Shown here one piece after another: positions 1 to 61,035 of a stretch of DNA of 61,035 nucleotides (position 1 is the first letter of the stretch; the number at the start of each line of letters is the position of its first letter). The DNA comes from a virus (lineage: Duplodnaviria > Caudoviricetes). Below the pieces are notes generated by a model that had not been told where the DNA came from, made no database searches, and saw only the letters and a list, made by a program, of their open reading frames with translations. The position numbers and the translations under genes were made by a program. The stretch lies in IMG/VR virus record IMGVR_UViG_3300025141_017123, positions 1-61,035 of that record; one strand, 5' to 3'.

Positions 1-1188
1 TCAACTTTTACAGACATCAACAATGTGATCAATCAATAAATTGAGTTTCCTGAAGTCATAACGAACATGAATCGACTTAACCTTTTTAAACTGTTTTGTA
101 TAGTGCTCTTTCTCTTCTAAGGCACCGTGATACGTTTTCATGTCACTCTTATATAAAGACCACCTGACAACAGGTTCCTTGCTCACCTTGTAAGATAAAT
201 CTAGAAAACACTCAATAGCGACCGCTTTACCATTTACATCCGCATAATGCCTACCGGTTGGCCCTTCAGTCACAAAATTGGAAAACTCTTCCAAGTCTGG
301 GAGCTTCATAACCTTTAGATTTCTTGGCGCTTTAATCTCAGCCGTCTTCTCATACTTCTCAACCCCTTCAGCATCGTTATCAAAGATAAAAAGACATTTG
401 TTAAGCATCCCAATACTCGACAAGCCTTGAAAAAACTTATACAAACTACCCGTTCCAGTAAATGGATAATGCTCTTTCATATCTACATAGGTAAAAAAGT
501 CAGTAACATCAGGCCTTAGAAGCGTCATAGCTTTCTTAATAATAAATAAATCAGATGACCCTTCCGTTATAATCAAAAATTTATGTTCGTCATCCACGCC
601 AGTATGAAGCTCATCTTTGGTAACCAACCGTCCTTCAACTATTTCCTGCGTTCTCCACATAACTTTCACATGTTGATTCTTTGGGTTTTCAGCGAGCAGT
701 CGCATATATGCATACGGATGAAGACGGTTTAAAAATATAAAAAAATTATCACTGTTTGCGAGTATTGGCTCTTTTGCATCCTCAAAACCATTTTGTTTAA
801 AAACAACCTCAGAGAGATAGTCATAAAACGTTAAACCTGAGTTTTCTGAAAGGCTCTCTAAGTCATCAATATTCATAGCTGATACGACTTTTACAAAATC
901 CTCAAAAGAGACCAATTCCAAAAATGCCTCTTCAAAAAAATCTAAAATACTCTTCTCATAAACAGTTTGGATATCTTTAAGTTTATAGCCCAACAAATCT
1001 AACCTTAACTTTACTTTACCCAACGTGCGTGAAAAGCCAGTTTCTTCATGCAATTCATCCTCATATATATGTGTGTTTATCACGCCATAATCAGACTGCA
1101 TAAACAATTTTGAGTGATTGTTGAAATACTCACCCTTACTATAATCGAGCTCCAAAGAGCCTACATCTAAAGAAACAGAAGAACCCAC
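1..1188 (-). CDS. HEPN/Toprim-associated N-terminal domain + TOPRIM domain protein (candidate defence nuclease)
   Basis: N-terminus MGSSVSLDVGSLELDYSK..NNHSKLF resembles the HEPN/Toprim-NTD; TOPRIM motifs IITEGSSD and FDNDAEG; GTG start. Confidence 0.7.
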   Translation of the reverse strand: MGSSVSLDVGSLELDYSKGEYFNNHSKLFMQSDYGVINTHIYEDELHEETGFSRTLGKVKLRLDLLGYKLKDIQTVYEKSILDFFEEAFLELVSFEDFVKVVSAMNIDDLESLSENSGLTFYDYLSEVVFKQNGFEDAKEPILANSDNFFIFLNRLHPYAYMRLLAENPKNQHVKVMWRTQEIVEGRLVTKDELHTGVDDEHKFLIITEGSSDLFIIKKAMTLLRPDVTDFFTYVDMKEHYPFTGTGSLYKFFQGLSSIGMLNKCLFIFDNDAEGVEKYEKTAEIKAPRNLKVMKLPDLEEFSNFVTEGPTGRHYADVNGKAVAIECFLDLSYKVSKEPVVRWSLYKSDMKTYHGALEEKEHYTKQFKKVKSIHVRYDFRKLNLLIDHIVDVCKS

Positions 1189-1518
1189 TTAAATCTCCCT
1201 ATAAACAAAATTAAGTATTCTAATAAACGATAAAGCTAACCTCTACCCATACCACCTAAATCAAACCTGGTCGACAAAAACCCAACTATATGGTCGTTCC
1301 CGATGGTTAACAATCAAGCAAAGCAAAGTCATAAACTAAAATAACGGTTTCAATATGTAGAGCTCTTTCTCAAATTCATCCAAACCACCTAAATGAATTA
1401 ATTTAAGAATACTTCGTCATAAATTGTTCCCAAAAAAACGCCTTACTTCAACCATTTTGGTGGATATGTACAAGTTTGAAAGCTTTTTTTAGCATACAGA
1501 TACTACTAGACAGTATAA

Positions 1519-2253
1519 TTAGAGGCCTATGCTCTCACATCGGCTTTCAACTACATCATTTTGACTCTTTTGTAGCTTTGAAATCTTCATAGCTCTAGTG
1601 CACTCCCAATCATCAACAGGATACATTTTATCCCAGGCACTCATTAGCTGGCGTTGCGCTTTACTCATGTTGTATCGTTTATAGGTGTTTTCCATATACA
1701 AATAAGTACGTGCAATTTGCCCTCTGGCTATTTCAGGTGGCTCAGCTTTTCTCTCGTCAATTTTCATCGCACAACGTCCAAAGTCGCTTTGAGCTGCTGG
1801 AAGCATAGTAAAGTTATAATTGCTTCTGAGAGCATTAACAGCGCCAATGGCCGGATAAAGGTTAAACATATCAGCTTGCATAAAACGATATTCTGTATTT
1901 ACTTTTTCCGCACACCTTCGACCTTTAAATGACTTACCCTTACTATTTACACACTGCTTATGCCCATCTCGCCATTCGCTAAAAGTACGACCAAAGTTTT
2001 CTGCTGGAACAACGTGCTCCCATTCAATTTTTTTAGCTCTTTTGACGTACTTTGTTGTAGAAAACCCCTCAGGTGCAGTTACTTTTTTACTAGCATCAAA
2101 TGTCGCGCCACAATAAAGGGTAATGCGGTGATTGTTATAAACCTGCTTTTCTAGAAGTCGTTTAGCTTTGCTGAAAGAGTCGACTTCTTGATTTGCTGAA
2201 GAGGAAGCAGAGAAAATAAGTATTGATAACAGTGTAATTGTGGATGCCTTCAT
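1519..2253 (-). CDS. endA: Periplasmic/extracellular endonuclease I (EndA/Dns family)
   Basis: Signal peptide, TLYCG, IEWEHVVPA, DMFNLYPAIGAVNALRSN, RGQIARTYLYM. Confidence 0.9.
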   Translation of the reverse strand: MKASTITLLSILIFSASSSANQEVDSFSKAKRLLEKQVYNNHRITLYCGATFDASKKVTAPEGFSTTKYVKRAKKIEWEHVVPAENFGRTFSEWRDGHKQCVNSKGKSFKGRRCAEKVNTEYRFMQADMFNLYPAIGAVNALRSNYNFTMLPAAQSDFGRCAMKIDERKAEPPEIARGQIARTYLYMENTYKRYNMSKAQRQLMSAWDKMYPVDDWECTRAMKISKLQKSQNDVVESRCESIGL

Positions 2254-2347
2254 TATGATTCTTGATACCTATTTTGGTTTAAATATGTCACATATAATAT
2301 TTAATTGTAGAACTCAGACATTATGCTTTTAAAATTCAATGGGAAAG

Positions 2348-2857
2348 CTACTTACCAGTCCATGTATTGTCATTTTGGTACTGCCCAGAGCAAGCGCTGT
2401 TATATGCAAATTGGCCCGTAGACTTATCTCGACAGCGCCAAACTAAGTAATAGTTGCCATCATAAAACTGGTCCCATGCATAGCCAGAAGAATAGTTATT
2501 TGAACCGCCAGCTCCTGCAGCAGCAACAGCTAAAACAACGACACCTACCGCAACGACAGCAGCAACAACGCCTTGAGCTATTTCTTTTCTGTCTTGTACA
2601 GCTAATATCTCACATTTGTACTGAGTGAGTGTTCTATATTCAACTTCTCTGTTAAGTGCGTAGATATAGTTCGCTTCATCAGTATTCTCGGTGGTATAAC
2701 TTTTAGCGAGGATATCTTTATCATTAAGGTAGTTTCGACACACTTGAGCATCGGTTAATTCAGAGTCACCGGCAATGATGGCGCGTCTAGAGGCCGAACA
2801 GCCAGTAATAAAGCTATGTATCAGAAAGGATACGATAGTGTTTTTAATTGAAGTCAT
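2348..2857 (-). CDS. Hypothetical putative lipoprotein with Ala/Val/Gly-rich hydrophobic segment
   Basis: Lipobox-like ITGC, hydrophobic AVVAVGVVVLAVAAAG stretch. Confidence 0.55.
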   Translation of the reverse strand: MTSIKNTIVSFLIHSFITGCSASRRAIIAGDSELTDAQVCRNYLNDKDILAKSYTTENTDEANYIYALNREVEYRTLTQYKCEILAVQDRKEIAQGVVAAVVAVGVVVLAVAAAGAGGSNNYSSGYAWDQFYDGNYYLVWRCRDKSTGQFAYNSACSGQYQNDNTWTGK

Positions 2858-3054
2858 TAGTAAACTATTCCATGTTTAAAATAAGCTTTGACTAAGCTCA
2901 TAATTCCTTCGTCAAATATTAACAAACGAAGCCAGATTTTACTAATTGTTAATAACAGGTTTTTAATATTAAAGCATGCAACCTGCTTACATCAGCCCTG
3001 ATAAAACTATCATCTTTACAAAAAGAATCTTGGCTTAATTTAAACCTTAATTTA

Positions 3055-3074
3055 TACTGTATATACAAACAGTA
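3055..3074 (+). promoter_or_regulatory. LexA (SOS) box upstream of umuDC
   Basis: TACTGTATATACAAACAGTA = CTG-N10-CAG, 12 nt before the umuD ATG. Confidence 0.92.
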
Positions 3075-3086
3075 TTCGAGGTGTGT

Positions 3087-3503
3087 ATGTTCGTTATTCC
3101 AATTTTTATAGAAGCAGGTATTACCGGCTTTGAATCTCCCGCAACAGAGTATATAGAGCTAGGAATCTCTATTGACGAGCTAATTATTAAACATCCCAAC
3201 GCCACATTCATTGGGTTAGCGTCGGGCCAATCGATGCAAGATGTAGGTATATTCGATGGAGACTTACTTGTTGTTGATAGAGCTGAAGATGTAAGTTCAG
3301 GCGATGTAGTCGTTGCGAGTTACAATGGGTCGTTTGTTTGTAAAATAATAGATAAAACAAACCGCTTGCTAATCTCAGCATCCAAAAGCTACAAATCCGT
3401 TTATGTTTCACCTGAAGATGACTTCAAACTCGAGGGTGTAGTCACAACCAGTATCCGCTTACACAAAAACAAAATAGAGCTCAGTCGATGTTTGCCCTCG
3501 TAG
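3087..3503 (+). CDS. umuD: DNA polymerase V accessory subunit UmuD (S24 peptidase)
   Basis: GFESPA cleavage region, SGQSM catalytic Ser, VCK Lys; overlaps umuC. Confidence 0.92.
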   Translation: MFVIPIFIEAGITGFESPATEYIELGISIDELIIKHPNATFIGLASGQSMQDVGIFDGDLLVVDRAEDVSSGDVVVASYNGSFVCKIIDKTNRLLISASKSYKSVYVSPEDDFKLEGVVTTSIRLHKNKIELSRCLPS

Positions 3504-4747
3504 ATGCTGTCGCTTTTTACGCGAGTGCGGAGAAAGTATTTGACCCTTCGATTCGCTCTAAACCAGTTGTAGTACTTACAAATAACGATGGATGTATTTG
3601 CGCCATATGCCCTATCGCACGAAAGTTGAACATCCCCAAATTTCAGCCTTACTTCAAGATTAAAAACTATTTAGAACAGCACCATGTCGTGGTTCGCTCT
3701 TCTAATTATGAGCTTTACGCTGATTTAAGTGAAAAAATGATGACTGTTATAAATCGGTTTTGTGATGACCACTATGTATACAGTATCGACGAATCGTTCT
3801 TACGATTTACGGGGTTCACTAAAATCATCAATGACTGGGCTGACTATGGGCAAATAATACGTCGTGCAGTATGGCGAGAAACAGGGTTACCCGTTGGTGC
3901 TGGCTTTGGCACAACACCTACCCTAGCAAAAGCGGCCAACCATGCAGCCAAAAAACTATCAGGGTACAACGGTGTAGCCGTCATTAACGATGAAAAATCT
4001 CGTAAAGAAATACTGATGCGCATGGATGTCACTGATGTCTGGGGTATTGGCTCTCGTTTAGGAAAAAAACTTAAGTTAATGGCGATTAATACTGCCTGGG
4101 ACTTAGCTTGCCAAAACCCTAAAGCAATGAGGCGCATGTTCAGTGTTGTCGTAGAGAGAACTGTTAGCGAATTAAATGGTATTACCTGTTTAAGTTGGGA
4201 TGAAGTAAAGCAAGATAAGAAAGAAATATACTCAACTAGAAGTTTTGGTGAAAGAGTCACTGATTTAACAACATTAAAATCGGCTTTAGTAACACATGCC
4301 GCCATTGTTGGGCGAAAACTCAGAAGACAACAATCATTAACAAAGCGTGTAGTTATTTTTGCTGCCAGCTCGCCGCATGAAGATGAGCACTACAAAAAAT
4401 CACTTCTATATGAGTTTCCCATACCGACATCAGACACCAGCGTTATAGCTAAGGCTGTTTCTGCGGTTATTGATAAAATTTATAAACCGAATACGCGCTT
4501 TTATCGCTGCGGTATAGGAGCTATAGAATTAGAAAGTGAATCATTTCAACAAGCCGATATGTTCTCTGTGAGTGAGGATAAACCTAAAATGTTGGAATGC
4601 TTAGATGTAATAAATAAACGCTATGGTGTAGGAACTTTATCTATAGGTAGTGAAAAGCTAACAAAGTCATGGAACATGAAAAGGGCTTTTTTATCGCCCC
4701 ACTACACAACCCGCTGGTCAGACATTCCTATCATAGATTGTGATTGA
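3488..4747 (+). CDS. umuC: Y-family DNA polymerase V subunit UmuC
   Basis: MFALVD..FYAS, SSNYELY, YSIDE, C-terminal W.MKR..LSP.YTT.W. Confidence 0.95.
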   Translation: MFALVDAVAFYASAEKVFDPSIRSKPVVVLTNNDGCICAICPIARKLNIPKFQPYFKIKNYLEQHHVVVRSSNYELYADLSEKMMTVINRFCDDHYVYSIDESFLRFTGFTKIINDWADYGQIIRRAVWRETGLPVGAGFGTTPTLAKAANHAAKKLSGYNGVAVINDEKSRKEILMRMDVTDVWGIGSRLGKKLKLMAINTAWDLACQNPKAMRRMFSVVVERTVSELNGITCLSWDEVKQDKKEIYSTRSFGERVTDLTTLKSALVTHAAIVGRKLRRQQSLTKRVVIFAASSPHEDEHYKKSLLYEFPIPTSDTSVIAKAVSAVIDKIYKPNTRFYRCGIGAIELESESFQQADMFSVSEDKPKMLECLDVINKRYGVGTLSIGSEKLTKSWNMKRAFLSPHYTTRWSDIPIIDCD

Positions 4748-5086
4748 ATCAGTTAAGTTAATATTGAATATGTTCCATTCCGACCAATCAAAGCATGAAC
4801 ATTTGTAGTTAAGCTCGGTTGTGGCTTTTTCACAACTTTGAATTTTAAGTCTTTGTTACAAATTCATCTAGACTTGGACTAAAAGCATAATGAAAAGGGA
4901 TATTACTCTTATCACCATAAAGCAAACGCTTATACTCACTGGATTACCTTAAGTATAGGATCTCTTAGCAAACAAAGGTAAGACCGGCTCCTTAATCGTG
5001 CAGGTCATGTAATATGCACTCACACTCATATTCTCAGTAAGCAGCCATGCTATAATTCGAAAATATTTCAGTAAAAGGAAGTTACA

Positions 5087-7432
5087 ATGCTAGAAAGAAT
5101 ACAAAAAATAGAAAACGTCGGTAACTACAGTCGAGCCCTTGCTGGCGGCTTCCCTCTTGGTCGCGTGAGTGTAATCTATGGTGAAAATAGAAATGGTAAG
5201 AGCACTCTTTGCGATATTCTTTACTCATTATCGCTTAATGATCCTCAGCTAGTCCTTGATAGAAAATCAGTAGTTCAAGGTCATGAGCCAGATACTATCA
5301 ATCAACAAATCGAATTAAAGTTCTCCGATAGACAGCAAACCGTTAAGTTCAGAAATTCAGAATGGGACTCTCAACCACCTGAAGAATCAAATCTATATAT
5401 CTTTGACCACGGATTCATTCATCGAAATGTATTGGCTGGAACAAAGTACAGTCGTGAGAATTCAACTAACGTTTCAAGGTTTATCTTAGGTGAAAACATA
5501 GCGGCTTTTGATGACCTCGAAGTTCGTAATCAACAACTAAGAACTGATAGACAAACGTTAAACAGACATAAAACAGAATTGGAGGGTCACGAAATTGGTG
5601 ATTTTAAAGCGTTTGTTGAGTTACCAGTACCGACCAAAACGCTTGATGAGTTAGATGCTGACATTCGAGTATCAAAGCAGGCTCAAGAACAGCTCGCAAC
5701 TCAAATCACGAATACAACGCAAATCACTCAACGCTCGAATCTAAATGGCTTATTTAATGGTGTTTCTATTACCTCCACATCACAAGAAATCAACAATTGT
5801 TTAGCTCTTTCTATGGTCAACGTACATGACGCATCTAAGGCTATAGTTACTGAGCATAAGAACAAGGTTAACAACAAAGAATCATTTAATGGATGGGCTG
5901 CTAGTGGTATCGAACACTTAGATGAAGATTGTCCTTTCTGTGGGCAAGAATTAGGTGCTGACGCTCAAGAACTAATAGAGAGCTACAGAACTGCTTTTGA
6001 TGACGCTTTCCAAAATTTTGTAAGAAACACCAAAACAGAAGTAACCCGACTGAGAGCTAAAACGCTTATAGATGTTAGCCTTGAAAAATTAACAGAGAAG
6101 CATGATCAGAATGTCGCTACTTTAGAAACTTACTCCGAAGGTACTATCAACGACAAGTTACGGGAACTCGACCACGAAGCAATGTTAACTCAGCGTTTCG
6201 AATCAGTTACTGAAGCACTTCTAGCTCTAATTGATGAATCAGTTACAACTAACAATGCGATTGATACAGCATTATCAGATAAATATGATGCGCCTTACAA
6301 TGCTTTTAATTCAATTGATTTCGATGAGTTGCAATCAAATATAGATGCTTTTAATGGAGCTATTCAAAGTTATTCGGACGCTATTGCACCTTTGAATGCA
6401 ATGTTAAGCGAGTTTAAAAACGGTCAAAATGTAGCTGATTTAAGGGAAAAGAAACAGTTAGAAGCAGAAAATGAAGTTGGCATAGCTATTAGTCGTAAAC
6501 GATTAAATTTAGATGTTCTTTGTGTTCAGTATAATAATCTAAAAGCACAGATTGACATAGATAAAGCAAGTTACGATGCTGATAAAGAAGCCCTTGAACT
6601 GGCTCAAGAGGCGTTTTTGAATACGTATTTTGTAACTATCAACGACCTATTCAGACGTATTGGCTCAACTGACTTTGCTATATCTCGTAAGGTTAACCGT
6701 GGTGGGGCTAGAACCGTCTATGACCTTGAAGTTAAGTTTAAAGGTCAACTGATAAACAACTCTAAGCTTCATTGTTTGTTCAGTGAGTCAGACCGTCGAG
6801 CTTTGGCTCTTTGTATATTCTTAGCCAAAATACAACAACTTTCATATGAAGCTAAAGCGAAGGCTATCTTGGTTATGGATGATCCTGTTACAAGCTTTGA
6901 TAGTGAGCGTATTTCTAGCATTTTGCAAATACTGCATGCTATAGAGCCTAGTATTAAACAGATGATTATAACGACCCACTATAAGGGCATGGCATCTGCG
7001 GTTATGAAAAAATTCGTAGATGTAAATGCACTTAAAATCTATCAAGATGAAACAGGCTCAAAATTCGTTGCAACAACAAAGGCAGAGATGACGGCGACAC
7101 CTCACGATGAGCGTTATGCTGAAATCATGGCTTTTGTAGAGCGTAGAACTCAAGAGAACCAAATAGGAAAGCTTCGCCTATTTATTGAAGATGAAATGAG
7201 ACAGAGATATAAACTTCCACTATCTAACCTCAACCTTACTGTGAGAGATAAATTTAGTGACTGCATCAACGCTCTTCGGGATGGAAATTACATTGATGCT
7301 GACATAGCACACTCATTGGATGACTACCGAACGACACTTAACGGAACTGCTCACGAACTAGAAGAATGGTCACTTGAGGACTCACGAGGGTACGCTGAAG
7401 GTATGATGGAGTTCATTTATCAAAGATTATAA
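5087..7432 (+). CDS. RloC-like AAA_13/SMC-type ATPase with zinc hook and probable C-terminal HEPN nuclease
   Basis: Walker A GENRNGKST, coiled coil with CPFCGQ hook, signature FSESDRR, Walker B ILVMDDPVTSFD, TTH switch, C-terminal RTTLNGTAH. Confidence 0.75.
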   Translation: MLERIQKIENVGNYSRALAGGFPLGRVSVIYGENRNGKSTLCDILYSLSLNDPQLVLDRKSVVQGHEPDTINQQIELKFSDRQQTVKFRNSEWDSQPPEESNLYIFDHGFIHRNVLAGTKYSRENSTNVSRFILGENIAAFDDLEVRNQQLRTDRQTLNRHKTELEGHEIGDFKAFVELPVPTKTLDELDADIRVSKQAQEQLATQITNTTQITQRSNLNGLFNGVSITSTSQEINNCLALSMVNVHDASKAIVTEHKNKVNNKESFNGWAASGIEHLDEDCPFCGQELGADAQELIESYRTAFDDAFQNFVRNTKTEVTRLRAKTLIDVSLEKLTEKHDQNVATLETYSEGTINDKLRELDHEAMLTQRFESVTEALLALIDESVTTNNAIDTALSDKYDAPYNAFNSIDFDELQSNIDAFNGAIQSYSDAIAPLNAMLSEFKNGQNVADLREKKQLEAENEVGIAISRKRLNLDVLCVQYNNLKAQIDIDKASYDADKEALELAQEAFLNTYFVTINDLFRRIGSTDFAISRKVNRGGARTVYDLEVKFKGQLINNSKLHCLFSESDRRALALCIFLAKIQQLSYEAKAKAILVMDDPVTSFDSERISSILQILHAIEPSIKQMIITTHYKGMASAVMKKFVDVNALKIYQDETGSKFVATTKAEMTATPHDERYAEIMAFVERRTQENQIGKLRLFIEDEMRQRYKLPLSNLNLTVRDKFSDCINALRDGNYIDADIAHSLDDYRTTLNGTAHELEEWSLEDSRGYAEGMMEFIYQRL

Positions 7433-7656
7433 TTAATTTCAGACAATTAACTCCCTATTTCGATATTCGTTTTAAGATGAAACCGTTCTCTACATACAAG
7501 TTAACCCCAGCTTCCCGAAGCGGTATTCGGATTAGTAAGTTAAATGCCAAACTAATAGAGCGTGGCTAAATCAACTTGAAACTCAAAATGGGGCAGAAAC
7601 GAGTTTGGATTTCCCAGCTTTCACTAGACACCGGCTTATAATCTTAAAGTACAAAA

Positions 7657-7753
7657 CGGAAGTAGACTTCCGATTTTAAGCCTATATTGACATATTTCGG
7701 AAGTAAACTTCCGTTTCTAGGGCTCAAAGGTAGTTATCGGAAATATATTTCCG
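7657..7753. repeat. Three 16-bp palindromes at 41/40-bp period
   Basis: CGGAAGTAGACTTCCG (7657-7672), CGGAAGTAAACTTCCG (7698-7713), CGGAAATATATTTCCG (7738-7753). Confidence 0.85.
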
Positions 7754-7933
7754 TTTTTGATAGCGGTGTTAACCTAGATAGCTATATTAGCTACTTTTCA
7801 GGGTCTTATTTGAGCGAGAAGCAGACGGTCGAGTAAACTCGTTTTTGGACAAAAGTTGGTTAGTGCAATGGCACTAACTCAACCTTAATAGATTAGTAAA
7901 AATATCTTGGAGACCTTAAACAATTGTAGCAGC

Positions 7934-9289
7934 TTAGCCCCAAATGTTTCGAGAAATCAAAGTATACGGCTTCTGCTGATTGTCTATAGTTTTAGTTTCT
8001 GGATCATAGAAGTAGTGAGTGATTTCGTAATTTCTAAACTCATCTAATGATAAGGGTTTTTCGGCGAAAGGATTATGGTGAATTTGAAGCCCATCTAAAT
8101 GAGTTTCAAAGTGAATTTCATTACTTTTCATTTCCATCACTAGACCTTGAGATGGATGATACCAACTGGAACGAATTTCACGTTTAAGGTTGCTTTGAGT
8201 GATCGCTTTTCCAAGAGTAGCTGTAGTTGAGAAAATAACTGCACTAATATGTTTAAACTTATCCGTTGTGAAGAGCCCCAGTTCCAATGGAGTTTTGCCA
8301 TTTTTTATCGCTAGATTCACTTCAACTTCAGAAAACCCATTATTTTTATCTACACCCTGTGCATATAGAACTCGGATAATAGCCTCATTATTTTGGATGA
8401 AGAACAATGGCTGCTCATACGGTGCAACGGCTATTACGTAAGGGTTGGATTTAACATGATCGTGTTTTTCGTAGGTTTCGAAATATTTTTTACTTTTAAA
8501 GTCAATTGCGTTCAACAATCGTACACACGAAAAATTAAGGAACTCTTTATCCTCAAGTAGATTTGCCCCATATCCATCCCACTCTGGTATAGAATCATGA
8601 GCATGGTTAGCAGTAACCGCCTCAACGTTAATTAGGTTTCCGTTAAGCGTATTTAAGGTGAAATCAGGGCTAGGTTGAGTAAAATCGACCTCCATCTTCA
8701 AATCTTTAAAGCACTGGAAAAGATATAGTTCCCAAAAAGACGAGTTGAATGTTTCCTGAAACTGGCGATTAAATTTGTTGTCCCTGTCTTCAAAACCACT
8801 TGCCCAACGGTTGAGTACTTCTCTCACTGGCGCATACTCTTCGGAGAGTATATGTTTAAAATTCGGATTTAATTTCTTACTTTCAGCAACAATATCAAAT
8901 AATGCTAAAGGCTTCTTCGCTGTTCTATACTCAGAGCTCAAGAAATAGCGTCCAAACATATAATGTTTTAGCACGTATTCGACAATCGTGATTCTAACCA
9001 TTGCAGCGATTTCACGATCTTTTTTCTCAGCTATAAATGCAGTTACATCTAATAAATACTGCTGAGGACCTGTTGGTCCATCGACGTCTTCACAGCTATT
9101 TTCAAGAGCACCTTTGTAATCAGATTCATTGATATAAAACCTCTGTACTCGGTCAACTACAAATGCAGTCCCATGCTGCGCAGCATCAAGCTCTTCAAGA
9201 ATAAATTGCCATGCGACACTTTTGTTATTCTCTTTAAAATCAATTATTTCTATGATTTTCTGAACTGCCGCATTAATAAATTGTTGCAT
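7934..9289 (-). CDS. Two-domain protein with C-terminal PD-(D/E)XK-like nuclease domain (family often labelled 'glycosaminoglycan attachment protein')
   Basis: DRDNKF..FQETFNSSFWELYL, SPDF, VEAVT motifs; preceded by GTTAGCT core-like site at 9320. Confidence 0.6.
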   Translation of the reverse strand: MQQFINAAVQKIIEIIDFKENNKSVAWQFILEELDAAQHGTAFVVDRVQRFYINESDYKGALENSCEDVDGPTGPQQYLLDVTAFIAEKKDREIAAMVRITIVEYVLKHYMFGRYFLSSEYRTAKKPLALFDIVAESKKLNPNFKHILSEEYAPVREVLNRWASGFEDRDNKFNRQFQETFNSSFWELYLFQCFKDLKMEVDFTQPSPDFTLNTLNGNLINVEAVTANHAHDSIPEWDGYGANLLEDKEFLNFSCVRLLNAIDFKSKKYFETYEKHDHVKSNPYVIAVAPYEQPLFFIQNNEAIIRVLYAQGVDKNNGFSEVEVNLAIKNGKTPLELGLFTTDKFKHISAVIFSTTATLGKAITQSNLKREIRSSWYHPSQGLVMEMKSNEIHFETHLDGLQIHHNPFAEKPLSLDEFRNYEITHYFYDPETKTIDNQQKPYTLISRNIWG

Positions 9290-9520
9290 TGATTACCTTA
9301 CTTAAAATCCATCAGCTAACAACTTCTATACGACTCTGCGCCGCATTTAACGCCGATATAATACAGTCTTTTCAAAATTTAATCGATAGGTTAGTGACTG
9401 CAGTGAGAGGTTCGATCGCTTAGAGAAGCATAATTTCTAGATGTACTGTATTCGGATAACTTTTGGTAGGGCAAACGCATTCCAACAAAATATGAATGAG
9501 TATTTACGCTAGCTTTTTTT

Positions 9521-9559
9521 GGGGCAAAGGCGAGTTAAATACATAACCCGCCTCTGGAC
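9521..9559. repeat. REP-like hairpin; related arms at 7590-7605, 7836-7850, 15894-15909
   Basis: GGGGCAAAGGCGAGTTA-aataca-TAACCCGCCTCTGGAC; GGGGCAGAAACGAGTT recurs at 7590 and 15894. Confidence 0.55.
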
Positions 9560-9606
9560 AATTATGAGTTAGTGTCGACGGGCGGTTCTGTGCCATACAG
9601 CGGTCG

Positions 9607-9696
9607 TTAGCGCTTCGCTAAGCGGAAAATAATGGTTGGCTATAATCGCATAGCGATGGCCAACTGTTATTTTTCCGTTTAAGCAACTAGTTAGTT
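9607..9696 (-). repeat. attC site (integron cassette recombination site), R' degenerate
   Basis: R'' AACTAAC overlaps the stop of 9691-9969; long imperfect palindrome CGGAAAATAA.GTTGGC...GCCAAC.TTATTTTTCCG; R' reads GCT instead of GTT. Confidence 0.8.
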
Positions 9697-9969
9697 TTTG
9701 TCGCCTATAGCATTTACTTCAAAGAAACCGCCACATGGTCGAGTTCCATCTTCAATACCATTACAAAACAAACCTTTAGTTGAAAGGTTGTTTTCAATCA
9801 TTTTATTAATTACATCGTCTACACGTAAGCTTGGCTTGCTGCATAATTCTTTAGAGCAATATATAGGAGTATTTATATCAGAATAACTTCGTGATATGGG
9901 TGGTTCACTACTACCCATTTCGTCGAATTCAAAGATATAATTTTTAGTAATATTTTCTTGATTGGACAT
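9691..9969 (-). CDS. Gene-cassette hypothetical protein, Cys-rich
   Basis: ATG 9969; cassette core GTTAGTT at 9991 complementary to R'' AACTAAC. Confidence 0.7.
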   Translation of the reverse strand: MSNQENITKNYIFEFDEMGSSEPPISRSYSDINTPIYCSKELCSKPSLRVDDVINKMIENNLSTKGLFCNGIEDGTRPCGGFFEVNAIGDKN

Positions 9970-10253
9970 ATTCACCCTTTTGAAAACTAACAGCTTATTG
10001 AACACGGTTTTGGTGGTTTATAACACACCAAAAAGGCCTATATTACATACCCTGATAATTTCACCAATAATTATCATTGTAAACACGTAATTACAATAGC
10101 TAGGAATTAAGCTCGTTATTTTGCATCAAAACGACGGATAGTAATGTTATCGGGCAAGGTTAGGCTCCTACTCGAAATAAATTTAACTTTTCAGTGAACA
10201 GCCTAGCTTCGCAAAAGTACCAACCGCTGACATTAGCAACGCACTAAAAAAGC

Positions 10254-10724
10254 CTACGATTGCACCGTGAACCCACATTGAAGACATCGTTCGCCACCAT
10301 AGTTTTCATTGTAACTAAGCCCTAAACCACTGCCACATTCAGGGCAGAATTCTGATATATCTAGTGATGCCCATTCCCAAACGTCCGCATACTCTGGAAT
10401 ACCATCACTATCATGCCCTATCAGTTCACCAGCATTAGTTTGTTTGGCTATGTAGCTACAGTAACTGTGCACTTTTAGTAGTTCTAAAACTATCTCGTGA
10501 TTTATTTCGAACCACTCGCCAATAACGTTTACAGTGCTGTATTTCTGATGAAATTCTTTTTCTAGTTTCCGGTCTTTATCGCTGTTGATCCACCCCATAA
10601 GAGCTAATCTTCGGGAGTTGCCCGTTTGAAGAGTTTTAAGACGTTGAGTTGGGTTATTACTAATACCGATCTTAATTCTTTGGTTCACCAAGTCTTCATT
10701 TTCAATGATAAAGTAGAGTGCCAT
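10254..10724 (-). CDS. GIY-YIG-like (T5orf172/MUG113) domain protein with C-terminal zinc ribbon
   Basis: LYFI..IKIGIS.NP..RL..LQTGN..GEWF; CPEC..CLQC; RBS AAGGAG before ATG 10724; GTTAGGG core at 10745. Confidence 0.8.
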   Translation of the reverse strand: MALYFIIENEDLVNQRIKIGISNNPTQRLKTLQTGNSRRLALMGWINSDKDRKLEKEFHQKYSTVNVIGEWFEINHEIVLELLKVHSYCSYIAKQTNAGELIGHDSDGIPEYADVWEWASLDISEFCPECGSGLGLSYNENYGGERCLQCGFTVQS

Positions 10725-10885
10725 ATATCTCCTTGTAGCCCTAACGATTCTATAGAAAAACCCCAACAGCCGAATTCAATTAAATAATAAGCTCCTACAG
10801 CAAACCTAAGAGCTTTCTCACACTAGGTAATGCATTTGGAACTCATAAAAGCGGTCTATTTTCTTAAAAAAGAGTAATTCTACAG

Positions 10886-10945
10886 CCTCAACGCCAGCAG
10901 CAAGCGCGCCGCTTTTTGGCATCGCCTTGACTGCTTTTGTTAGCC
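10886..10945 (-). repeat. attC site (60 bp)
   Basis: R'' GGCTAAC overlapping the stop at 10940, R' GTTGAGG, internal palindrome. Confidence 0.85.
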
Positions 10946-11209
10946 TCTTGCTTCGCGCCCGGGCTCATCTTCGGCTACTCGGTAGCGCCAGTAACGATCC
11001 GGCTTTACCCAGACAACATTATGCTCAGTAATGTTCTTAAACTCAGCTAAGACTTCACGACCTAACACAAGATTACCGTCTGCATTTTCGCGCAAGAGCT
11101 TTTCGGCACCATCCTTTATAAGATGATCGACCGCATCGTCTTGGTAGATGCAGCCATCTTTTTCAATCTGAGATAGCATCCATGAAGTTGTTTGCTTAGC
11201 ATCTGTCAT
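10940..11209 (-). CDS. Small cassette protein (DUF6953-like)
   Basis: WML..I...GCIYQDD, NADGN.V, VVW..DRYWR motifs; second gene of a two-gene cassette. Confidence 0.65.
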   Translation of the reverse strand: MTDAKQTTSWMLSQIEKDGCIYQDDAVDHLIKDGAEKLLRENADGNLVLGREVLAEFKNITEHNVVWVKPDRYWRYRVAEDEPGREARG

Positions 11210-11211
11210 GA

Positions 11212-11397
11212 TTAAGACTTATCTACGGATTCTAGGGAGTCGTTAGGAAAATTACCCTGCTCAAGTTTCTTCCCCGCAAACCACTGGCAAATATAGTACG
11301 CAGCATGCTGTGACGGTACAGAACGAACAGTCATCTCTGGACCGCCAGACTTGATCTTTACGATATCTCCGACTTCGAAATTAGCGTTTTTTGTCAT
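11212..11397 (-). CDS. YodC/DUF2158 family small protein
   Basis: FEVGDIVKIKSGGPEMTV...CQWFAG...F..DSL. Confidence 0.85.
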   Translation of the reverse strand: MTKNANFEVGDIVKIKSGGPEMTVRSVPSQHAAYYICQWFAGKKLEQGNFPNDSLESVDKS

Positions 11398-11426
11398 GAA
11401 TACACCTCTTATTTTTTCAGTTTATT

Positions 11427-11481
11427 GGCTAACGCCGCGAACAGCTGCGGCTTTGTAGTGGATTGTTTTGCATTGTTATAC
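11427..11481 (-). repeat. attC site, internally deleted/degenerate
   Basis: R'' GTATAAC, R' GTTAGCC, only a partial internal palindrome. Confidence 0.65.
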
Positions 11482-11485
11482 GCGC

Positions 11486-11929
11486 CTACTGGTTTAAATA
11501 GGGGCTCATTTTGTTTTTTAGCTCTGTTAGCTGCTTGCCAAACCAAAAAAATGTTTCTTGTGAAATTTTAAACCCTTCAACAAACTCAGGGGTTCCTGAA
11601 ATCTCCTTTCCATGCTGTTTAAAGCCGGTAATCTTGAATGACTCCGAATGCATTAAGTCAAGAAGCTCGAAAATACTGGAATCTTCAGAAAATAGAAACC
11701 TGGATGCTTCTTTACTGGCAATAAAAGAACGGTGGGTTTCTTGGCTAACTTTCTCATCAACAAGCTCCTGATAGAAGCGGAGTGTGTCTGTGTATACAGA
11801 AAAGCGCTTATTATAAAGATCAAGATTTAACTTTCTTTTATTAATTGCCATTTGTTGATATGCGATATAAGCCAGAAATGCAGCCATTATCGCTGACGGA
11901 ATAAGCTCTATTAACTTTGAACAAATCAT
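11486..11929 (-). CDS. Cassette hypothetical protein with N-terminal TM helix
   Basis: AFLAYIAYQQ..INKRKL.LDLY.KRF; cassette cores GTTATAC/GTATAAC complementary. Confidence 0.75.
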   Translation of the reverse strand: MICSKLIELIPSAIMAAFLAYIAYQQMAINKRKLNLDLYNKRFSVYTDTLRFYQELVDEKVSQETHRSFIASKEASRFLFSEDSSIFELLDLMHSESFKITGFKQHGKEISGTPEFVEGFKISQETFFWFGKQLTELKNKMSPYLNQ

Positions 11930-11950
11930 TTATTGCGACTCACTAATTTC

Positions 11951-12037
11951 GTATAACGCCTCACATCACCGGACACAAAAAGCCCAGCGAGGAACGAGCG
12001 GCGTTTTTTGTGATCCGAGTGCATGTGATTGTTAGCC
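11951..12037 (-). repeat. attC site (87 bp)
   Basis: R'' GGCTAAC, R' GTTATAC, stems CACAT..CGGA.CACAAAAA / TTTTTGTG.TCCG..ATGTG. Confidence 0.9.
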
Positions 12038-12043
12038 AATTCT

Positions 12044-13276
12044 TTATTTATCTGACGGGATATCATATAGCTGTGTAGTAACAATTATTTCTTTTCCAGG
12101 CTCTGACTCCTTAATAAGAGTGTAGCGAGAGTCTCCGTCGGGATGATGAAAAACAGTCTTACGATGTTCCGGTAACGACTCCATTGCTTCATGCATCTTT
12201 TGCCTTACAGCATTAGAGTCTTTTGTTCGGTTAAATACCATCAGGGCGCATTTTGAGTCGCGCCATGTCAAATAGCCAAGAAGTTGGCTAACGGCGTCAT
12301 TAAATACTTTTTGGCCCCGCCAGAATTTACACTCAGCAATGAATACATTCTTATTTTCTTCTCGTATGAGAATGTCAGTTTTTCCTGACGCATTGAATGT
12401 TTCCCCAGTTGCCCCGCCTTCATAATGGCCATTTAACTGCAAAAGAAAATGATCGCGGATTGATTCTTCATCAAGTGAAGCAAATGACGCGGGATTACGC
12501 TCAATAACTAACGACATACTGCGAATGATTTCCAATATGTGCAGGTATTCTTTTTCATCGAGCACAGGTTCCGGCTGATAAGAGCCCGTCTCCACCGTAG
12601 GTTTTTTCGTTGGTTTCGTTCGTCGTTTCGCGGGGATAGTGAAAGTCGGTGATGCATCTGCTCTCTTTACAGGAATACCTAACGCGGCAACAGCACCAGT
12701 GGTTGCCTGAGCCAGTTCTCTTTTCCTTTTTAGTGCCTGCTTCACCGTGTTTGGAACAGAGCCATTATGATTCGATACATCATTTTTAAGGTAACCGATG
12801 GCATCTTCTAAAGACTTTATATTTCGATTGATATCTGCCTTAAGCTTGTCCGGATTCGCTGAATCATCTGGAAAGCTTACGCTCATTATAATCTCACCAC
12901 CTCTTACTTCTATGTCTGGGTAACCACCCGAACTCCATGTAGATGCGCGCACTCTCCAAAGCATAGGATCACCTTCAAATGGAATGGCTATATCTATCTT
13001 TGTTCCTCTTACAACAGCCCGCTCTCCTAGAAAGACCGCTCTACTGAAATCATGACTCACGTCAATCTGGGTACCAGATTGGCTTTTTATATACTGCTGA
13101 TCTGAATGAAGAACTATAGGCTCAACTAAGGCCTTATAAATATAATGTTCTTCAAGCTCTGCTTCTGATGCTTTCAAAACATATTCATTGCCCAGCGCCT
13201 TAATCTCATTGGTCACTGAATCAACGATGTTTCTGAAAGTGGCAAAAGTATCTCCCTCTCTAAACGGGTACATCAT
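12044..13276 (-). CDS. Cassette protein with C-terminal PD-(D/E)XK restriction-endonuclease-like domain
   Basis: EESIRD, GKTDILI, FIAECKFW motifs; cassette cores GTTAGCCAA/TTGGCTAAC complementary. Confidence 0.7.
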   Translation of the reverse strand: MMYPFREGDTFATFRNIVDSVTNEIKALGNEYVLKASEAELEEHYIYKALVEPIVLHSDQQYIKSQSGTQIDVSHDFSRAVFLGERAVVRGTKIDIAIPFEGDPMLWRVRASTWSSGGYPDIEVRGGEIIMSVSFPDDSANPDKLKADINRNIKSLEDAIGYLKNDVSNHNGSVPNTVKQALKRKRELAQATTGAVAALGIPVKRADASPTFTIPAKRRTKPTKKPTVETGSYQPEPVLDEKEYLHILEIIRSMSLVIERNPASFASLDEESIRDHFLLQLNGHYEGGATGETFNASGKTDILIREENKNVFIAECKFWRGQKVFNDAVSQLLGYLTWRDSKCALMVFNRTKDSNAVRQKMHEAMESLPEHRKTVFHHPDGDSRYTLIKESEPGKEIIVTTQLYDIPSDK

Positions 13277-13292
13277 TGTTCCTCTTTCTTTT

Positions 13293-13351
13293 GGCTAACA
13301 TTTTAGTATTTATGCGACACGCTGTTTGTGTTGCATAATCACTTGTTGGAC
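13293..13351 (-). repeat. attC-like site closing the recombinase/transposase unit
   Basis: R'' GTCCAAC, stem TTATGCGACAC/GTGTTGCATAA, R' GTTAGCC; spacer lengths atypical. Confidence 0.6.
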
Positions 13352-13614
13352 TGAGCCGCTACCTGCTCGGTGTGTCAGAGTTGGTGTTGTTTATGCTATG
13401 GGAATTTGCTTTTTAGAGGCTCTCACTTTCCTCGCTAATTTAATCAGCTTAGCGAGTGTTATGTAAGCTTTCCCTGCATTGCTCAGCGCTTATTATGTAT
13501 TCATTACACCTAAATTTCCCTTAATAAGCAATTATATTTTTTACACGTACAGAGGCCGCTAGCCTGAACAATTAAGCAGGTTAACTTATTGATTTGATGC
13601 AGCAAGCAAGGCTG

Positions 13615-14706
13615 CTAACTCGTTCGCGCTACTTTGTTTGTCGCCTCATCTAAATTCATCACACCAATAAGTCGTAAAGTACCCGTCTTGCATGACTGGC
13701 AAGGCCAATGGGGTATTAATCGTTCTTGCTCTACCTTCGGCTTCACCGCTTTGCATGGGGTTGCTGATACTTGAGCCTTTATTAACCCTAACTTTCGCTT
13801 GCGACACGCATTAGCTAAAAAGCCATAGTGGCGAATGCGCATAAACCCTTTCGGCAATACATGTTGTAAGTAACGATGTAAAAATTCGTCACAACTCAGT
13901 GTCATGACCTTATCGCGGTTATTATCTGCATAATCGTGGTATTTAAAGCTCACTGACTGCTCATTCGCTGACACTAATCGCGATTCTGACATCACGCCTT
14001 TTCGTGTATAACGAGCAAGGTAACTAACTAGCTTTTCACTGTACGTTAAACAGGCTTTGCTATACACGCACCATTTTGTTGGCGTGTTTATCTTCACGAA
14101 TGAACCATCTGATTCGTTTAACGCCGCCAGCATTTTTCCTCTAAACACTGTTGATAACGCTTTTACGGGGTATAAGTAGCCTTTTTCTATTTCATGCCAG
14201 TGCGTTTTTTCAAGTGCACCTGCGGGTATCAAACAATGCAAGTGGATATGCTGACTTAAGTTTTGCCCCCACGTATGCAGTACGCTTGTCATGCCTAACT
14301 GGCCATGCCTCTTTCGTTTCGCAAATTTGCTCAGCGTTTGCCATGCGGCTTTAAATAAACACTGGTACAACGCGCTTGGGTTATAGTGCGCAATGATATT
14401 CAACTCATGAGGGAGCGTAAAAACAAGGTGGAAATACCGACACGGTAATAAATCCTCTTGCTGTCTTTGCACCCACTTAGCCATAGCCATGCCTTGGCAA
14501 CGCGGACAATGACGGTCTCGACAACTACATCCAATCTTTTGCGACTCACCACAGTTATCACATTGCCATGCTTGGTAACCAAGCTGACCTGTTCTGCATG
14601 ATTGAAGGTGCTGACAGACACGCAGTTGTTGATAGCTCATCGTATGATGCTGTCGATAATTCTCAAGATTTGAGTTTAAAATATCAGCGAGATGCAAAGC
14701 GCTCAC
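13615..14706 (-). CDS. IS91-family rolling-circle (Y2) transposase
   Basis: Zn-binding CRT..CDNC..CRDRHCPRC, HLVFTLP, HUH motif HIHLH, YLARY, RIRHYG. Confidence 0.95.
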   Translation of the reverse strand: MSALHLADILNSNLENYRQHHTMSYQQLRVCQHLQSCRTGQLGYQAWQCDNCGESQKIGCSCRDRHCPRCQGMAMAKWVQRQQEDLLPCRYFHLVFTLPHELNIIAHYNPSALYQCLFKAAWQTLSKFAKRKRHGQLGMTSVLHTWGQNLSQHIHLHCLIPAGALEKTHWHEIEKGYLYPVKALSTVFRGKMLAALNESDGSFVKINTPTKWCVYSKACLTYSEKLVSYLARYTRKGVMSESRLVSANEQSVSFKYHDYADNNRDKVMTLSCDEFLHRYLQHVLPKGFMRIRHYGFLANACRKRKLGLIKAQVSATPCKAVKPKVEQERLIPHWPCQSCKTGTLRLIGVMNLDEATNKVARTS

Positions 14707-15539
14707 TGTTTACCCCAACTCGCAAGCAAATCAATGCCGCCATGCCCTAATTCAGGTAACCAGTGTAAGTAACTTTGTGTCGTTTTAATATCACTGTGAC
14801 CAAGCTGATGTTGCAATTGATGAAGTAGCATACCTGATTCAAGTTGGTGTGTTGCATAAGCATGGCGTAAAGAATGTGGATTACAGTGCTTTAAGCCACA
14901 TGCTTGTGCATGTTTTCTCAATGCCTTTCTGAAGCTTGAGGGTGATATGGGTTTATCCATTAACAACCGCGAGTAAAACATCCAGCCCGTTGGATGATAC
15001 ATTTTCCAATAACAACGTAATTGATTCAGCACACTGTCTGATACAACCACATACCGTGACTTATCCCCTTTACCCTGTTCAATTAAAATGGTTTTACGCT
15101 GTCCATCTATGTTTTGCACTTTAATGTGCAACAGCTCGCCAATACGTAAACCACACCCGTAACACACCACTATTAACGTTTTTAGTCGCATATCATCCGT
15201 GCAGCTCTCTATCAGCCGCCGCATATCATCACGTGATAAATAGGTGGGTGCGCGCGACTTCACTTTTGGCAATGCGACATCTAAGTTCAATGGCCGGTGT
15301 AAAATATTCTTAAACAAAAACCAAATGCTGTTTATCTGTACTTTTTGGCTTGCTCTAGACAGTTTACGAATAGCGGGATCGTTAAAAAAGGCGTTAAGTT
15401 CGTCATCAGTAATCGAATCGAGTGGTCTATTAAAATAATGACTGAGTTTTAGTAAATGTTCACAGTAGCTTTTACAGGTACTTTGCGAATAACCACGATA
15501 GGTTATTTCAGTTTTGACTTGTTCAATGAGTGTATTCAT
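14703..15539 (-). CDS. Tyrosine recombinase (phage-integrase family, N-terminal SAM-like domain)
   Basis: GLRIGE, GKGDK, HSLRH, LGH, TQSY; no IntI-specific insertion. Confidence 0.92.
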   Translation of the reverse strand: MNTLIEQVKTEITYRGYSQSTCKSYCEHLLKLSHYFNRPLDSITDDELNAFFNDPAIRKLSRASQKVQINSIWFLFKNILHRPLNLDVALPKVKSRAPTYLSRDDMRRLIESCTDDMRLKTLIVVCYGCGLRIGELLHIKVQNIDGQRKTILIEQGKGDKSRYVVVSDSVLNQLRCYWKMYHPTGWMFYSRLLMDKPISPSSFRKALRKHAQACGLKHCNPHSLRHAYATHQLESGMLLHQLQHQLGHSDIKTTQSYLHWLPELGHGGIDLLASWGKQ

Positions 15540-15761
15540 GACTTACCTCCAAGTTATGGGATAACCCCAAGGTAAGTGTGGTTCAAATGGTAAGAATAGG
15601 ATCTCCGCGTAGCGGCTTAGTTCAACATTTTAATAGTGCGCTCATCGCGCATATTTCTGCCGACTAAACACTCATTTTTCTGCATGATATAGTTTTAACT
15701 AATAACCTAATGTATTACTATCACTAATTTTTCTAGAATTTTAAGTAAAGTTTAATAGAGC

Positions 15762-15866
15762 AATAATGCGCGCGTCGCTCATTTTCATGAATATATGCGC
15801 AAAGAACAGTTTAACCAATCAATTAACGACGATATTTAGCCACTTTCAATGACCGGTTATCGGTCA
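15762..15866. repeat. ~105-bp inverted repeat, left copy (partner 17629-17732)
   Basis: Reverse complement aligns with 17629-17732 (GGCTAAATATCG..TTGGTTAAACTG..CATTATT), about 80% identity by eye. Confidence 0.8.
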
Positions 15867-15966
15867 TTTGCGACGCTCAACTAAACTCATTTTGGGGCAG
15901 AAACGAGTTATACCGGAATAGCTTCTTTTAGCACTCAGGCGTACTTAGGCAAAGAGCGATGACCAG

Positions 15967-17472
15967 TCATTCTGAAATAGTTTCGTTCTCAAACGTTTCC
16001 GCATTCATGGTAATTACTTTTATGTGATAATCGTACCTTGCGGATCTTGACTGTAAAACATAATGAAGTGTAGTTATAAATGGTCGTTCTTTCCCATTTA
16101 TAAAAGGGTTAGTAATGGCGTATTCACCAAGAATATTACCCCACTCTTCGCCTTTTAACCCTACGCCTCTTCTTGATAGAACTTTATATCTTTCTTCAAA
16201 TTTACTTCCACTTTTTATACCGGACCAGTCGCCTTTTGCTAGTTCATCAGTATTAATTTTATGTTTCTTATCCAGCGAAATTGCTAAATTAATTAATTCC
16301 TTGAGTTCAAAGTTAGCAAATTCAAAGTCGGGATTATTACAATTCACATAGCCAACAATATTACCTCTACTTACCTGAGTTTTTATGAATTTTACATTTT
16401 CAGATACATCTGTATCGAAGGTGATAATGCTAAACCTCTTTAGTTGTTTATCTTCTTTTAGGTTTTCAGCAAGAGTGAGAGGTATTGATTTTCTTTGACT
16501 AAGCAAACCTTTTAAATTTATGAGCTCAACGCCAGCTTGAGCTGCACTTGGGAGTATATTCTTTACGGCGTAATACTCGGTTTGACCTTCTAGGTACCAC
16601 TTCACAATACTACCTCTATATAAACCGAACTCAAACGCGATGTGTGATCTTAAAGATAATACATTATCAAGTGGACGCTCGTTACCATATAATGTTGTTC
16701 TTGCACCAGGAGCCCATTGACCAAACGCTTCATCCTCTTCCTTCCAAGTAACACCGTGAGTATCGAAAAATGCTAGCCTGATTAACTCCGCAATATGTTT
16801 GATCCACATACTTCCAGATATTTGACCTGTAATTCGCTCTCTTCTAGTCCAAGGTGAGCATCTCAATAACATATATAGATTACTGTTATCATCCAGACCT
16901 GCGCTATGAATGCGTAATTGCTCATGATAGTTATCCCATAACTCCGGCGATAATTTCTTTACCAAATCCAATGCCTTAACCCTATATTGATTAATCTCCT
17001 CGTCATACTTTCCTTCCGGAAAACTGTATGAAACTAAACCTGATATTGATGGCCAATAAATAGGTTCTAAAATAATCGCAAGGTCAGCTATGAGATCAAA
17101 TACTTTTACTTTATTACCTATGTTGTCATTTTCTGGTAAAAAGTTTATACATGCATCAAGACATTGTGAAAGAGACTCTTTATTCAAAGTAGAGGTTGCT
17201 GATATCCTTATCCTGCATAATTCGACTCCCTTGAACACCGGCAATAACCTGAAGGGATGAAATAAATATTTGTGATTGTTATTATTGTCATTAGTTAACC
17301 AACCTAATTCACAAAACTTGCTAGGATCACCTTGCAAGACTCCGGAGACAGCTATACCTCGGTCTTTTATAAATCTAATAAACTTAGATTCCCGCATAAG
17401 CTTATTTTGGAGTAGCCTATAACGTTGTTGTGAAGTATCTCTAAAAAACTCTTTTACGTAAAACTCGTCCAT
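15967..17472 (-). CDS. Hypothetical protein with C-terminal TOPRIM-like domain
   Basis: WYLEGQTE and TFDTD motifs, PDFEFANF. Confidence 0.6.
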   Translation of the reverse strand: MDEFYVKEFFRDTSQQRYRLLQNKLMRESKFIRFIKDRGIAVSGVLQGDPSKFCELGWLTNDNNNNHKYLFHPFRLLPVFKGVELCRIRISATSTLNKESLSQCLDACINFLPENDNIGNKVKVFDLIADLAIILEPIYWPSISGLVSYSFPEGKYDEEINQYRVKALDLVKKLSPELWDNYHEQLRIHSAGLDDNSNLYMLLRCSPWTRRERITGQISGSMWIKHIAELIRLAFFDTHGVTWKEEDEAFGQWAPGARTTLYGNERPLDNVLSLRSHIAFEFGLYRGSIVKWYLEGQTEYYAVKNILPSAAQAGVELINLKGLLSQRKSIPLTLAENLKEDKQLKRFSIITFDTDVSENVKFIKTQVSRGNIVGYVNCNNPDFEFANFELKELINLAISLDKKHKINTDELAKGDWSGIKSGSKFEERYKVLSRRGVGLKGEEWGNILGEYAITNPFINGKERPFITTLHYVLQSRSARYDYHIKVITMNAETFENETISE

Positions 17473-17628
17473 GTCAATGTATCTCCTAGGTGAAAAACGT
17501 TTGAAAAATTTTATCTATTAACAAGAAAGGTTACCATACTTACTTTTTATATAACGTATTTTTAAAAATTCTAATATAAATTGAATAAGTGACCGAGCAC
17601 AATTGACACTTTTGCGAAGTTCGGCTGT

Positions 17629-17732
17629 GAGCGAAAACCGGTCATTGAGATTGGCTAAATATCGTAGTTTGTTAATTGGTTAAACTGCTCTTTACGTATA
17701 TATTTATGGAAATAAGTGATTCGCACATTATT
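17629..17732. repeat. ~105-bp inverted repeat, right copy
   Basis: Inverted homologue of 15762-15866. Confidence 0.8.
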
Positions 17733-17749
17733 AAGCATTTAGGGAGAAT

Positions 17750-18502
17750 ATGGTGCCATTATCGAAGAGTTTATTTATGTTACTTGTCCTTTTACTAAGT
17801 GCATGTTCGACGAAACCATTTGATGGCCCTAATTCATCGATCAAGAAATTTACTTACTACGATGAACAAGATGTGAATGACATGTATAGCGCGTTGTTTT
17901 CTGATCATAAAATATTGGGGAAAATTAATAATAATGATGTCATAAGTGACAAGTCACTATATTCAATAGCTGAAAAATATAAAGCAGATATTATTTTAGC
18001 TAATATGAGATTATTAAGTGTTGGGGCTCCTCGAATAGCGGGGCAAGTTAATGTAAACGGTAGTTTTTCTATTTACGAAACCGTAGGAGAAAGTAACTGG
18101 TCAAACCAATATCTATTTTTACAACAACCCAATAAAAAAAAGTATTTTTGGGAAAAAGAGTTACCTAAAAATATACAGTTAGCAACAAGAACTGAATGGG
18201 TTCAATGCGCCACTGTCGAATGTGAAAGAACATTCGGTTTTATTGATGTTGTTAACTTTGAAACAACGCAATATATGATTGTAAAGGGAAATAAAATACC
18301 TTTTGCAAAGTTTGAGTTAAGCTCAGGAATTGGAGTTGTATTGGATATAGTTGATGGCATAACACCTCATGTAGCTACATTTGAAAAACAAACCCACGGT
18401 TTTAAAATAAAAAGCAAAGAAAGCAATAGATTATTTATTCCTCTAAAGTTATACAATAGAATATCAAAAGAAGTAAATAAACCTGACATTACGATATATT
18501 AA
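17750..18502 (+). CDS. Putative lipoprotein (relic gene cassette)
   Basis: Lipobox LSAC; followed by decayed attC. Confidence 0.75.
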   Translation: MVPLSKSLFMLLVLLLSACSTKPFDGPNSSIKKFTYYDEQDVNDMYSALFSDHKILGKINNNDVISDKSLYSIAEKYKADIILANMRLLSVGAPRIAGQVNVNGSFSIYETVGESNWSNQYLFLQQPNKKKYFWEKELPKNIQLATRTEWVQCATVECERTFGFIDVVNFETTQYMIVKGNKIPFAKFELSSGIGVVLDIVDGITPHVATFEKQTHGFKIKSKESNRLFIPLKLYNRISKEVNKPDITIY

Positions 18503-18560
18503 ATGCTTACAAATCACTTAAACGGATAAATAACAGTAGCTATGCAAATTATAGCCAAAG
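18503..18560 (+). repeat. Decayed attC remnant
   Basis: CTTAAACGGATAAATAACAGT..ATTATAGCCAA matches the top strand of the attC at 9607-9696. Confidence 0.55.
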
Positions 18561-18772
18561 AGGACAAGTCTTAATTTCAGACATTATAACTTCTGAACGT
18601 CTGTTTATGGCACTTTCGCGATATTCAGCTGTGAGCGATCAGTAATAAATTATGATATATGAAGTCAAGGTTTTATCCCGTTGACTCTATAAATTATAAA
18701 TATGAGCGTGCCGATAATAGAGATGTATGTGATACAAGCACTATTAAATTGCTAAATTAACTAGAGGTTTTT

Positions 18773-19551
18773 ATGCTTACTTTTAACGAAGTTCTCTCAT
18801 TAAAGAGTGATATATTTAGATAAATATCAGGTGAAATATGTGAGACATAAAGATAGTCGAAAAGAATATCGTGAATTAATAAAAGATCGTGGAGAATTAT
18901 TAAAATATCAAGCAGAGCAAGCTAATAATGTATTTGAAAAATGTGACTATATCGCGTCATTTGTAGGAATAGAGCAATCTAAAGCTGTATTTATCGGAAT
19001 GTTTAAAGTTGATGGAGCTAGTTAAATATGTTCTAAATGAGGTGGAGGGATTTGAAGACTTTAAAGAGCGTTTAGTTATTGATTGGGGAAGAAGCGCAAT
19101 AAAATGGCATCAGTGGGTTAAGGCCAATCCTAAAAATGTCGCTGAAATTTTACCTAAAGGCTACCTTGGTGAATTCCCAGGTCTTTTAAACTTTACGCTA
19201 GATTATAGTGAGCTTAGAAAATTAGGAGAAAATTTAAGTGCAAATCGTGAGTGGTATCTACAATTATCTTCGATAAATGGTATTTATCTAATATTGGATA
19301 AATTGACAGGAGATCAATATATCGGTTCTGCGTATGGTAAAAAAGGTATTTGGCAACGCTGGAGTGAGTACTCTAAGACTGGACACGGTGGCTATACATT
19401 ACTCAAAGAGCTGTGTTTAATTGACAATCAATATTATAAAAACTTCCAATTCACAATTTTACAATCTTTACCTAGTAACCTTTCAGACTCCTTAAGCTTT
19501 CTCTATCAAAGCCCTCTAGTATCTATCATTATGTATTACCTCCAAAAGTAA
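18773..19551 (+). pseudogene. GIY-YIG nuclease pseudogene (two frameshifts, probable 3' truncation)
   Basis: ATG 18773 with RBS stops after 16 codons; fragments 18807-19025 and 19009-19551 continue the family; GIYLILD..QYIGSAYG. Confidence 0.8.
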
Positions 19552-19582
19552 AAAATAGGCAGATCAGAAGGCGATGAGCGTC

Positions 19583-19930
19583 TTATGTATCTTCCATAAT
19601 ATCTTTAAATGCTATGCGTTTTAACTGCGTGCCATCGCGGTATCCTTTTACTATCAAATCTTCTAATACAGCACCAGTGTAGAATGTGTAACCATTCTCT
19701 TCACCAACGGGGAGCTCATATGTAGACCCTGATATTTGAGGCCAAGTCCAGTAATTCCCGCATGATGATAATTTAGGTAGAACCATTGAACCTGAACTAA
19801 CTCTCCACTCATCATCATTTCGCCATGAACAAAACAATACATAACATGGTTTATCATCAACTGTTTGAAACGTTAAAACAACCCATCCGTCTGGCCTATG
19901 TTTTATATTCAATTTCATCCCTTTATACAT
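19583..19930 (-). CDS. Hypothetical protein
   Basis: 115-aa ORF, PDGWVVL..WRVSSG..SGSTY. Confidence 0.6.
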   Translation of the reverse strand: MYKGMKLNIKHRPDGWVVLTFQTVDDKPCYVLFCSWRNDDEWRVSSGSMVLPKLSSCGNYWTWPQISGSTYELPVGEENGYTFYTGAVLEDLIVKGYRDGTQLKRIAFKDIMEDT

Positions 19931-20626
19931 TAAAATTAAACTTAGTATTCATATTAATCCTAACTCAATAAATCAAATTATTAGTTTTCCTAGAAAATGA
20001 AAGAAAAAATCATTAAATATTTTTGATACCTTATCGATAGAAACAAAGTCTGTTGATCGATATTTAAAAGGAACAAGTGACGTTAAGCACCTTATTACAA
20101 TTGGTACTACTGCAGGTCAATTTAACGATGTCGTGCAGATGTTTTGTCAAAATCCGGCCCTGTGATTCATAGAACGAAAAGCTGGATTGACGATGTAATT
20201 AGGTAATACAACAATTGGGTTATCACCTTTAACAGTTGGTAAGTACCAAAAGTTATTTTGCCATATTTACGTAGTGTAATATCACAGCAAAGACAATGAA
20301 TTGTCAAAGCTCTTATAAGCTTTATATGAAAATTTAAGAAAACTACAAACTAAGTTATCAACCCAGCTCAATACTTAAATAAAGAACAATTAGATTTACA
20401 TGCAAGAGAAAAAATAGGTCTAGTCGTTAGAGGTAGAGCATAGGACTAGTATAACATTTCTTTCTTAATGGGTGGCCAAAATCACTGTACCACTACAGTA
20501 CATGTACCAAATAGTTGAAAATAAATAAAAACTCCATAAAATTCAGCTGGCCAACTTGAAAAAATCGTGTGTACTTACTCTTTTACAAATATTAGTTAAA
20601 TAAGGTAAATTAATACATAATCAAAG

Positions 20627-20700
20627 TGTAAGGGGTTGTTCATTTCTAGAATAATGATGATATTGTAAGGGGTTGTTCATTTCTAGAATAATGATGATAT
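20627..20700 (+). repeat. Perfect 37-bp tandem duplication beginning TG (probable prophage left end)
   Basis: TGTAAGGGGTTGTTCATTTCTAGAATAATGATGATAT at 20627-20663 and 20664-20700. Confidence 0.9.
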
Positions 20701-20945
20701 GAGGATTTTCGCCCTCGTCTTTTGGAAAAGCCTATTATTACTGGGTTTAGTGAACCCTGAGCGCAAAATTCAATAAATCTAGATTACGCTTGGTTTTAGA
20801 CGAAACTTGTTCAAACTGACTCATTATCCAATCATTCCTGCTCATTATACGTTTAGAATTAGATCATTGTTGATCGTTTAACTTTCCTTTAAATACACTT
20901 TAAACGCCTTTTAAACACTGTTTAAATATTTTGAGCTGCTGATAT

Positions 20946-22088
20946 TTAAACTTTTTCGGCAGCTACAATTGTATTAAATGTTGGGCCTAGCTCTACAGTG
21001 ATCATAAAACCTTGATACGATATTTTTACTTGATTGCCTATATAAGCAAATGTATTTGGTTTTTGAACAGCGTTCATTAGTTCGTGAACTTGTTCAATTG
21101 CTAGCTGGCCAGTTAAGAACTTTTCAATTTGAGCACTGCTGATAGTAACAGCGCTACTATATATAGGTGCGTTTTTACGTGATAGCTCGTTTAGTAAATT
21201 TACAGGCAAGTGCCCTAACGTAAATTGCTGGGTATCTGGTACCGACTTTTTAAGCGCTAACTTTGCTGCATGTAAGTTTACCTGCTTTATATAGTACTGC
21301 TGAGATTTTAAAACTGCTTCGTTAAATTGTGGTACCGCTAGCTTTTGAATGTCAGTTGATATAGTCATAACTGATTTTCCCGCTGCAATGTCTGCGCCTA
21401 GCCATGCTTTACCAGGATTATAATCCCAACCCAAATCAATGCCTGGTAACTTACTCAGTTCTTCACCTGTTGATGGGTCTACAAATTTAAATGACTCAGT
21501 AAACTTTTTAACTGATTCTGGTTTAGTTACTGATAATCCCATGCGTGCAATATCACGCGCATTAAGTGATACCACCTTGCACCTGCAGTTATAACCATTC
21601 GGCGGATAATGCGTATCCCAAAACGAATGATCCACTGCCAGTAAAATGTAATTCCACTTACCGTGATCAGGTCTTACGCGGCTATCACCTGCAGTTAAGT
21701 ATAATAAATAAGGTCTGCGCTCTTTTAAACGCTCTTGTTGTTGCCAGCGTCCAGCTGCACGCGCAGTGTTTTTGTTGTTTTGATAAATAACTTTTGTACG
21801 CCAACCCCGTTTGCCATTGTATGACCAACCGTGATCATCAACTATTTTGTCAAAGCGTTTTCTAAAGTCCGATATAGTCTCGCCGTCACTTATCGCTTTA
21901 TCTACTGCTTTATATAGCTCGTTTATAATTTCGATTTGTGTTGCACCGGCAACGGTAAATGCTTTGGCGTGAATTAAGCCCTGTAAGTCTTTATATGACT
22001 CACTGGTAAGCTTAATTTTATCTTTGAAATGAGAAATGGCTTCCTCGAACTTAACAAGGTCGCCATATTGTGGAGCTAGTAAGGCCAT
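20946..22088 (-). CDS. Mu gpF-like minor head/head morphogenesis protein
   Basis: AFTVAG, YLLY.TAGDSRVRPDH, PPNGYNCRC, GWDYNPG. Confidence 0.9.
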   Translation of the reverse strand: MALLAPQYGDLVKFEEAISHFKDKIKLTSESYKDLQGLIHAKAFTVAGATQIEIINELYKAVDKAISDGETISDFRKRFDKIVDDHGWSYNGKRGWRTKVIYQNNKNTARAAGRWQQQERLKERRPYLLYLTAGDSRVRPDHGKWNYILLAVDHSFWDTHYPPNGYNCRCKVVSLNARDIARMGLSVTKPESVKKFTESFKFVDPSTGEELSKLPGIDLGWDYNPGKAWLGADIAAGKSVMTISTDIQKLAVPQFNEAVLKSQQYYIKQVNLHAAKLALKKSVPDTQQFTLGHLPVNLLNELSRKNAPIYSSAVTISSAQIEKFLTGQLAIEQVHELMNAVQKPNTFAYIGNQVKISYQGFMITVELGPTFNTIVAAEKV

Positions 22089-22089
22089 A

Positions 22090-22632
22090 TTAGTGCTCTT
22101 TTAGCGACTGTTGAATGTCTTGAATTTCATTTCTACGAGAATTATCACGGCTATTACCAAAGAAGAAATTCAATATTGACGCTACAACGGTGCCCAAAAT
22201 AAAGCCCAAAATGGTGTCTGCAAAGCGTGTTGCGGTCTCCGGTATGGTTAAAAACGTTATACAACCTATGTATATAACCGTTGCGACCGACCAAAACCAC
22301 GCATAGTAATAAATGAAGCGTTTAGAAAACTTATCATCTTGATTAAGTGCCTGTATTTGCATGTTTCGGGCGCTTTGAGTGTTTTTAAACGCTAAATCAT
22401 CAAGCTCTTTTTCACGGTTTAAAATGCTTTGCCTAAGTTCTTGCTGCAACGAGCTGGATTGCTGGATACGGTTCATTGCTTCTTGTGGAGACCCCCCATT
22501 GGTGATGGTTTGCGCCATATCAACAACTTTAGACGCGACCTTTGATCCATTATCCCCCCCTATCCAACCGCCTATTTTTTTATCCAGGCCTGTGAGCTTT
22601 GCAAGGCCAAGTGCTATCGTAATCGGGTCCAT
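22090..22632 (-). CDS. Putative holin (GTA 3TM-holin-like)
   Basis: SARNMQI.AL..DDKFSKRF, two TM helices, FFFGNS. Confidence 0.6.
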   Translation of the reverse strand: MDPITIALGLAKLTGLDKKIGGWIGGDNGSKVASKVVDMAQTITNGGSPQEAMNRIQQSSSLQQELRQSILNREKELDDLAFKNTQSARNMQIQALNQDDKFSKRFIYYYAWFWSVATVIYIGCITFLTIPETATRFADTILGFILGTVVASILNFFFGNSRDNSRRNEIQDIQQSLKEH

Positions 22633-22634
22633 AG

Positions 22635-23078
22635 TTATACCTTTATATAGTCATCGTAAGTTTTGCCGCAAATTTTAATAAGCTCTAAACCTTCAAGCTT
22701 TTTATACTGACAAACCAGGCTTTTAGCAGTTGTAAAATCGCATGTGTGGTATTGAGTTACTTCATAAAGCTCTGGCATTTCTTTTTTTGCACGGCGCTTA
22801 CCCCATATTTTTTCAAAACTTTTAATTGATTTAGCCGTATATTTTGCACGGGTTCGTTTCCGCCAAACATCAGGAATACATGCAGGGCGCTCGTTGTCTT
22901 TAGAGTACCAGCCGCCCTTAATTACATCGTCTACATAAACAACTAAGCTTGTTTTAGACTCAGATACGCGCCCGCGTATCACGGTTATTTCAAACTCACC
23001 GTATTTGAAAATGACAGAGCCAAAAAGGCCAGCTAACTGCTTTTCTATCTCTGCCCACTGCTCTTTAGAAATGGCCAT
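22635..23078 (-). CDS. Hypothetical phage protein
   Basis: Full ORF in operon context. Confidence 0.7.
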   Translation of the reverse strand: MAISKEQWAEIEKQLAGLFGSVIFKYGEFEITVIRGRVSESKTSLVVYVDDVIKGGWYSKDNERPACIPDVWRKRTRAKYTAKSIKSFEKIWGKRRAKKEMPELYEVTQYHTCDFTTAKSLVCQYKKLEGLELIKICGKTYDDYIKV

Positions 23079-23087
23079 GAGCGCCCC

Positions 23088-23702
23088 CTACAGTTTTGCT
23101 ATATCGAGTGAAACTGCTTGCTCTATGCCTTTATCATCTTGCTTGTAAAAGCGGATAAAACGGGTTGAATCAACCACTCCAACAGACTCAGCAATAATAT
23201 TCATTGCTTTGGTCCACTTGCCAGAATCGTCTGAAATTTCAAGTTTACGCAGGGCTAAAATGCGTTGCGGGTTAAGTGAACCTTGCTTATCGGTATTGAA
23301 TGTTTTGCTTACAATGGCTTTAATGTTTTGGTTGCCGCCTTCGGTCCATTCGTCCAGGCATTGATCGATTAACTCTTTTGCAAGGCTAAGCTCTGGACCA
23401 AGTTCAATGCGTTCTTGAGTTTGTAGGGTGACTTTTAATTGGCTGTCAAAAGTGCGTAGTGTCACATTGCCTTTTTTACCGCCTAAGTTAACGCCATGCT
23501 CTTGCGCTAATAGCTCTATAAAATCGTCAGCTTCAGCCATTAGGCTTTGTTTAAATTCTGCCAGTGTTTCTTGCATTTCAAGGGCTTTATCAATGGCTTT
23601 TTTAACAAACTCATCTTTGATCAAGTCAGTTTGTTTAATGTTTGCAATGGCAACTAAATTACCTTTACCATCTTTTAAGTAACCTTCAGGAACATTATTC
23701 AT
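23088..23702 (-). CDS. DUF3164 family protein (Mu-like phage)
   Basis: VPEGYLKDGKGNLV, GGKKGNVTL.TFD, AKELIDQCL.EW, SLDIA. Confidence 0.85.
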   Translation of the reverse strand: MNNVPEGYLKDGKGNLVAIANIKQTDLIKDEFVKKAIDKALEMQETLAEFKQSLMAEADDFIELLAQEHGVNLGGKKGNVTLRTFDSQLKVTLQTQERIELGPELSLAKELIDQCLDEWTEGGNQNIKAIVSKTFNTDKQGSLNPQRILALRKLEISDDSGKWTKAMNIIAESVGVVDSTRFIRFYKQDDKGIEQAVSLDIAKL

Positions 23703-25197
23703 CGTCTATCTCCACAGTTTTTGAATTAGCCTCGTTCATGCCTGCCATAAATTCATACTCCATAGCTGTTTTGGTAACGTCTACCAGTGCTGAGTTTGAA
23801 ATATCAGGAAATTGTGAGGTTATTTTTTGCTTAAGTTCGTCTAGGCTTTTAGCTGCCTGAGCAAATTGATAAATCTGTTTAATGGTGTCGTCAGTTGCGT
23901 GGTCAAATACATCCAATTCGTGGGTAAGCTCTACGCTGTCGGTTGGTTTTTTGGCAAACTCAGTTTTAGCAGGTGTTGCAATGCCATGGCCTTCGTCGGG
24001 CACATCAAGTATTGCTTCACCGTCTTTTGGCTTTGGTACACCGAGCTCTTGATATGCCCACTCTTCACCAACTGGCACAATACGCGCTGTTTCGCGTACG
24101 CGTGTTACTGTGTCAGTGTTAATTTCGCGTTTGTCTTTAAATATGAATTTTGGCGGCTCACCACCGTCAAAATTTACCGTATGAAGCGAATTTAAAAGCT
24201 GATTACGATAAGAGGCTACAAGTGCCCTGTCTGAGCGTTGGTTGTCGCCAGCACGTTTTGCATGGGTTTCGCTGGCAGCACGTGCGCCGCCATTTTTTTG
24301 CTCTGTTGCTAAGGTTTGACTGGTTAAAGCTTTGCTTATTTCAGCATTACAAAAGTTAACTAAGCGCTCGGGCACTGGCTCGCCAGAAAGCTTGCTTTCA
24401 ATAATATCAATGCTGGTGTCATCGGGTATGGCGGCTATGCCATCTTGAACAAGCTTAGCTAACCCATCAAGTAAGTTATTTATGTCTGAATCTTTACTGC
24501 CTATTGGGTATTTACCCACAGGAAATGGAATACCAAAGCGCTCGCACAGCTGCACAAAAAACTTAAAGCCGCCATGCTTGAACGTCCATGGCCAAAAGCA
24601 ACTACTTAATAATGCAATACCATACGGGTTTTCGGCGCTTGGCATATGGCGAACACATGACCAACGGCGCGGGTCTATGATTTCGCCTTGTGGTTTGTCG
24701 CTGGTTTTTACTAGTAGTTCGTGATCACTGTTAAATGCAAAACGGCTATTACGCCAGGTCTCTACATACTCAGGTTGCCAATGACCATCCTGTTTAATGT
24801 ATTTGCCCAAATGGGTGACACTAAAACCGTTTAAAATTGCGCTGTAATTGTGCCAGTCCATATCGGCCCATTCTGTATGAGCACAGGGTTTACGAGCAAA
24901 AAAGGCTTTAGCCAGTTCATAACTTTTTAAACTGGCAGCATCGTCACCGCCTGGCACAAGCTCAGTATTAAAACTGAATAAGCCACTGCGTAGCGAGCGC
25001 AACTCGCCAATAACGTGTGCATCACGGGCTATCTCTTCATAAATAGCGGTGTTTTTACCTGCGCGGCGTAATATTGGATCAGGGTTTGGTAGCTCAGTAA
25101 TAAGCGACGTTAGGCTTGGATCTAAACGGTTTTGGTCAAACATACGGGTAAGCGCTGCGTATGCGTTAGATTTAATACGTGGCTTGCTTTTAAACAT
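23695..25197 (-). CDS. Portal protein (Mu gp29/DUF935)
   Basis: LPNPDPILR, ENPYG..LLS.CFWP, ERFGIP, EISKAL..QTL. Confidence 0.9.
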   Translation of the reverse strand: MFKSKPRIKSNAYAALTRMFDQNRLDPSLTSLITELPNPDPILRRAGKNTAIYEEIARDAHVIGELRSLRSGLFSFNTELVPGGDDAASLKSYELAKAFFARKPCAHTEWADMDWHNYSAILNGFSVTHLGKYIKQDGHWQPEYVETWRNSRFAFNSDHELLVKTSDKPQGEIIDPRRWSCVRHMPSAENPYGIALLSSCFWPWTFKHGGFKFFVQLCERFGIPFPVGKYPIGSKDSDINNLLDGLAKLVQDGIAAIPDDTSIDIIESKLSGEPVPERLVNFCNAEISKALTSQTLATEQKNGGARAASETHAKRAGDNQRSDRALVASYRNQLLNSLHTVNFDGGEPPKFIFKDKREINTDTVTRVRETARIVPVGEEWAYQELGVPKPKDGEAILDVPDEGHGIATPAKTEFAKKPTDSVELTHELDVFDHATDDTIKQIYQFAQAAKSLDELKQKITSQFPDISNSALVDVTKTAMEYEFMAGMNEANSKTVEIDDE

Positions 25198-26929
25198 GAT
25201 AGCCCCTTATTTGTTTGGTCACTTTGCGGCTATTAACACGGGGAATACCGCCCGCACCAGTACTGGCTACTATCCATAAAATGGCTAAGCCACAGCTTAA
25301 ATCGTAGTGATGGTTTGTTTGCTTCTCTGGCCAGTTTTCAAGCTCATCAAGGAGTAAACGACACCGTGAGTGAAAGGCAATTTGTGCGGGAGTATTCGTT
25401 ACATATGTTTCTAACGAGCCTATACGTTCCTCAGCAGGTATGGTTGCAGTAACACCGCGTAACGGTAGCGCTATACCTTGCTCTAGGCCTGTAGTAATAA
25501 ATTGGCTGCGCATAAAATCAAAGGCGTTATTGTTCTCAAAGCCCCACACTCGACAGTTATATTCTTTTTGTGCGCGTATTAAATCGTTAAGTAAACGGCT
25601 GGTACCACGAACTTTACGGCTTTCATATTCAACATGTAGCTTTTGCAATTCATTAGAGTAAAAGCCTACTAATATAGCGCTGGGGTCAGCCTTTTCGGTT
25701 TTGCCCATGCTTGGGTCACATGCACCGTAGGGTATCCAATCGCTTAGGCGGTCAACCCAAAAATCAAACTGATAAAATATGGCTTCTTCGTCACTTTTGG
25801 CAATACCTTGCATTTCGCGGTTAAACTCACGCTTATTAGCCGCCCACATACACATTAAATCGTAAAGCGAACGCACACTTGGCCAACTGGTAGTTGCACC
25901 TTTAAGCATTTGCTTTTTACGCTTTAACCAAAACTTAAACGAGGGTTTTTGCTCGGTTGAGACCGCATCACCTTTGGCTGCGGCACGTTTTTCAAAGCGT
26001 TTGTCATCATGCACCATTAAATCGCGGCATTCTTCCCATAGGTCCATGCGTTCAGGCATTTGTTCAATGGCTTTAAAGCGGTGAACAATGTGCCCTGGTG
26101 CTTCTTCGGCGCGGCTTATTGGGTCATCATTGTTTAAAACAGTGTTTACACCTAGGAATTTAACGGTGCCATCTGGTGGGCCAAGGTATTGCACTGCTGC
26201 CTCTAAGAAGCGCCAGCGGTTATCACGTTCAGTGGGAGATTTCGCCTCGGCATCGGTAATAATGTCATCGGATAGCAGTAGCTTAGGGCGGCTTGCGCCA
26301 TGGAACGTACCACGTACAGATTGCTCAGCACCACGGCTTTCAAACCGCACACCTTGCGCCGTTACAAACTCGCCTAATTTCCATACGGGGGATTTTTGGC
26401 ACACTTCGGGAAAGTCTAACGCAAGGTTATTATTGTTAAGCAGCTCGGTTTTAACTACCTCGAGTGTTTTGGTTGGCATTTTGGTTTCTGCGCCAAACAA
26501 AATAACAAAGTCGATGAATTGGGTTATCTTCTCTAAGCCCAGGTCTTGGCATATATCAGGGTCTTGTAGTAGTGCCTGCACAGCAACATACACGGGCGCT
26601 ATTTTTACGCCAAGGGTACTTTTACCCTCACCACGCGGGGCCACAAACCAGTTTTTCCACCCGTTTTTAAGCTTGAGTGCTTCGGGAAACCAGTTCATAA
26701 AGTAGCTTTGAAACTCAGAAGCCTCTTGATTGTCATCAAGCCACATATGATGTGGGAAATACGTATACACAAAAAACTCAAAGTCGCCACTAAGTACACG
26801 TTTACGACGCTCTTTAATTGCTGCGGGGCTTGGGTCAATGTTGCGCTCTTTTGCTTCAATATCGCGGCGTAGTGAACCGGTGATTTGCTCTATTTCAGCT
26901 AAAAATTCACGTGAATTCATATCAGCCAT
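25190..26929 (-). CDS. Terminase large subunit
   Basis: APRGEGKST Walker A, RPKLLLSDD, nuclease GACDPS. Confidence 0.92.
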   Translation of the reverse strand: MADMNSREFLAEIEQITGSLRRDIEAKERNIDPSPAAIKERRKRVLSGDFEFFVYTYFPHHMWLDDNQEASEFQSYFMNWFPEALKLKNGWKNWFVAPRGEGKSTLGVKIAPVYVAVQALLQDPDICQDLGLEKITQFIDFVILFGAETKMPTKTLEVVKTELLNNNNLALDFPEVCQKSPVWKLGEFVTAQGVRFESRGAEQSVRGTFHGASRPKLLLSDDIITDAEAKSPTERDNRWRFLEAAVQYLGPPDGTVKFLGVNTVLNNDDPISRAEEAPGHIVHRFKAIEQMPERMDLWEECRDLMVHDDKRFEKRAAAKGDAVSTEQKPSFKFWLKRKKQMLKGATTSWPSVRSLYDLMCMWAANKREFNREMQGIAKSDEEAIFYQFDFWVDRLSDWIPYGACDPSMGKTEKADPSAILVGFYSNELQKLHVEYESRKVRGTSRLLNDLIRAQKEYNCRVWGFENNNAFDFMRSQFITTGLEQGIALPLRGVTATIPAEERIGSLETYVTNTPAQIAFHSRCRLLLDELENWPEKQTNHHYDLSCGLAILWIVASTGAGGIPRVNSRKVTKQIRGYHV

Positions 26930-27435
26930 TAGTCATCTAACTCCGTGTCGAGCTTAGGGCCAAAGGCGGTAAGTATTTCAACAAACTCTGGCGCAAATTC
27001 AGGGTATTTCGTGGATACAAACTTAGCCAAAATTTTAAGTACTTCGGTAGCAATAGTCCGCTTTTCAAGACGTTTATTACCGCCCGACACTTTCATGACT
27101 TTGCTCATCATATCGGTGAGTGAGCTGAGTATTTTGGTTCGTTGATCAAGTGGCAGCGCTGCGCCCTCAGGTGATTTTAAAAGCTCAAATGTTTCGTTAA
27201 CTTGAATGGTGAATTCTTCAATGAAATCGGTAGTAAACTCCCCTGCAGTACCTTCGCTACGGCGGCTTGCTGCACGGGCTAAATCCCAATCGTCGCCGTT
27301 TTCTTTGGCTTCCATTTTCCATCGCCTTGCGGTCCCATCGGCCACATTGTGCTTAATCGCAGCAACACTCAGCGCAAGCAACTCTGTTACATAGCTGTGA
27401 CGAACTGCGTTCTTCTTTTCAGCTGGGTGTGCCAT
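26929..27435 (-). CDS. Terminase small subunit (DUF1804)
   Basis: MAHP..K..VR..YV, TARRWK..AK..GDDWD.AR; adjacent to TerL. Confidence 0.85.
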   Translation of the reverse strand: MAHPAEKKNAVRHSYVTELLALSVAAIKHNVADGTARRWKMEAKENGDDWDLARAASRRSEGTAGEFTTDFIEEFTIQVNETFELLKSPEGAALPLDQRTKILSSLTDMMSKVMKVSGGNKRLEKRTIATEVLKILAKFVSTKYPEFAPEFVEILTAFGPKLDTELDD

Positions 27436-27773
27436 TAGCCCGCCATCCCATTTTTTACAGCATAGGCAATAAGCGACACAGCCAAACCCGCAGTGCCACC
27501 CATGGCAGCTACTTTAACGCGTTGGTTTGTTAGTTTTTCTTCAACCTTCGCTAAGCGGTCATCTTGCTTATTAATGGCTGCAATCTGGCGTTTTTCGCTT
27601 TTTTCTATATCAAGCTTTAATCCGTCAGTTATCTCTTTTTGGCGCGCTTCGCTTTTTTCGATGCTTTGATGGATATCGGCTTTAATGTCTTTTAAGTCAT
27701 TTAAAATAGCCGCCTGACTACCCTGAATTTCACCGATGGCTTGAAATAATAAGTTTTCTTGTTCTTGGTTCAT
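27435..27773 (-). CDS. Coiled-coil protein with C-terminal TM helix
   Basis: Coiled coil then AAMGGTAGLAVSLIAYAV. Confidence 0.7.
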   Translation of the reverse strand: MNQEQENLLFQAIGEIQGSQAAILNDLKDIKADIHQSIEKSEARQKEITDGLKLDIEKSEKRQIAAINKQDDRLAKVEEKLTNQRVKVAAMGGTAGLAVSLIAYAVKNGMAG

Positions 27774-27782
27774 GGGTGGTCC

Positions 27783-28226
27783 TTACGGGTTAAATACTTT
27801 AATGCCCGTCCATGTAGGCGTGCGTACATCAAAATGAAACCAACTCACTTGCCCTTCAATGGCAGTGATATAGGGGAATTCTTGCGGGTGGGCTAATACG
27901 TAATTACGTACTTGCTGAGCGGTGTAATTAGTAAAACTGCAATCGAATGCTTTACCTAGCTTGTGCTGGCTGCGTTTTGCGCCAATAGTGCAATCCAGTG
28001 GGCGATAGCCACGGTATTGATTAGCGCCACCCCAGCTCCAGCTATTTACGGTGCATGGGCCAAACGTGTCGCGTAACTTTTGCAGCATACGCAATGCGCG
28101 ATCATCAAATAGGTTGATTAAAAATAAAGGGTCGTCTTGATAAAGCTCAAATATGACTTTTGGTACTAATTCTTGAAACGTAAAGCTTGGGGCAGTTGGT
28201 ACCACCACTTTTCTTTTAAGCGCCAT
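27783..28226 (-). CDS. Endolysin, peptidase M15 family
   Basis: RGYRP, SQHKLGKAFD, WFHFD zinc-binding motifs. Confidence 0.8.
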   Translation of the reverse strand: MALKRKVVVPTAPSFTFQELVPKVIFELYQDDPLFLINLFDDRALRMLQKLRDTFGPCTVNSWSWGGANQYRGYRPLDCTIGAKRSQHKLGKAFDCSFTNYTAQQVRNYVLAHPQEFPYITAIEGQVSWFHFDVRTPTWTGIKVFNP

Positions 28227-28467
28227 GCTGCTGAGTCCTCATTTTAGTTAAACGTTGTTTTGTTAGGACGTAACAGGCAGGTAAGCGAGTACTACGCACC
28301 GGTTTTTTGTTAGCTGGGTTTAGCAGCTGTTTAACGCGGGAACGCAATGCGGGCAGGTCTTTTAACGGGCAACGGCGAGAAATTGCTATTTGCTCGGCTT
28401 TAGAACTGGCCTTAATAATTTGTTGAGCTAAAAACTCAATAATTGGCGCATGCACTGTATTTGTCAT
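28216..28467 (-). CDS. Hypothetical basic protein, first gene of leftward late operon
   Basis: ORF directly downstream of late-promoter motif. Confidence 0.55.
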   Translation of the reverse strand: MTNTVHAPIIEFLAQQIIKASSKAEQIAISRRCPLKDLPALRSRVKQLLNPANKKPVRSTRLPACYVLTKQRLTKMRTQQHGA

Positions 28468-28473
28468 GCTGGT

Positions 28474-28520
28474 AGTAAATCAATTTAGGGGATTGGGTAA
28501 CACTGTAAAGTTGTTTGCGG
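28474..28520 (-). promoter_or_regulatory. Putative activator-dependent late promoter (leftward)
   Basis: Dyad CCGCAAACAACTTTACAG, 23 nt, TTTACT. Confidence 0.6.
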
Positions 28521-28625
28521 CTGGGGCTTTCGGGCTGGTCTATTAGGGTAGAATAAAAAGGCTTACCAATACAAGGGGGCAAGCCAATTTAATTTAAATG
28601 AGGTTTAAACATAGTTTAAATACAA

Positions 28626-28844
28626 TTATATTTTTTTGAAACTGGCGTCCCAGTCGCTGTAATCAGTATCGATAAAATCAATCGGTGCGCGTGTTACTTT
28701 AAGTTGCACTTGTATTTCTTCTTTACCACTTAATAATACCCCTAATGAAACTTCATTGTCCGCGTAATCACCAGCAAACATATCAGTAAGAAGTTCTTCT
28801 ATGTTATCAACTGCTTTTTCTGCTATTTCTCTTGCTCCACTCAT
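28626..28844 (-). CDS. Hypothetical acidic phage protein
   Basis: ORF in early operon. Confidence 0.65.
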   Translation of the reverse strand: MSGAREIAEKAVDNIEELLTDMFAGDYADNEVSLGVLLSGKEEIQVQLKVTRAPIDFIDTDYSDWDASFKKI

Positions 28845-28846
28845 TA

Positions 28847-29035
28847 TTAACCCTTTATTTCTCTAAATGCTTCGCGGTATTCGTCCATCATGCCTGTTGT
28901 ATCTAGGCCAAATAGCTTGCGTTGGTTGATATACCGGTTAAGCAGGTTTAAACCATATTGGTACTGCCACTGCTTAGGTTTAGCGCCGCCGCTAAGTTGC
29001 AAGGCAGTGAGCAGTACAAAGTTATTGTTTTGCAT
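28847..29035 (-). CDS. Hypothetical phage protein
   Basis: ORF coupled to neighbours. Confidence 0.6.
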   Translation of the reverse strand: MQNNNFVLLTALQLSGGAKPKQWQYQYGLNLLNRYINQRKLFGLDTTGMMDEYREAFREIKG

Positions 29036-29273
29036 GTTTGTGCTTGGGGTAAGTTTGGATTCTTACCTCAGTACCGTCGGTAATACGGATAAACTCAAAC
29101 CAACAATGAATGCACACAGTGTGATCGTTATAAACCTCGCCCTGTGGTGGGCGCATGGTTTTTAACGTGTTATTGCACTCAGGGCATTTGTAATGAATTA
29201 CAGGCTTACTACGCAATATTGCCCCATTAAAAAATGCCTGGCATTCAGCTTTAATGTCTTTTAATAGCTCCAT
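29022..29273 (-). CDS. Small zinc-ribbon protein
   Basis: CPEC..CIHC. Confidence 0.65.
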   Translation of the reverse strand: MELLKDIKAECQAFFNGAILRSKPVIHYKCPECNNTLKTMRPPQGEVYNDHTVCIHCWFEFIRITDGTEVRIQTYPKHKHAKQ

Positions 29274-29282
29274 GGTTTCACC

Positions 29283-29690
29283 TTACAAACTTAAATTTAA
29301 TTGTGTTTCGTGCGCCCGTTCGTCTTGATATGCACTGTAAATACTGCTTACTTGTTGGCGGGTTATTTTAAAACGCTTAACCAGCTGCTGAATGTTGCAG
29401 GTTTTGGTGTCTAGCGCCTCACAAATTTGCTGATTACGAATTTGCATAAGCACTTTGTGCAGCATGGGTATTTGATAGCTTGAGCCTACGTTTGCGTCTA
29501 TCAGTTCTTGCACCAGGGCTTTACCAAATACCTTTACTACTTCGTGATCCTCGGTAGGCTTTTCAGGGATATAAAACATTTGCCCTTGTTGCTCGGTGAG
29601 TACCGCAATGGTTTGTTCAACACCCAAGTGTTTAACAATACGGCGCAGGCCGTGCGGTAATGCCCGTAAATCTATCGTTGATTCGCTCAT
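29283..29690 (-). CDS. Mor/C-family transcription activator
   Basis: LPHGLR.IV..LG, G..FYIP, IRNQQI, C-terminal HTH ITRQQV. Confidence 0.8.
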   Translation of the reverse strand: MSESTIDLRALPHGLRRIVKHLGVEQTIAVLTEQQGQMFYIPEKPTEDHEVVKVFGKALVQELIDANVGSSYQIPMLHKVLMQIRNQQICEALDTKTCNIQQLVKRFKITRQQVSSIYSAYQDERAHETQLNLSL

Positions 29691-29884
29691 GATTGCTCCT
29701 CAAATAAATAATCTAAGCCATTTTCCCGGTCTATTTTGCGTTGCTCTTGGTAAGCCTCTACATCACGTCGAATACGGCATTTTTGCTTGTCTTTATCTTT
29801 AACATTACGATAGCGCTTTTCCTCGGTATAAGGCGGCTTACGCGGGTTAATAGTAAAGTTTTGGTACTCTTCGTAATTAGCCAT
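29687..29884 (-). CDS. Hypothetical phage protein
   Basis: Coupled ORF between GemA and Mor. Confidence 0.6.
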   Translation of the reverse strand: MANYEEYQNFTINPRKPPYTEEKRYRNVKDKDKQKCRIRRDVEAYQEQRKIDRENGLDYLFEEQS

Positions 29885-30283
29885 TTACGCCCCCTGCTTT
29901 GCTTTATGGCGTGCAAGCCATTGCTTAAGTACTTCAATAATGTGCGGCCATTGCTGGGCGCTTTGGCTGAGCTTTTTGCCTTGTAAGTGTTTTTCACAAA
30001 ACGCATCGCAGGCCTGTTTTGAATCAATGTTTACCGCACCTGCGCGGCTTAATTGGCCCCATAGGCTGTAAATCATTTTTAGCTGTGCGGGTAACTGTGT
30101 TTTACCCGCATTTGGGTTCATAGCACGGTAACGTGCAAGCAGCTGCTGTTGTTCAAGCTTGGTTAGCCCTGTGCTGGTGTTTACACGGCCATCGCAAATG
30201 TATGACACATTAAGTTGGTGGGTATCTTGGTCGATACCCGCCGCCTTTTGTGCAATTTTGATTTGTTGGATCAAGTTACTCAT
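29885..30283 (-). CDS. GemA/gp16 (DUF1018) family protein
   Basis: IKIAQK..GID, KMIYSLW.QL, IIEVLKQW. Confidence 0.85.
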   Translation of the reverse strand: MSNLIQQIKIAQKAAGIDQDTHQLNVSYICDGRVNTSTGLTKLEQQQLLARYRAMNPNAGKTQLPAQLKMIYSLWGQLSRAGAVNIDSKQACDAFCEKHLQGKKLSQSAQQWPHIIEVLKQWLARHKAKQGA

Positions 30284-30639
30284 GCGCTTTCCTCCAGAGC
30301 TTCAATTTCAAACTGTGGGGCTTGGCCTATACCAATAATTTTAATGCCCCAATCTTTCATGCCCTCGGTATAAATAAGCGGGAATTCACGATATATGGTA
30401 TTAAAACGCCTAGCAGTATGTGCATGTGAGTTAACTTCGTGTACATGATGAATACTAAATAACTTGTCGGCAGTAAGGGTTGCAAAGGCCGCTTTAATGT
30501 TGCCATCGCATTTGTCTATTAGCTCGCCTTGCGGGTCTTTTTTAGCAAGTAGGCTTAGCATTGTTGCGTTTGTTACCAACGAGCTAAACGCTAAATGTGC
30601 TGTATAACGTGATGTGTTTAATTTTATTGTAAATGGCAT
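30280..30639 (-). CDS. Hypothetical phage protein
   Basis: RBS AAGGA before ATG 30639. Confidence 0.6.
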   Translation of the reverse strand: MPFTIKLNTSRYTAHLAFSSLVTNATMLSLLAKKDPQGELIDKCDGNIKAAFATLTADKLFSIHHVHEVNSHAHTARRFNTIYREFPLIYTEGMKDWGIKIIGIGQAPQFEIEALEESA

Positions 30640-30675
30640 AATTAAATCCTTATTTAAAGTGTGTTTAAACAACGT

Positions 30676-31911
30676 TTAAACTGCTGGTTTATTAAGTACT
30701 GATGAAAAAATGCCATTGACTAACAACTTGTCTACGGCGGTGTCAGGGTTTTTGTTAGTGTGGTTAAGCAAGTGCGGTAGTAAGTTTTCAACCAGTTCAC
30801 GGGCGTTACCCTCAACGCGTTTGTGCAGCCATTGCCACCACTTTGCGTCGTCTTGGGCAAGTTTTACGGTGCCTTCGGTGAGCTCTAAAAACAGGGTGCG
30901 AATATCTTCAACGGTAATTTGGCCGATAGGCTTAGGCCAAAAGCACACGCGGCTTGCAATGAGTTCGTAGCGCTCTTGGGTTTGTAGCTTGTCTACTAAC
31001 TGAATATTTCCAACCAGGGTTACGCCTACAATGGCTTGGTCGCTTATGGTGCGCAGTGGGTCGAGCGAGTTAGGTTTGCACTTGTCGGCCTCGTCTAAAA
31101 TTATTAAACGGTCGGTATCGCGCAGTGCTTGAATAATTTTTTGCATGTTTTTGTACGCGCTTGGGCAGCGCGATAAGCCCAGGGCTAAAGTTAGTTGCTC
31201 AAGCACTTGGGTGCTGCTGGTTTGCTCACTGCCAGCAATTAAAATGGCTTCTTTGTTGTGGCGGCAATACTCCGCAATACCTTTGGTTTTACCCAGCCCT
31301 GCTTGGCCTGCAAACACACTAAAGCGTTTACGTTGGCGAGCTTGGTCGCAGGCCATAGCAATAAGCTTTGATGTACTGGTAGGAATAAAGCGCACATCAC
31401 CGTACACAATGCTTATTTGTTTGCGCTCTTTACTAGGTTTGCCTTGATCAACTTCTGCAGGGCAAATAAGTGCCCAAATATCATGTAAATGTTTAGTAGG
31501 TTTTGCGTTGTATTTACCATTAATTAATTGGCTAATAGATGCAGGACTTTTACCCATACTCACTGCAATGCTTGCGCTAGTAATGTTTTGTTCGCGTATT
31601 TCAGGTGATTGTAAGCGCAGGCAAATACGTCCTGCCAGCTCACGATCAGCTTTGTTATACGACTTATTAAAGCCGTTACGTTTTTCAATATCTGTAATGG
31701 CCGCTTCACCAAATAACTGGTGCCAAATTTGTGTAATTATTTTTTCAGGGTTGATGGTGCATTTGTTCGCGAGTACTTCTTTTACTGACTGCAGTGCAAA
31801 GCCACAGTTAAGTTCTTCGGCGGTCATGCCTGTGGTGCTTAGCTCTTGATTAATTAGCTCAACACGCAGGGTTTGCTCGGGCGTGTATGGGTGTGGTTGG
31901 CTATAGCTCAT
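30676..31911 (-). CDS. MuB-like transposition AAA+ ATPase with N-terminal HTH
   Basis: GQAGLGKT, IILDEAD, SRV arginine finger; follows transposase. Confidence 0.9.
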   Translation of the reverse strand: MSYSQPHPYTPEQTLRVELINQELSTTGMTAEELNCGFALQSVKEVLANKCTINPEKIITQIWHQLFGEAAITDIEKRNGFNKSYNKADRELAGRICLRLQSPEIREQNITSASIAVSMGKSPASISQLINGKYNAKPTKHLHDIWALICPAEVDQGKPSKERKQISIVYGDVRFIPTSTSKLIAMACDQARQRKRFSVFAGQAGLGKTKGIAEYCRHNKEAILIAGSEQTSSTQVLEQLTLALGLSRCPSAYKNMQKIIQALRDTDRLIILDEADKCKPNSLDPLRTISDQAIVGVTLVGNIQLVDKLQTQERYELIASRVCFWPKPIGQITVEDIRTLFLELTEGTVKLAQDDAKWWQWLHKRVEGNARELVENLLPHLLNHTNKNPDTAVDKLLVNGIFSSVLNKPAV

Positions 31912-33565
31912 AAGTTGTTTCCTTTCGTAAATTAGGTTGGTCTAGTAATTCGTTTAGGTCGATTTCGTGTTGTGGTTGTGCTGGTGTTACATCAAAATCA
32001 AAAATGTTTACCGGTGCTTCTTGTGCTTCAATACCTTTAATGGGTGCTGCAAACTTCGCCACTGAGTCAACATCAATAATGCGCTCCTGATTCTCTTGGG
32101 CTTCAATTTCACGGCGTTTGGTGTCTATGCGTTTTAAGCGACCAGTACGGCGTTTGCTTTCGGCTTGCTCGATGCGAGATGTAGGCACCGCGTGCGATTT
32201 AGTTTTTAAGTTAGCGAACATTAAAAACTCACCGTTTAGCTTATAAAGCTTGGTGTAGCTGTCGTCGTGTAGGTCGTAAGCGGCAACAAGCTCTTGGCCG
32301 TTAAACTGGTGTAAAAAGTCAGCTGAATAATCACGTTGATGCAGGCGGAAACGGCCACGGCGAATATTGACGGTTTCGCGTGGTAGCATGACAAAATCAC
32401 CCTCTACCGGTGGCACGCGCTCAATGTTTTCATCCCACACTTGTTGGCGGGTTTTACCTTTAATCTCGGGGTGTTCGCTATTGTGGTAGTCGTTTAAAAA
32501 TGCTTTAAACTCAGCTATCCATTCGTCTACTGTCGGTAGCTTACGTTTACCCTGTTTAGCCTCTTTAAGTACCAGTTGCTTATGGCGATCGTCGTGGTCA
32601 CGCCCGCAATAGGTACTAAAACGTTTACCAACACGGTCTTCCATGTGTAAAAAGAACCGCTCAATCCACTTAACACGGGCATTGCCTGGTATGGCAAATA
32701 TTACGTCTATTTCAAACTGAGCATAAAAACCGGTGGTGTCGTCGTTCATTAGTTTGTTTTTGTAGCCAGAGCCGTTATCGAGATAAAACATGGCAGGCAC
32801 GTTGTTATGTACTTTAATGGCGCGGCTAATAGCTGCGAGTGTATCGAGCGTACTTTCTGCGTAGCCGAGTTCCCAGCCCACAATGCAGCGGCTTGCTACG
32901 TCTTGAAACGCAGTTAACTCAGCGCGGTATGGCTTACCCGTTTTAGGGTGCGCTAGGTATACGTCGAGCGTGTGGCCATCGCCGTTATACATAACACCAG
33001 GCTTTAAGTTGTCGGTTGAGCGCAACAAGTGGTCTTTATGTTTTTCACGATATAGTTTTGCACCCATACGATACGGGCTTTGTGGCCCTAGCTCGTGTGG
33101 CAGCGCATTTATAAAACGGCGTACTTGGTGATGCTCAGCCTTGTAGCCCTCTTTGTTTAACTGATCTGCCACTTGCGCAAAGCTTGGGCTATTAGGGCTG
33201 TGGTAAAGCTCAAGGCTACGGGCAAGCCAGCTGTACTGGGTTTGTGCTTTGCCTTTATGGTTAGGTAGTAACCCATTAATGCCGTTGTCTTTATAGGCGT
33301 TGCACCAATTATAAATGGTTGCGCGCCCGGGTAATTTACCCAGTGCATCAATAGCGATTGAAAGTGTAGCCATTGCTGTATTGGTGCGGTAGGCATTAAC
33401 CAGTGCTTCAAACGCTTTTGGTAACGCGCATTCTTGGGTTAATAAATGGCGTACTATTACCGCCCTACTTTGGGCTTTTTTACGGGCTGTTTCGCTGGCA
33501 TTTTGCCAACTTAGCTCGTTACCTATACTTGGTAACTTATTGTATTTTTGAACTGCAGGATGCAT
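31901..33565 (-). CDS. MuA-like DDE transposase
   Basis: GDGHTLD, YLDNGSGY, IERFF; Mu C-terminal domain YDLHD. Confidence 0.93.
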   Translation of the reverse strand: MHPAVQKYNKLPSIGNELSWQNASETARKKAQSRAVIVRHLLTQECALPKAFEALVNAYRTNTAMATLSIAIDALGKLPGRATIYNWCNAYKDNGINGLLPNHKGKAQTQYSWLARSLELYHSPNSPSFAQVADQLNKEGYKAEHHQVRRFINALPHELGPQSPYRMGAKLYREKHKDHLLRSTDNLKPGVMYNGDGHTLDVYLAHPKTGKPYRAELTAFQDVASRCIVGWELGYAESTLDTLAAISRAIKVHNNVPAMFYLDNGSGYKNKLMNDDTTGFYAQFEIDVIFAIPGNARVKWIERFFLHMEDRVGKRFSTYCGRDHDDRHKQLVLKEAKQGKRKLPTVDEWIAEFKAFLNDYHNSEHPEIKGKTRQQVWDENIERVPPVEGDFVMLPRETVNIRRGRFRLHQRDYSADFLHQFNGQELVAAYDLHDDSYTKLYKLNGEFLMFANLKTKSHAVPTSRIEQAESKRRTGRLKRIDTKRREIEAQENQERIIDVDSVAKFAAPIKGIEAQEAPVNIFDFDVTPAQPQHEIDLNELLDQPNLRKETTYEL

Positions 33566-33574
33566 TGCTCTTTC

Positions 33575-34495
33575 CTACTTTTGGGTATTAATACGGTCGT
33601 TAAACATGGCGAGCATGTATTCACGGTTTGCTTGGGCGTCTTGCCATTCGTCTTCGGCAAATTGTGGTATGCACTCAGCGCCGGCTAAATGCTCTGGGCC
33701 AAACTCACCGCTTAAACGGTTTAACATGTGGGTAATGCGTTGCTGTACGGCTAACCATAAATGCCAGGTTGTTTGCGCTGCGCCTATACGGTGGTTTAAA
33801 TCAAGGTCGCGGGCGTTACAAAGTTGCTCGGCCATGGCTATAAACTCTTCGAGCGACTCGTTAACAACGGCATTATGTGCAAACGACTTTTGGCGCACCT
33901 GTGCAACCAGCATAGGCAGCTCGTACATTTGCTTTGGGGCCTTGGTTAAGCGCTCAGTCTCTAAAGCGTTTATGAGCGTGGTTGTTTGATCTTCAAGCTC
34001 GGTGTGTTTGTTTTTAAGCTTGCGAATTTCTTTACGGAACTCACGTACTGATAAGTCATTAAGTGTTTCAAGGTCGTCGTCATCTAACGATTCAACAGTT
34101 TCAACCGGTAAGCGAGCCATTTCAATTAGCTTGCTTTTGTTCATGTTTAAAACGGCGGACGTCCGCCGTTTTGACTCCGGCAATGCTAAAAACATTTTCG
34201 CGACAGTCATTGATTCCCTAACAGTTCTAGGAGCTAATGAATACTCACGTATTTTTGATTCAAACTCGCCGTGAGCGGAATGCATTTTGATAGACATATA
34301 CAACAGCCCGCGTTTTGCTGTATCTATAAGTGCTTGCTCTTCCATCTGAATAACTAGCTGCCATGCACTTTCAACATTGTCAGGCATCACTAGATGAACT
34401 TGAGTAGCCATAGATTCAATTTTTTGAGCTAGCTGTTGTTGCTCTTCTGCACTAAAAACCTGAATTTCAGACGGTTCTTGGTCTTTGATAGTCAT
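33575..34495 (-). CDS. DUF3102-like DNA-binding protein
   Basis: GLLY..K...HGEF, PRTVRESM..AK, MSVRE-like LSVREFR. Confidence 0.65.
   Translation of the reverse strand: MTIKDQEPSEIQVFSAEEQQQLAQKIESMATQVHLVMPDNVESAWQLVIQMEEQALIDTAKRGLLYMSIKMHSAHGEFESKIREYSLAPRTVRESMTVAKMFLALPESKRRTSAVLNMNKSKLIEMARLPVETVESLDDDDLETLNDLSVREFRKEIRKLKNKHTELEDQTTTLINALETERLTKAPKQMYELPMLVAQVRQKSFAHNAVVNESLEEFIAMAEQLCNARDLDLNHRIGAAQTTWHLWLAVQQRITHMLNRLSGEFGPEHLAGAECIPQFAEDEWQDAQANREYMLAMFNDRINTQK
34149..34172. repeat. Perfect 24-bp palindrome within the DUF3102-like gene
   Basis: AAAACGGCGGACGTCCGCCGTTTT. Confidence 0.9.
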
Positions 34496-34544
34496 TATCT
34501 TTTAGCCTTAGTTGGGTTTTATAGCGGGTGGTGTAATGGTGACG

Positions 34545-34997
34545 TCATTCTTGATTGTCGTCGTTTGTCAGTAACGACTCTGCAATATAGCGTTGCATGG
34601 CAGTGCGCTCTTCTATTTCCATTTGCAGCTCAGCGTGTTGCTGCAATAACTGCGAGCGCTGATCGACCGCTTTAAATAAAATAGGTTTGAGCAATATATT
34701 GGCAGGCTCGGTTGAGCGCACGGCGTAACAAAGTGCCGGTAAAAAGTGCATGGGCATGTAGTGTGCTTGGCTGGGTGCTAGCCATTTATTAAGTTTGGCT
34801 TGGTCAACTTCGTTGTTTTGCGAGTGTAGTGCGTCGTTCATGCGGTCAGCTATTACTGGGCGGCTAAAGCCTGAGCGCTTCATAGCAGAGCAAACACTGT
34901 GAATAAACAAATGGTATATATCGCAATCTGGCGCTACGTCTGCGTCAAGTATGCTTTTGGTCATCTGTTTTTGTTGTGCCATTGTTAACTGTTCCAT
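34545..34997 (-). CDS. Hypothetical phage regulatory protein (HTH-like)
   Basis: SR..IADRM...L..WLAPS...MP..LPA.C, typical of B3-like early genes. Confidence 0.65.
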   Translation of the reverse strand: MEQLTMAQQKQMTKSILDADVAPDCDIYHLFIHSVCSAMKRSGFSRPVIADRMNDALHSQNNEVDQAKLNKWLAPSQAHYMPMHFLPALCYAVRSTEPANILLKPILFKAVDQRSQLLQQHAELQMEIEERTAMQRYIAESLLTNDDNQE

Positions 34998-35053
34998 AGG
35001 TAAAAATCTCTTACAAAATTACATTGATTTAAAATGCGTAATTACCGATGCTG

Positions 35054-35317
35054 TCACTCAGCCGATAAAAGCTCGCGCAGCGCTTGTACTTTTTGGCTGC
35101 GGGTGTCTTTATTTTTGGTATAAGCGGGTACGTCAGGAAAAATAGCCTCTACCGGTTTGCCAATTATTTTGGCAATGGCAGCGGCCACTTTGTAGGATGT
35201 GGTGTGCTGATAAACAACACTGCTTACATGAGATAGGTTTAAGCCAAGTGCGGCTGCCACAATTGACAGTGAATAGCCTTTTTCTTCAAGTGCTTGTTTT
35301 ATTTGCTCTGGTTTCAT
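35054..35317 (-). CDS. Ner/Cro-like HTH regulator
   Basis: IKQALEEKGYSLS.VA..LG, AIAKIIGKPVEAIFP; divergent from repressor. Confidence 0.8.
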   Translation of the reverse strand: MKPEQIKQALEEKGYSLSIVAAALGLNLSHVSSVVYQHTTSYKVAAAIAKIIGKPVEAIFPDVPAYTKNKDTRSQKVQALRELLSAE

Positions 35318-35397
35318 TGTAAAGTGCCTTTTGGTTTACATACGCTTTTATGTTCTTTGGCGAGATTTAAAGTGTATGTTTTTGTTAATGTGTGGTG

Positions 35398-35447
35398 AGA
35401 ATAGGACATATATGTCTACATATCAACCCTTGCAAGACATAAATGTC
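35398..35447 (-). promoter_or_regulatory. Early leftward promoter with two palindromic operators
   Basis: TTGATA-N17-TATTCT on minus strand; GACATATATGTC (35405-35416) and GACATAAATGTC (35436-35447). Confidence 0.65.
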
Positions 35448-36131
35448 TGTGAATTATTTAAAAAAGAACGTAACCGACTGAATTTAAGTCAAAAAGAAAT
35501 TGCAGATTTTTTAGGAATGTCATCAAAACAGATCAGTCGATGGGAGACTCAAATTGCCATCCCATCTGATAAATTAGCTTTATTATCTGGTTTAGGATTT
35601 GACACTAATTATATTATTACTGGCATAAGTGGTGATTCGTTAACAGTTGCCGCTGCACCTACTCAAATCACAGCACTGCAAACCAGCCATGCTGATTTAA
35701 CGGCTGTGCCACAATACGATTTAGCGGCCAGTGCGGGTGGTGGTGCTTTGGTTATTGCCGAACACCCTATAGCACGGTTTGAGCTTTCTACCCGTTGGCT
35801 GCAACAAAATAACCTACATAATAAAAAGCTGACGGTAGTACCTGTGCGCGGCGACAGTATGGAAGGTACGCTATACGATGGTGATTTGACTCTCGTTTCA
35901 CTGGTAGACGACCCTGCTGATGCGCGTGAAGGTGTTTGCGTGCTTAGATTTGATGATGAGATTTTTGTAAAGCGTATACAGTACGACTTTAAAAGTAAGG
36001 GTTACAGCATTACCAGCGACAACAGCGCATACTCTGGCTTTTTTGTTGATGCGGATGATATTAACGCTGGGCGTTTTAGTGTACTTGGTCGTGTAGAACG
36101 TGTGTTACAACGGACACGTAAAGTGGATTGA
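35412..36131 (+). CDS. CI-like repressor (HTH + S24 peptidase)
   Basis: XRE HTH LSQKEIA..ISRWE, ASAGGG cleavage site, VRGDSM, FVKR; start codon uncertain. Confidence 0.9.
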   Translation: MSTYQPLQDINVCELFKKERNRLNLSQKEIADFLGMSSKQISRWETQIAIPSDKLALLSGLGFDTNYIITGISGDSLTVAAAPTQITALQTSHADLTAVPQYDLAASAGGGALVIAEHPIARFELSTRWLQQNNLHNKKLTVVPVRGDSMEGTLYDGDLTLVSLVDDPADAREGVCVLRFDDEIFVKRIQYDFKSKGYSITSDNSAYSGFFVDADDINAGRFSVLGRVERVLQRTRKVD

Positions 36132-36543
36132 TAATAAAAAGGAATGCAGATGGAGCTGTTAGAGCGCAAATATGTACGAGAGTTGGCTAATCAACATAAC
36201 ATAAGGCTGCTTGCTGCTGCCCTAAATAATACCTCCCCGCAACTACTGCTTGATTTAGACGATGAACTAAGTGAGTTAACTAAAGACCTTAGCGAAGAAG
36301 AAGTTAAAAAGTTTGATCTGATTTACTGTCAAGAAATGGATGCTTTAACGGCAATGAAGGAAGTAGAAATTGCAAAGGACAAATTGAAAATTGCTGAACT
36401 TGAGGCCAAAACCGCTGAGGTAGAGTTGAATCAAGCGCAAGAGCAAAGCGAAATTAATATTATTAGTTATGTTGTGGCCTTTGCAATCATATTTTTTGTT
36501 GGACTGTTTATTTTTGGTAAGTAACGGACACGTAAAGTGGATT
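36109..36543 (+). repeat. 21-bp direct repeats flanking a moron
   Basis: AACGGACACGTAAAGTGGATT at 36109-36129 and 36523-36543. Confidence 0.9.
36144..36524 (+). CDS. Moron: coiled-coil protein with C-terminal TM anchor
   Basis: RBS AAGGA; C-terminal hydrophobic helix. Confidence 0.75.
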   Translation: MQMELLERKYVRELANQHNIRLLAAALNNTSPQLLLDLDDELSELTKDLSEEEVKKFDLIYCQEMDALTAMKEVEIAKDKLKIAELEAKTAEVELNQAQEQSEINIISYVVAFAIIFFVGLFIFGK

Positions 36544-36575
36544 AGTAAAAATTTAAATAATAATTAGAGGGAACT

Positions 36576-37490
36576 ATGGCAAATAAAAACTATAACTTTG
36601 ATTTTTATCAATGTATAACAGCCAACTCAGACGTAAATGCAGAGCAAAGAACAACAGGCCAATTGCTTGATGATACATTTACACGTTTTGAGCAAGGCAA
36701 CAGCTGTGTAAAAGAAATAGCATCTTATACCTACGAACTACGCTTATTTGAACGCACAGAGTTTGGGTATCGAGGAGTAATAGGAAAGCATAGAACCAGT
36801 GACTTACCCAATGCCGCCATTGTTGGTGGTGAAGAACGAGAATTACAATTAGCGCCTAATGAAAACCTTTTAGAAAAATCTTTCTTTCATTTTTATAGAG
36901 ATTACTCGTTACTTATAGTGCAAAGAAACCATATGTGCATTGGGTTTAATAACCTAGCTAAATACTTTTCGTCGGGTGGGTATGTTACTGCGCTATCTCC
37001 TGTTATAGCTCCTGCCGATGTGTTGTTGTTAATGCAAAACAACATACTGATACGACATGCTGACTTTTCAATTGCAAAGCCTACAAACCCTGATTTATTT
37101 GAGGGTATTGAACATGACTTTGCTAATAATATAATCTCTACTTTAAGTGGCTCGGGCACGGCTATGCTAAACCTGACTCTTAGGGGGAATGCGAGATCGG
37201 ACGTTGCTGATGAGAGGTATTTAGCATCAAATTTGAAAGGTGCATTCAGAGAACTTAACTCTAAGTTTGATGTTAAAAAATGTAAATTGCTATTAGAAGA
37301 CGCCGATACACTGGTAACTCACCCTATTGATTTAGTTGCAGATAGACTGGTTTATTATGCAAAAGTGAATATCGAAGGGCGTTATCCTTCAGCTGCGGCA
37401 ATGTGGCAAGCGATGGAAGATGCTAGAGACTCAAAGGAATCTGAGCTAGAATTATACTTTGGGAGCTTAGAGCGTCAGAGATTAGGATAA
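36576..37490 (+). CDS. DUF6731-like accessory protein
   Basis: NFDFY, LLIVQRN, PIDLVADRL; coupled to a TM gene. Confidence 0.6.
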   Translation: MANKNYNFDFYQCITANSDVNAEQRTTGQLLDDTFTRFEQGNSCVKEIASYTYELRLFERTEFGYRGVIGKHRTSDLPNAAIVGGEERELQLAPNENLLEKSFFHFYRDYSLLIVQRNHMCIGFNNLAKYFSSGGYVTALSPVIAPADVLLLMQNNILIRHADFSIAKPTNPDLFEGIEHDFANNIISTLSGSGTAMLNLTLRGNARSDVADERYLASNLKGAFRELNSKFDVKKCKLLLEDADTLVTHPIDLVADRLVYYAKVNIEGRYPSAAAMWQAMEDARDSKESELELYFGSLERQRLG

Positions 37491-37493
37491 CCT

Positions 37494-37958
37494 ATGTGGC
37501 AAAGTGCTAAAAAACACCATGTTATGATTATGGCTAGCGTGTCTTTTGTTATTTGCATGTTTATATGGCCTGTTGTGGCTGACTTTAGTGCTAAGCAAAT
37601 ACAACCCATTGCCTCTGCGGTGTCTACCATTGCAGGGATTTTGTTTGGCTTTGTAATGGCCTCGATCACGTTATTTGCCTCAGCTAAAGACAATACTCTA
37701 ATACGTAATACTACCTTAACAGGCTACTTACCTAAGTTAGTTAATAAGCTGCATTTTACTATGGGGTTATTATTGGCTGTGTGTTTTATTTTTTTGGTAG
37801 TGCTGTTTATTCCTGATACAGCAAACTTTGATATTAATGATAAAACAATAAAGCTGGCGGCTGTGGTGATGATTGTTGGTGTATTTGTGATGTTAAATGC
37901 GTTCGCTAACTTTTTTGTTTCCTGGAATAAGTTTAAAGCGTTTTCAGCCCATATGTGA
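37494..37958 (+). CDS. Multi-pass membrane protein, partner of preceding gene
   Basis: Four hydrophobic segments, TIAGILFGF. Confidence 0.75.
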   Translation: MWQSAKKHHVMIMASVSFVICMFIWPVVADFSAKQIQPIASAVSTIAGILFGFVMASITLFASAKDNTLIRNTTLTGYLPKLVNKLHFTMGLLLAVCFIFLVVLFIPDTANFDINDKTIKLAAVVMIVGVFVMLNAFANFFVSWNKFKAFSAHM

Positions 37959-37973
37959 TGTGTAATGTTTGAA

Positions 37974-37997
37974 GAAGCCCCTAGTTAGGGGCTTTTT
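37974..37997. terminator. Intrinsic terminator between convergent genes
   Basis: AAGCCCCTA-GT-TAGGGGCTT followed by T-tract. Confidence 0.85.
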
Positions 37998-38719
37998 TAA
38001 TTTACTAAAGACAAATAAAATTTACCTAAGTCTTCATGTTGCGCAATACCTGCTGCTAAAGTAGTAAAGCTAGCAAGAAAATGAAAAGCACCGAGTAACT
38101 TTTCTCCGAAACCACTTTCCTTCAATTCATCTCTGTAAGCAATATCAGTAACGGCATGACCTAAAACCATATCTAAGCTATCTATAATTGGGTTTATACC
38201 TGTAATAATATATGAATTAATATGCTCTAGTATTTGATTTAATGCCTTATTTAAGTATTGTTTAAATTCTTTTGATAAGTCTGATTTAATCATTTCATCT
38301 ATAAGATCTTGAACCTTAACTCTCATTGAATTTAATGAATCTTCAGGAAGAACCTTTGTGCTAGTTTTGCCAGCGATTAGATCACTCAATAAACTGAGAT
38401 TATCTAATGAATGGTTATCGATTTTTGTTATAAAAGTACTGAATTGGCCATTGTAGTCTTGCTTTAAAAAAGCACTATTGACTTGCTTTGTCCAGTGCGT
38501 AGTTGTGCTTAATTGATTAGGGTATTCATTTTTTACAAATTCGAAAATTTCATAGGGAAGACTTGAAACTTTACCCATGTGCATTAAGAACTTAGATTCG
38601 TTTTCAGATGAAATATTTAAAATATCAGACCACATAGCTCTACAATTTTGATTATTAGGCTTACCTTTTGCTTTCACTAAAATAGCATGTAGCCTTGCTG
38701 CTGGATTATCTCCATTCAT
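37997..38719 (-). CDS. Hypothetical accessory protein
   Basis: AT-rich ORF, NPAARLH.IL motif, RBS before ATG 38719. Confidence 0.75.
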   Translation of the reverse strand: MNGDNPAARLHAILVKAKGKPNNQNCRAMWSDILNISSENESKFLMHMGKVSSLPYEIFEFVKNEYPNQLSTTTHWTKQVNSAFLKQDYNGQFSTFITKIDNHSLDNLSLLSDLIAGKTSTKVLPEDSLNSMRVKVQDLIDEMIKSDLSKEFKQYLNKALNQILEHINSYIITGINPIIDSLDMVLGHAVTDIAYRDELKESGFGEKLLGAFHFLASFTTLAAGIAQHEDLGKFYLSLVN

Positions 38720-38853
38720 TGTTATCTTCCTCAAATTAAAAAAACAATCTAACTTTTAACCTCTTACGTGTAAATACTAGATGTAGATATAGAGAATTTT
38801 TCACGGGGTGGTTTTTGTAAAAGCGAGATAGAATTATTATGCTTGCTAGGAAA

Positions 38854-38946
38854 AGTCACGACTATTACTGCATTGTCCACAGGTTATTATTGAAAATGGT
38901 TGATTTGTGGATTATATTGCTATTATCACTTTTAGTAGTTGTGACT
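38854..38946 (+). ncRNA. Predicted long hairpin (structured 5' leader or sRNA)
   Basis: 14-bp stem 38854-38867/38933-38946 and 11-bp stem 38876-38886/38901-38911 with five G-U pairs; promoter TTGTAA-17-TATGCT at 38815-38843. Confidence 0.45.
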
Positions 38947-38991
38947 ATGGGTTGGGTTAAGGGATCACTTCCCTTTTAATGGAGGTGTAGT

Positions 38992-39159
38992 ATGTTTAAA
39001 TTTATTAAGAAATTTTTTACGTATAAAGAAAATACAGACGAAATTAAAGTAAAGGTTTCTGGTGGAAAGTATTTTATTGCTGATTTAGATTCACTATCAA
39101 AGAGTGAAGTAGTTAAAGATCAGGTTAGGCAAGCTAGAGCTTATGTAAGACAAAGCTAG
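38992..39159 (+). CDS. 55-aa small protein not in the ORF track
   Basis: GGAGGT RBS; MFKFIKKFFTYKENTDEIKVKVSGGKYFIADLDSLSKSEVVKDQVRQARAYVRQS. Confidence 0.75.
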   Translation: MFKFIKKFFTYKENTDEIKVKVSGGKYFIADLDSLSKSEVVKDQVRQARAYVRQS

Positions 39160-39165
39160 CAAAAG

Positions 39166-39190
39166 AAAAGCGCCGTAAGGCGCTTTTTTT
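39166..39190 (+). terminator. Intrinsic terminator between the small ORF and the membrane-protein gene
   Basis: AAAAGCGCC-GTAA-GGCGCTTTTTTT. Confidence 0.8.
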
Positions 39191-39201
39191 ATAAGGAAAT
39201 T

Positions 39202-40032
39202 ATGATAAAACCTACTGTTATATTTATTCTAGTTATTACTATCGCTGGGCATATTTACAGAAAAACAAATTATAAACTTTACCCAAAATATGAGGCATCT
39301 AAAGGCTATCATACTTTTTTGCTTGCTGCTTCTACAGGCTTAATCCTCTTTTTATGTGCATATATCTTTGTCACTGTGATTGCTCAATACTGCTTTGCTC
39401 AATCTATTGGAGCATGGTTTAGCTCTCAATTAAGTGTATTAAGCCCTTCCGTTGGACAGAGTTTTGAAACTGTAAATTTAATTTCTGTACTTTTTTTTAC
39501 TTTTTTATTTAGCTGGTTTATTCCAAGGGTTAAGTACACGGTAGCTAAAAAAAGGCAGGAGAACCCTATTCTAAATAGCTGGAAAAGAGCGGCAAGGAAA
39601 GATTTAACCCCTGAGTTTACTTACCTTGCATTTAATTCTTGGGAATATGGTTTACCCATCGCTTTTACTTTATCAAACGATAAGGTGTATATAGGCTATA
39701 TATCTGAAATCGGTATTGATAGTAATGATATTCACCTTTTGCCTATTTTAAGTGGTTACAGGTGTGATGAAAAGAAAGACCTTATTTATTTGATTGATTA
39801 TAAGCCCGTTATAGAGCACATCTTAAATGAAGAGTGTGACGCTACTAGTGAGGATGTCGAAAAGAAAAGTAAAATGGGAGTCTACAAAAAGTTTGCTATT
39901 GCAATACCACATCGCGAGGTGGTTCATGCAAACCTCCATGACACTAGCTATAAAAAGCACTTTGATAGACACCGTTATGATCGCAAAGAAACTAAACCTT
40001 CTGATGTGAAATTTACTCTTAATGAATTATGA
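39202..40032 (+). CDS. Membrane protein with three N-terminal TM helices and soluble C-terminal domain
   Basis: TM segments; FTLSNDKVYIG, PILSGYR motifs. Confidence 0.75.
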   Translation: MIKPTVIFILVITIAGHIYRKTNYKLYPKYEASKGYHTFLLAASTGLILFLCAYIFVTVIAQYCFAQSIGAWFSSQLSVLSPSVGQSFETVNLISVLFFTFLFSWFIPRVKYTVAKKRQENPILNSWKRAARKDLTPEFTYLAFNSWEYGLPIAFTLSNDKVYIGYISEIGIDSNDIHLLPILSGYRCDEKKDLIYLIDYKPVIEHILNEECDATSEDVEKKSKMGVYKKFAIAIPHREVVHANLHDTSYKKHFDRHRYDRKETKPSDVKFTLNEL

Positions 40033-40114
40033 AATAGAGAGCATAACCTTCAAAGCTTGAGATGACTCATTTTTAGTGCAGCTTTTGTATAAGGCTAAAA
40101 AACATAATCACCTG

Positions 40115-40231
40115 TAAGCGATTTTAAGCATCCTATTTTATTTGGTGGCTACATTGGCATACATAAACCTTGTTTAAACAAGCACAAACGAATTTAAACA
40201 TGGTTTAAACATGGTTTAACTCTGATTTAAC
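40115..40231. other. Candidate strong gyrase site (Mu SGS-like)
   Basis: Phased TTTAAAC tracts near prophage centre, upstream of the gpI-like gene. Confidence 0.5.
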
Positions 40232-40572
40232 GGTAATACTTTTTCAAAATCTGATTTAGCCTTTTTTAGAGAGTAATTTATTTTAAGTTCAGATTGCAAC
40301 GGCTTATTTATGGCAAGTTGCTGTTGGGCTATTAATACATACTCTTCAGTAGAAATGTAACCATCATCTGTGTAGTGATTGTTTATGTAAGTAGTAAGCA
40401 CGGAGTTTTGCTGGATAGCGATTAGCTTTGTAAGCGTATCGTACATAGTAGGTGATATTTCATCGGGTTTACCATATTCGACATTTTGAATGGGGCTATT
40501 TTGAAAAAACATACTTAAGTAAAAGGCAGTTAAACCAACTATAACTAAAAAGATTATTTTGTTTGCTAGCAT
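40216..40572 (-). CDS. Hypothetical protein with N-terminal TM/signal
   Basis: Hydrophobic N-terminus, RBS GGA. Confidence 0.65.
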   Translation of the reverse strand: MLANKIIFLVIVGLTAFYLSMFFQNSPIQNVEYGKPDEISPTMYDTLTKLIAIQQNSVLTTYINNHYTDDGYISTEEYVLIAQQQLAINKPLQSELKINYSLKKAKSDFEKVLPLNQS

Positions 40573-40641
40573 ATCCAGTCCTTGGTTAATTTGGATTTCT
40601 CTAATATAGTACCCTGCAAATTATGTTCAAGGGAATTGATA

Positions 40642-41418
40642 ATGAACAATAAGATTTTAAAATTTTTTACTCGTTGTATCAAAATTGATGAAAGTAGAGC
40701 ATTACATAAGAACTGTTCATTTTGGTTTGCGCTATTAACTCCAGCAATTATTGCATTACTACTTAGTCTGAATTTAACTAGAGAGCTAGTTATACATGAA
40801 AGGTTCGATTTTGGTTTTACGGCTGCTCACTTAGATTCATTTATTAAGTATTACAAGTTTCCTATCGGTCTTTTACCAATATCGATATTACTGAGTGTTA
40901 TGGTTGCCCGTTTTCATGCATCAAAGCAAACCGTTCAACAAACCCACCTCAAAAATTATTTTGAGCATCACGAATATTTTGAGTTTTATTGTAATTACTT
41001 AGAAAAACAGCATCACGTTAGCATCCGAAGCCGTGAGTTATATTTACTACTTTATCCTAGTTCTACAATCATGGAGTTTTCACCTAAACCAAGCACTAAT
41101 ATCATTGATAATTTTGTTGAGCTTACTGATAAGTTAATTAATTCTGGTGATGAAATCGAAGTTCAAGAACAAATTGTTGAGGTTTTCGACTTAGTGATTG
41201 AATTTGAAAAGAAAAACATGATTTATTTTAAAGAAAACCAATTAGAAGAAGACCGAATGTTGACTCTAAGTATTTTAGAGTGGCATGAGAGTATGTCATT
41301 TATCCTTAGAGATATTTACTCATTTAAAGGCAATTTAATTAGTTTAGATAGTTTAAATTCAATGACGGAGATATTTAGAGATTTAAATATGAAACTCAAA
41401 TTATCTAGCGAAGAATAA
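40642..41418 (+). CDS. Moron membrane protein (2 TM + soluble domain)
   Basis: Very AT-rich; TM helices then ARFHASKQT..KNYFEH. Confidence 0.7.
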   Translation: MNNKILKFFTRCIKIDESRALHKNCSFWFALLTPAIIALLLSLNLTRELVIHERFDFGFTAAHLDSFIKYYKFPIGLLPISILLSVMVARFHASKQTVQQTHLKNYFEHHEYFEFYCNYLEKQHHVSIRSRELYLLLYPSSTIMEFSPKPSTNIIDNFVELTDKLINSGDEIEVQEQIVEVFDLVIEFEKKNMIYFKENQLEEDRMLTLSILEWHESMSFILRDIYSFKGNLISLDSLNSMTEIFRDLNMKLKLSSEE

Positions 41419-41477
41419 AAACAACTTGATAACTCTAACAACACAATTTAGCCTATATCCGTAACCCTCCCCTAACG

Positions 41478-41524
41478 CTGTAAAGTCTTTTCCAGCGGTT
41501 CAATAGTCACTCTCCCCATACACT
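41478..41524 (+). promoter_or_regulatory. Putative late promoter of head operon
   Basis: Dyad CTGTAAAGTCTTTTCCAG, 23 nt, TACACT. Confidence 0.7.
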
Positions 41525-41559
41525 GGGTGCCACTTAGTAAGTTTATTGGCACTTGGAAC

Positions 41560-42705
41560 ATGGCAAACAAAACAACCCCAAATACCAAATTTAATTGGTT
41601 TGAAGTTTTTAGAGCAGGTACCCAAACTGACTCTAAAGGCGTTACTCATACATTTAGTGAAGCTGATTTAAACAGCGTTGTAAGCAACTTTAAACCTAAA
41701 ACCGCTCCGCTGGTAATTGGCCACCCTAAAATGGACGACCCTGCTTGGGGCTGGGCCAGTGAATTAAAAGCGGTTGGTGGCTCATTGTTTGCCAAAGCTG
41801 AAGACGTATGTGCAGAGTTTGCCCAAGCGGTTGAAAGCAAGCGCTACCCTAACCGCTCAGTAAAACTTGAAAAAGTGGCTAATGGCTACCAACTTGCGCA
41901 CATTGGCTATTTGGGCGGTAAAGCCCCTGCGGTTGAAGGCTTAGCCTGGCAGTTTAACCAAGCTGATGACGCCGATACCCTTACCCTAGAATTTGCTGCC
42001 GGTGATATTGACAACATATCGCTGCACACATCAAACGCCCTTACCCGCCTTATGAGCAATTTACGCAGCTTTTTAACTGACCGTTTTGGTAGTGAAGCGG
42101 CAGATAAAGTTGTGCCGCATTACGAAGGCGAATGGTTAAAAGAAGAAACCATTATTGCTGAGCACGAACGTGCTAAAGGGATTGAGGGTGAAGGTGCTGA
42201 ATTTAGTAAAGGCGAAGATGACGCCACCCCACCCACCCAAGAGGACAATGCAATGGATGAAAAAGAAAGAAAGGCGCTGCAAGACCAGATTGATGCAGCT
42301 AACGCTAAAAACGCGAAGCTTGAATACGCGCAGCGTGTTGCAGCGGCTAACACCTTTATTAACACCGAAGTAAATAGCGGTAAAGCTCCGCGTTTAACCA
42401 ATACTGAAGGTGTGGCTGAGTTTATGGCCAAGCTGGATGACGGCGACACCACCTTTGAGTTTGCTGCCGCTGACGGTAATAGCCAGGCGCTAAAACCAGC
42501 AGAATGGTTTCAGGGTTTTTTAAAGGGTCTGCCTGAACAAACGGGTTTAACTCACGAGTTTAATAAAGACGACAAAGACGGCGAAGTCACTGACGACAGT
42601 GCAGAAACATTGGCAGCGAAAGCGCTTGAATTTCAACAATCACAATCTAGCAAAGGCATTGAAATTAGCATTACTGCCGCGTTAGACCACGTTAAAAAGG
42701 CATAG
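41560..42705 (+). CDS. Mu gpI-like prohead protease/scaffold
   Basis: EVFRAG, APLVIGHP..DDPAWGW, YPNRSV, HIGYLG..PAVEGL. Confidence 0.88.
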   Translation: MANKTTPNTKFNWFEVFRAGTQTDSKGVTHTFSEADLNSVVSNFKPKTAPLVIGHPKMDDPAWGWASELKAVGGSLFAKAEDVCAEFAQAVESKRYPNRSVKLEKVANGYQLAHIGYLGGKAPAVEGLAWQFNQADDADTLTLEFAAGDIDNISLHTSNALTRLMSNLRSFLTDRFGSEAADKVVPHYEGEWLKEETIIAEHERAKGIEGEGAEFSKGEDDATPPTQEDNAMDEKERKALQDQIDAANAKNAKLEYAQRVAAANTFINTEVNSGKAPRLTNTEGVAEFMAKLDDGDTTFEFAAADGNSQALKPAEWFQGFLKGLPEQTGLTHEFNKDDKDGEVTDDSAETLAAKALEFQQSQSSKGIEISITAALDHVKKA

Positions 42706-42709
42706 AACC

Positions 42710-43105
42710 ATGGCACAACCAGGATTAATTAGAAACTTTAGCGCTGAAGACGTTATACCGGCTAACCGTTTAGTGGTTGTGTCGGCAGCAGCAGACTTTC
42801 ATGTTGGGTTGGCGATTGATGCCAGCGCAATGTATGCAGGCGTTACTGAGCAAGGCACTGATGAACATTTACGTGTTGACGTGGTAATGACTCAAAGCGC
42901 ACCGATTGAGTTTGGTGAAGCATTAATTGCAGGTACGCCAATTGTGGCTGATAGCGAAGGTAAAGCGGTTGAGTTTGACCCAGCTAACTTTGTGGGTGAA
43001 ACACAAGTATTCGTTGCAGGTTGGGTTATGGAAGATGGCGAAGCCGGTGTGATTGGCGACGTATTTTTAAACCCACATGTAGTAGCAACAATTCCTAGCG
43101 CTTAA
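42710..43105 (+). CDS. Head decoration/cement protein (DUF2190-like)
   Basis: Position between protease and capsid; size and composition. Confidence 0.7.
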   Translation: MAQPGLIRNFSAEDVIPANRLVVVSAAADFHVGLAIDASAMYAGVTEQGTDEHLRVDVVMTQSAPIEFGEALIAGTPIVADSEGKAVEFDPANFVGETQVFVAGWVMEDGEAGVIGDVFLNPHVVATIPSA

Positions 43106-43146
43106 TGCGCTTGGGTTAACTTAAATTTATAAAGTGAGGATTTGCC

Positions 43147-44082
43147 ATGAGTAATGGTATGCCATTTACCCCCGACGTTGAGCAAACGGCCATAGCCATT
43201 GCTTATCGTAATAGAGCATTGGTTGCGGATACACTTGCACCTTATTCACCTGTTGGTTTACGTAACTACAAGTGGACCGAATTTAAAAAAGGTGAAAAGT
43301 TTACGGTTGTAGACGATAAAATAGGTCGTAAATCAACTCCCAATCAAGTTGAGTTTAGTGTTGAAGAGAGAACAGGCTCAGTGGTTGATCATGGCCTATC
43401 TGATGTAGTACCGAATGATGATGTAACAAATGCGCCGGCAAACTACAACCCGCGCACCCATGCTGCGGAAAGCTTAACTGACCTAGTATTGCTTAACCGT
43501 GAAATACGCGTTGCAACTATGTATAACAAAGCGGCTAACTTTGGGAGTACTCAATCATTAGCTGCAGCAGGCCACAAGCGTTTAGATGACGACTCGCTTG
43601 ATATTTTACCGTTCTTTCTAGAAATTCTAGATGCGCCGTTAATGCGCCCTAATGCGATGACATTATCGCAATCGGTGGCAACTAAGTTGCGCACTCACCC
43701 TAAACTACTAAAAGCGTTTAATGGTACCAGCGGCGACCAGGGCTTAGTGCCATGGAGCTACATTAAAGAAGTGTTAGAGCTTGAGCATGTAACCGTTGGC
43801 CAAGCGCGTCTAAATACCGCTAAAAAAGGCCAAGCAGTTAATTTGCAAAAGGTTTGGCAAGATACCTTGTCGTTTACTTACCACGATCCGCTCGCCTCGT
43901 TTAATAACAACCGCATGACCTTTGCGCTCACCGCGCGCTATGGCTCGCGTACGTCGGGGAACCGTGAGGTTTCTGCTGGTTTAAATGGCGGTGTTGAAAT
44001 CATGGTAGGCGAAGCCGTACAAGAACAAATTATTGCGAAAGACTGCGGTATTTTGCTAACCAACGTGCTTACGCCAGCGTAA
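43147..44082 (+). CDS. Major capsid protein
   Basis: TAIAIAYRN, LNREIRVA, position, followed by terminator. Confidence 0.85.
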   Translation: MSNGMPFTPDVEQTAIAIAYRNRALVADTLAPYSPVGLRNYKWTEFKKGEKFTVVDDKIGRKSTPNQVEFSVEERTGSVVDHGLSDVVPNDDVTNAPANYNPRTHAAESLTDLVLLNREIRVATMYNKAANFGSTQSLAAAGHKRLDDDSLDILPFFLEILDAPLMRPNAMTLSQSVATKLRTHPKLLKAFNGTSGDQGLVPWSYIKEVLELEHVTVGQARLNTAKKGQAVNLQKVWQDTLSFTYHDPLASFNNNRMTFALTARYGSRTSGNREVSAGLNGGVEIMVGEAVQEQIIAKDCGILLTNVLTPA

Positions 44083-44106
44083 TTAATCATTGTTGTTCCC
44101 TGTGTA

Positions 44107-44142
44107 AAGGCCCCAGTACCGACTTGCTCGGGCCTTTTTTTT
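44107..44142 (+). terminator. Intrinsic terminator after capsid gene
   Basis: AAGGCCC...GGGCCTT followed by T-tract. Confidence 0.7.
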
Positions 44143-44158
44143 ACTAACTGAGGTGTGC

Positions 44159-44626
44159 ATGTTTACTACAGAACAAGCAGTTATAGACAAAATAGGTATT
44201 AATACGCTGTTGCAATTTGCGTCGAATAAATTTAACGAGCCAGGCACTCGCGTGACGCGTGATGATGTTGAAGCCGCACTTTTAAGTGAGACGTACAGTG
44301 AGTTGCAAGAGCAAATTAATGCCTGGTATGCGCAAGCACAAAAAAATGTAAATGCAGTTATAGCGGGCTATGTTTCGCGGTTTGCGTTAAACCAAGATGA
44401 TATTAATAACTCTGTTTTACCCGGCATTGCTAACGATTTAATGCATTGTGAGTTAGCCCCTAACATTGCTGATGAAAACCTTAAAGCCCTTAAAAGTAAC
44501 GCGATGGCGATGCTTGATAAGGTTAGTAAAGGTGTGATCCAAATTAAGGAAGATGCGCCTGCAGGCGTAAGAACTGGGATGCGAACCAAACCTGCAGGCT
44601 CTCAATTTAACTGGCCAGGTTATTAA
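44159..44626 (+). CDS. Head-tail adaptor (Mu gp36/DUF1320-like)
   Basis: I.GY..RF.L, AM..L.KVSKG; position. Confidence 0.75.
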   Translation: MFTTEQAVIDKIGINTLLQFASNKFNEPGTRVTRDDVEAALLSETYSELQEQINAWYAQAQKNVNAVIAGYVSRFALNQDDINNSVLPGIANDLMHCELAPNIADENLKALKSNAMAMLDKVSKGVIQIKEDAPAGVRTGMRTKPAGSQFNWPGY

Positions 44627-44627
44627 A

Positions 44628-45050
44628 TTGGCGGGTGTATTTATACACATAACGGGTAATGCACTGCCCCGCTTAACCCAAATTGCAAATGTAAGCGGTA
44701 ATCCAGCTGATGTATTGGACGACATTGGTGCATTTTTAGACATGGACGTCACCACCCGATTTTTACGGGAAGTAACACCCGAAGGCCGTAAATGGGAGCA
44801 GTCGCAAGCAGCAAAAGACCGGGGCGGTTTAACGCTGACTGATGAGCGCAACCTTGCAGGCTCTGTTACGCACAATGTAAACGGAAATACGCTTGAGCAT
44901 GGCTTAGGCGAAAAGTACGCAGCTATACACCATTATGGTGGTGAAACTGGCCGCAATAAAAGCGTGACGTTACCCGCACGGCCAATACTGGGCATTGCGG
45001 CTGTGCAAGAAAATGAGATTAACGACATTATTACTGATTGGTTAATTTAA
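44628..45050 (+). CDS. Mu gpG-like virion morphogenesis protein
   Basis: PEG.KW, YAAIHHYGG, LPARPILG. Confidence 0.85.
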   Translation: MAGVFIHITGNALPRLTQIANVSGNPADVLDDIGAFLDMDVTTRFLREVTPEGRKWEQSQAAKDRGGLTLTDERNLAGSVTHNVNGNTLEHGLGEKYAAIHHYGGETGRNKSVTLPARPILGIAAVQENEINDIITDWLI

Positions 45051-45061
45051 AGAGCATTTAA

Positions 45062-45505
45062 ATGGCATTTAACTTTGATTTAAACAACATAGAAACCCTG
45101 CTAAGCCAAACAATCGTTAATGCAACGGTTGGGTTTGCTAGCGACTTTAACCATGTTCGCGAGCATGCCGTACACAGTGCACAGTTGTTTGTATTGCCAT
45201 TGGCCGATGACAACACCAATACCAATGAAGTACATGGTATGGATGAGTATCAGGTTAAAGATGTGTTTGCGGTGATGATTGTGATCCCCTGCGCTGCAGG
45301 TAATGCCCATAGTGATGCACAAGTTAAGCAATTGCGTAGTGATGTAAAAGCCGCTATTGCTGGATGCCAATACCCTGGGTGGGACCCAATAAAGCTTGAT
45401 AAGGGTCGAACCATTGAGCTTAACAAAAAAACCAATAACCTAATTTACCAGTGCCAGTTTAGTGTAACTGGCCTACATACCGTAACTGTGAAGGTGATGC
45501 CATGA
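45062..45505 (+). CDS. Tail terminator-like protein
   Basis: Position and size before tail tube. Confidence 0.6.
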   Translation: MAFNFDLNNIETLLSQTIVNATVGFASDFNHVREHAVHSAQLFVLPLADDNTNTNEVHGMDEYQVKDVFAVMIVIPCAAGNAHSDAQVKQLRSDVKAAIAGCQYPGWDPIKLDKGRTIELNKKTNNLIYQCQFSVTGLHTVTVKVMP

Positions 45506-45705
45506 GCAAACAAACCGAACAGCAATCAACGAAACACGCTGAACAAAAGGCTGTTGTAAATACAGGCCCGAAAAAGTCCCGCGCGATGACGATTGCCGAA
45601 AACGTTAACCAGGCGCTTGCAAGTGCTAAAGGTAACAGAGACGAGCTAGCCGGCGCTTTTAACTTAAAAAGTGGTGAGCTGATTAAAGTGGAGATTAAAT
45701 CATGA
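45502..45705 (+). CDS. Hypothetical phage protein
   Basis: Translationally coupled ORF. Confidence 0.6.
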   Translation: MSKQTEQQSTKHAEQKAVVNTGPKKSRAMTIAENVNQALASAKGNRDELAGAFNLKSGELIKVEIKS

Positions 45706-46598
45706 GTTGGCGATTTAAAGACAAACTCATTTTAGCGGATGCCTTGGGCACAACTTTAACGGGCCTACATGCTATTTATGCCAGTGAAGTTGAATTGACC
45801 CTTGAAAGCGAAAGCGAAAAAGACGAGCTAGAAACCAGTTATAGCGGTGCCAGCCTTGAGACATTTTACGGTGAGCATATAAGCCTTAATTTTAAAACGC
45901 CATTGGCTATGAGTGGCACTGTGGGTAACGAACCTGCATTTGCTCCGCTGTTATTAGCCTGTGGCATGGTGCAAGTGGCTGATGCAAGCAGCGTTACGTT
46001 TACAAAAGGGGCAGCTGTTGCAGTTACATGCTTAGTACGTTTTGGTAAAAATACCCACAACATTAGCGAAATGAAAGGCAACGTGAGCTTTGCGCTTGAA
46101 AAAGGCAAACCCATGCTTAACTGGCAATTTAAAGGGTTATTTAGTGCGCCGGTTGCAAGTACTGCCGCCCCTGCGGTTGATTGGGACCGTTGGGTGCGCC
46201 CCGAAGTGCTCGGCGTAAGTAACAGCAGTGATTTTAAGCTTAACGATGTTAAACGCACCCTGCACAAACTCACAGTCGACTTAGGTAATAACGTGGTATT
46301 TGACCGTGCCATTAACCATGAAGAAATAATGATAACCGGTCACGAAAGCAGCGCCAATTTTACGCTAACCGCCGAAGAACTGGCCACCTTCAACCCGTTT
46401 GACGATGTTGGCAAAGTGCAAAACTTTGAATTTACCCACGGCACTGCTGCAGGTAAAAAAGTCACCATTATTGGCCGCTATCAAATGCCGTGGCCTAAAT
46501 ACACAAGCCTGGACTCAGAATTAACCGGTTATGAGTTTGACGGTAAGTTAGTGCCCAGCGGTGCTGGTTATGACGAACTGACGATAGTTTTTGAATAA
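45702..46598 (+). CDS. Tail tube (major tail) protein
   Basis: SGT.G.EPAFAPLL.ACG, HGTAAGK, DELTI.F. Confidence 0.8.
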   Translation: MSWRFKDKLILADALGTTLTGLHAIYASEVELTLESESEKDELETSYSGASLETFYGEHISLNFKTPLAMSGTVGNEPAFAPLLLACGMVQVADASSVTFTKGAAVAVTCLVRFGKNTHNISEMKGNVSFALEKGKPMLNWQFKGLFSAPVASTAAPAVDWDRWVRPEVLGVSNSSDFKLNDVKRTLHKLTVDLGNNVVFDRAINHEEIMITGHESSANFTLTAEELATFNPFDDVGKVQNFEFTHGTAAGKKVTIIGRYQMPWPKYTSLDSELTGYEFDGKLVPSGAGYDELTIVFE

Positions 46599-46651
46599 GG
46601 GGGGAGCGCCTTTTTACCTCTTTTTATTTACCTTTTACAAGGGAAGACACA

Positions 46652-46978
46652 ATGAAATTAAAATTACTAACCGAGTTAAAAACTGCATTGATCAGCGCCC
46701 CACTTAATTTTGAGTTTGGTGGGGTTATTTTTAAATTTACCGCAAAAATTAAATTGGTATCTGAAAGCGAGCTTAAAACACTGACTGAAAAACAAGGTGC
46801 GAATGATGGTGAGATTGTGCGCTCATTGTTAGTGGGTTGGGATGACTTTATCGACGATGGTAAAGACGTACCCTTTGATAAAAGCACCCTTGAAGAAATG
46901 CTGGCATACAGCGGCATTACTGCCCGTTTAAGTGTTGAGTGTATTAACGCCCAGTACCGTATCACTGAAAAAAACTAG
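46652..46978 (+). CDS. Tail assembly chaperone (gpG-like)
   Basis: LVGWD..DDG..VPF, ends EKN on slippery site. Confidence 0.8.
   Translation: MKLKLLTELKTALISAPLNFEFGGVIFKFTAKIKLVSESELKTLTEKQGANDGEIVRSLLVGWDDFIDDGKDVPFDKSTLEEMLAYSGITARLSVECINAQYRITEKN
46969..46975 (+). other. -1 ribosomal frameshift slippery site
   Basis: A AAA AAC before TAG; -1 frame is open into 46999-47343. Confidence 0.8.
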
Positions 46979-46998
46979 CCGATGTTGCTAGGTGGTTT

Positions 46999-47343
46999 TT
47001 GGGCGACCTAGCAGCAGACAGTAAAACCATTGATGACGACGAAGCCCATTTTGGTGCACCTAAACAAACAGCGCCAAACAAAGACGAGACATTGTTTGTA
47101 TTGCCCCCTAACCATGCGGCTGTAGTGGCACTGACTACCGCTAGCAGCCAATGGCAACGGGATAACCAAGGGGTAGAAATTGCCCTTGATTATGCCAGGG
47201 CTGATATAGCCTGGCGCTATGCAAATATAACCCTTAATCCCGATGATTTTGCAAAACTGCAAACCCTAGAGCGCACCATAATTGGACTAATAAGGCGACC
47301 CGATGAGCAACAACTTGAATTTGGCGTTACGCTTAAGTTATGA
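46999..47343 (+). CDS. Tail chaperone frameshift extension (gpT/DUF1799-like)
   Basis: SQWQ..ALDY..LQTLE; no RBS, -1 frame. Confidence 0.75.
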   Translation: MGDLAADSKTIDDDEAHFGAPKQTAPNKDETLFVLPPNHAAVVALTTASSQWQRDNQGVEIALDYARADIAWRYANITLNPDDFAKLQTLERTIIGLIRRPDEQQLEFGVTLKL

Positions 47344-50179
47344 CGGTAAAGCAGTTACCACCGGTGCGCGCCAAAACGTAAACGAACTAAACCGCATTCC
47401 CCAAGCGGTACAACGCCAAGTTGCCGCAAATCAGCAATTAGGTGCCAGCCAAGCCCGTATTATGCAACAGCAAGGCGCAATGACCCGCCAATTGGGGTTA
47501 ATGAATAGTGCCTACGGGCAAATTGGTGCAACGCTGACTACCTTGGTGGGTATTGGCACCGCGACCATGTTTGTGCGCGATACGGGCGCAGCCCAGTTGC
47601 TAGATACACGCCTTAAAGGGCTAACTGGCTCAGCTGAAAACTACGCCAAAGTACAAGAATATTTATTTGCCACCTCTGATCGTTTAAACACCGGTTACAC
47701 CACCCTTGCCGACTCTTACAGTAAAATTTTAACGCTACAAGAAGTGGGTGTTGTTACTCAAACCCAAGGTAAAGCAATTCTAGAAGGCATGGCTAACGCC
47801 GCCGCTAAAACGGGTGCGAGCAATGTGCAGCTTGCACAAAGCTTATTTGGTATGACGCAAGGGATGACTGCCGGCGTTTTACGCGCTGAAGAGTTAAACC
47901 AAGTAACAGAACCTATGCCAGGGCTTTTGCAAAAACTTGATAAAGCAGCAGGTAAAGCTGCCGGTGGTTTTAGGCAAATGGTGAACGATGGCCAAGTAAC
48001 CAGTCAGATGTTTAAAAACTATCTGATAAAAGCGCTTAACGATTATGCGGGAGCGGCCGAGGCTACCGAAGGTAAAATAAATGCCAGCTTTGCGGAAATG
48101 GGTAACGAGTACCAGCGCTTAATACGTAAATACGAAGAGCCAGTAAACTTCGCTGTAACCAGTATTGTTGATTCAATCACCGATACCATGGCGTATTTAC
48201 GCCAAAATGAAGACGCCGTTGATGATTTAGTATTTGCAACCGGTGCATTAGCTACTGTATTAACGGGGCATTTAGTTGCGGGGCTAAGCGCAAGTACTGC
48301 AGGCTATGTTGCTAATGTGGCCGCTAAGAACCGCGCGTTAATTGCTGATGCAGCCCTAGCAAAACAAAACCAGGCCAATGCTGTTTTAGAGCTACAACGT
48401 GCCGCAGAAATGAAAGTATATGCACAGCATACATTGGCTGTGGCTAATACTACTAATTTACGCACTGCTGCTGTTGCCCGTTTAGCCGCTGCTAATACCC
48501 GCTATACAGCAACACAAGCAGCCGCAACCACCGCAACCAATATTTATACTGCCGCCGCTAGGCGTGCAACCTTAGCAGCGCGTGGCCTTAGCACCGTAAT
48601 GGGGTTGTTAGGTGGCCCTGTTGGTTTATTAGTAACAGCTGGGCTTGGCCTTGCTTACTTTGCAAGCCAGGGCGATGACGCTACAGACTCCGTTAATAAA
48701 CTTAAAGAAGCCAGTAAAGACCTAAACCCGTATGCCAATTTAACAAGTAGCCAAGCACAAGGTTTACTACTAATGGCGCAAGGTCGCATTAAAAATGCGA
48801 TTCAAATGGCTGATGAAGCACGAGAACGTTTTAACAACCCATTCTTAAAGGGTAAGTTCTCGGATGTTGAGGCGGCACAACAGCGCGTGACCGACTTAAA
48901 AAATGAAATTGTGGCTCTGCAACAAGTACTCGCAATTAAAGAAACTGAAAAGCCTAAGCCAGTTGTAACAAGTACAGCCATGCCCGATAACATTAAGCGC
49001 TTAGAAGTCAGCTTAATGGGAGAGCGCGCTAGATTAAAAGATAACTTCGATAAGCAACGACAAATGGTGACCGTTGCGCGTGAGAACGATGTAAGTAACA
49101 AAGCTAAATATGATGGTATTTTAAAGCGCTTACAGTCTAAATATTTTGAAGATCAAGGTAAAATTACTGAACGTGAAAGACAGGCTGAAATACGAAAAAA
49201 AAACCAAGCTGAAGAGTTTCGTAAAAATAAATTACAGCAAGAGCTTGAAGATCGCATAGCCGTTATTAAAGGCCATGCGGATCGTGATGCATTAGCTGCT
49301 TACAATAGTGAATTAGGTGTCGAACAAGCACGCCAACAAGCTCGTGTTGATGCTAAACGCCGCTCACAAATAGGCTTAGCGGCGAATGATGATGTAGGCG
49401 AGCTAAAATACAACACTGATAATCAGCTACGTGATTTAGAACGCCAAACAGAGCTCAATGCCGCTAGTGGTTACCATAGTGAGCGTGAAGCAAGTGAAGC
49501 CGCTCATCAAGAGCGCCTATTACAAATTAAAACCCGCAATATGGGGGCATTACAAAGTAATGTTTTAGCTTTTGCTAACTTTGAAAAACAAACAGAAGCT
49601 GAAAAATCTAACGCGATTGTTGGCTTGGGCGCTGCTACGTTTAAAACGATGGCTGGCCAAAGTAAGACTGCGTTTAAAGCCTATAAAGCGTTTGCAATAG
49701 CTCAAGCTGTTATTAATACCTACCAAGGCGCTACAGCTGCCTTTACTTCATTGGCCCCTATTCCTATTGTAGGGCCTGTTTTGGGTGGAGTTGCTGCCGC
49801 CGCCGCTGTAATGAGTGGTTTACAGCAGGTAAGACAAATTAAAGCACAGCAACCGGCGGGTATTGCGCACGGTGGTTTAGATTATGTGCCGAATGAATCT
49901 ACCTACGTATTACAGCGTGGTGAGCGTGTATTAAGCCCGAAACAAAATACAGAAATTAGCCAAATGGCGCGGCGTTACAATGCTGGCGGCGCAGCTAATG
50001 ATGGTGGTGGCTCTGGTGTAAATATACATATAACTAACCAAATTACTGTGCAAGGCGGTGCTAATGAGCAAACATCGCAATCCGTAGGCCAAGACATAGC
50101 ACGCCAAGTTGTGGGGGTTGTGGTAGCTAATATACAAAGTAACGGTGCAATTATTCGTGCCGTGCGCGGTGCAGCTTAG
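47303..50179 (+). CDS. Tape measure protein
   Basis: GVLRAEELNQV.E tape-measure domain, Ala-rich, AHGG..GERVL. Confidence 0.92.
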   Translation: MSNNLNLALRLSYDGKAVTTGARQNVNELNRIPQAVQRQVAANQQLGASQARIMQQQGAMTRQLGLMNSAYGQIGATLTTLVGIGTATMFVRDTGAAQLLDTRLKGLTGSAENYAKVQEYLFATSDRLNTGYTTLADSYSKILTLQEVGVVTQTQGKAILEGMANAAAKTGASNVQLAQSLFGMTQGMTAGVLRAEELNQVTEPMPGLLQKLDKAAGKAAGGFRQMVNDGQVTSQMFKNYLIKALNDYAGAAEATEGKINASFAEMGNEYQRLIRKYEEPVNFAVTSIVDSITDTMAYLRQNEDAVDDLVFATGALATVLTGHLVAGLSASTAGYVANVAAKNRALIADAALAKQNQANAVLELQRAAEMKVYAQHTLAVANTTNLRTAAVARLAAANTRYTATQAAATTATNIYTAAARRATLAARGLSTVMGLLGGPVGLLVTAGLGLAYFASQGDDATDSVNKLKEASKDLNPYANLTSSQAQGLLLMAQGRIKNAIQMADEARERFNNPFLKGKFSDVEAAQQRVTDLKNEIVALQQVLAIKETEKPKPVVTSTAMPDNIKRLEVSLMGERARLKDNFDKQRQMVTVARENDVSNKAKYDGILKRLQSKYFEDQGKITERERQAEIRKKNQAEEFRKNKLQQELEDRIAVIKGHADRDALAAYNSELGVEQARQQARVDAKRRSQIGLAANDDVGELKYNTDNQLRDLERQTELNAASGYHSEREASEAAHQERLLQIKTRNMGALQSNVLAFANFEKQTEAEKSNAIVGLGAATFKTMAGQSKTAFKAYKAFAIAQAVINTYQGATAAFTSLAPIPIVGPVLGGVAAAAAVMSGLQQVRQIKAQQPAGIAHGGLDYVPNESTYVLQRGERVLSPKQNTEISQMARRYNAGGAANDGGGSGVNIHITNQITVQGGANEQTSQSVGQDIARQVVGVVVANIQSNGAIIRAVRGAA

Positions 50180-50229
50180 TTGTTAAGTGTTTGAGATTGG
50201 TGTAAAAAGGAGTTTTAAAAAGCAAGGGA

Positions 50230-51117
50230 ATGTTTGTGAGTAATAATCTTAAAACAACAAACAAAATTTTGAAACAGTTAATTAAAAACCCCGTAATATA
50301 CTTTATCTTTTTAGCAATATTAGGCTGTAGTATTTTTGTTATTGAGTTCTTCAGCATATTTAATTTTAATTTAAATACCCCTATTGAAAGATGGGTTGCC
50401 ACGGCTACATATTTCAGTAATGTTTTTTCACCGATTTTATTGTTCGTATCGATACTTTTGCTTTATAGGACATGGAAAGATTCCAAAGAGGCTTTAGAGG
50501 TTCAAAAATTAGAGCTTATCGAAACAAGAATAGTTTTAAAGGAGCAATCTGATACACAAAGTTATAGTGTATTCAAAGAAACGCTATTCCAAGTTATTGA
50601 TCAAATTAAAAAGTTAAATGATAAAAAGTGTAAATTAAAACAAGATGAAAGAAAATGGAGTATCTTTACAGATGATAATTTTAATTTCAGAAGTATAAAA
50701 GAATCAGATATGCCATTTGAGACTTTTTTACAAGCCTACTTTTTTGAGATGAGGTCAAAACCGCTGGAAAATGATGAGCTTTCCTTAAGTTTTAAAAGTT
50801 TAATTTTTGATGATACACATATCTATATAGAAAAAATAAAAACGATAGCTCTTTTATTGAATAACATAGAAAATAATAGATATAAGCCTATATTAGAAAT
50901 TGCTATTTTTAACAGGTTAACAATATTTACATGGTTATTCTTTATAGAAATTGTCTATCATTTGTATATCTATAGTAATGATGTAGAAAAGCCTACGTCA
51001 GAACTTGTATTCATGGAAGTTGCTGGTTTAACATGTAGGCAGCTTAAAGATGTTTATTGGATTGATGCTCTTTCGGATGAAGTGCTACTTGAATTAAAAG
51101 CTCGTAAATTACTATAA
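50230..51117 (+). CDS. Moron: AT-rich TM protein (Abi/exclusion candidate)
   Basis: Two N-terminal TM helices, coiled coil; composition break from tail genes. Confidence 0.7.
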   Translation: MFVSNNLKTTNKILKQLIKNPVIYFIFLAILGCSIFVIEFFSIFNFNLNTPIERWVATATYFSNVFSPILLFVSILLLYRTWKDSKEALEVQKLELIETRIVLKEQSDTQSYSVFKETLFQVIDQIKKLNDKKCKLKQDERKWSIFTDDNFNFRSIKESDMPFETFLQAYFFEMRSKPLENDELSLSFKSLIFDDTHIYIEKIKTIALLLNNIENNRYKPILEIAIFNRLTIFTWLFFIEIVYHLYIYSNDVEKPTSELVFMEVAGLTCRQLKDVYWIDALSDEVLLELKARKLL

Positions 51118-51119
51118 CT

Positions 51120-51166
51120 ATGTAAACCCCTTTCCAGCCGAAAGCTTACTCCTTAAATTTTATACT
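51120..51166 (+). promoter_or_regulatory. Putative late promoter of tail-tip operon
   Basis: Dyad ATGTAAACCCCTTTCCAG, 23 nt, TATACT. Confidence 0.7.
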
Positions 51167-51200
51167 CGTTACCAGTGTTTTATTATGAAACTTGGTAACG

Positions 51201-51806
51201 ATGCGACCACTCCCCCTTCCCAAACGGCCTAAGCTCTCTAACTTTACGTTAGTGCCAAATAGCCAAATACACTTAAATAAAGCCAATAATGCCACTGAGG
51301 TTTACGACCTTGAAGGTGCTTATTGGGAGTTTGAAATTGAGCTTGCCAATGTGCCTGAGCGTGATGCGTTGGCGCTTGATGGTTTTATTGCTAGCTTACG
51401 CGGCCAGGTAGGCACGTTTACTTTAATTGATTACCGCCGTGAGCAGCTTGATAAAGACTTTACTGGTTATGTGCATGGTGAAAACCAAGACGGTAATATT
51501 TTAATTATTGATGGACTCCCCGCTAACCAAACCTTATTAGTTGCTGGCGAACGTATGCAAGTAGGTGTAGGCCAAAACACCGAGCTAAAAGTATTAACCC
51601 AAGATTTAGTGACGGACTCACTAGGCAATGCCACAGTAATATTTGAATCTCCCCTACGTAAAATACCAGCAGACAACACCCTAATTACTTTTAAACAACC
51701 GGTTGGTTTGTTCCGCCTTGCTGATAACAAGCAAGGGCTTGCAAGTGCTCAGTATAAAAACGGCATTGTAACCAGCTGGAAAATTAAAGGGCGGGAGGCG
51801 TTTTAA
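51201..51806 (+). CDS. Distal tail-like protein
   Basis: FIASLRGQ.GTF, FE.PLR; follows tape measure. Confidence 0.7.
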   Translation: MRPLPLPKRPKLSNFTLVPNSQIHLNKANNATEVYDLEGAYWEFEIELANVPERDALALDGFIASLRGQVGTFTLIDYRREQLDKDFTGYVHGENQDGNILIIDGLPANQTLLVAGERMQVGVGQNTELKVLTQDLVTDSLGNATVIFESPLRKIPADNTLITFKQPVGLFRLADNKQGLASAQYKNGIVTSWKIKGREAF

Positions 51807-52396
51807 TGGAAAGCCTAAACGCTGCCCTACTTGATGATTTAGCCACCAGTGGTCGCGCGCGCTTTTTTGTACGCCTAGCGTTTAAAAGTGGTGATGTTTT
51901 ACTGCATACAGGTGTGGGTGAACGTCGCTTTGCTAATTTAACCTGGCATGGCGTGGGTATGCTCGGCACTGTTAGCGAAATACCCGCCAGCGATAAAAAC
52001 GACAGCACCAGCATACGCTTAACCCTGCATACTCAAGACCAATCCGTATTAGCTGAGGTGGCCGAAAACGACCCCATTAGCCAAGGCTGTGAAATTTACC
52101 TTGTAACCGTTGATGAGCATTACCGCGTTAGCCAAAGCCAGCTGCTTGAAAGCGGCTACATTGTTGCCTGTGACGTAGAGCGCGGCGATGTATCGCAAAT
52201 ACAGCTCAGTGTTGCGGGTGAAAGCGAGCGCTGGAAAGAAGCCCGTTTAAATCAACGTTGGAACGATGCTACCCAAAAATCACTATACCCGGGCGATGTA
52301 TTTTTTAGTGAACAAGCCACCGCCAATAAACAAAACCTACCTGATACACAACCTGGTAACTACATAGGAGGTAAGCGCTATGAACGTCGCCGCTAA
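51806..52396 (+). CDS. Minor tail/hub protein
   Basis: LHTGVG..W.GVG.LG, Q..LYPGD.FF. Confidence 0.7.
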   Translation: MESLNAALLDDLATSGRARFFVRLAFKSGDVLLHTGVGERRFANLTWHGVGMLGTVSEIPASDKNDSTSIRLTLHTQDQSVLAEVAENDPISQGCEIYLVTVDEHYRVSQSQLLESGYIVACDVERGDVSQIQLSVAGESERWKEARLNQRWNDATQKSLYPGDVFFSEQATANKQNLPDTQPGNYIGGKRYERRR

Positions 52397-52790
52397 GCTT
52401 AGTGCGTTTATTAACCAACGTAACTGTGAACCGTTTAAATGGGGCAAAAATGATTGTTGTTTATTTGTTGCTGATTGGGTGCTATTTGCAACCGGTAACG
52501 ATGTCGCTGCAGACTTTAGGGGTAACTACCGCACTGAAAACGGTGCGTTTAAACAATTATTTAAACGCGGTTTAAACGATGTTCAAAGTGTGTTTAAAGA
52601 CCGTTTAAACCCATCTATACCTACTGCGTATGCCCGCCGAGGAGATTTAGCAGTAGTTAAGTTTAAAGGTGACCTAGTTGGAGGTATCGTAACGGTTAAT
52701 GCTGTTGTTTGCGTAGGTGAATTCGGTTTAGTTAGCTTACCCATGAACACCATAAAGGCAGTTTATCCTTTGGAGCCGCGCAATGTCTAA
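52380..52790 (+). CDS. NlpC/P60-like tail protein (DUF6950-like)
   Basis: FKWGKNDCCLFVADW, ARRGD. Confidence 0.75.
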   Translation: MNVAAKLSAFINQRNCEPFKWGKNDCCLFVADWVLFATGNDVAADFRGNYRTENGAFKQLFKRGLNDVQSVFKDRLNPSIPTAYARRGDLAVVKFKGDLVGGIVTVNAVVCVGEFGLVSLPMNTIKAVYPLEPRNV

Positions 52791-55700
52791 AGTCGTTGAT
52801 ACTGTTGTAGATACTGGCGGTGATATATTTGGCCTTGGCAGAAGCATTTTTGATAAAACCGTGGGTGCTCTTTGGGACTCTCTATCCCCAGAAGTACCTG
52901 AAGAAGATTTAGCGACCCTTGGCCAGGGGTTACAAAAGGGTATAGACCAGCCTAGGCGCATTACATTTGGACGCGACCTTGTTGGGGGGGTAATTGCACA
53001 CCAAGCAGAAGTTGAAAAAGGTGACAAGAAATGGATGCAGTTAATTGTTTTAATTAACGGTGCGCCCATTGATGCCCTTGAAGAGATTTACATTGCTGAT
53101 AAAAAACTCAAAGAATATCCAAGTGAAAGTTGGGATTATGAGTTAAGCGATGGCCGCCAAACCATTGCAAACACGAAAGCGATGGCAAAAATGGCTGGCT
53201 GGACAAGTGAGCATATTGGCTTTGGTCAAAGCTATATTTTTATAGAAATTGAAAATAACCGCGAAGTGTTTGAAGACGGCATAAGCGATATGGGTTTTTT
53301 AATACGCGGTGCTCGTGTATGGGACCCGCGCGATACAAGCCAAGACCCTGACGATGAAAGCACCTGGATTTGGAGCCAAAACGCGGTACTGTGCGCACTG
53401 CACTATGTACGATTTTATGGTGCATATGAGGTACCGTTTAGCCGATTGCCGCTTCAGTGGTGGATTGCAGCCATTAATGTGTGTGACGAAAACGCCGAAT
53501 TTACCGACGCTGAGGGCGTTGTGACCACTGAGCCACGCTACACAACCAACGGTAGCTTTACGTTTAGTACTAAACCCATTGAGGTACTAAACCAATTAGA
53601 AGCCTGTTTTGCTGGTAAGATATTTAGACAGATGGGCCAGTGGTATGTTCGTGTAGGTGCCTGGTATGGCAACCCTACTCACACTATTAACCAGGATGAC
53701 GTACACGGCAATATTAAAATTAAGTGGCATGCTGATTTACGAGACCGTGCTAATGTTGTACGTGCCACTTTTACAGACCCAGACCAAAACTATGACCGTA
53801 CTGATGCACCGCCCGTAGTGTCTGCTGGGTATCAAGCCATTGATAACCAGATACTTGAAAAGTCTATATCACTCCCATTTGTGCGCAGTAGTACTACAGC
53901 ACAACGCCTTGCGACAATACATTTAGAACAAACACGTTTAGGCGAAATAGAGTTACCCCTTAAACACAAAGGCTTAGCTGCAGCTGTTGGCCGCACTGTG
54001 TATTTAAACTTACCTGGCGAATCGATAAATAATAAGGTTTACCGTGTAACAGAGCGCCGCTTTAGACTAGATGGCGGCGTGACCTTAATGTGTGTTGAAG
54101 ACGCCCCTGATTTATGGGCTGATAATTTAGTACCTGGTGCACAAAATTTAACGCCAAACAGTGACTATTTAGTGGGCAAACCTCAGCCTATTTTTGATGT
54201 ACGGGTTACCATTGATGGTGACGGCAATGGTATTATTAAATGGAACCACCCTGCGCCGCTTGCTGTACACGAGTACGATGTTGAGTTTATTAATACTGCT
54301 GCTAACGAGGCGGTATTTAAAACCTCTGTAACTTATACGCAAGTTGTAATACCTAATTTGCAACTGGGTGAGTACACCGCGCGTATTAGCGCTAAAAACA
54401 TATTTGGCCAGCGCTCATTACTTGTTGCTGTGCAATTTAGTGTACTCACCCCTACTTTGCCGACTGTGCATGTAACTGCTGATTATAACCAAATTACATT
54501 AACCGCCGAGATTACTGCAGCTGGTATTGGCACCGCGTTTGAGTGGGAGTTTTTAGGCTCTGTAGCACAACCGCAAAGTGGCGAACGTGTGCTTGCACAG
54601 ATTTATAATCGCATTGGTTTAAAAAGTGAAACTGAGTATCAATTTAGAGTTCGCAGTGTTAATCACTTAGGTTCGAGCGATTGGGTAAATATTACGGCCG
54701 CTACAACTACCGTTGATTTAACTGAATACATTAATGAATTACCACTTACAAAGCTCAGTAAGGACGCACAAACCCTAATAGAAGATATAAACACGCAAGT
54801 AGACCGCCTACGTCCTGAAACAGAGGATAATTTACCCGACGTACTTAATCGTACAATTAGCGAACTAAATTTAGAGAAAAAAACGCGTGTAGATATTGAA
54901 AAAGGGGTACTTGATCTATCAGCTAACTACACCGCGTGGCGTCAAGAATATGAAAAGCGCCAGCTTAATAATGAGCGCTTAATTGATGCATCGGTATATA
55001 TAGACCCCGACAATGGCACGATAGTTAACCGTGCGTTTGCTTATACAGACAAAACATTTAGTGAAGCTAACATAAAAATAGACGGGGTTAATTCTAAAAT
55101 AGAGTTTGAGGCTAACCGAATTACCGAGAGTGAAAATCGCTTAACGGATGCCGAGTCTAAACTGTTAGTACAAGCCGATAAAATAAACGCCAAAGTTTCA
55201 TTTACTGAAATGCAAGGTGAAATTGCCAGCGCAATTGAAGCCTTAAAGCCCGCCTATAGCTGGCAATTTAATAGCAATGATGAAGATTTTATAGGCGTAG
55301 ATAGCCACAGCGCATTAGGTTATGTTGTGTCGCTGAGCGCTATCACTTCACCGGCAATCAGCTACAACGCAGATGAAAACCCAATGTTTCGTTTACGTGT
55401 ACGCTTACACGAAAACGCAACATGGCTAGGGCAAATAAAATTTAATGATAATAGCAATGTTATAAATGTACCTGCGCCGGTTGGCAACGATTGGCAAACA
55501 CTGCAAGTGGATGCAACGGGAACCGATGGATACACAGGCGTTATAACGACACTTGAGTTTAATTTAGGTGAGTGTGACATTGATTTTATTGAAGTAGGTA
55601 AACGCGGCGCAAATGACCTGGCTTTAAATGATATAACACTACGTACAACATCGCTTGAAAATGACATCGATGGTGCTACGGGCGTTATGGCCCAGTACGC

Positions 55701-58700
55701 GACAACTGCATGGGTAGACGAGCTAGGCTATCAAACGCAATCAAACGTGGACGCCATATTAAACACCTTTGATACTACGTACAAAGTCAGTGCCACGTTA
55801 CAAGAATTTAGCGACAACGATACACTTCAAAAAGCCAATAACGCCGAGCAGTTTATTAACGGCGCAGAGGCTTACATTAAAAGCCAAATCACGTCCTTTA
55901 ATGCTGCAGAGGGTGGCATAGATTCTAAGTTTTCAAATGTTGATCAAAAGCTCGATGCGTTAGACGGTAGTATAAATCAAAATATCGTACAAGTGCGTGG
56001 CCTAGAGCTTGACTTAAAAAACGCCGATTTAAATGCCATTTTGGCCGCTGCCAATGACTTGCTGCGCAACAACGAGTTGCAAAAGCAAGGCGTAAAATTA
56101 GCCATTGCTGAAACAAACTTAAAAGCCAATGCGAACGATCTTGAATCGGTTGCACAGTCAACATTAGACCTGTTCACGATTTTTGATAAAAGCCAAGCAT
56201 CATTTAATGAACTTGTTGATGTGGTATCTAAAGATGGCCAAGCACTCGTAACGGTAGAACAAAACTTAAAAGCTAAGATAGAAGATGATACAAACAAAGC
56301 GTTAGCCACTGCGCAAGAATATACCCGCACAGCTATTGGTTATTGTGTCGATGCCGAGGGCAATATAACCAGCGAAAACGACGCTGTTAAATGTGTAACC
56401 GATGGCGGTTTATGGGTTGATGGCCCACTAGCTGAATACATTGCCAATATGCAAATTAGTGATGGCGATGAAACGGCCAGCATTAAAGAGCTACGCCAGT
56501 TATTTAAAACCGTTGACGGTAAATTAGTTGCCCGAGGCGGCTGGACGCTTGACAATAACGGCCGAGTAACAGGTATTGCTGGTTATAACGATGGCGATAT
56601 TGCCAGCCTTGACCTTGTTGGTGATGTAATACGCCAAGGGGCTATGGTAGGTGGTGAGTTCGTGCCCACATCATATGTTGATAACTCCGATCCACTTAAT
56701 CCGCAACATGTTATACGTGGCCGCTTAGAGCTAGGCGACGGCCACAAAGTCAAATCATTAGACGATATTAAAGCACAAGATGGCAACACGATTGAAATTG
56801 AGCGTGTTTACAGTGTCAATGGTCAAACAGCTTGGCACTTTCCAATGGTTGACGGCGACGTATACCAGCGAGAAAGAAAATTAGTTAATGGTGAGGCTGT
56901 TACCGGCTGGTCGGGCGCTGCAAAAATCAAGGGCGATAAAGGCGACACGCCGACGATCACCGACTTGGGTAACGGTTCGTACCAAATACAAAGTGGCTCG
57001 GATGTTATCACCATACACGATGGTTTAAACGCCCCTATTCCAACAGTGACCGACAACGGCGATGGCACCCACACCATTACCGACGGTGATGGTAATAGCA
57101 TTGTTGTTAGTGACGGTGATACGCCCGTCAAAGGCGTTGATTACTTTGATGGTAAAGACGGATCTTATGTGAGTAATATTTATAAGGCCGCCACGTCAAA
57201 GCCTGAAACGCCAACGGGCGGCAGTTTTGACGGCACAGCGGAGGTTATCCCCACCGGCTGGCAAGATACGCCGTACTACGAAGAAGGAAAAATAACCTAC
57301 ACCTCAAAAAATAGATACCATGACACGGGCGCTGCGCTTTGGGAAAAAGGCGCATGGTCTGATAGTGCAGAGTATATTATAGAAGGAAAAAAAGGCGACG
57401 CCGGTACGAGTGCTATAAACTTCTATACCAGTGCAGGCGCGTTTTCTCGCAATGGCCTTGATTATGTAAAACAAACAAATCAAGGTTGGAACGCTGGGGT
57501 TAGCTCTCAAGAGGTGTTTGTTCACGCCACGGCCTCAGCGCGCGTTTCTTCTACTTCACAAGTCATGTTAGGGCTCAGTTATGAATCCTGCCAAGGAGAT
57601 TACAACAACCTAAATTACGCTTTTTATTCATCGAATGGTGAGTTAGCCGTTTATGAAAAGGGCGAACTAAAAGGTTGGTTTGGGCCAGCGACCGGCGAAA
57701 ATAGGTTAAGCGTGGTGTGGGATGGTGTATTTGTTAAGTATTACAAAGACGCTACGTTAATTTATACCTCAGCAACAAAGCCCACCGCTCCGGTGTTATT
57801 TGATTTATGTGCCTATGATGAGGGCGCCACCTTTGCAGAGCCGATTTTTGCAGCCACAGGCCATGGCGGAGAACGGGGCCTAGACGGTAGCCGAGGCTCA
57901 GTTGAGGTGCAAGTGCCCACCTCAACGGGTGCATGGTCTGACTCTACCGCTACCGCCGCTGTACCTGGCGGCATTCCTGTAGAGCATGACCGCGTAACCA
58001 TTTATAAAGCCGGTGATCCAGCGGTTCAAACTATCAAGCGCTATAACGGCAGTGCATGGGTATCTTATACCTTGCACGTACATGGTAGCGCCTTAATTGA
58101 AGATACCTTGGACGGTAAGGTATTACGTGCGGGCACCCGTATTGAATCCCCTCGCATTGATTTAATTGGTAACAATTTTATGAAAATAGAGTTAGCCAGC
58201 GGTTTTGGCCCTGAGCAGCTTTGGTACTGGTATGGCCCAAAACTAATGAAAAATGGCTTACCCGATTTAGATCAATGCACCCGCGCAAACGCGACTGAAT
58301 GGAAAGACGTAAACGGCAACACGTTTACAAAGGGGACATTTATTGCAGGCGCACTCGAAAGCAGCGTAAGTACCTCGCAACAAGTTAATAACCCCTCAAG
58401 GGAACTCGAATTTACATCAAACGGTAATACCATTTACTTTGCTGTGAGTTACCAGTATCGGCGTACATATTTCGGCCCAAATAACGGTGATCGAATGTCT
58501 GTGTATTGCCCATCAACTCCGATATTTCAACCAGTGTCTGGGACGCTCTATTTAGAGCGCTGGAACGGCAGCAGTTGGGTTGTTGTGGTATCAAACAGTA
58601 TTACGGGTAATTACAGCTGTAGCAACGGGTTTTACGAGAGTGAGCCTGGCACCCCCAACCATCCGTACATAGCTACGACAAGCAGCCAGCGATCATTTAC

Positions 58701-58815
58701 ATACAACCACACACCAGGATCGGGTTATCAAAAATACCGAGTTAGAGCCGCTGTAAACAATTTTATTTCAGGCGCTCAAGTGGGCCAATACTTATCACTC
58801 GCGGCGAGTGAATAA
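52783..58815 (+). CDS. Central tail tip/host-specificity protein (gpJ-like, FN3, coiled coil, collagen-like repeats)
   Basis: RG.RVWDPR, FN3-like YQFRVRSVN, long coiled coil, GDKGD/GKKGD repeats. Confidence 0.85.
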   Translation: MSKVVDTVVDTGGDIFGLGRSIFDKTVGALWDSLSPEVPEEDLATLGQGLQKGIDQPRRITFGRDLVGGVIAHQAEVEKGDKKWMQLIVLINGAPIDALEEIYIADKKLKEYPSESWDYELSDGRQTIANTKAMAKMAGWTSEHIGFGQSYIFIEIENNREVFEDGISDMGFLIRGARVWDPRDTSQDPDDESTWIWSQNAVLCALHYVRFYGAYEVPFSRLPLQWWIAAINVCDENAEFTDAEGVVTTEPRYTTNGSFTFSTKPIEVLNQLEACFAGKIFRQMGQWYVRVGAWYGNPTHTINQDDVHGNIKIKWHADLRDRANVVRATFTDPDQNYDRTDAPPVVSAGYQAIDNQILEKSISLPFVRSSTTAQRLATIHLEQTRLGEIELPLKHKGLAAAVGRTVYLNLPGESINNKVYRVTERRFRLDGGVTLMCVEDAPDLWADNLVPGAQNLTPNSDYLVGKPQPIFDVRVTIDGDGNGIIKWNHPAPLAVHEYDVEFINTAANEAVFKTSVTYTQVVIPNLQLGEYTARISAKNIFGQRSLLVAVQFSVLTPTLPTVHVTADYNQITLTAEITAAGIGTAFEWEFLGSVAQPQSGERVLAQIYNRIGLKSETEYQFRVRSVNHLGSSDWVNITAATTTVDLTEYINELPLTKLSKDAQTLIEDINTQVDRLRPETEDNLPDVLNRTISELNLEKKTRVDIEKGVLDLSANYTAWRQEYEKRQLNNERLIDASVYIDPDNGTIVNRAFAYTDKTFSEANIKIDGVNSKIEFEANRITESENRLTDAESKLLVQADKINAKVSFTEMQGEIASAIEALKPAYSWQFNSNDEDFIGVDSHSALGYVVSLSAITSPAISYNADENPMFRLRVRLHENATWLGQIKFNDNSNVINVPAPVGNDWQTLQVDATGTDGYTGVITTLEFNLGECDIDFIEVGKRGANDLALNDITLRTTSLENDIDGATGVMAQYATTAWVDELGYQTQSNVDAILNTFDTTYKVSATLQEFSDNDTLQKANNAEQFINGAEAYIKSQITSFNAAEGGIDSKFSNVDQKLDALDGSINQNIVQVRGLELDLKNADLNAILAAANDLLRNNELQKQGVKLAIAETNLKANANDLESVAQSTLDLFTIFDKSQASFNELVDVVSKDGQALVTVEQNLKAKIEDDTNKALATAQEYTRTAIGYCVDAEGNITSENDAVKCVTDGGLWVDGPLAEYIANMQISDGDETASIKELRQLFKTVDGKLVARGGWTLDNNGRVTGIAGYNDGDIASLDLVGDVIRQGAMVGGEFVPTSYVDNSDPLNPQHVIRGRLELGDGHKVKSLDDIKAQDGNTIEIERVYSVNGQTAWHFPMVDGDVYQRERKLVNGEAVTGWSGAAKIKGDKGDTPTITDLGNGSYQIQSGSDVITIHDGLNAPIPTVTDNGDGTHTITDGDGNSIVVSDGDTPVKGVDYFDGKDGSYVSNIYKAATSKPETPTGGSFDGTAEVIPTGWQDTPYYEEGKITYTSKNRYHDTGAALWEKGAWSDSAEYIIEGKKGDAGTSAINFYTSAGAFSRNGLDYVKQTNQGWNAGVSSQEVFVHATASARVSSTSQVMLGLSYESCQGDYNNLNYAFYSSNGELAVYEKGELKGWFGPATGENRLSVVWDGVFVKYYKDATLIYTSATKPTAPVLFDLCAYDEGATFAEPIFAATGHGGERGLDGSRGSVEVQVPTSTGAWSDSTATAAVPGGIPVEHDRVTIYKAGDPAVQTIKRYNGSAWVSYTLHVHGSALIEDTLDGKVLRAGTRIESPRIDLIGNNFMKIELASGFGPEQLWYWYGPKLMKNGLPDLDQCTRANATEWKDVNGNTFTKGTFIAGALESSVSTSQQVNNPSRELEFTSNGNTIYFAVSYQYRRTYFGPNNGDRMSVYCPSTPIFQPVSGTLYLERWNGSSWVVVVSNSITGNYSCSNGFYESEPGTPNHPYIATTSSQRSFTYNHTPGSGYQKYRVRAAVNNFISGAQVGQYLSLAASE

Positions 58816-58842
58816 CAACTTTATATAAACGAGGACTAAACC

Positions 58843-59925
58843 ATGGCAGCATATACCGCCAGTCAAGTATCAATAAGCAACGGCTCAAAAGCCGTTGTGA
58901 TCAACAGCAACGAAAACCCCGAAAGTGTAGCCAAGGGCGATTTTTTATTTTTATCGGGCAGCGACCCAAAAGAAATAAACCGCACATACATAAACGATCA
59001 GCAAAAGCATGTTATAGAGCTAATCGAAAATTGGGATAGTGGCAACAAGACAAACCAACCGGCAATTGTTCTGCCAACCACCGTGAACTTCAAAGCCACC
59101 GTAGACGCCATTCAGAACGCCAACCTACTAATCAACGATAACATGCAAGCTATGAGCGACTGGCAAAGCAAGCTTGGCACAGTCACGTTCATTGGTTTAG
59201 ATGGCACAGAGCGCACCGTACCTACATTGGCGAGCTTTTTAGCAACGTTAGGCACCGCAGCGGATACAGATAAGGTAGTCAATTCCGTAGATGCTACCGC
59301 TGGCAGGCTGACCTCAGTGGGATGGGGCGGTATCGGTGGGGCGCGAATTTCAAAGCAAGCATATGGCAATGATCTACTAAACCTCGCCGCCGAAAATAAT
59401 TATAACGGGTGGATTGTCGAAGTTAGTGTTGACACTGCAAACAAGCCTCCAATGGGTCCGAATAATTTAGCGGGTCATGTTATAAGAGTGCAAAACACCC
59501 TATTAATGATTGCAGGTTACCCTTTTTCAGAAGAAGGTAACATGTATATAGGTTATTGGGATGGAACCACTATAGATTGGTATGCAAGTTATAACTCAGG
59601 AAATATCAACCTCGATGAAATCCGTGTTACAGCGGCGGGGCAAATTATTGCTACGGGAGAGAGGTTCACAAGTAATCTGGCCTTATTCTACATACCTCAG
59701 ATAGCTGCTGAAAGAGCTTCAGGTATTTCTGTGACAGGAACATACACGATAACTGACGGATCTACCAATGTATTAGCAACAGGTATAACTCCCAGCTATC
59801 AGGGTACAACTTCTAACAGCATGCTCCAACTATCTGTAGGAAATCTTAACGGAGCTGTCACTGAGACAGGGCTTCTTAGGCTTATTGCAGATTACGCAGA
59901 TTCAAAAATAAAGGTAAACAGATAA
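58843..59925 (+). CDS. Tail fibre protein
   Basis: LGTAA..D.TAGRL..GWGGIG fibre motif; upstream of chaperone. Confidence 0.7.
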   Translation: MAAYTASQVSISNGSKAVVINSNENPESVAKGDFLFLSGSDPKEINRTYINDQQKHVIELIENWDSGNKTNQPAIVLPTTVNFKATVDAIQNANLLINDNMQAMSDWQSKLGTVTFIGLDGTERTVPTLASFLATLGTAADTDKVVNSVDATAGRLTSVGWGGIGGARISKQAYGNDLLNLAAENNYNGWIVEVSVDTANKPPMGPNNLAGHVIRVQNTLLMIAGYPFSEEGNMYIGYWDGTTIDWYASYNSGNINLDEIRVTAAGQIIATGERFTSNLALFYIPQIAAERASGISVTGTYTITDGSTNVLATGITPSYQGTTSNSMLQLSVGNLNGAVTETGLLRLIADYADSKIKVNR

Positions 59926-60617
59926 TGCTAAAATTCATAAATGACAACGATTTTTTGCTGGTCGATGAATATAAGCAAAATAATGACGGCTCAGTGAGCT
60001 GGACGTACAACGAATCCAACGTAGTTCACAGCGGACTTATTCGTGAAGGGATGACGCGCCCCATTGAGCTGCAAGACGGCACCGAGCAAGTGAAAGTAGG
60101 TGAAAAGCTCGCTTTATACAGCGAAGGCAACCAAAAGTTAGATGACGATGGACAGCCGTTATTCGAGCCCGTTTATGAAGAACAGCCAAAGTATACAACT
60201 GAAACCGTTGATATTTGGGCCAAACTTCAAGCTATGATAGCGCAAGGCAGTGTAGTTGTTGACACTTCTCATTTGTTAGGTGAAGCAAAAGCTACAGCAA
60301 AAGAAGTTATTAACTCTACACGCGATAAACTTAATAACGCCGATATTGATTATAACGGCTATACATTCCAAGCGGGTGAGCAATCGCGTGAGGATATTAT
60401 GGGCGCAGTGGTTACTGGAACAGATACCATTTGGTTAACACGAGACAACCAAGAAATTGAAATGTCAGCCGAAGATATGCGCGGCCTTGGTATTGCCATC
60501 GCTAACCGCAAAAAGTTTTTAGTGTATAAGGCCCGCCACTTTAAAGATGCGCTGGACGAGTTAAGCGATGAAGCCAGCATAAAATCCTTTATCAAAAACT
60601 TAGATTGGAGTGCTTAA
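59925..60617 (+). CDS. Tail fibre assembly protein (DUF4376-like C-terminus)
   Basis: I.YNG.TFQ..SR, W.T.DN. Confidence 0.7.
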   Translation: MLKFINDNDFLLVDEYKQNNDGSVSWTYNESNVVHSGLIREGMTRPIELQDGTEQVKVGEKLALYSEGNQKLDDDGQPLFEPVYEEQPKYTTETVDIWAKLQAMIAQGSVVVDTSHLLGEAKATAKEVINSTRDKLNNADIDYNGYTFQAGEQSREDIMGAVVTGTDTIWLTRDNQEIEMSAEDMRGLGIAIANRKKFLVYKARHFKDALDELSDEASIKSFIKNLDWSA

Positions 60618-60618
60618 T

Positions 60619-61035
60619 ATGCGCGTGATATTTTGCACAAACAACCTGCCGTTTAGCGTGCTTATAAAGCTAGTTACCTGGTCTCAGTGGCACCACTGCG
60701 GTGTGATAGTGAAAGAGCAGAGTATTGATTACGTTATTCATGCAAAAGCAAGTGAGGGAGTGATTAAAGAGCCATTAAGCAAGTTCAAACTAGATTACCC
60801 AAACCACGAAATACGCATTATGAATGGCGATTCAACTGACGCTAACGACCTGCTAGGCCATAAATATGATTTTGGTGGTGCCATTGGTCATTACTTTAGC
60901 GCATGGAATGATCCCGACAAATGGTTTTGTTCTGAACTTGTTGCTTACTGCCTAGACTATGTAAACCTAGATTTTGTTGGCCGTTTCACCCCGCAGCGCT
61001 GTTACGCTATGAGCCTCAGCTATACTAGTAAGTGA
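60619..61035 (+). CDS. Permuted papain-like (YiiX/NlpC-P60) protein
   Basis: WHHCG before KYDF..KWFCSELVA (His precedes Cys). Confidence 0.75.
   Translation: MRVIFCTNNLPFSVLIKLVTWSQWHHCGVIVKEQSIDYVIHAKASEGVIKEPLSKFKLDYPNHEIRIMNGDSTDANDLLGHKYDFGGAIGHYFSAWNDPDKWFCSELVAYCLDYVNLDFVGRFTPQRCYAMSLSYTSK

Follow-up and report, generated by a model that had tools for sequence, protein, structure and literature searches.

The window, meaning the whole stretch of 61,035 nucleotides analyzed here, harbors an intact IS91-family element on the minus strand, from position 15626 to 13297. With a probability of roughly 0.55, it represents an autonomous insertion sequence from the tyrosine-recombinase subgroup of the IS91 family, with termini that imitate an integron gene cassette; by virtue of these cassette-like ends, it would land at GTT sites where swappable genes are stored. 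Its status as an autonomous, cassette-shaped element is well supported. The original prediction of an autonomous cassette agrees with what related copies reveal: the element behaves as an autonomous, multi-copy mobile element with a GTT core at both junctions of every copy. Yet an integron cassette is usually a single promoterless ORF moved by IntI, and this element has two genes, multiple copies and insertions outside of cassette arrays.

Extent and genes of the element

13297 to 15626, minus strand: whole element, from GTTGAAC at the left junction to GTT at the right junction; homology edges taken from other loci
14703 to 15539, minus strand: int, a 278-aa tyrosine recombinase, IntI-like without the IntI-specific insert (PF00589 and PF13495)
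13615 to 14706, minus strand: tnpA, a 363-aa IS91-family Y2 HUH transposase (PF04986 and PF14319)

Homology with 28 other loci begins at 15627/15626 and ends at 13296; the inserted DNA amounts to about 2327 bp, because the comparison of empty and occupied sites indicates that the GTT/TGTT core is common to element and target. The features named in the original prediction were each located in the sequence, including the unit start GTTGAAC (15626-15620, minus strand) and the oriIS-like AAATTCCCATAG within the unit (13407-13396). A 59-nt attC-like site at 13351-13293 had been assigned in part to the following cassette; the span is real, but it does not belong to the next cassette and represents the element's own conserved right end, to which the neighbor contributes only the TTA 3' of the G.

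The GTG start of tnpA overlaps the stop of int by 4 nt, and the two genes are kept together, in overlapping frames, from Pseudoalteromonas to Thiodictyon; the relatives are annotated by PGAP as "tyrosine-type recombinase/integrase" adjoining "IS91 family transposase". The transposase combines the Y2_Tnp domain with the zinc-binding domain of the IS91 family (PF04986, 1.3e-49; PF14319, 4.1e-29), scores 396 bits with NF033538 (cut-off 125), and its translation contains the HLH and YLARY motifs. The recombinase matches PF00589 (7e-37), and IntI4 and XerA can be aligned to its motifs LRIGEL, GKGDKSR, HSLRHAYATH, LGHSD and QSYLH; it possesses the catalytic residues of tyrosine recombinases, including the C-terminal Tyr. 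Its score with the IntI profile TIGR02249 (168 bits) falls below the cut-off of 265; the match is confined to profile positions 1-177 and 237-303, which leaves 178-236 without a counterpart. The best PDB match is IntI4 (2a3v), whose residues 176-243 stand opposite only 27 residues of Int; thus, the IntI-specific additional domain is absent. The earlier designation as a "non-IntI" recombinase needs to be amended, since Int is not unrelated to IntI; its best solved match is an IntI, minus the IntI-specific insert.

Termini and junctions

15609 to 15626, minus strand: left end with the left terminal repeat GTTGAACTAAGCCGCTAC, which pairs with 13362-13345
13345 to 13362, minus strand: right subterminal repeat GTAGCGGCTCAGTCCAAC, holding the R''-like box GTCCAAC at 13351-13345
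13310 to 13338, minus strand: hairpin with arms at 13338-13328 and 13320-13310 (11 nt) and a loop of 7 nt, identified by covariation and folds
13297 to 13309, minus strand: A-rich spacer of 10 nt followed by the crossover core GTT, as defined by the right junctions of all copies
13299-13293, minus strand: R'-type box GTTAGCC, read in the sequence
13296 to 13614, minus strand: 3' non-coding region, conserved, and occurring alone as 3'-only pieces in many genomes
13296 to 13407, minus strand: terminal block of 112 nt, beginning with AAATTCCCATAG, conserved in Pseudoalteromonas, Vibrio and Shewanella

The left and right 18-nt repeats match at 16 of 18 positions (a repeat finder lists the pair as 19 nt with 89% identity). 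As 44 inverted pairs occur in 11 kb of the window, several of them longer than this one, the repeat is unexceptional within the window, and its reality therefore rests on the comparison with other copies. The left junction TGTTGAAC is identical in the window and in 28 of 28 fetched loci (27 distinct ones, since L062 duplicates L019); the left terminal repeat is invariant in 28 Pseudoalteromonas loci and differs by one base in the Vibrio locus L024. The right junction reads GTTA in all 32 rows, and among 36 truncated or solo rows the right end reads GTTA in 33 and ATTA in three; both junctions carry the G/TT core of integron cassettes. The terminal block averages 90% column identity in an alignment of 21 sequences (A1).

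The right end contains the R''/R' boxes and the L''/L' hairpin of an attC site. The hairpin covaries, with both sides changed in 6 of 11 pairs and a score that none of 500 shuffles reached; its one conserved A.C mismatch corresponds to a G.T pair on the opposite strand. The boxes GTCCAAC and GTTGAAC pair at 6 of 7 positions. The predicted 18-bp inverted repeat is present (16/18) and covaries in Thiodictyon, but the Vibrio lineage has not retained its extended form and pairs over no more than 7 bp, and many Pseudoalteromonas copies show uncompensated changes in the extended repeat. The collection of homologous elements that the original prediction had called for yielded both junctions at GTT and the covarying hairpin; no copy was found away from GTT, and none ended at the AATTCC motif without the hairpin.

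Predicted folding of the junction favors the bottom strand over the top strand in all four lineages (-25.9/-19.5, -49.8/-47.8, -22.9/-13.6 and -14.7/-12.7 kcal/mol, bottom/top). In the bottom strand, a 4-nt bulge is predicted on the 5' arm, whereas the neighboring canonical attC (folded as 12040-11948) would have its extra bases on the 3' arm; the unpaired bases thus lie on opposite arms as far as predicted folds can tell, which would make the site something other than a standard IntI substrate. A naive attC scan of the window, based on box pair and fold, was rejected after a first setting gave no hits and a second gave 142 + 135, too unspecific; only the element's site and the attC at 12037-11951 stood out.

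Related elements share this organization to different degrees. The Thiodictyon element has the same architecture with an Int of 38% identity, and its terminal repeat shows compensatory changes relative to Pseudoalteromonas; it occurs in three identical copies, one in an integron (L095, as the second cassette) and two at non-integron GTT sites. A solo copy of the 112-nt terminal block was found on a Shewanella plasmid. On Vibrio plasmids without intI, an arr cassette that has an attC of its own comes after the element; this block is mobile as a 4.1-kb unit with ends outside the element.

Neighborhood in the window

15628 to 15867, minus strand: left flank, an attI-like module without adjoining intI, with two GC hairpins
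11951 to 13298, minus strand: next cassette, starting with TTAGCC and ending in a canonical attC at 12037-11951
13276-12044, minus strand: ORF of the next cassette, a PDC-S54 defense candidate

Over its 3' 167 nt, the attI-like module shares homology with the spacer between intI and attI in L023; no IntI was found in the window. Metagenome contigs cover the module more deeply than the element and connect it to other sequences at 15624; it probably contains about 240 nt of carried flank. The cassette array of the window is full of phage-defense genes. A sigma-54 promoter as explanation for a repeated TGGCAC-like motif was dropped, since its spacing, compared by eye with the consensus, did not fit.

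Insertion sites

Empty and occupied versions were compared for three sites:

CxxCxxCC gene (housekeeping, ykgJ-like): L067-69, empty, and L064, occupied
type-1 attI: L086, empty, and L023, occupied
type-2 attI: L087, empty, and L089, occupied

TGTT is found once in the empty site and on both flanks of the occupied site; only this core is shared in the three pairs, and the short specific target without ordinary duplication is that of the IS91 family. Insertion is precise, in a single orientation, at a GTT/TGTT core. The target is GTTA here and GTTC once, at the non-integron site CCT/GTT/CGA. As predicted, insertions occupy GTT cores, and they do so in cassette arrays, at attI and outside of integrons: attI and attC cores are preferred, and GTT sites in ordinary genes are also used, namely within a housekeeping gene and within a transposase gene. 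The element is the first cassette beside intI in L023, L005, L063 and L083, and intI remnants adjoin L084 and L085. An Rfam search with the ykgJ-like empty site returned no RNA family; the site falls in a protein gene. A plasmid search with positions 9300-13295 returned a single weak match, so no empty site was found for the window's own copy.

Copy number, carried flanks and IntI

The element multiplies within genomes: five copies with 99.1-100% identity are present in G011 and at least four with 99.4-100% identity in G021, and the right neighbor of near-identical copies in one genome differs each time. In two of the G011 copies, L063 and L088, an exact right end is combined with 84 and 79 nt, respectively, of left flank brought along from the donor locus, that is, a constant origin end and a variable terminus end as in the IS91 family; about 89 of the approximately 118 places listed end at query position 2330-2332, irrespective of their start. 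The carried left flank starts at a junction without GTT, and the left junctions of both copies are imprecise, with about 45 and 23 nt, respectively, missing from attI; other recombination could have made them. The original prediction that the element might move its neighbors holds for these 79-84 nt of left flank, which are seen directly, but not for whole neighboring cassettes, none of which were observed to be moved. No common GTT or other motif was found at the left ends of the 36 truncated copies, which are therefore not counted as proof of premature termination; the left ends of these old copies may represent ordinary decay.

IntI above the cut-off is encoded in 106 of 140 Pseudoalteromonas genomes. 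In G011, the only intI gene is split at the catalytic-Tyr codon by an insertion of approximately 155 bp; the proliferation of the element in this genome, combined with insertions outside of integrons, is suggestive of IntI independence. As a caveat, the age of the intI-disrupting insertion relative to the G011 burst is uncertain; this insertion may spread by recombination, because it is also found in a different intI allele (L086). No joint of right to left end appeared in four of the 24 public runs listed, all of which consist of assembled contigs, and contigs cannot reveal rare circles.

Proposed mechanism and alternatives

Transposition would begin with the Y2 HUH transposase nicking the right end, and rolling-circle copy-out would run toward the left end. 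The displaced strand would be the bottom strand, which is predicted to fold better than the top strand; in it, the left end could pair with the right subterminal repeat, so that the junction would come to lie within an attC-like stem. Either the IntI-like recombinase or the transposase would then join the folded junction to a GTT core, in a reaction akin to attC x attI that makes host IntI unnecessary. The more far-reaching version, held here only tentatively, is that such elements are self-mobilizing cassettes that recombine as folded single strands by a second route, one without IntI, in which the HUH enzyme provides a single-stranded circle and the insert-less IntI-like enzyme joins the rebuilt stem to GTT.

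Among the alternatives, a classic IS91 element survives best; here the Y2 transposase would carry out both copy-out and insertion at GTT(A/C), Int would be an accessory that, for example, resolves multimers or recombines neighboring cassettes, and the attC appearance would reflect an ori/ter construction of this subgroup that matches integron cores. This is a serious rival, although less probable than the main reading. The IS91 target GTTC/CTTG resembles the GTT(A/C) found here, and non-integron targets include the GTTC site already mentioned; the transposase is intact, and the polarity of the predicted bulge is unlike that of canonical attC. The constant right end, variable left end and carried flank also fit the IS91/ISCR model as outlined in PMC5714925. 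Against this reading stand the retention of Int with the transposase in overlapping frames from Pseudoalteromonas to Thiodictyon, the integron integrase as nearest solved relative of Int, the ends that reproduce the R''/R' boxes and the G/TT crossover of IntI substrates, and the strong bias toward the first position at attI, including the loci with intI remnants.

A miniature integron platform, in which Int and the 3' site would capture downstream cassettes and the transposase would move the platform, is improbable. Its appeal lies in the right neighbor: in each case another cassette begins there, and its ribosome site and start codon come within approximately 15-30 nt; a cassette starting with TTATATGCTC stands behind the element in L063 but behind canonical attCs in two other genomes, and the Vibrio plasmids without intI combine the element with the arr cassette and its attC. 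However, the different right neighbors of near-identical copies fit a moving element, not arriving cassettes; the empty attI sites already bear their first cassette; and the Vibrio block is a 4.1-kb unit that ends beyond the element. Finally, an IS91-like pair that was once captured with an attC and is now moved passively by host IntI alone is very improbable: G/TT junctions, the location in arrays and attI, IntI in most of the Pseudoalteromonas genomes, and the description of ISShvi3 beside attC as "a new gene cassette structure" in a sentence of a 2022 paper (PMC9229058) are consistent with it, but compensatory changes have preserved the architecture of the ends down to an Int identity of 38%, near-identical copies number 5, at least 4 and 3 per genome or replicon, insertions fall in a housekeeping gene and a transposase gene, the carried flank begins at a non-GTT junction, G011 experienced its burst despite an interrupted sole intI, and the predicted bulge has the reverse polarity from the adjoining attC.

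Implications

In the accepted view, no cassette in an integron moves without IntI. If the more far-reaching version is true, IS91-Int elements could found cassette arrays, reorder them and send out parts of them, and the carried attI fragments may account for attI-like modules without intI, the one in the window included; such elements could also connect rolling-circle transposons and integrons in evolution. An element that has the shape of a cassette, targets attI and attC, multiplies autonomously and takes adjacent DNA along would allow cassette arrays, phage-defense arrays included, and orphan attI sites to be reshuffled and spread without IntI. It would also offer a tractable system for the cooperation of a tyrosine recombinase with an HUH nuclease on single-stranded DNA. 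For annotation, it would speak against labeling such units as ordinary cassettes or plain IS91 copies.

Comparison with known systems

IS91 proper lacks a recombinase and targets GTTC/CTTG, and other named members of the family carry an integrase. With IS91/ISCR elements, the element shares the Y2 HUH transposase with N-terminal zinc domain, the lack of conventional inverted repeats at the very tips and of ordinary target duplication, and an origin end that is fixed and lies downstream of the transposase gene; at the opposite end, read-through takes adjacent DNA along. These traits correspond to the IS91 model of ori, ter, single-stranded circle and terminus read-through, and to the rolling-circle signature of a constant right and variable left end, as both are outlined in PMC5714925. 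The element differs from IS91/ISCR by its overlapping IntI-like recombinase gene, by an attC-like right end (box, hairpin, spacer and GTT) with which the left end pairs, and by a core of GTT, mostly GTTA, with marked preference for attI and attC.

The same gene pair characterizes ISShvi3-type elements, IS91 elements with an upstream integrase gene; ISShvi3 adjoins an attC in a Shewanella integron, according to a single sentence in PMC9229058, which gives neither end structure nor target analysis, empty sites or mechanism. The literature searched contained no published explanation of what the recombinase does in those IS91 elements that carry int.

Integron cassettes resemble the element in the GTT core at both junctions, the R''/R'-like boxes, the imperfect hairpin, the predicted better folding of the bottom strand, and insertion at attI in cassette orientation; in contrast, the element has two genes with their own upstream region, occurs in multiple copies, would place its bulge on the opposite arm, hits ordinary genes, and encodes its own recombinase without the IntI insert. 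The IS1111-attC group and the group IIC-attC introns (mentioned in PMC9229058 and PMC11187229) are likewise mobile elements specialized on integron recombination sites; unlike the element, they use a DEDD transposase with guide RNA or are retro-elements, and they interrupt attC without joining at the G/TT core and are not cassette-shaped. In the case of GIsul2, a tyrosine integrase is reported to mobilize the ISCR-containing CR2-sul2 unit (PMC9376610, abstract); there, the integrase comes from the genomic island, outside the IS, and attC-like ends are, according to the abstract, not involved, whereas the present element combines its own recombinase with attC-like termini.

The element and its two enzymes

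The element spans 2.33 kb on the minus strand of a record classed as provirus, from GTTGAAC (15626) to GTT (13299-13297), and carries two genes, the recombinase stop and the transposase gene overlapping by 4 nt:

15539-14703, minus strand: tyrosine recombinase gene int (278 aa; PF00589, PF13495)
14706-13615, minus strand: IS91-family transposase gene (363 aa; PF04986, PF14319)

The transposase scores 396 bits against NF033538 (cut-off 125) and its translation contains the HLH and YLARY motifs; the catalytic blocks are present in the recombinase translation. The inverted repeat, GTCCAAC box, hairpin, GTTAGCC and AAATTCCCATAG were each found where the original prediction of a cassette-like unit had placed them. 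Neither a second copy of the element nor an IntI was found within the window.

Among solved structures, the recombinase (Int) was most closely matched by the integron integrase IntI4 (2a3v, 1.8e-35), followed by XerA, an XerC-like protein and XerD; against the IntI profile it matched at positions 1-177 and 237-303, with 168 bits against a cut-off of 265. This partial match, together with IntI4 as best match, characterizes Int as IntI-like and lacking the IntI-specific insert; the proposed label of a non-IntI recombinase holds for the profile cut-off and the missing insert, but not for the nearest solved relative. In IntI, this insert accommodates the extrahelical bases of attC. In predicted folds, the element site carries its unpaired bases on one arm and the neighbouring canonical attC on the other, which would be consistent with the absent insert.

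Distribution and fixed ends

Related loci in Pseudoalteromonas genomes number 16, and 34 plasmid or chromid records contain relatives, five of them at 80% cover or more; genus-wide, relatives occur in at least 72 of 140 genomes, a lower bound with two candidates scored per genome. Junctions were compared on the fetched flanks of these relatives (locus L062 duplicates L019). The left end consists of TGTTGAAC followed by an identical 18-nt word in the window and in all 28 fetched loci; the right junction reads ...ACTAAA-N-N-GTTA in 32 of 32 rows, with immediate divergence beyond, as anticipated for homologues joined at GTT. Truncated and solo copies end on the right in GTTA (33 of 36 rows) or ATTA (3 of 36). 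In the lineage of genomes G021 and G095 the base preceding GTT is unlike at the two ends, which narrows the shared core to GTT. The DNA beyond the right end is nearly always different and has a ribosome site and a start codon at 15-30 nt; the right-hand neighbour opens the way a cassette begins.

The last 110-330 nt of the element were also found alone between cassette-like genes, with neither int nor transposase alongside, on a Shewanella sp. ANA-3 plasmid (L094, 3508-3616) and at many Pseudoalteromonas loci (L046-L058); these pieces could be decayed copies or non-autonomous derivatives.

On a Thiodictyon plasmid, a more distant relative (Int 38% identical) occupies the second cassette position of an integron. 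It is present in three identical 2530-bp copies, two of them outside the integron, at CCT|GTT|AGA and CCT|GTT|CGA; by eye, the latter site looks like a putative IS4-type transposase gene. The Thiodictyon left end and right repeat each show two differences from Pseudoalteromonas, mutually compensating; the end retains the box, both spacers (5 nt and 9 nt) and GTT, and its hairpin sequence is wholly different.

Empty and occupied sites

The effect of insertion was read from three comparisons of empty and occupied sites: on chromosome 1 of genome G011 the element lies within a conserved 118-aa CxxCxxCC-family gene adjoining cysZ, which is intact in three other genomes; the type-1 attI of G112 lacks the element and that of pPBSW1 contains it; and the type-2 attI is likewise vacant in G007 and filled in locus L089. 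In all three, the empty site has a single TGTT and the occupied site has one at either flank of the element, then A, with zero gain or loss of sequence beyond TGTT. On these comparisons, insertion is exact and takes a single orientation throughout.

End structure

Covariation of the hairpin, originally proposed as a check, was borne out when 21 right ends were aligned: 6 of 11 pairs vary on both sides, none of 500 shuffles reached the observed score, and slid controls were 19-51% paired, against 88.6% for the hairpin. One hairpin position is unpaired in 17 of the 21 sequences; the window has an A.C mismatch there, which reads as a G.T pair on the other strand, and the outer stem's two imperfections behave in the same way. 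With the ends connected as they would be in a circle, the bottom strand is predicted to fold into a single long stem with a 4-nt bulge and the inner hairpin, at -25.9 kcal/mol (z -10.3) versus -19.5 for the top strand; predicted folds also favour the bottom strand in three other lineages tested. In the Vibrio lineage, the 7-bp boxes are all that remains of the paired ends. The end structure, judged from these alignments and folds, appears to be functional and old.

Integron setting and neighbourhood

Canonical attC sites lie downstream in the window (e.g., 12037-11951). The element forms the first cassette in pPBSW1, with an intact intI 300 nt away; it is likewise the first cassette beside intI in L005, L063 and L083, and IntI remnants adjoin it in L084 and L085. 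The approximately 240 nt left of the window copy (15628-15867) also lie left of the element in nine further loci (L002, L003, L019, L020, L022, L059-L061 and the Vibrio locus L024), in whose fetched flanks no intI was found. The 3' 167 nt of this attI-like module are homologous to the pPBSW1 intI-attI spacer; a second left-flank type, characterized by a GGAC...GTCC hairpin, is the attI belonging to a different intI lineage.

In metagenome contigs, the module 3' end (window 15608-15693) reached 3 to 25 times the depth of the element body in three of four runs (X1, X2, X15), and exactly at 15624 it continued into various other sequences; the module therefore occurs more often than the element. 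Inverted at 17628-17732 on the plus strand is a 105-nt partial copy (83% complementary) of module part 15762-15866; it lies directly upstream of an ORF on the other strand (17750-18502), as if it were its leader or promoter. The motif TAACTC-N5-TG(C/T)CC..., resembling the 3' half of the canonical attC in this genus, occurs three times on the minus strand (15891-15910, 9518-9537, 9552-9571; 0.17 expected), bracketing a stretch with the module, the element and five cassettes.

On Vibrio harveyi plasmid p345-185, where no intI was found, and on 11 similar Vibrio plasmids, a 4.1-kb block (L024, ~1556-5680) containing module, int, transposase, attC-like end and an annotated arr cassette with its attC moves as a single piece between backbones.

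Neighbouring genes give hits to models of candidate anti-phage defence systems:

12044-13276, minus strand: cassette right after the element, PDC-S54 (1e-135)
7934-9289 (minus strand), 5087-7432 (plus strand) and 19009-19551 (plus strand): PD-T7-5, PDC-S06 and UzuA

Judged by these matches, the array resembles a defence island that is organized in cassettes and adjoins a prophage. In its content, window 20946-61035 resembles phage structural genes; 20946-22088 encodes a Mu F-like protein. Genes for an ImpB/UmuC-like polymerase (3488-4747) and endonuclease I (1519-2253) lie in the left part.

Mobility and comparison with known elements

That the element is a self-mobile member of the IS91 family, with ends like those of a cassette and homing to GTT cores (chiefly those of attI and attC), is well supported by the data; multi-copy genomes, empty sites and fixed ends uphold the autonomous cassette-like unit proposed originally. 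Movement as a cassette purely by IntI is unlikely. Genome G011 has five copies on three replicons (99.1-100% identity); a ~155-bp insertion with inverted ends interrupts its sole IntI match (19 of 19 candidates scored) at the codon for the catalytic tyrosine; G021 has at least four copies (99.4-100%). The insertion, with terminal inverted repeats, is found in intI of L082 (G011), L086 (G112) and L087 (G007), and the same stop pattern in G023, G102 and W05; it spans at least three species and two intI alleles (68% and 98% identical to pPBSW1 IntI), and its presence in the second allele makes its age relative to the G011 copy burst uncertain. Judging from these genomes, the element is active and autonomous.

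The transposase likely copies the element out by rolling circle from the right end; the two ends would pair in the displaced bottom strand, a pairing that the covariation supports, and the IntI-like recombinase could plausibly insert the folded element at GTT. The main rival is insertion by the transposase alone.

In the literature searched, mostly outside subscription journals, no description of the end structure, target rule, empty sites, carried flanks or IntI-like recombinase was found, and earlier treatment in such journals or in ISfinder/TnPedia is possible; PMC9229058 has a single relevant sentence, which names ISShvi3 adjoining attC in a Shewanella integron 'a new gene cassette structure'.

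Two G011 copies have exact right ends and left junctions without GTT: L063, at attI, and L088, at an attI-like module, carry on their left 84 and 79 nt of the CxxCxxCC gene, DNA that flanks the element on the left in the chromosomal copy L064, and attI has lost ~45 and ~23 nt at these junctions. L063 and L064 are identical over 2416 bp. L088 measures 2436 nt versus 2327, with ~109 nt extra internally. By manual count, ~89 of ~118 places listed for the genus have the exact right end irrespective of the start. No common motif was found at the left ends of old fragments (36 truncated or solo rows), which may reflect decay. The IS91/ISCR model (PMC5714925) predicts that the end downstream of the transposase gene stays constant and that the far end varies and brings neighbouring DNA along, and the exact right ends and donor-flanked left ends of L063 and L088 follow this pattern.
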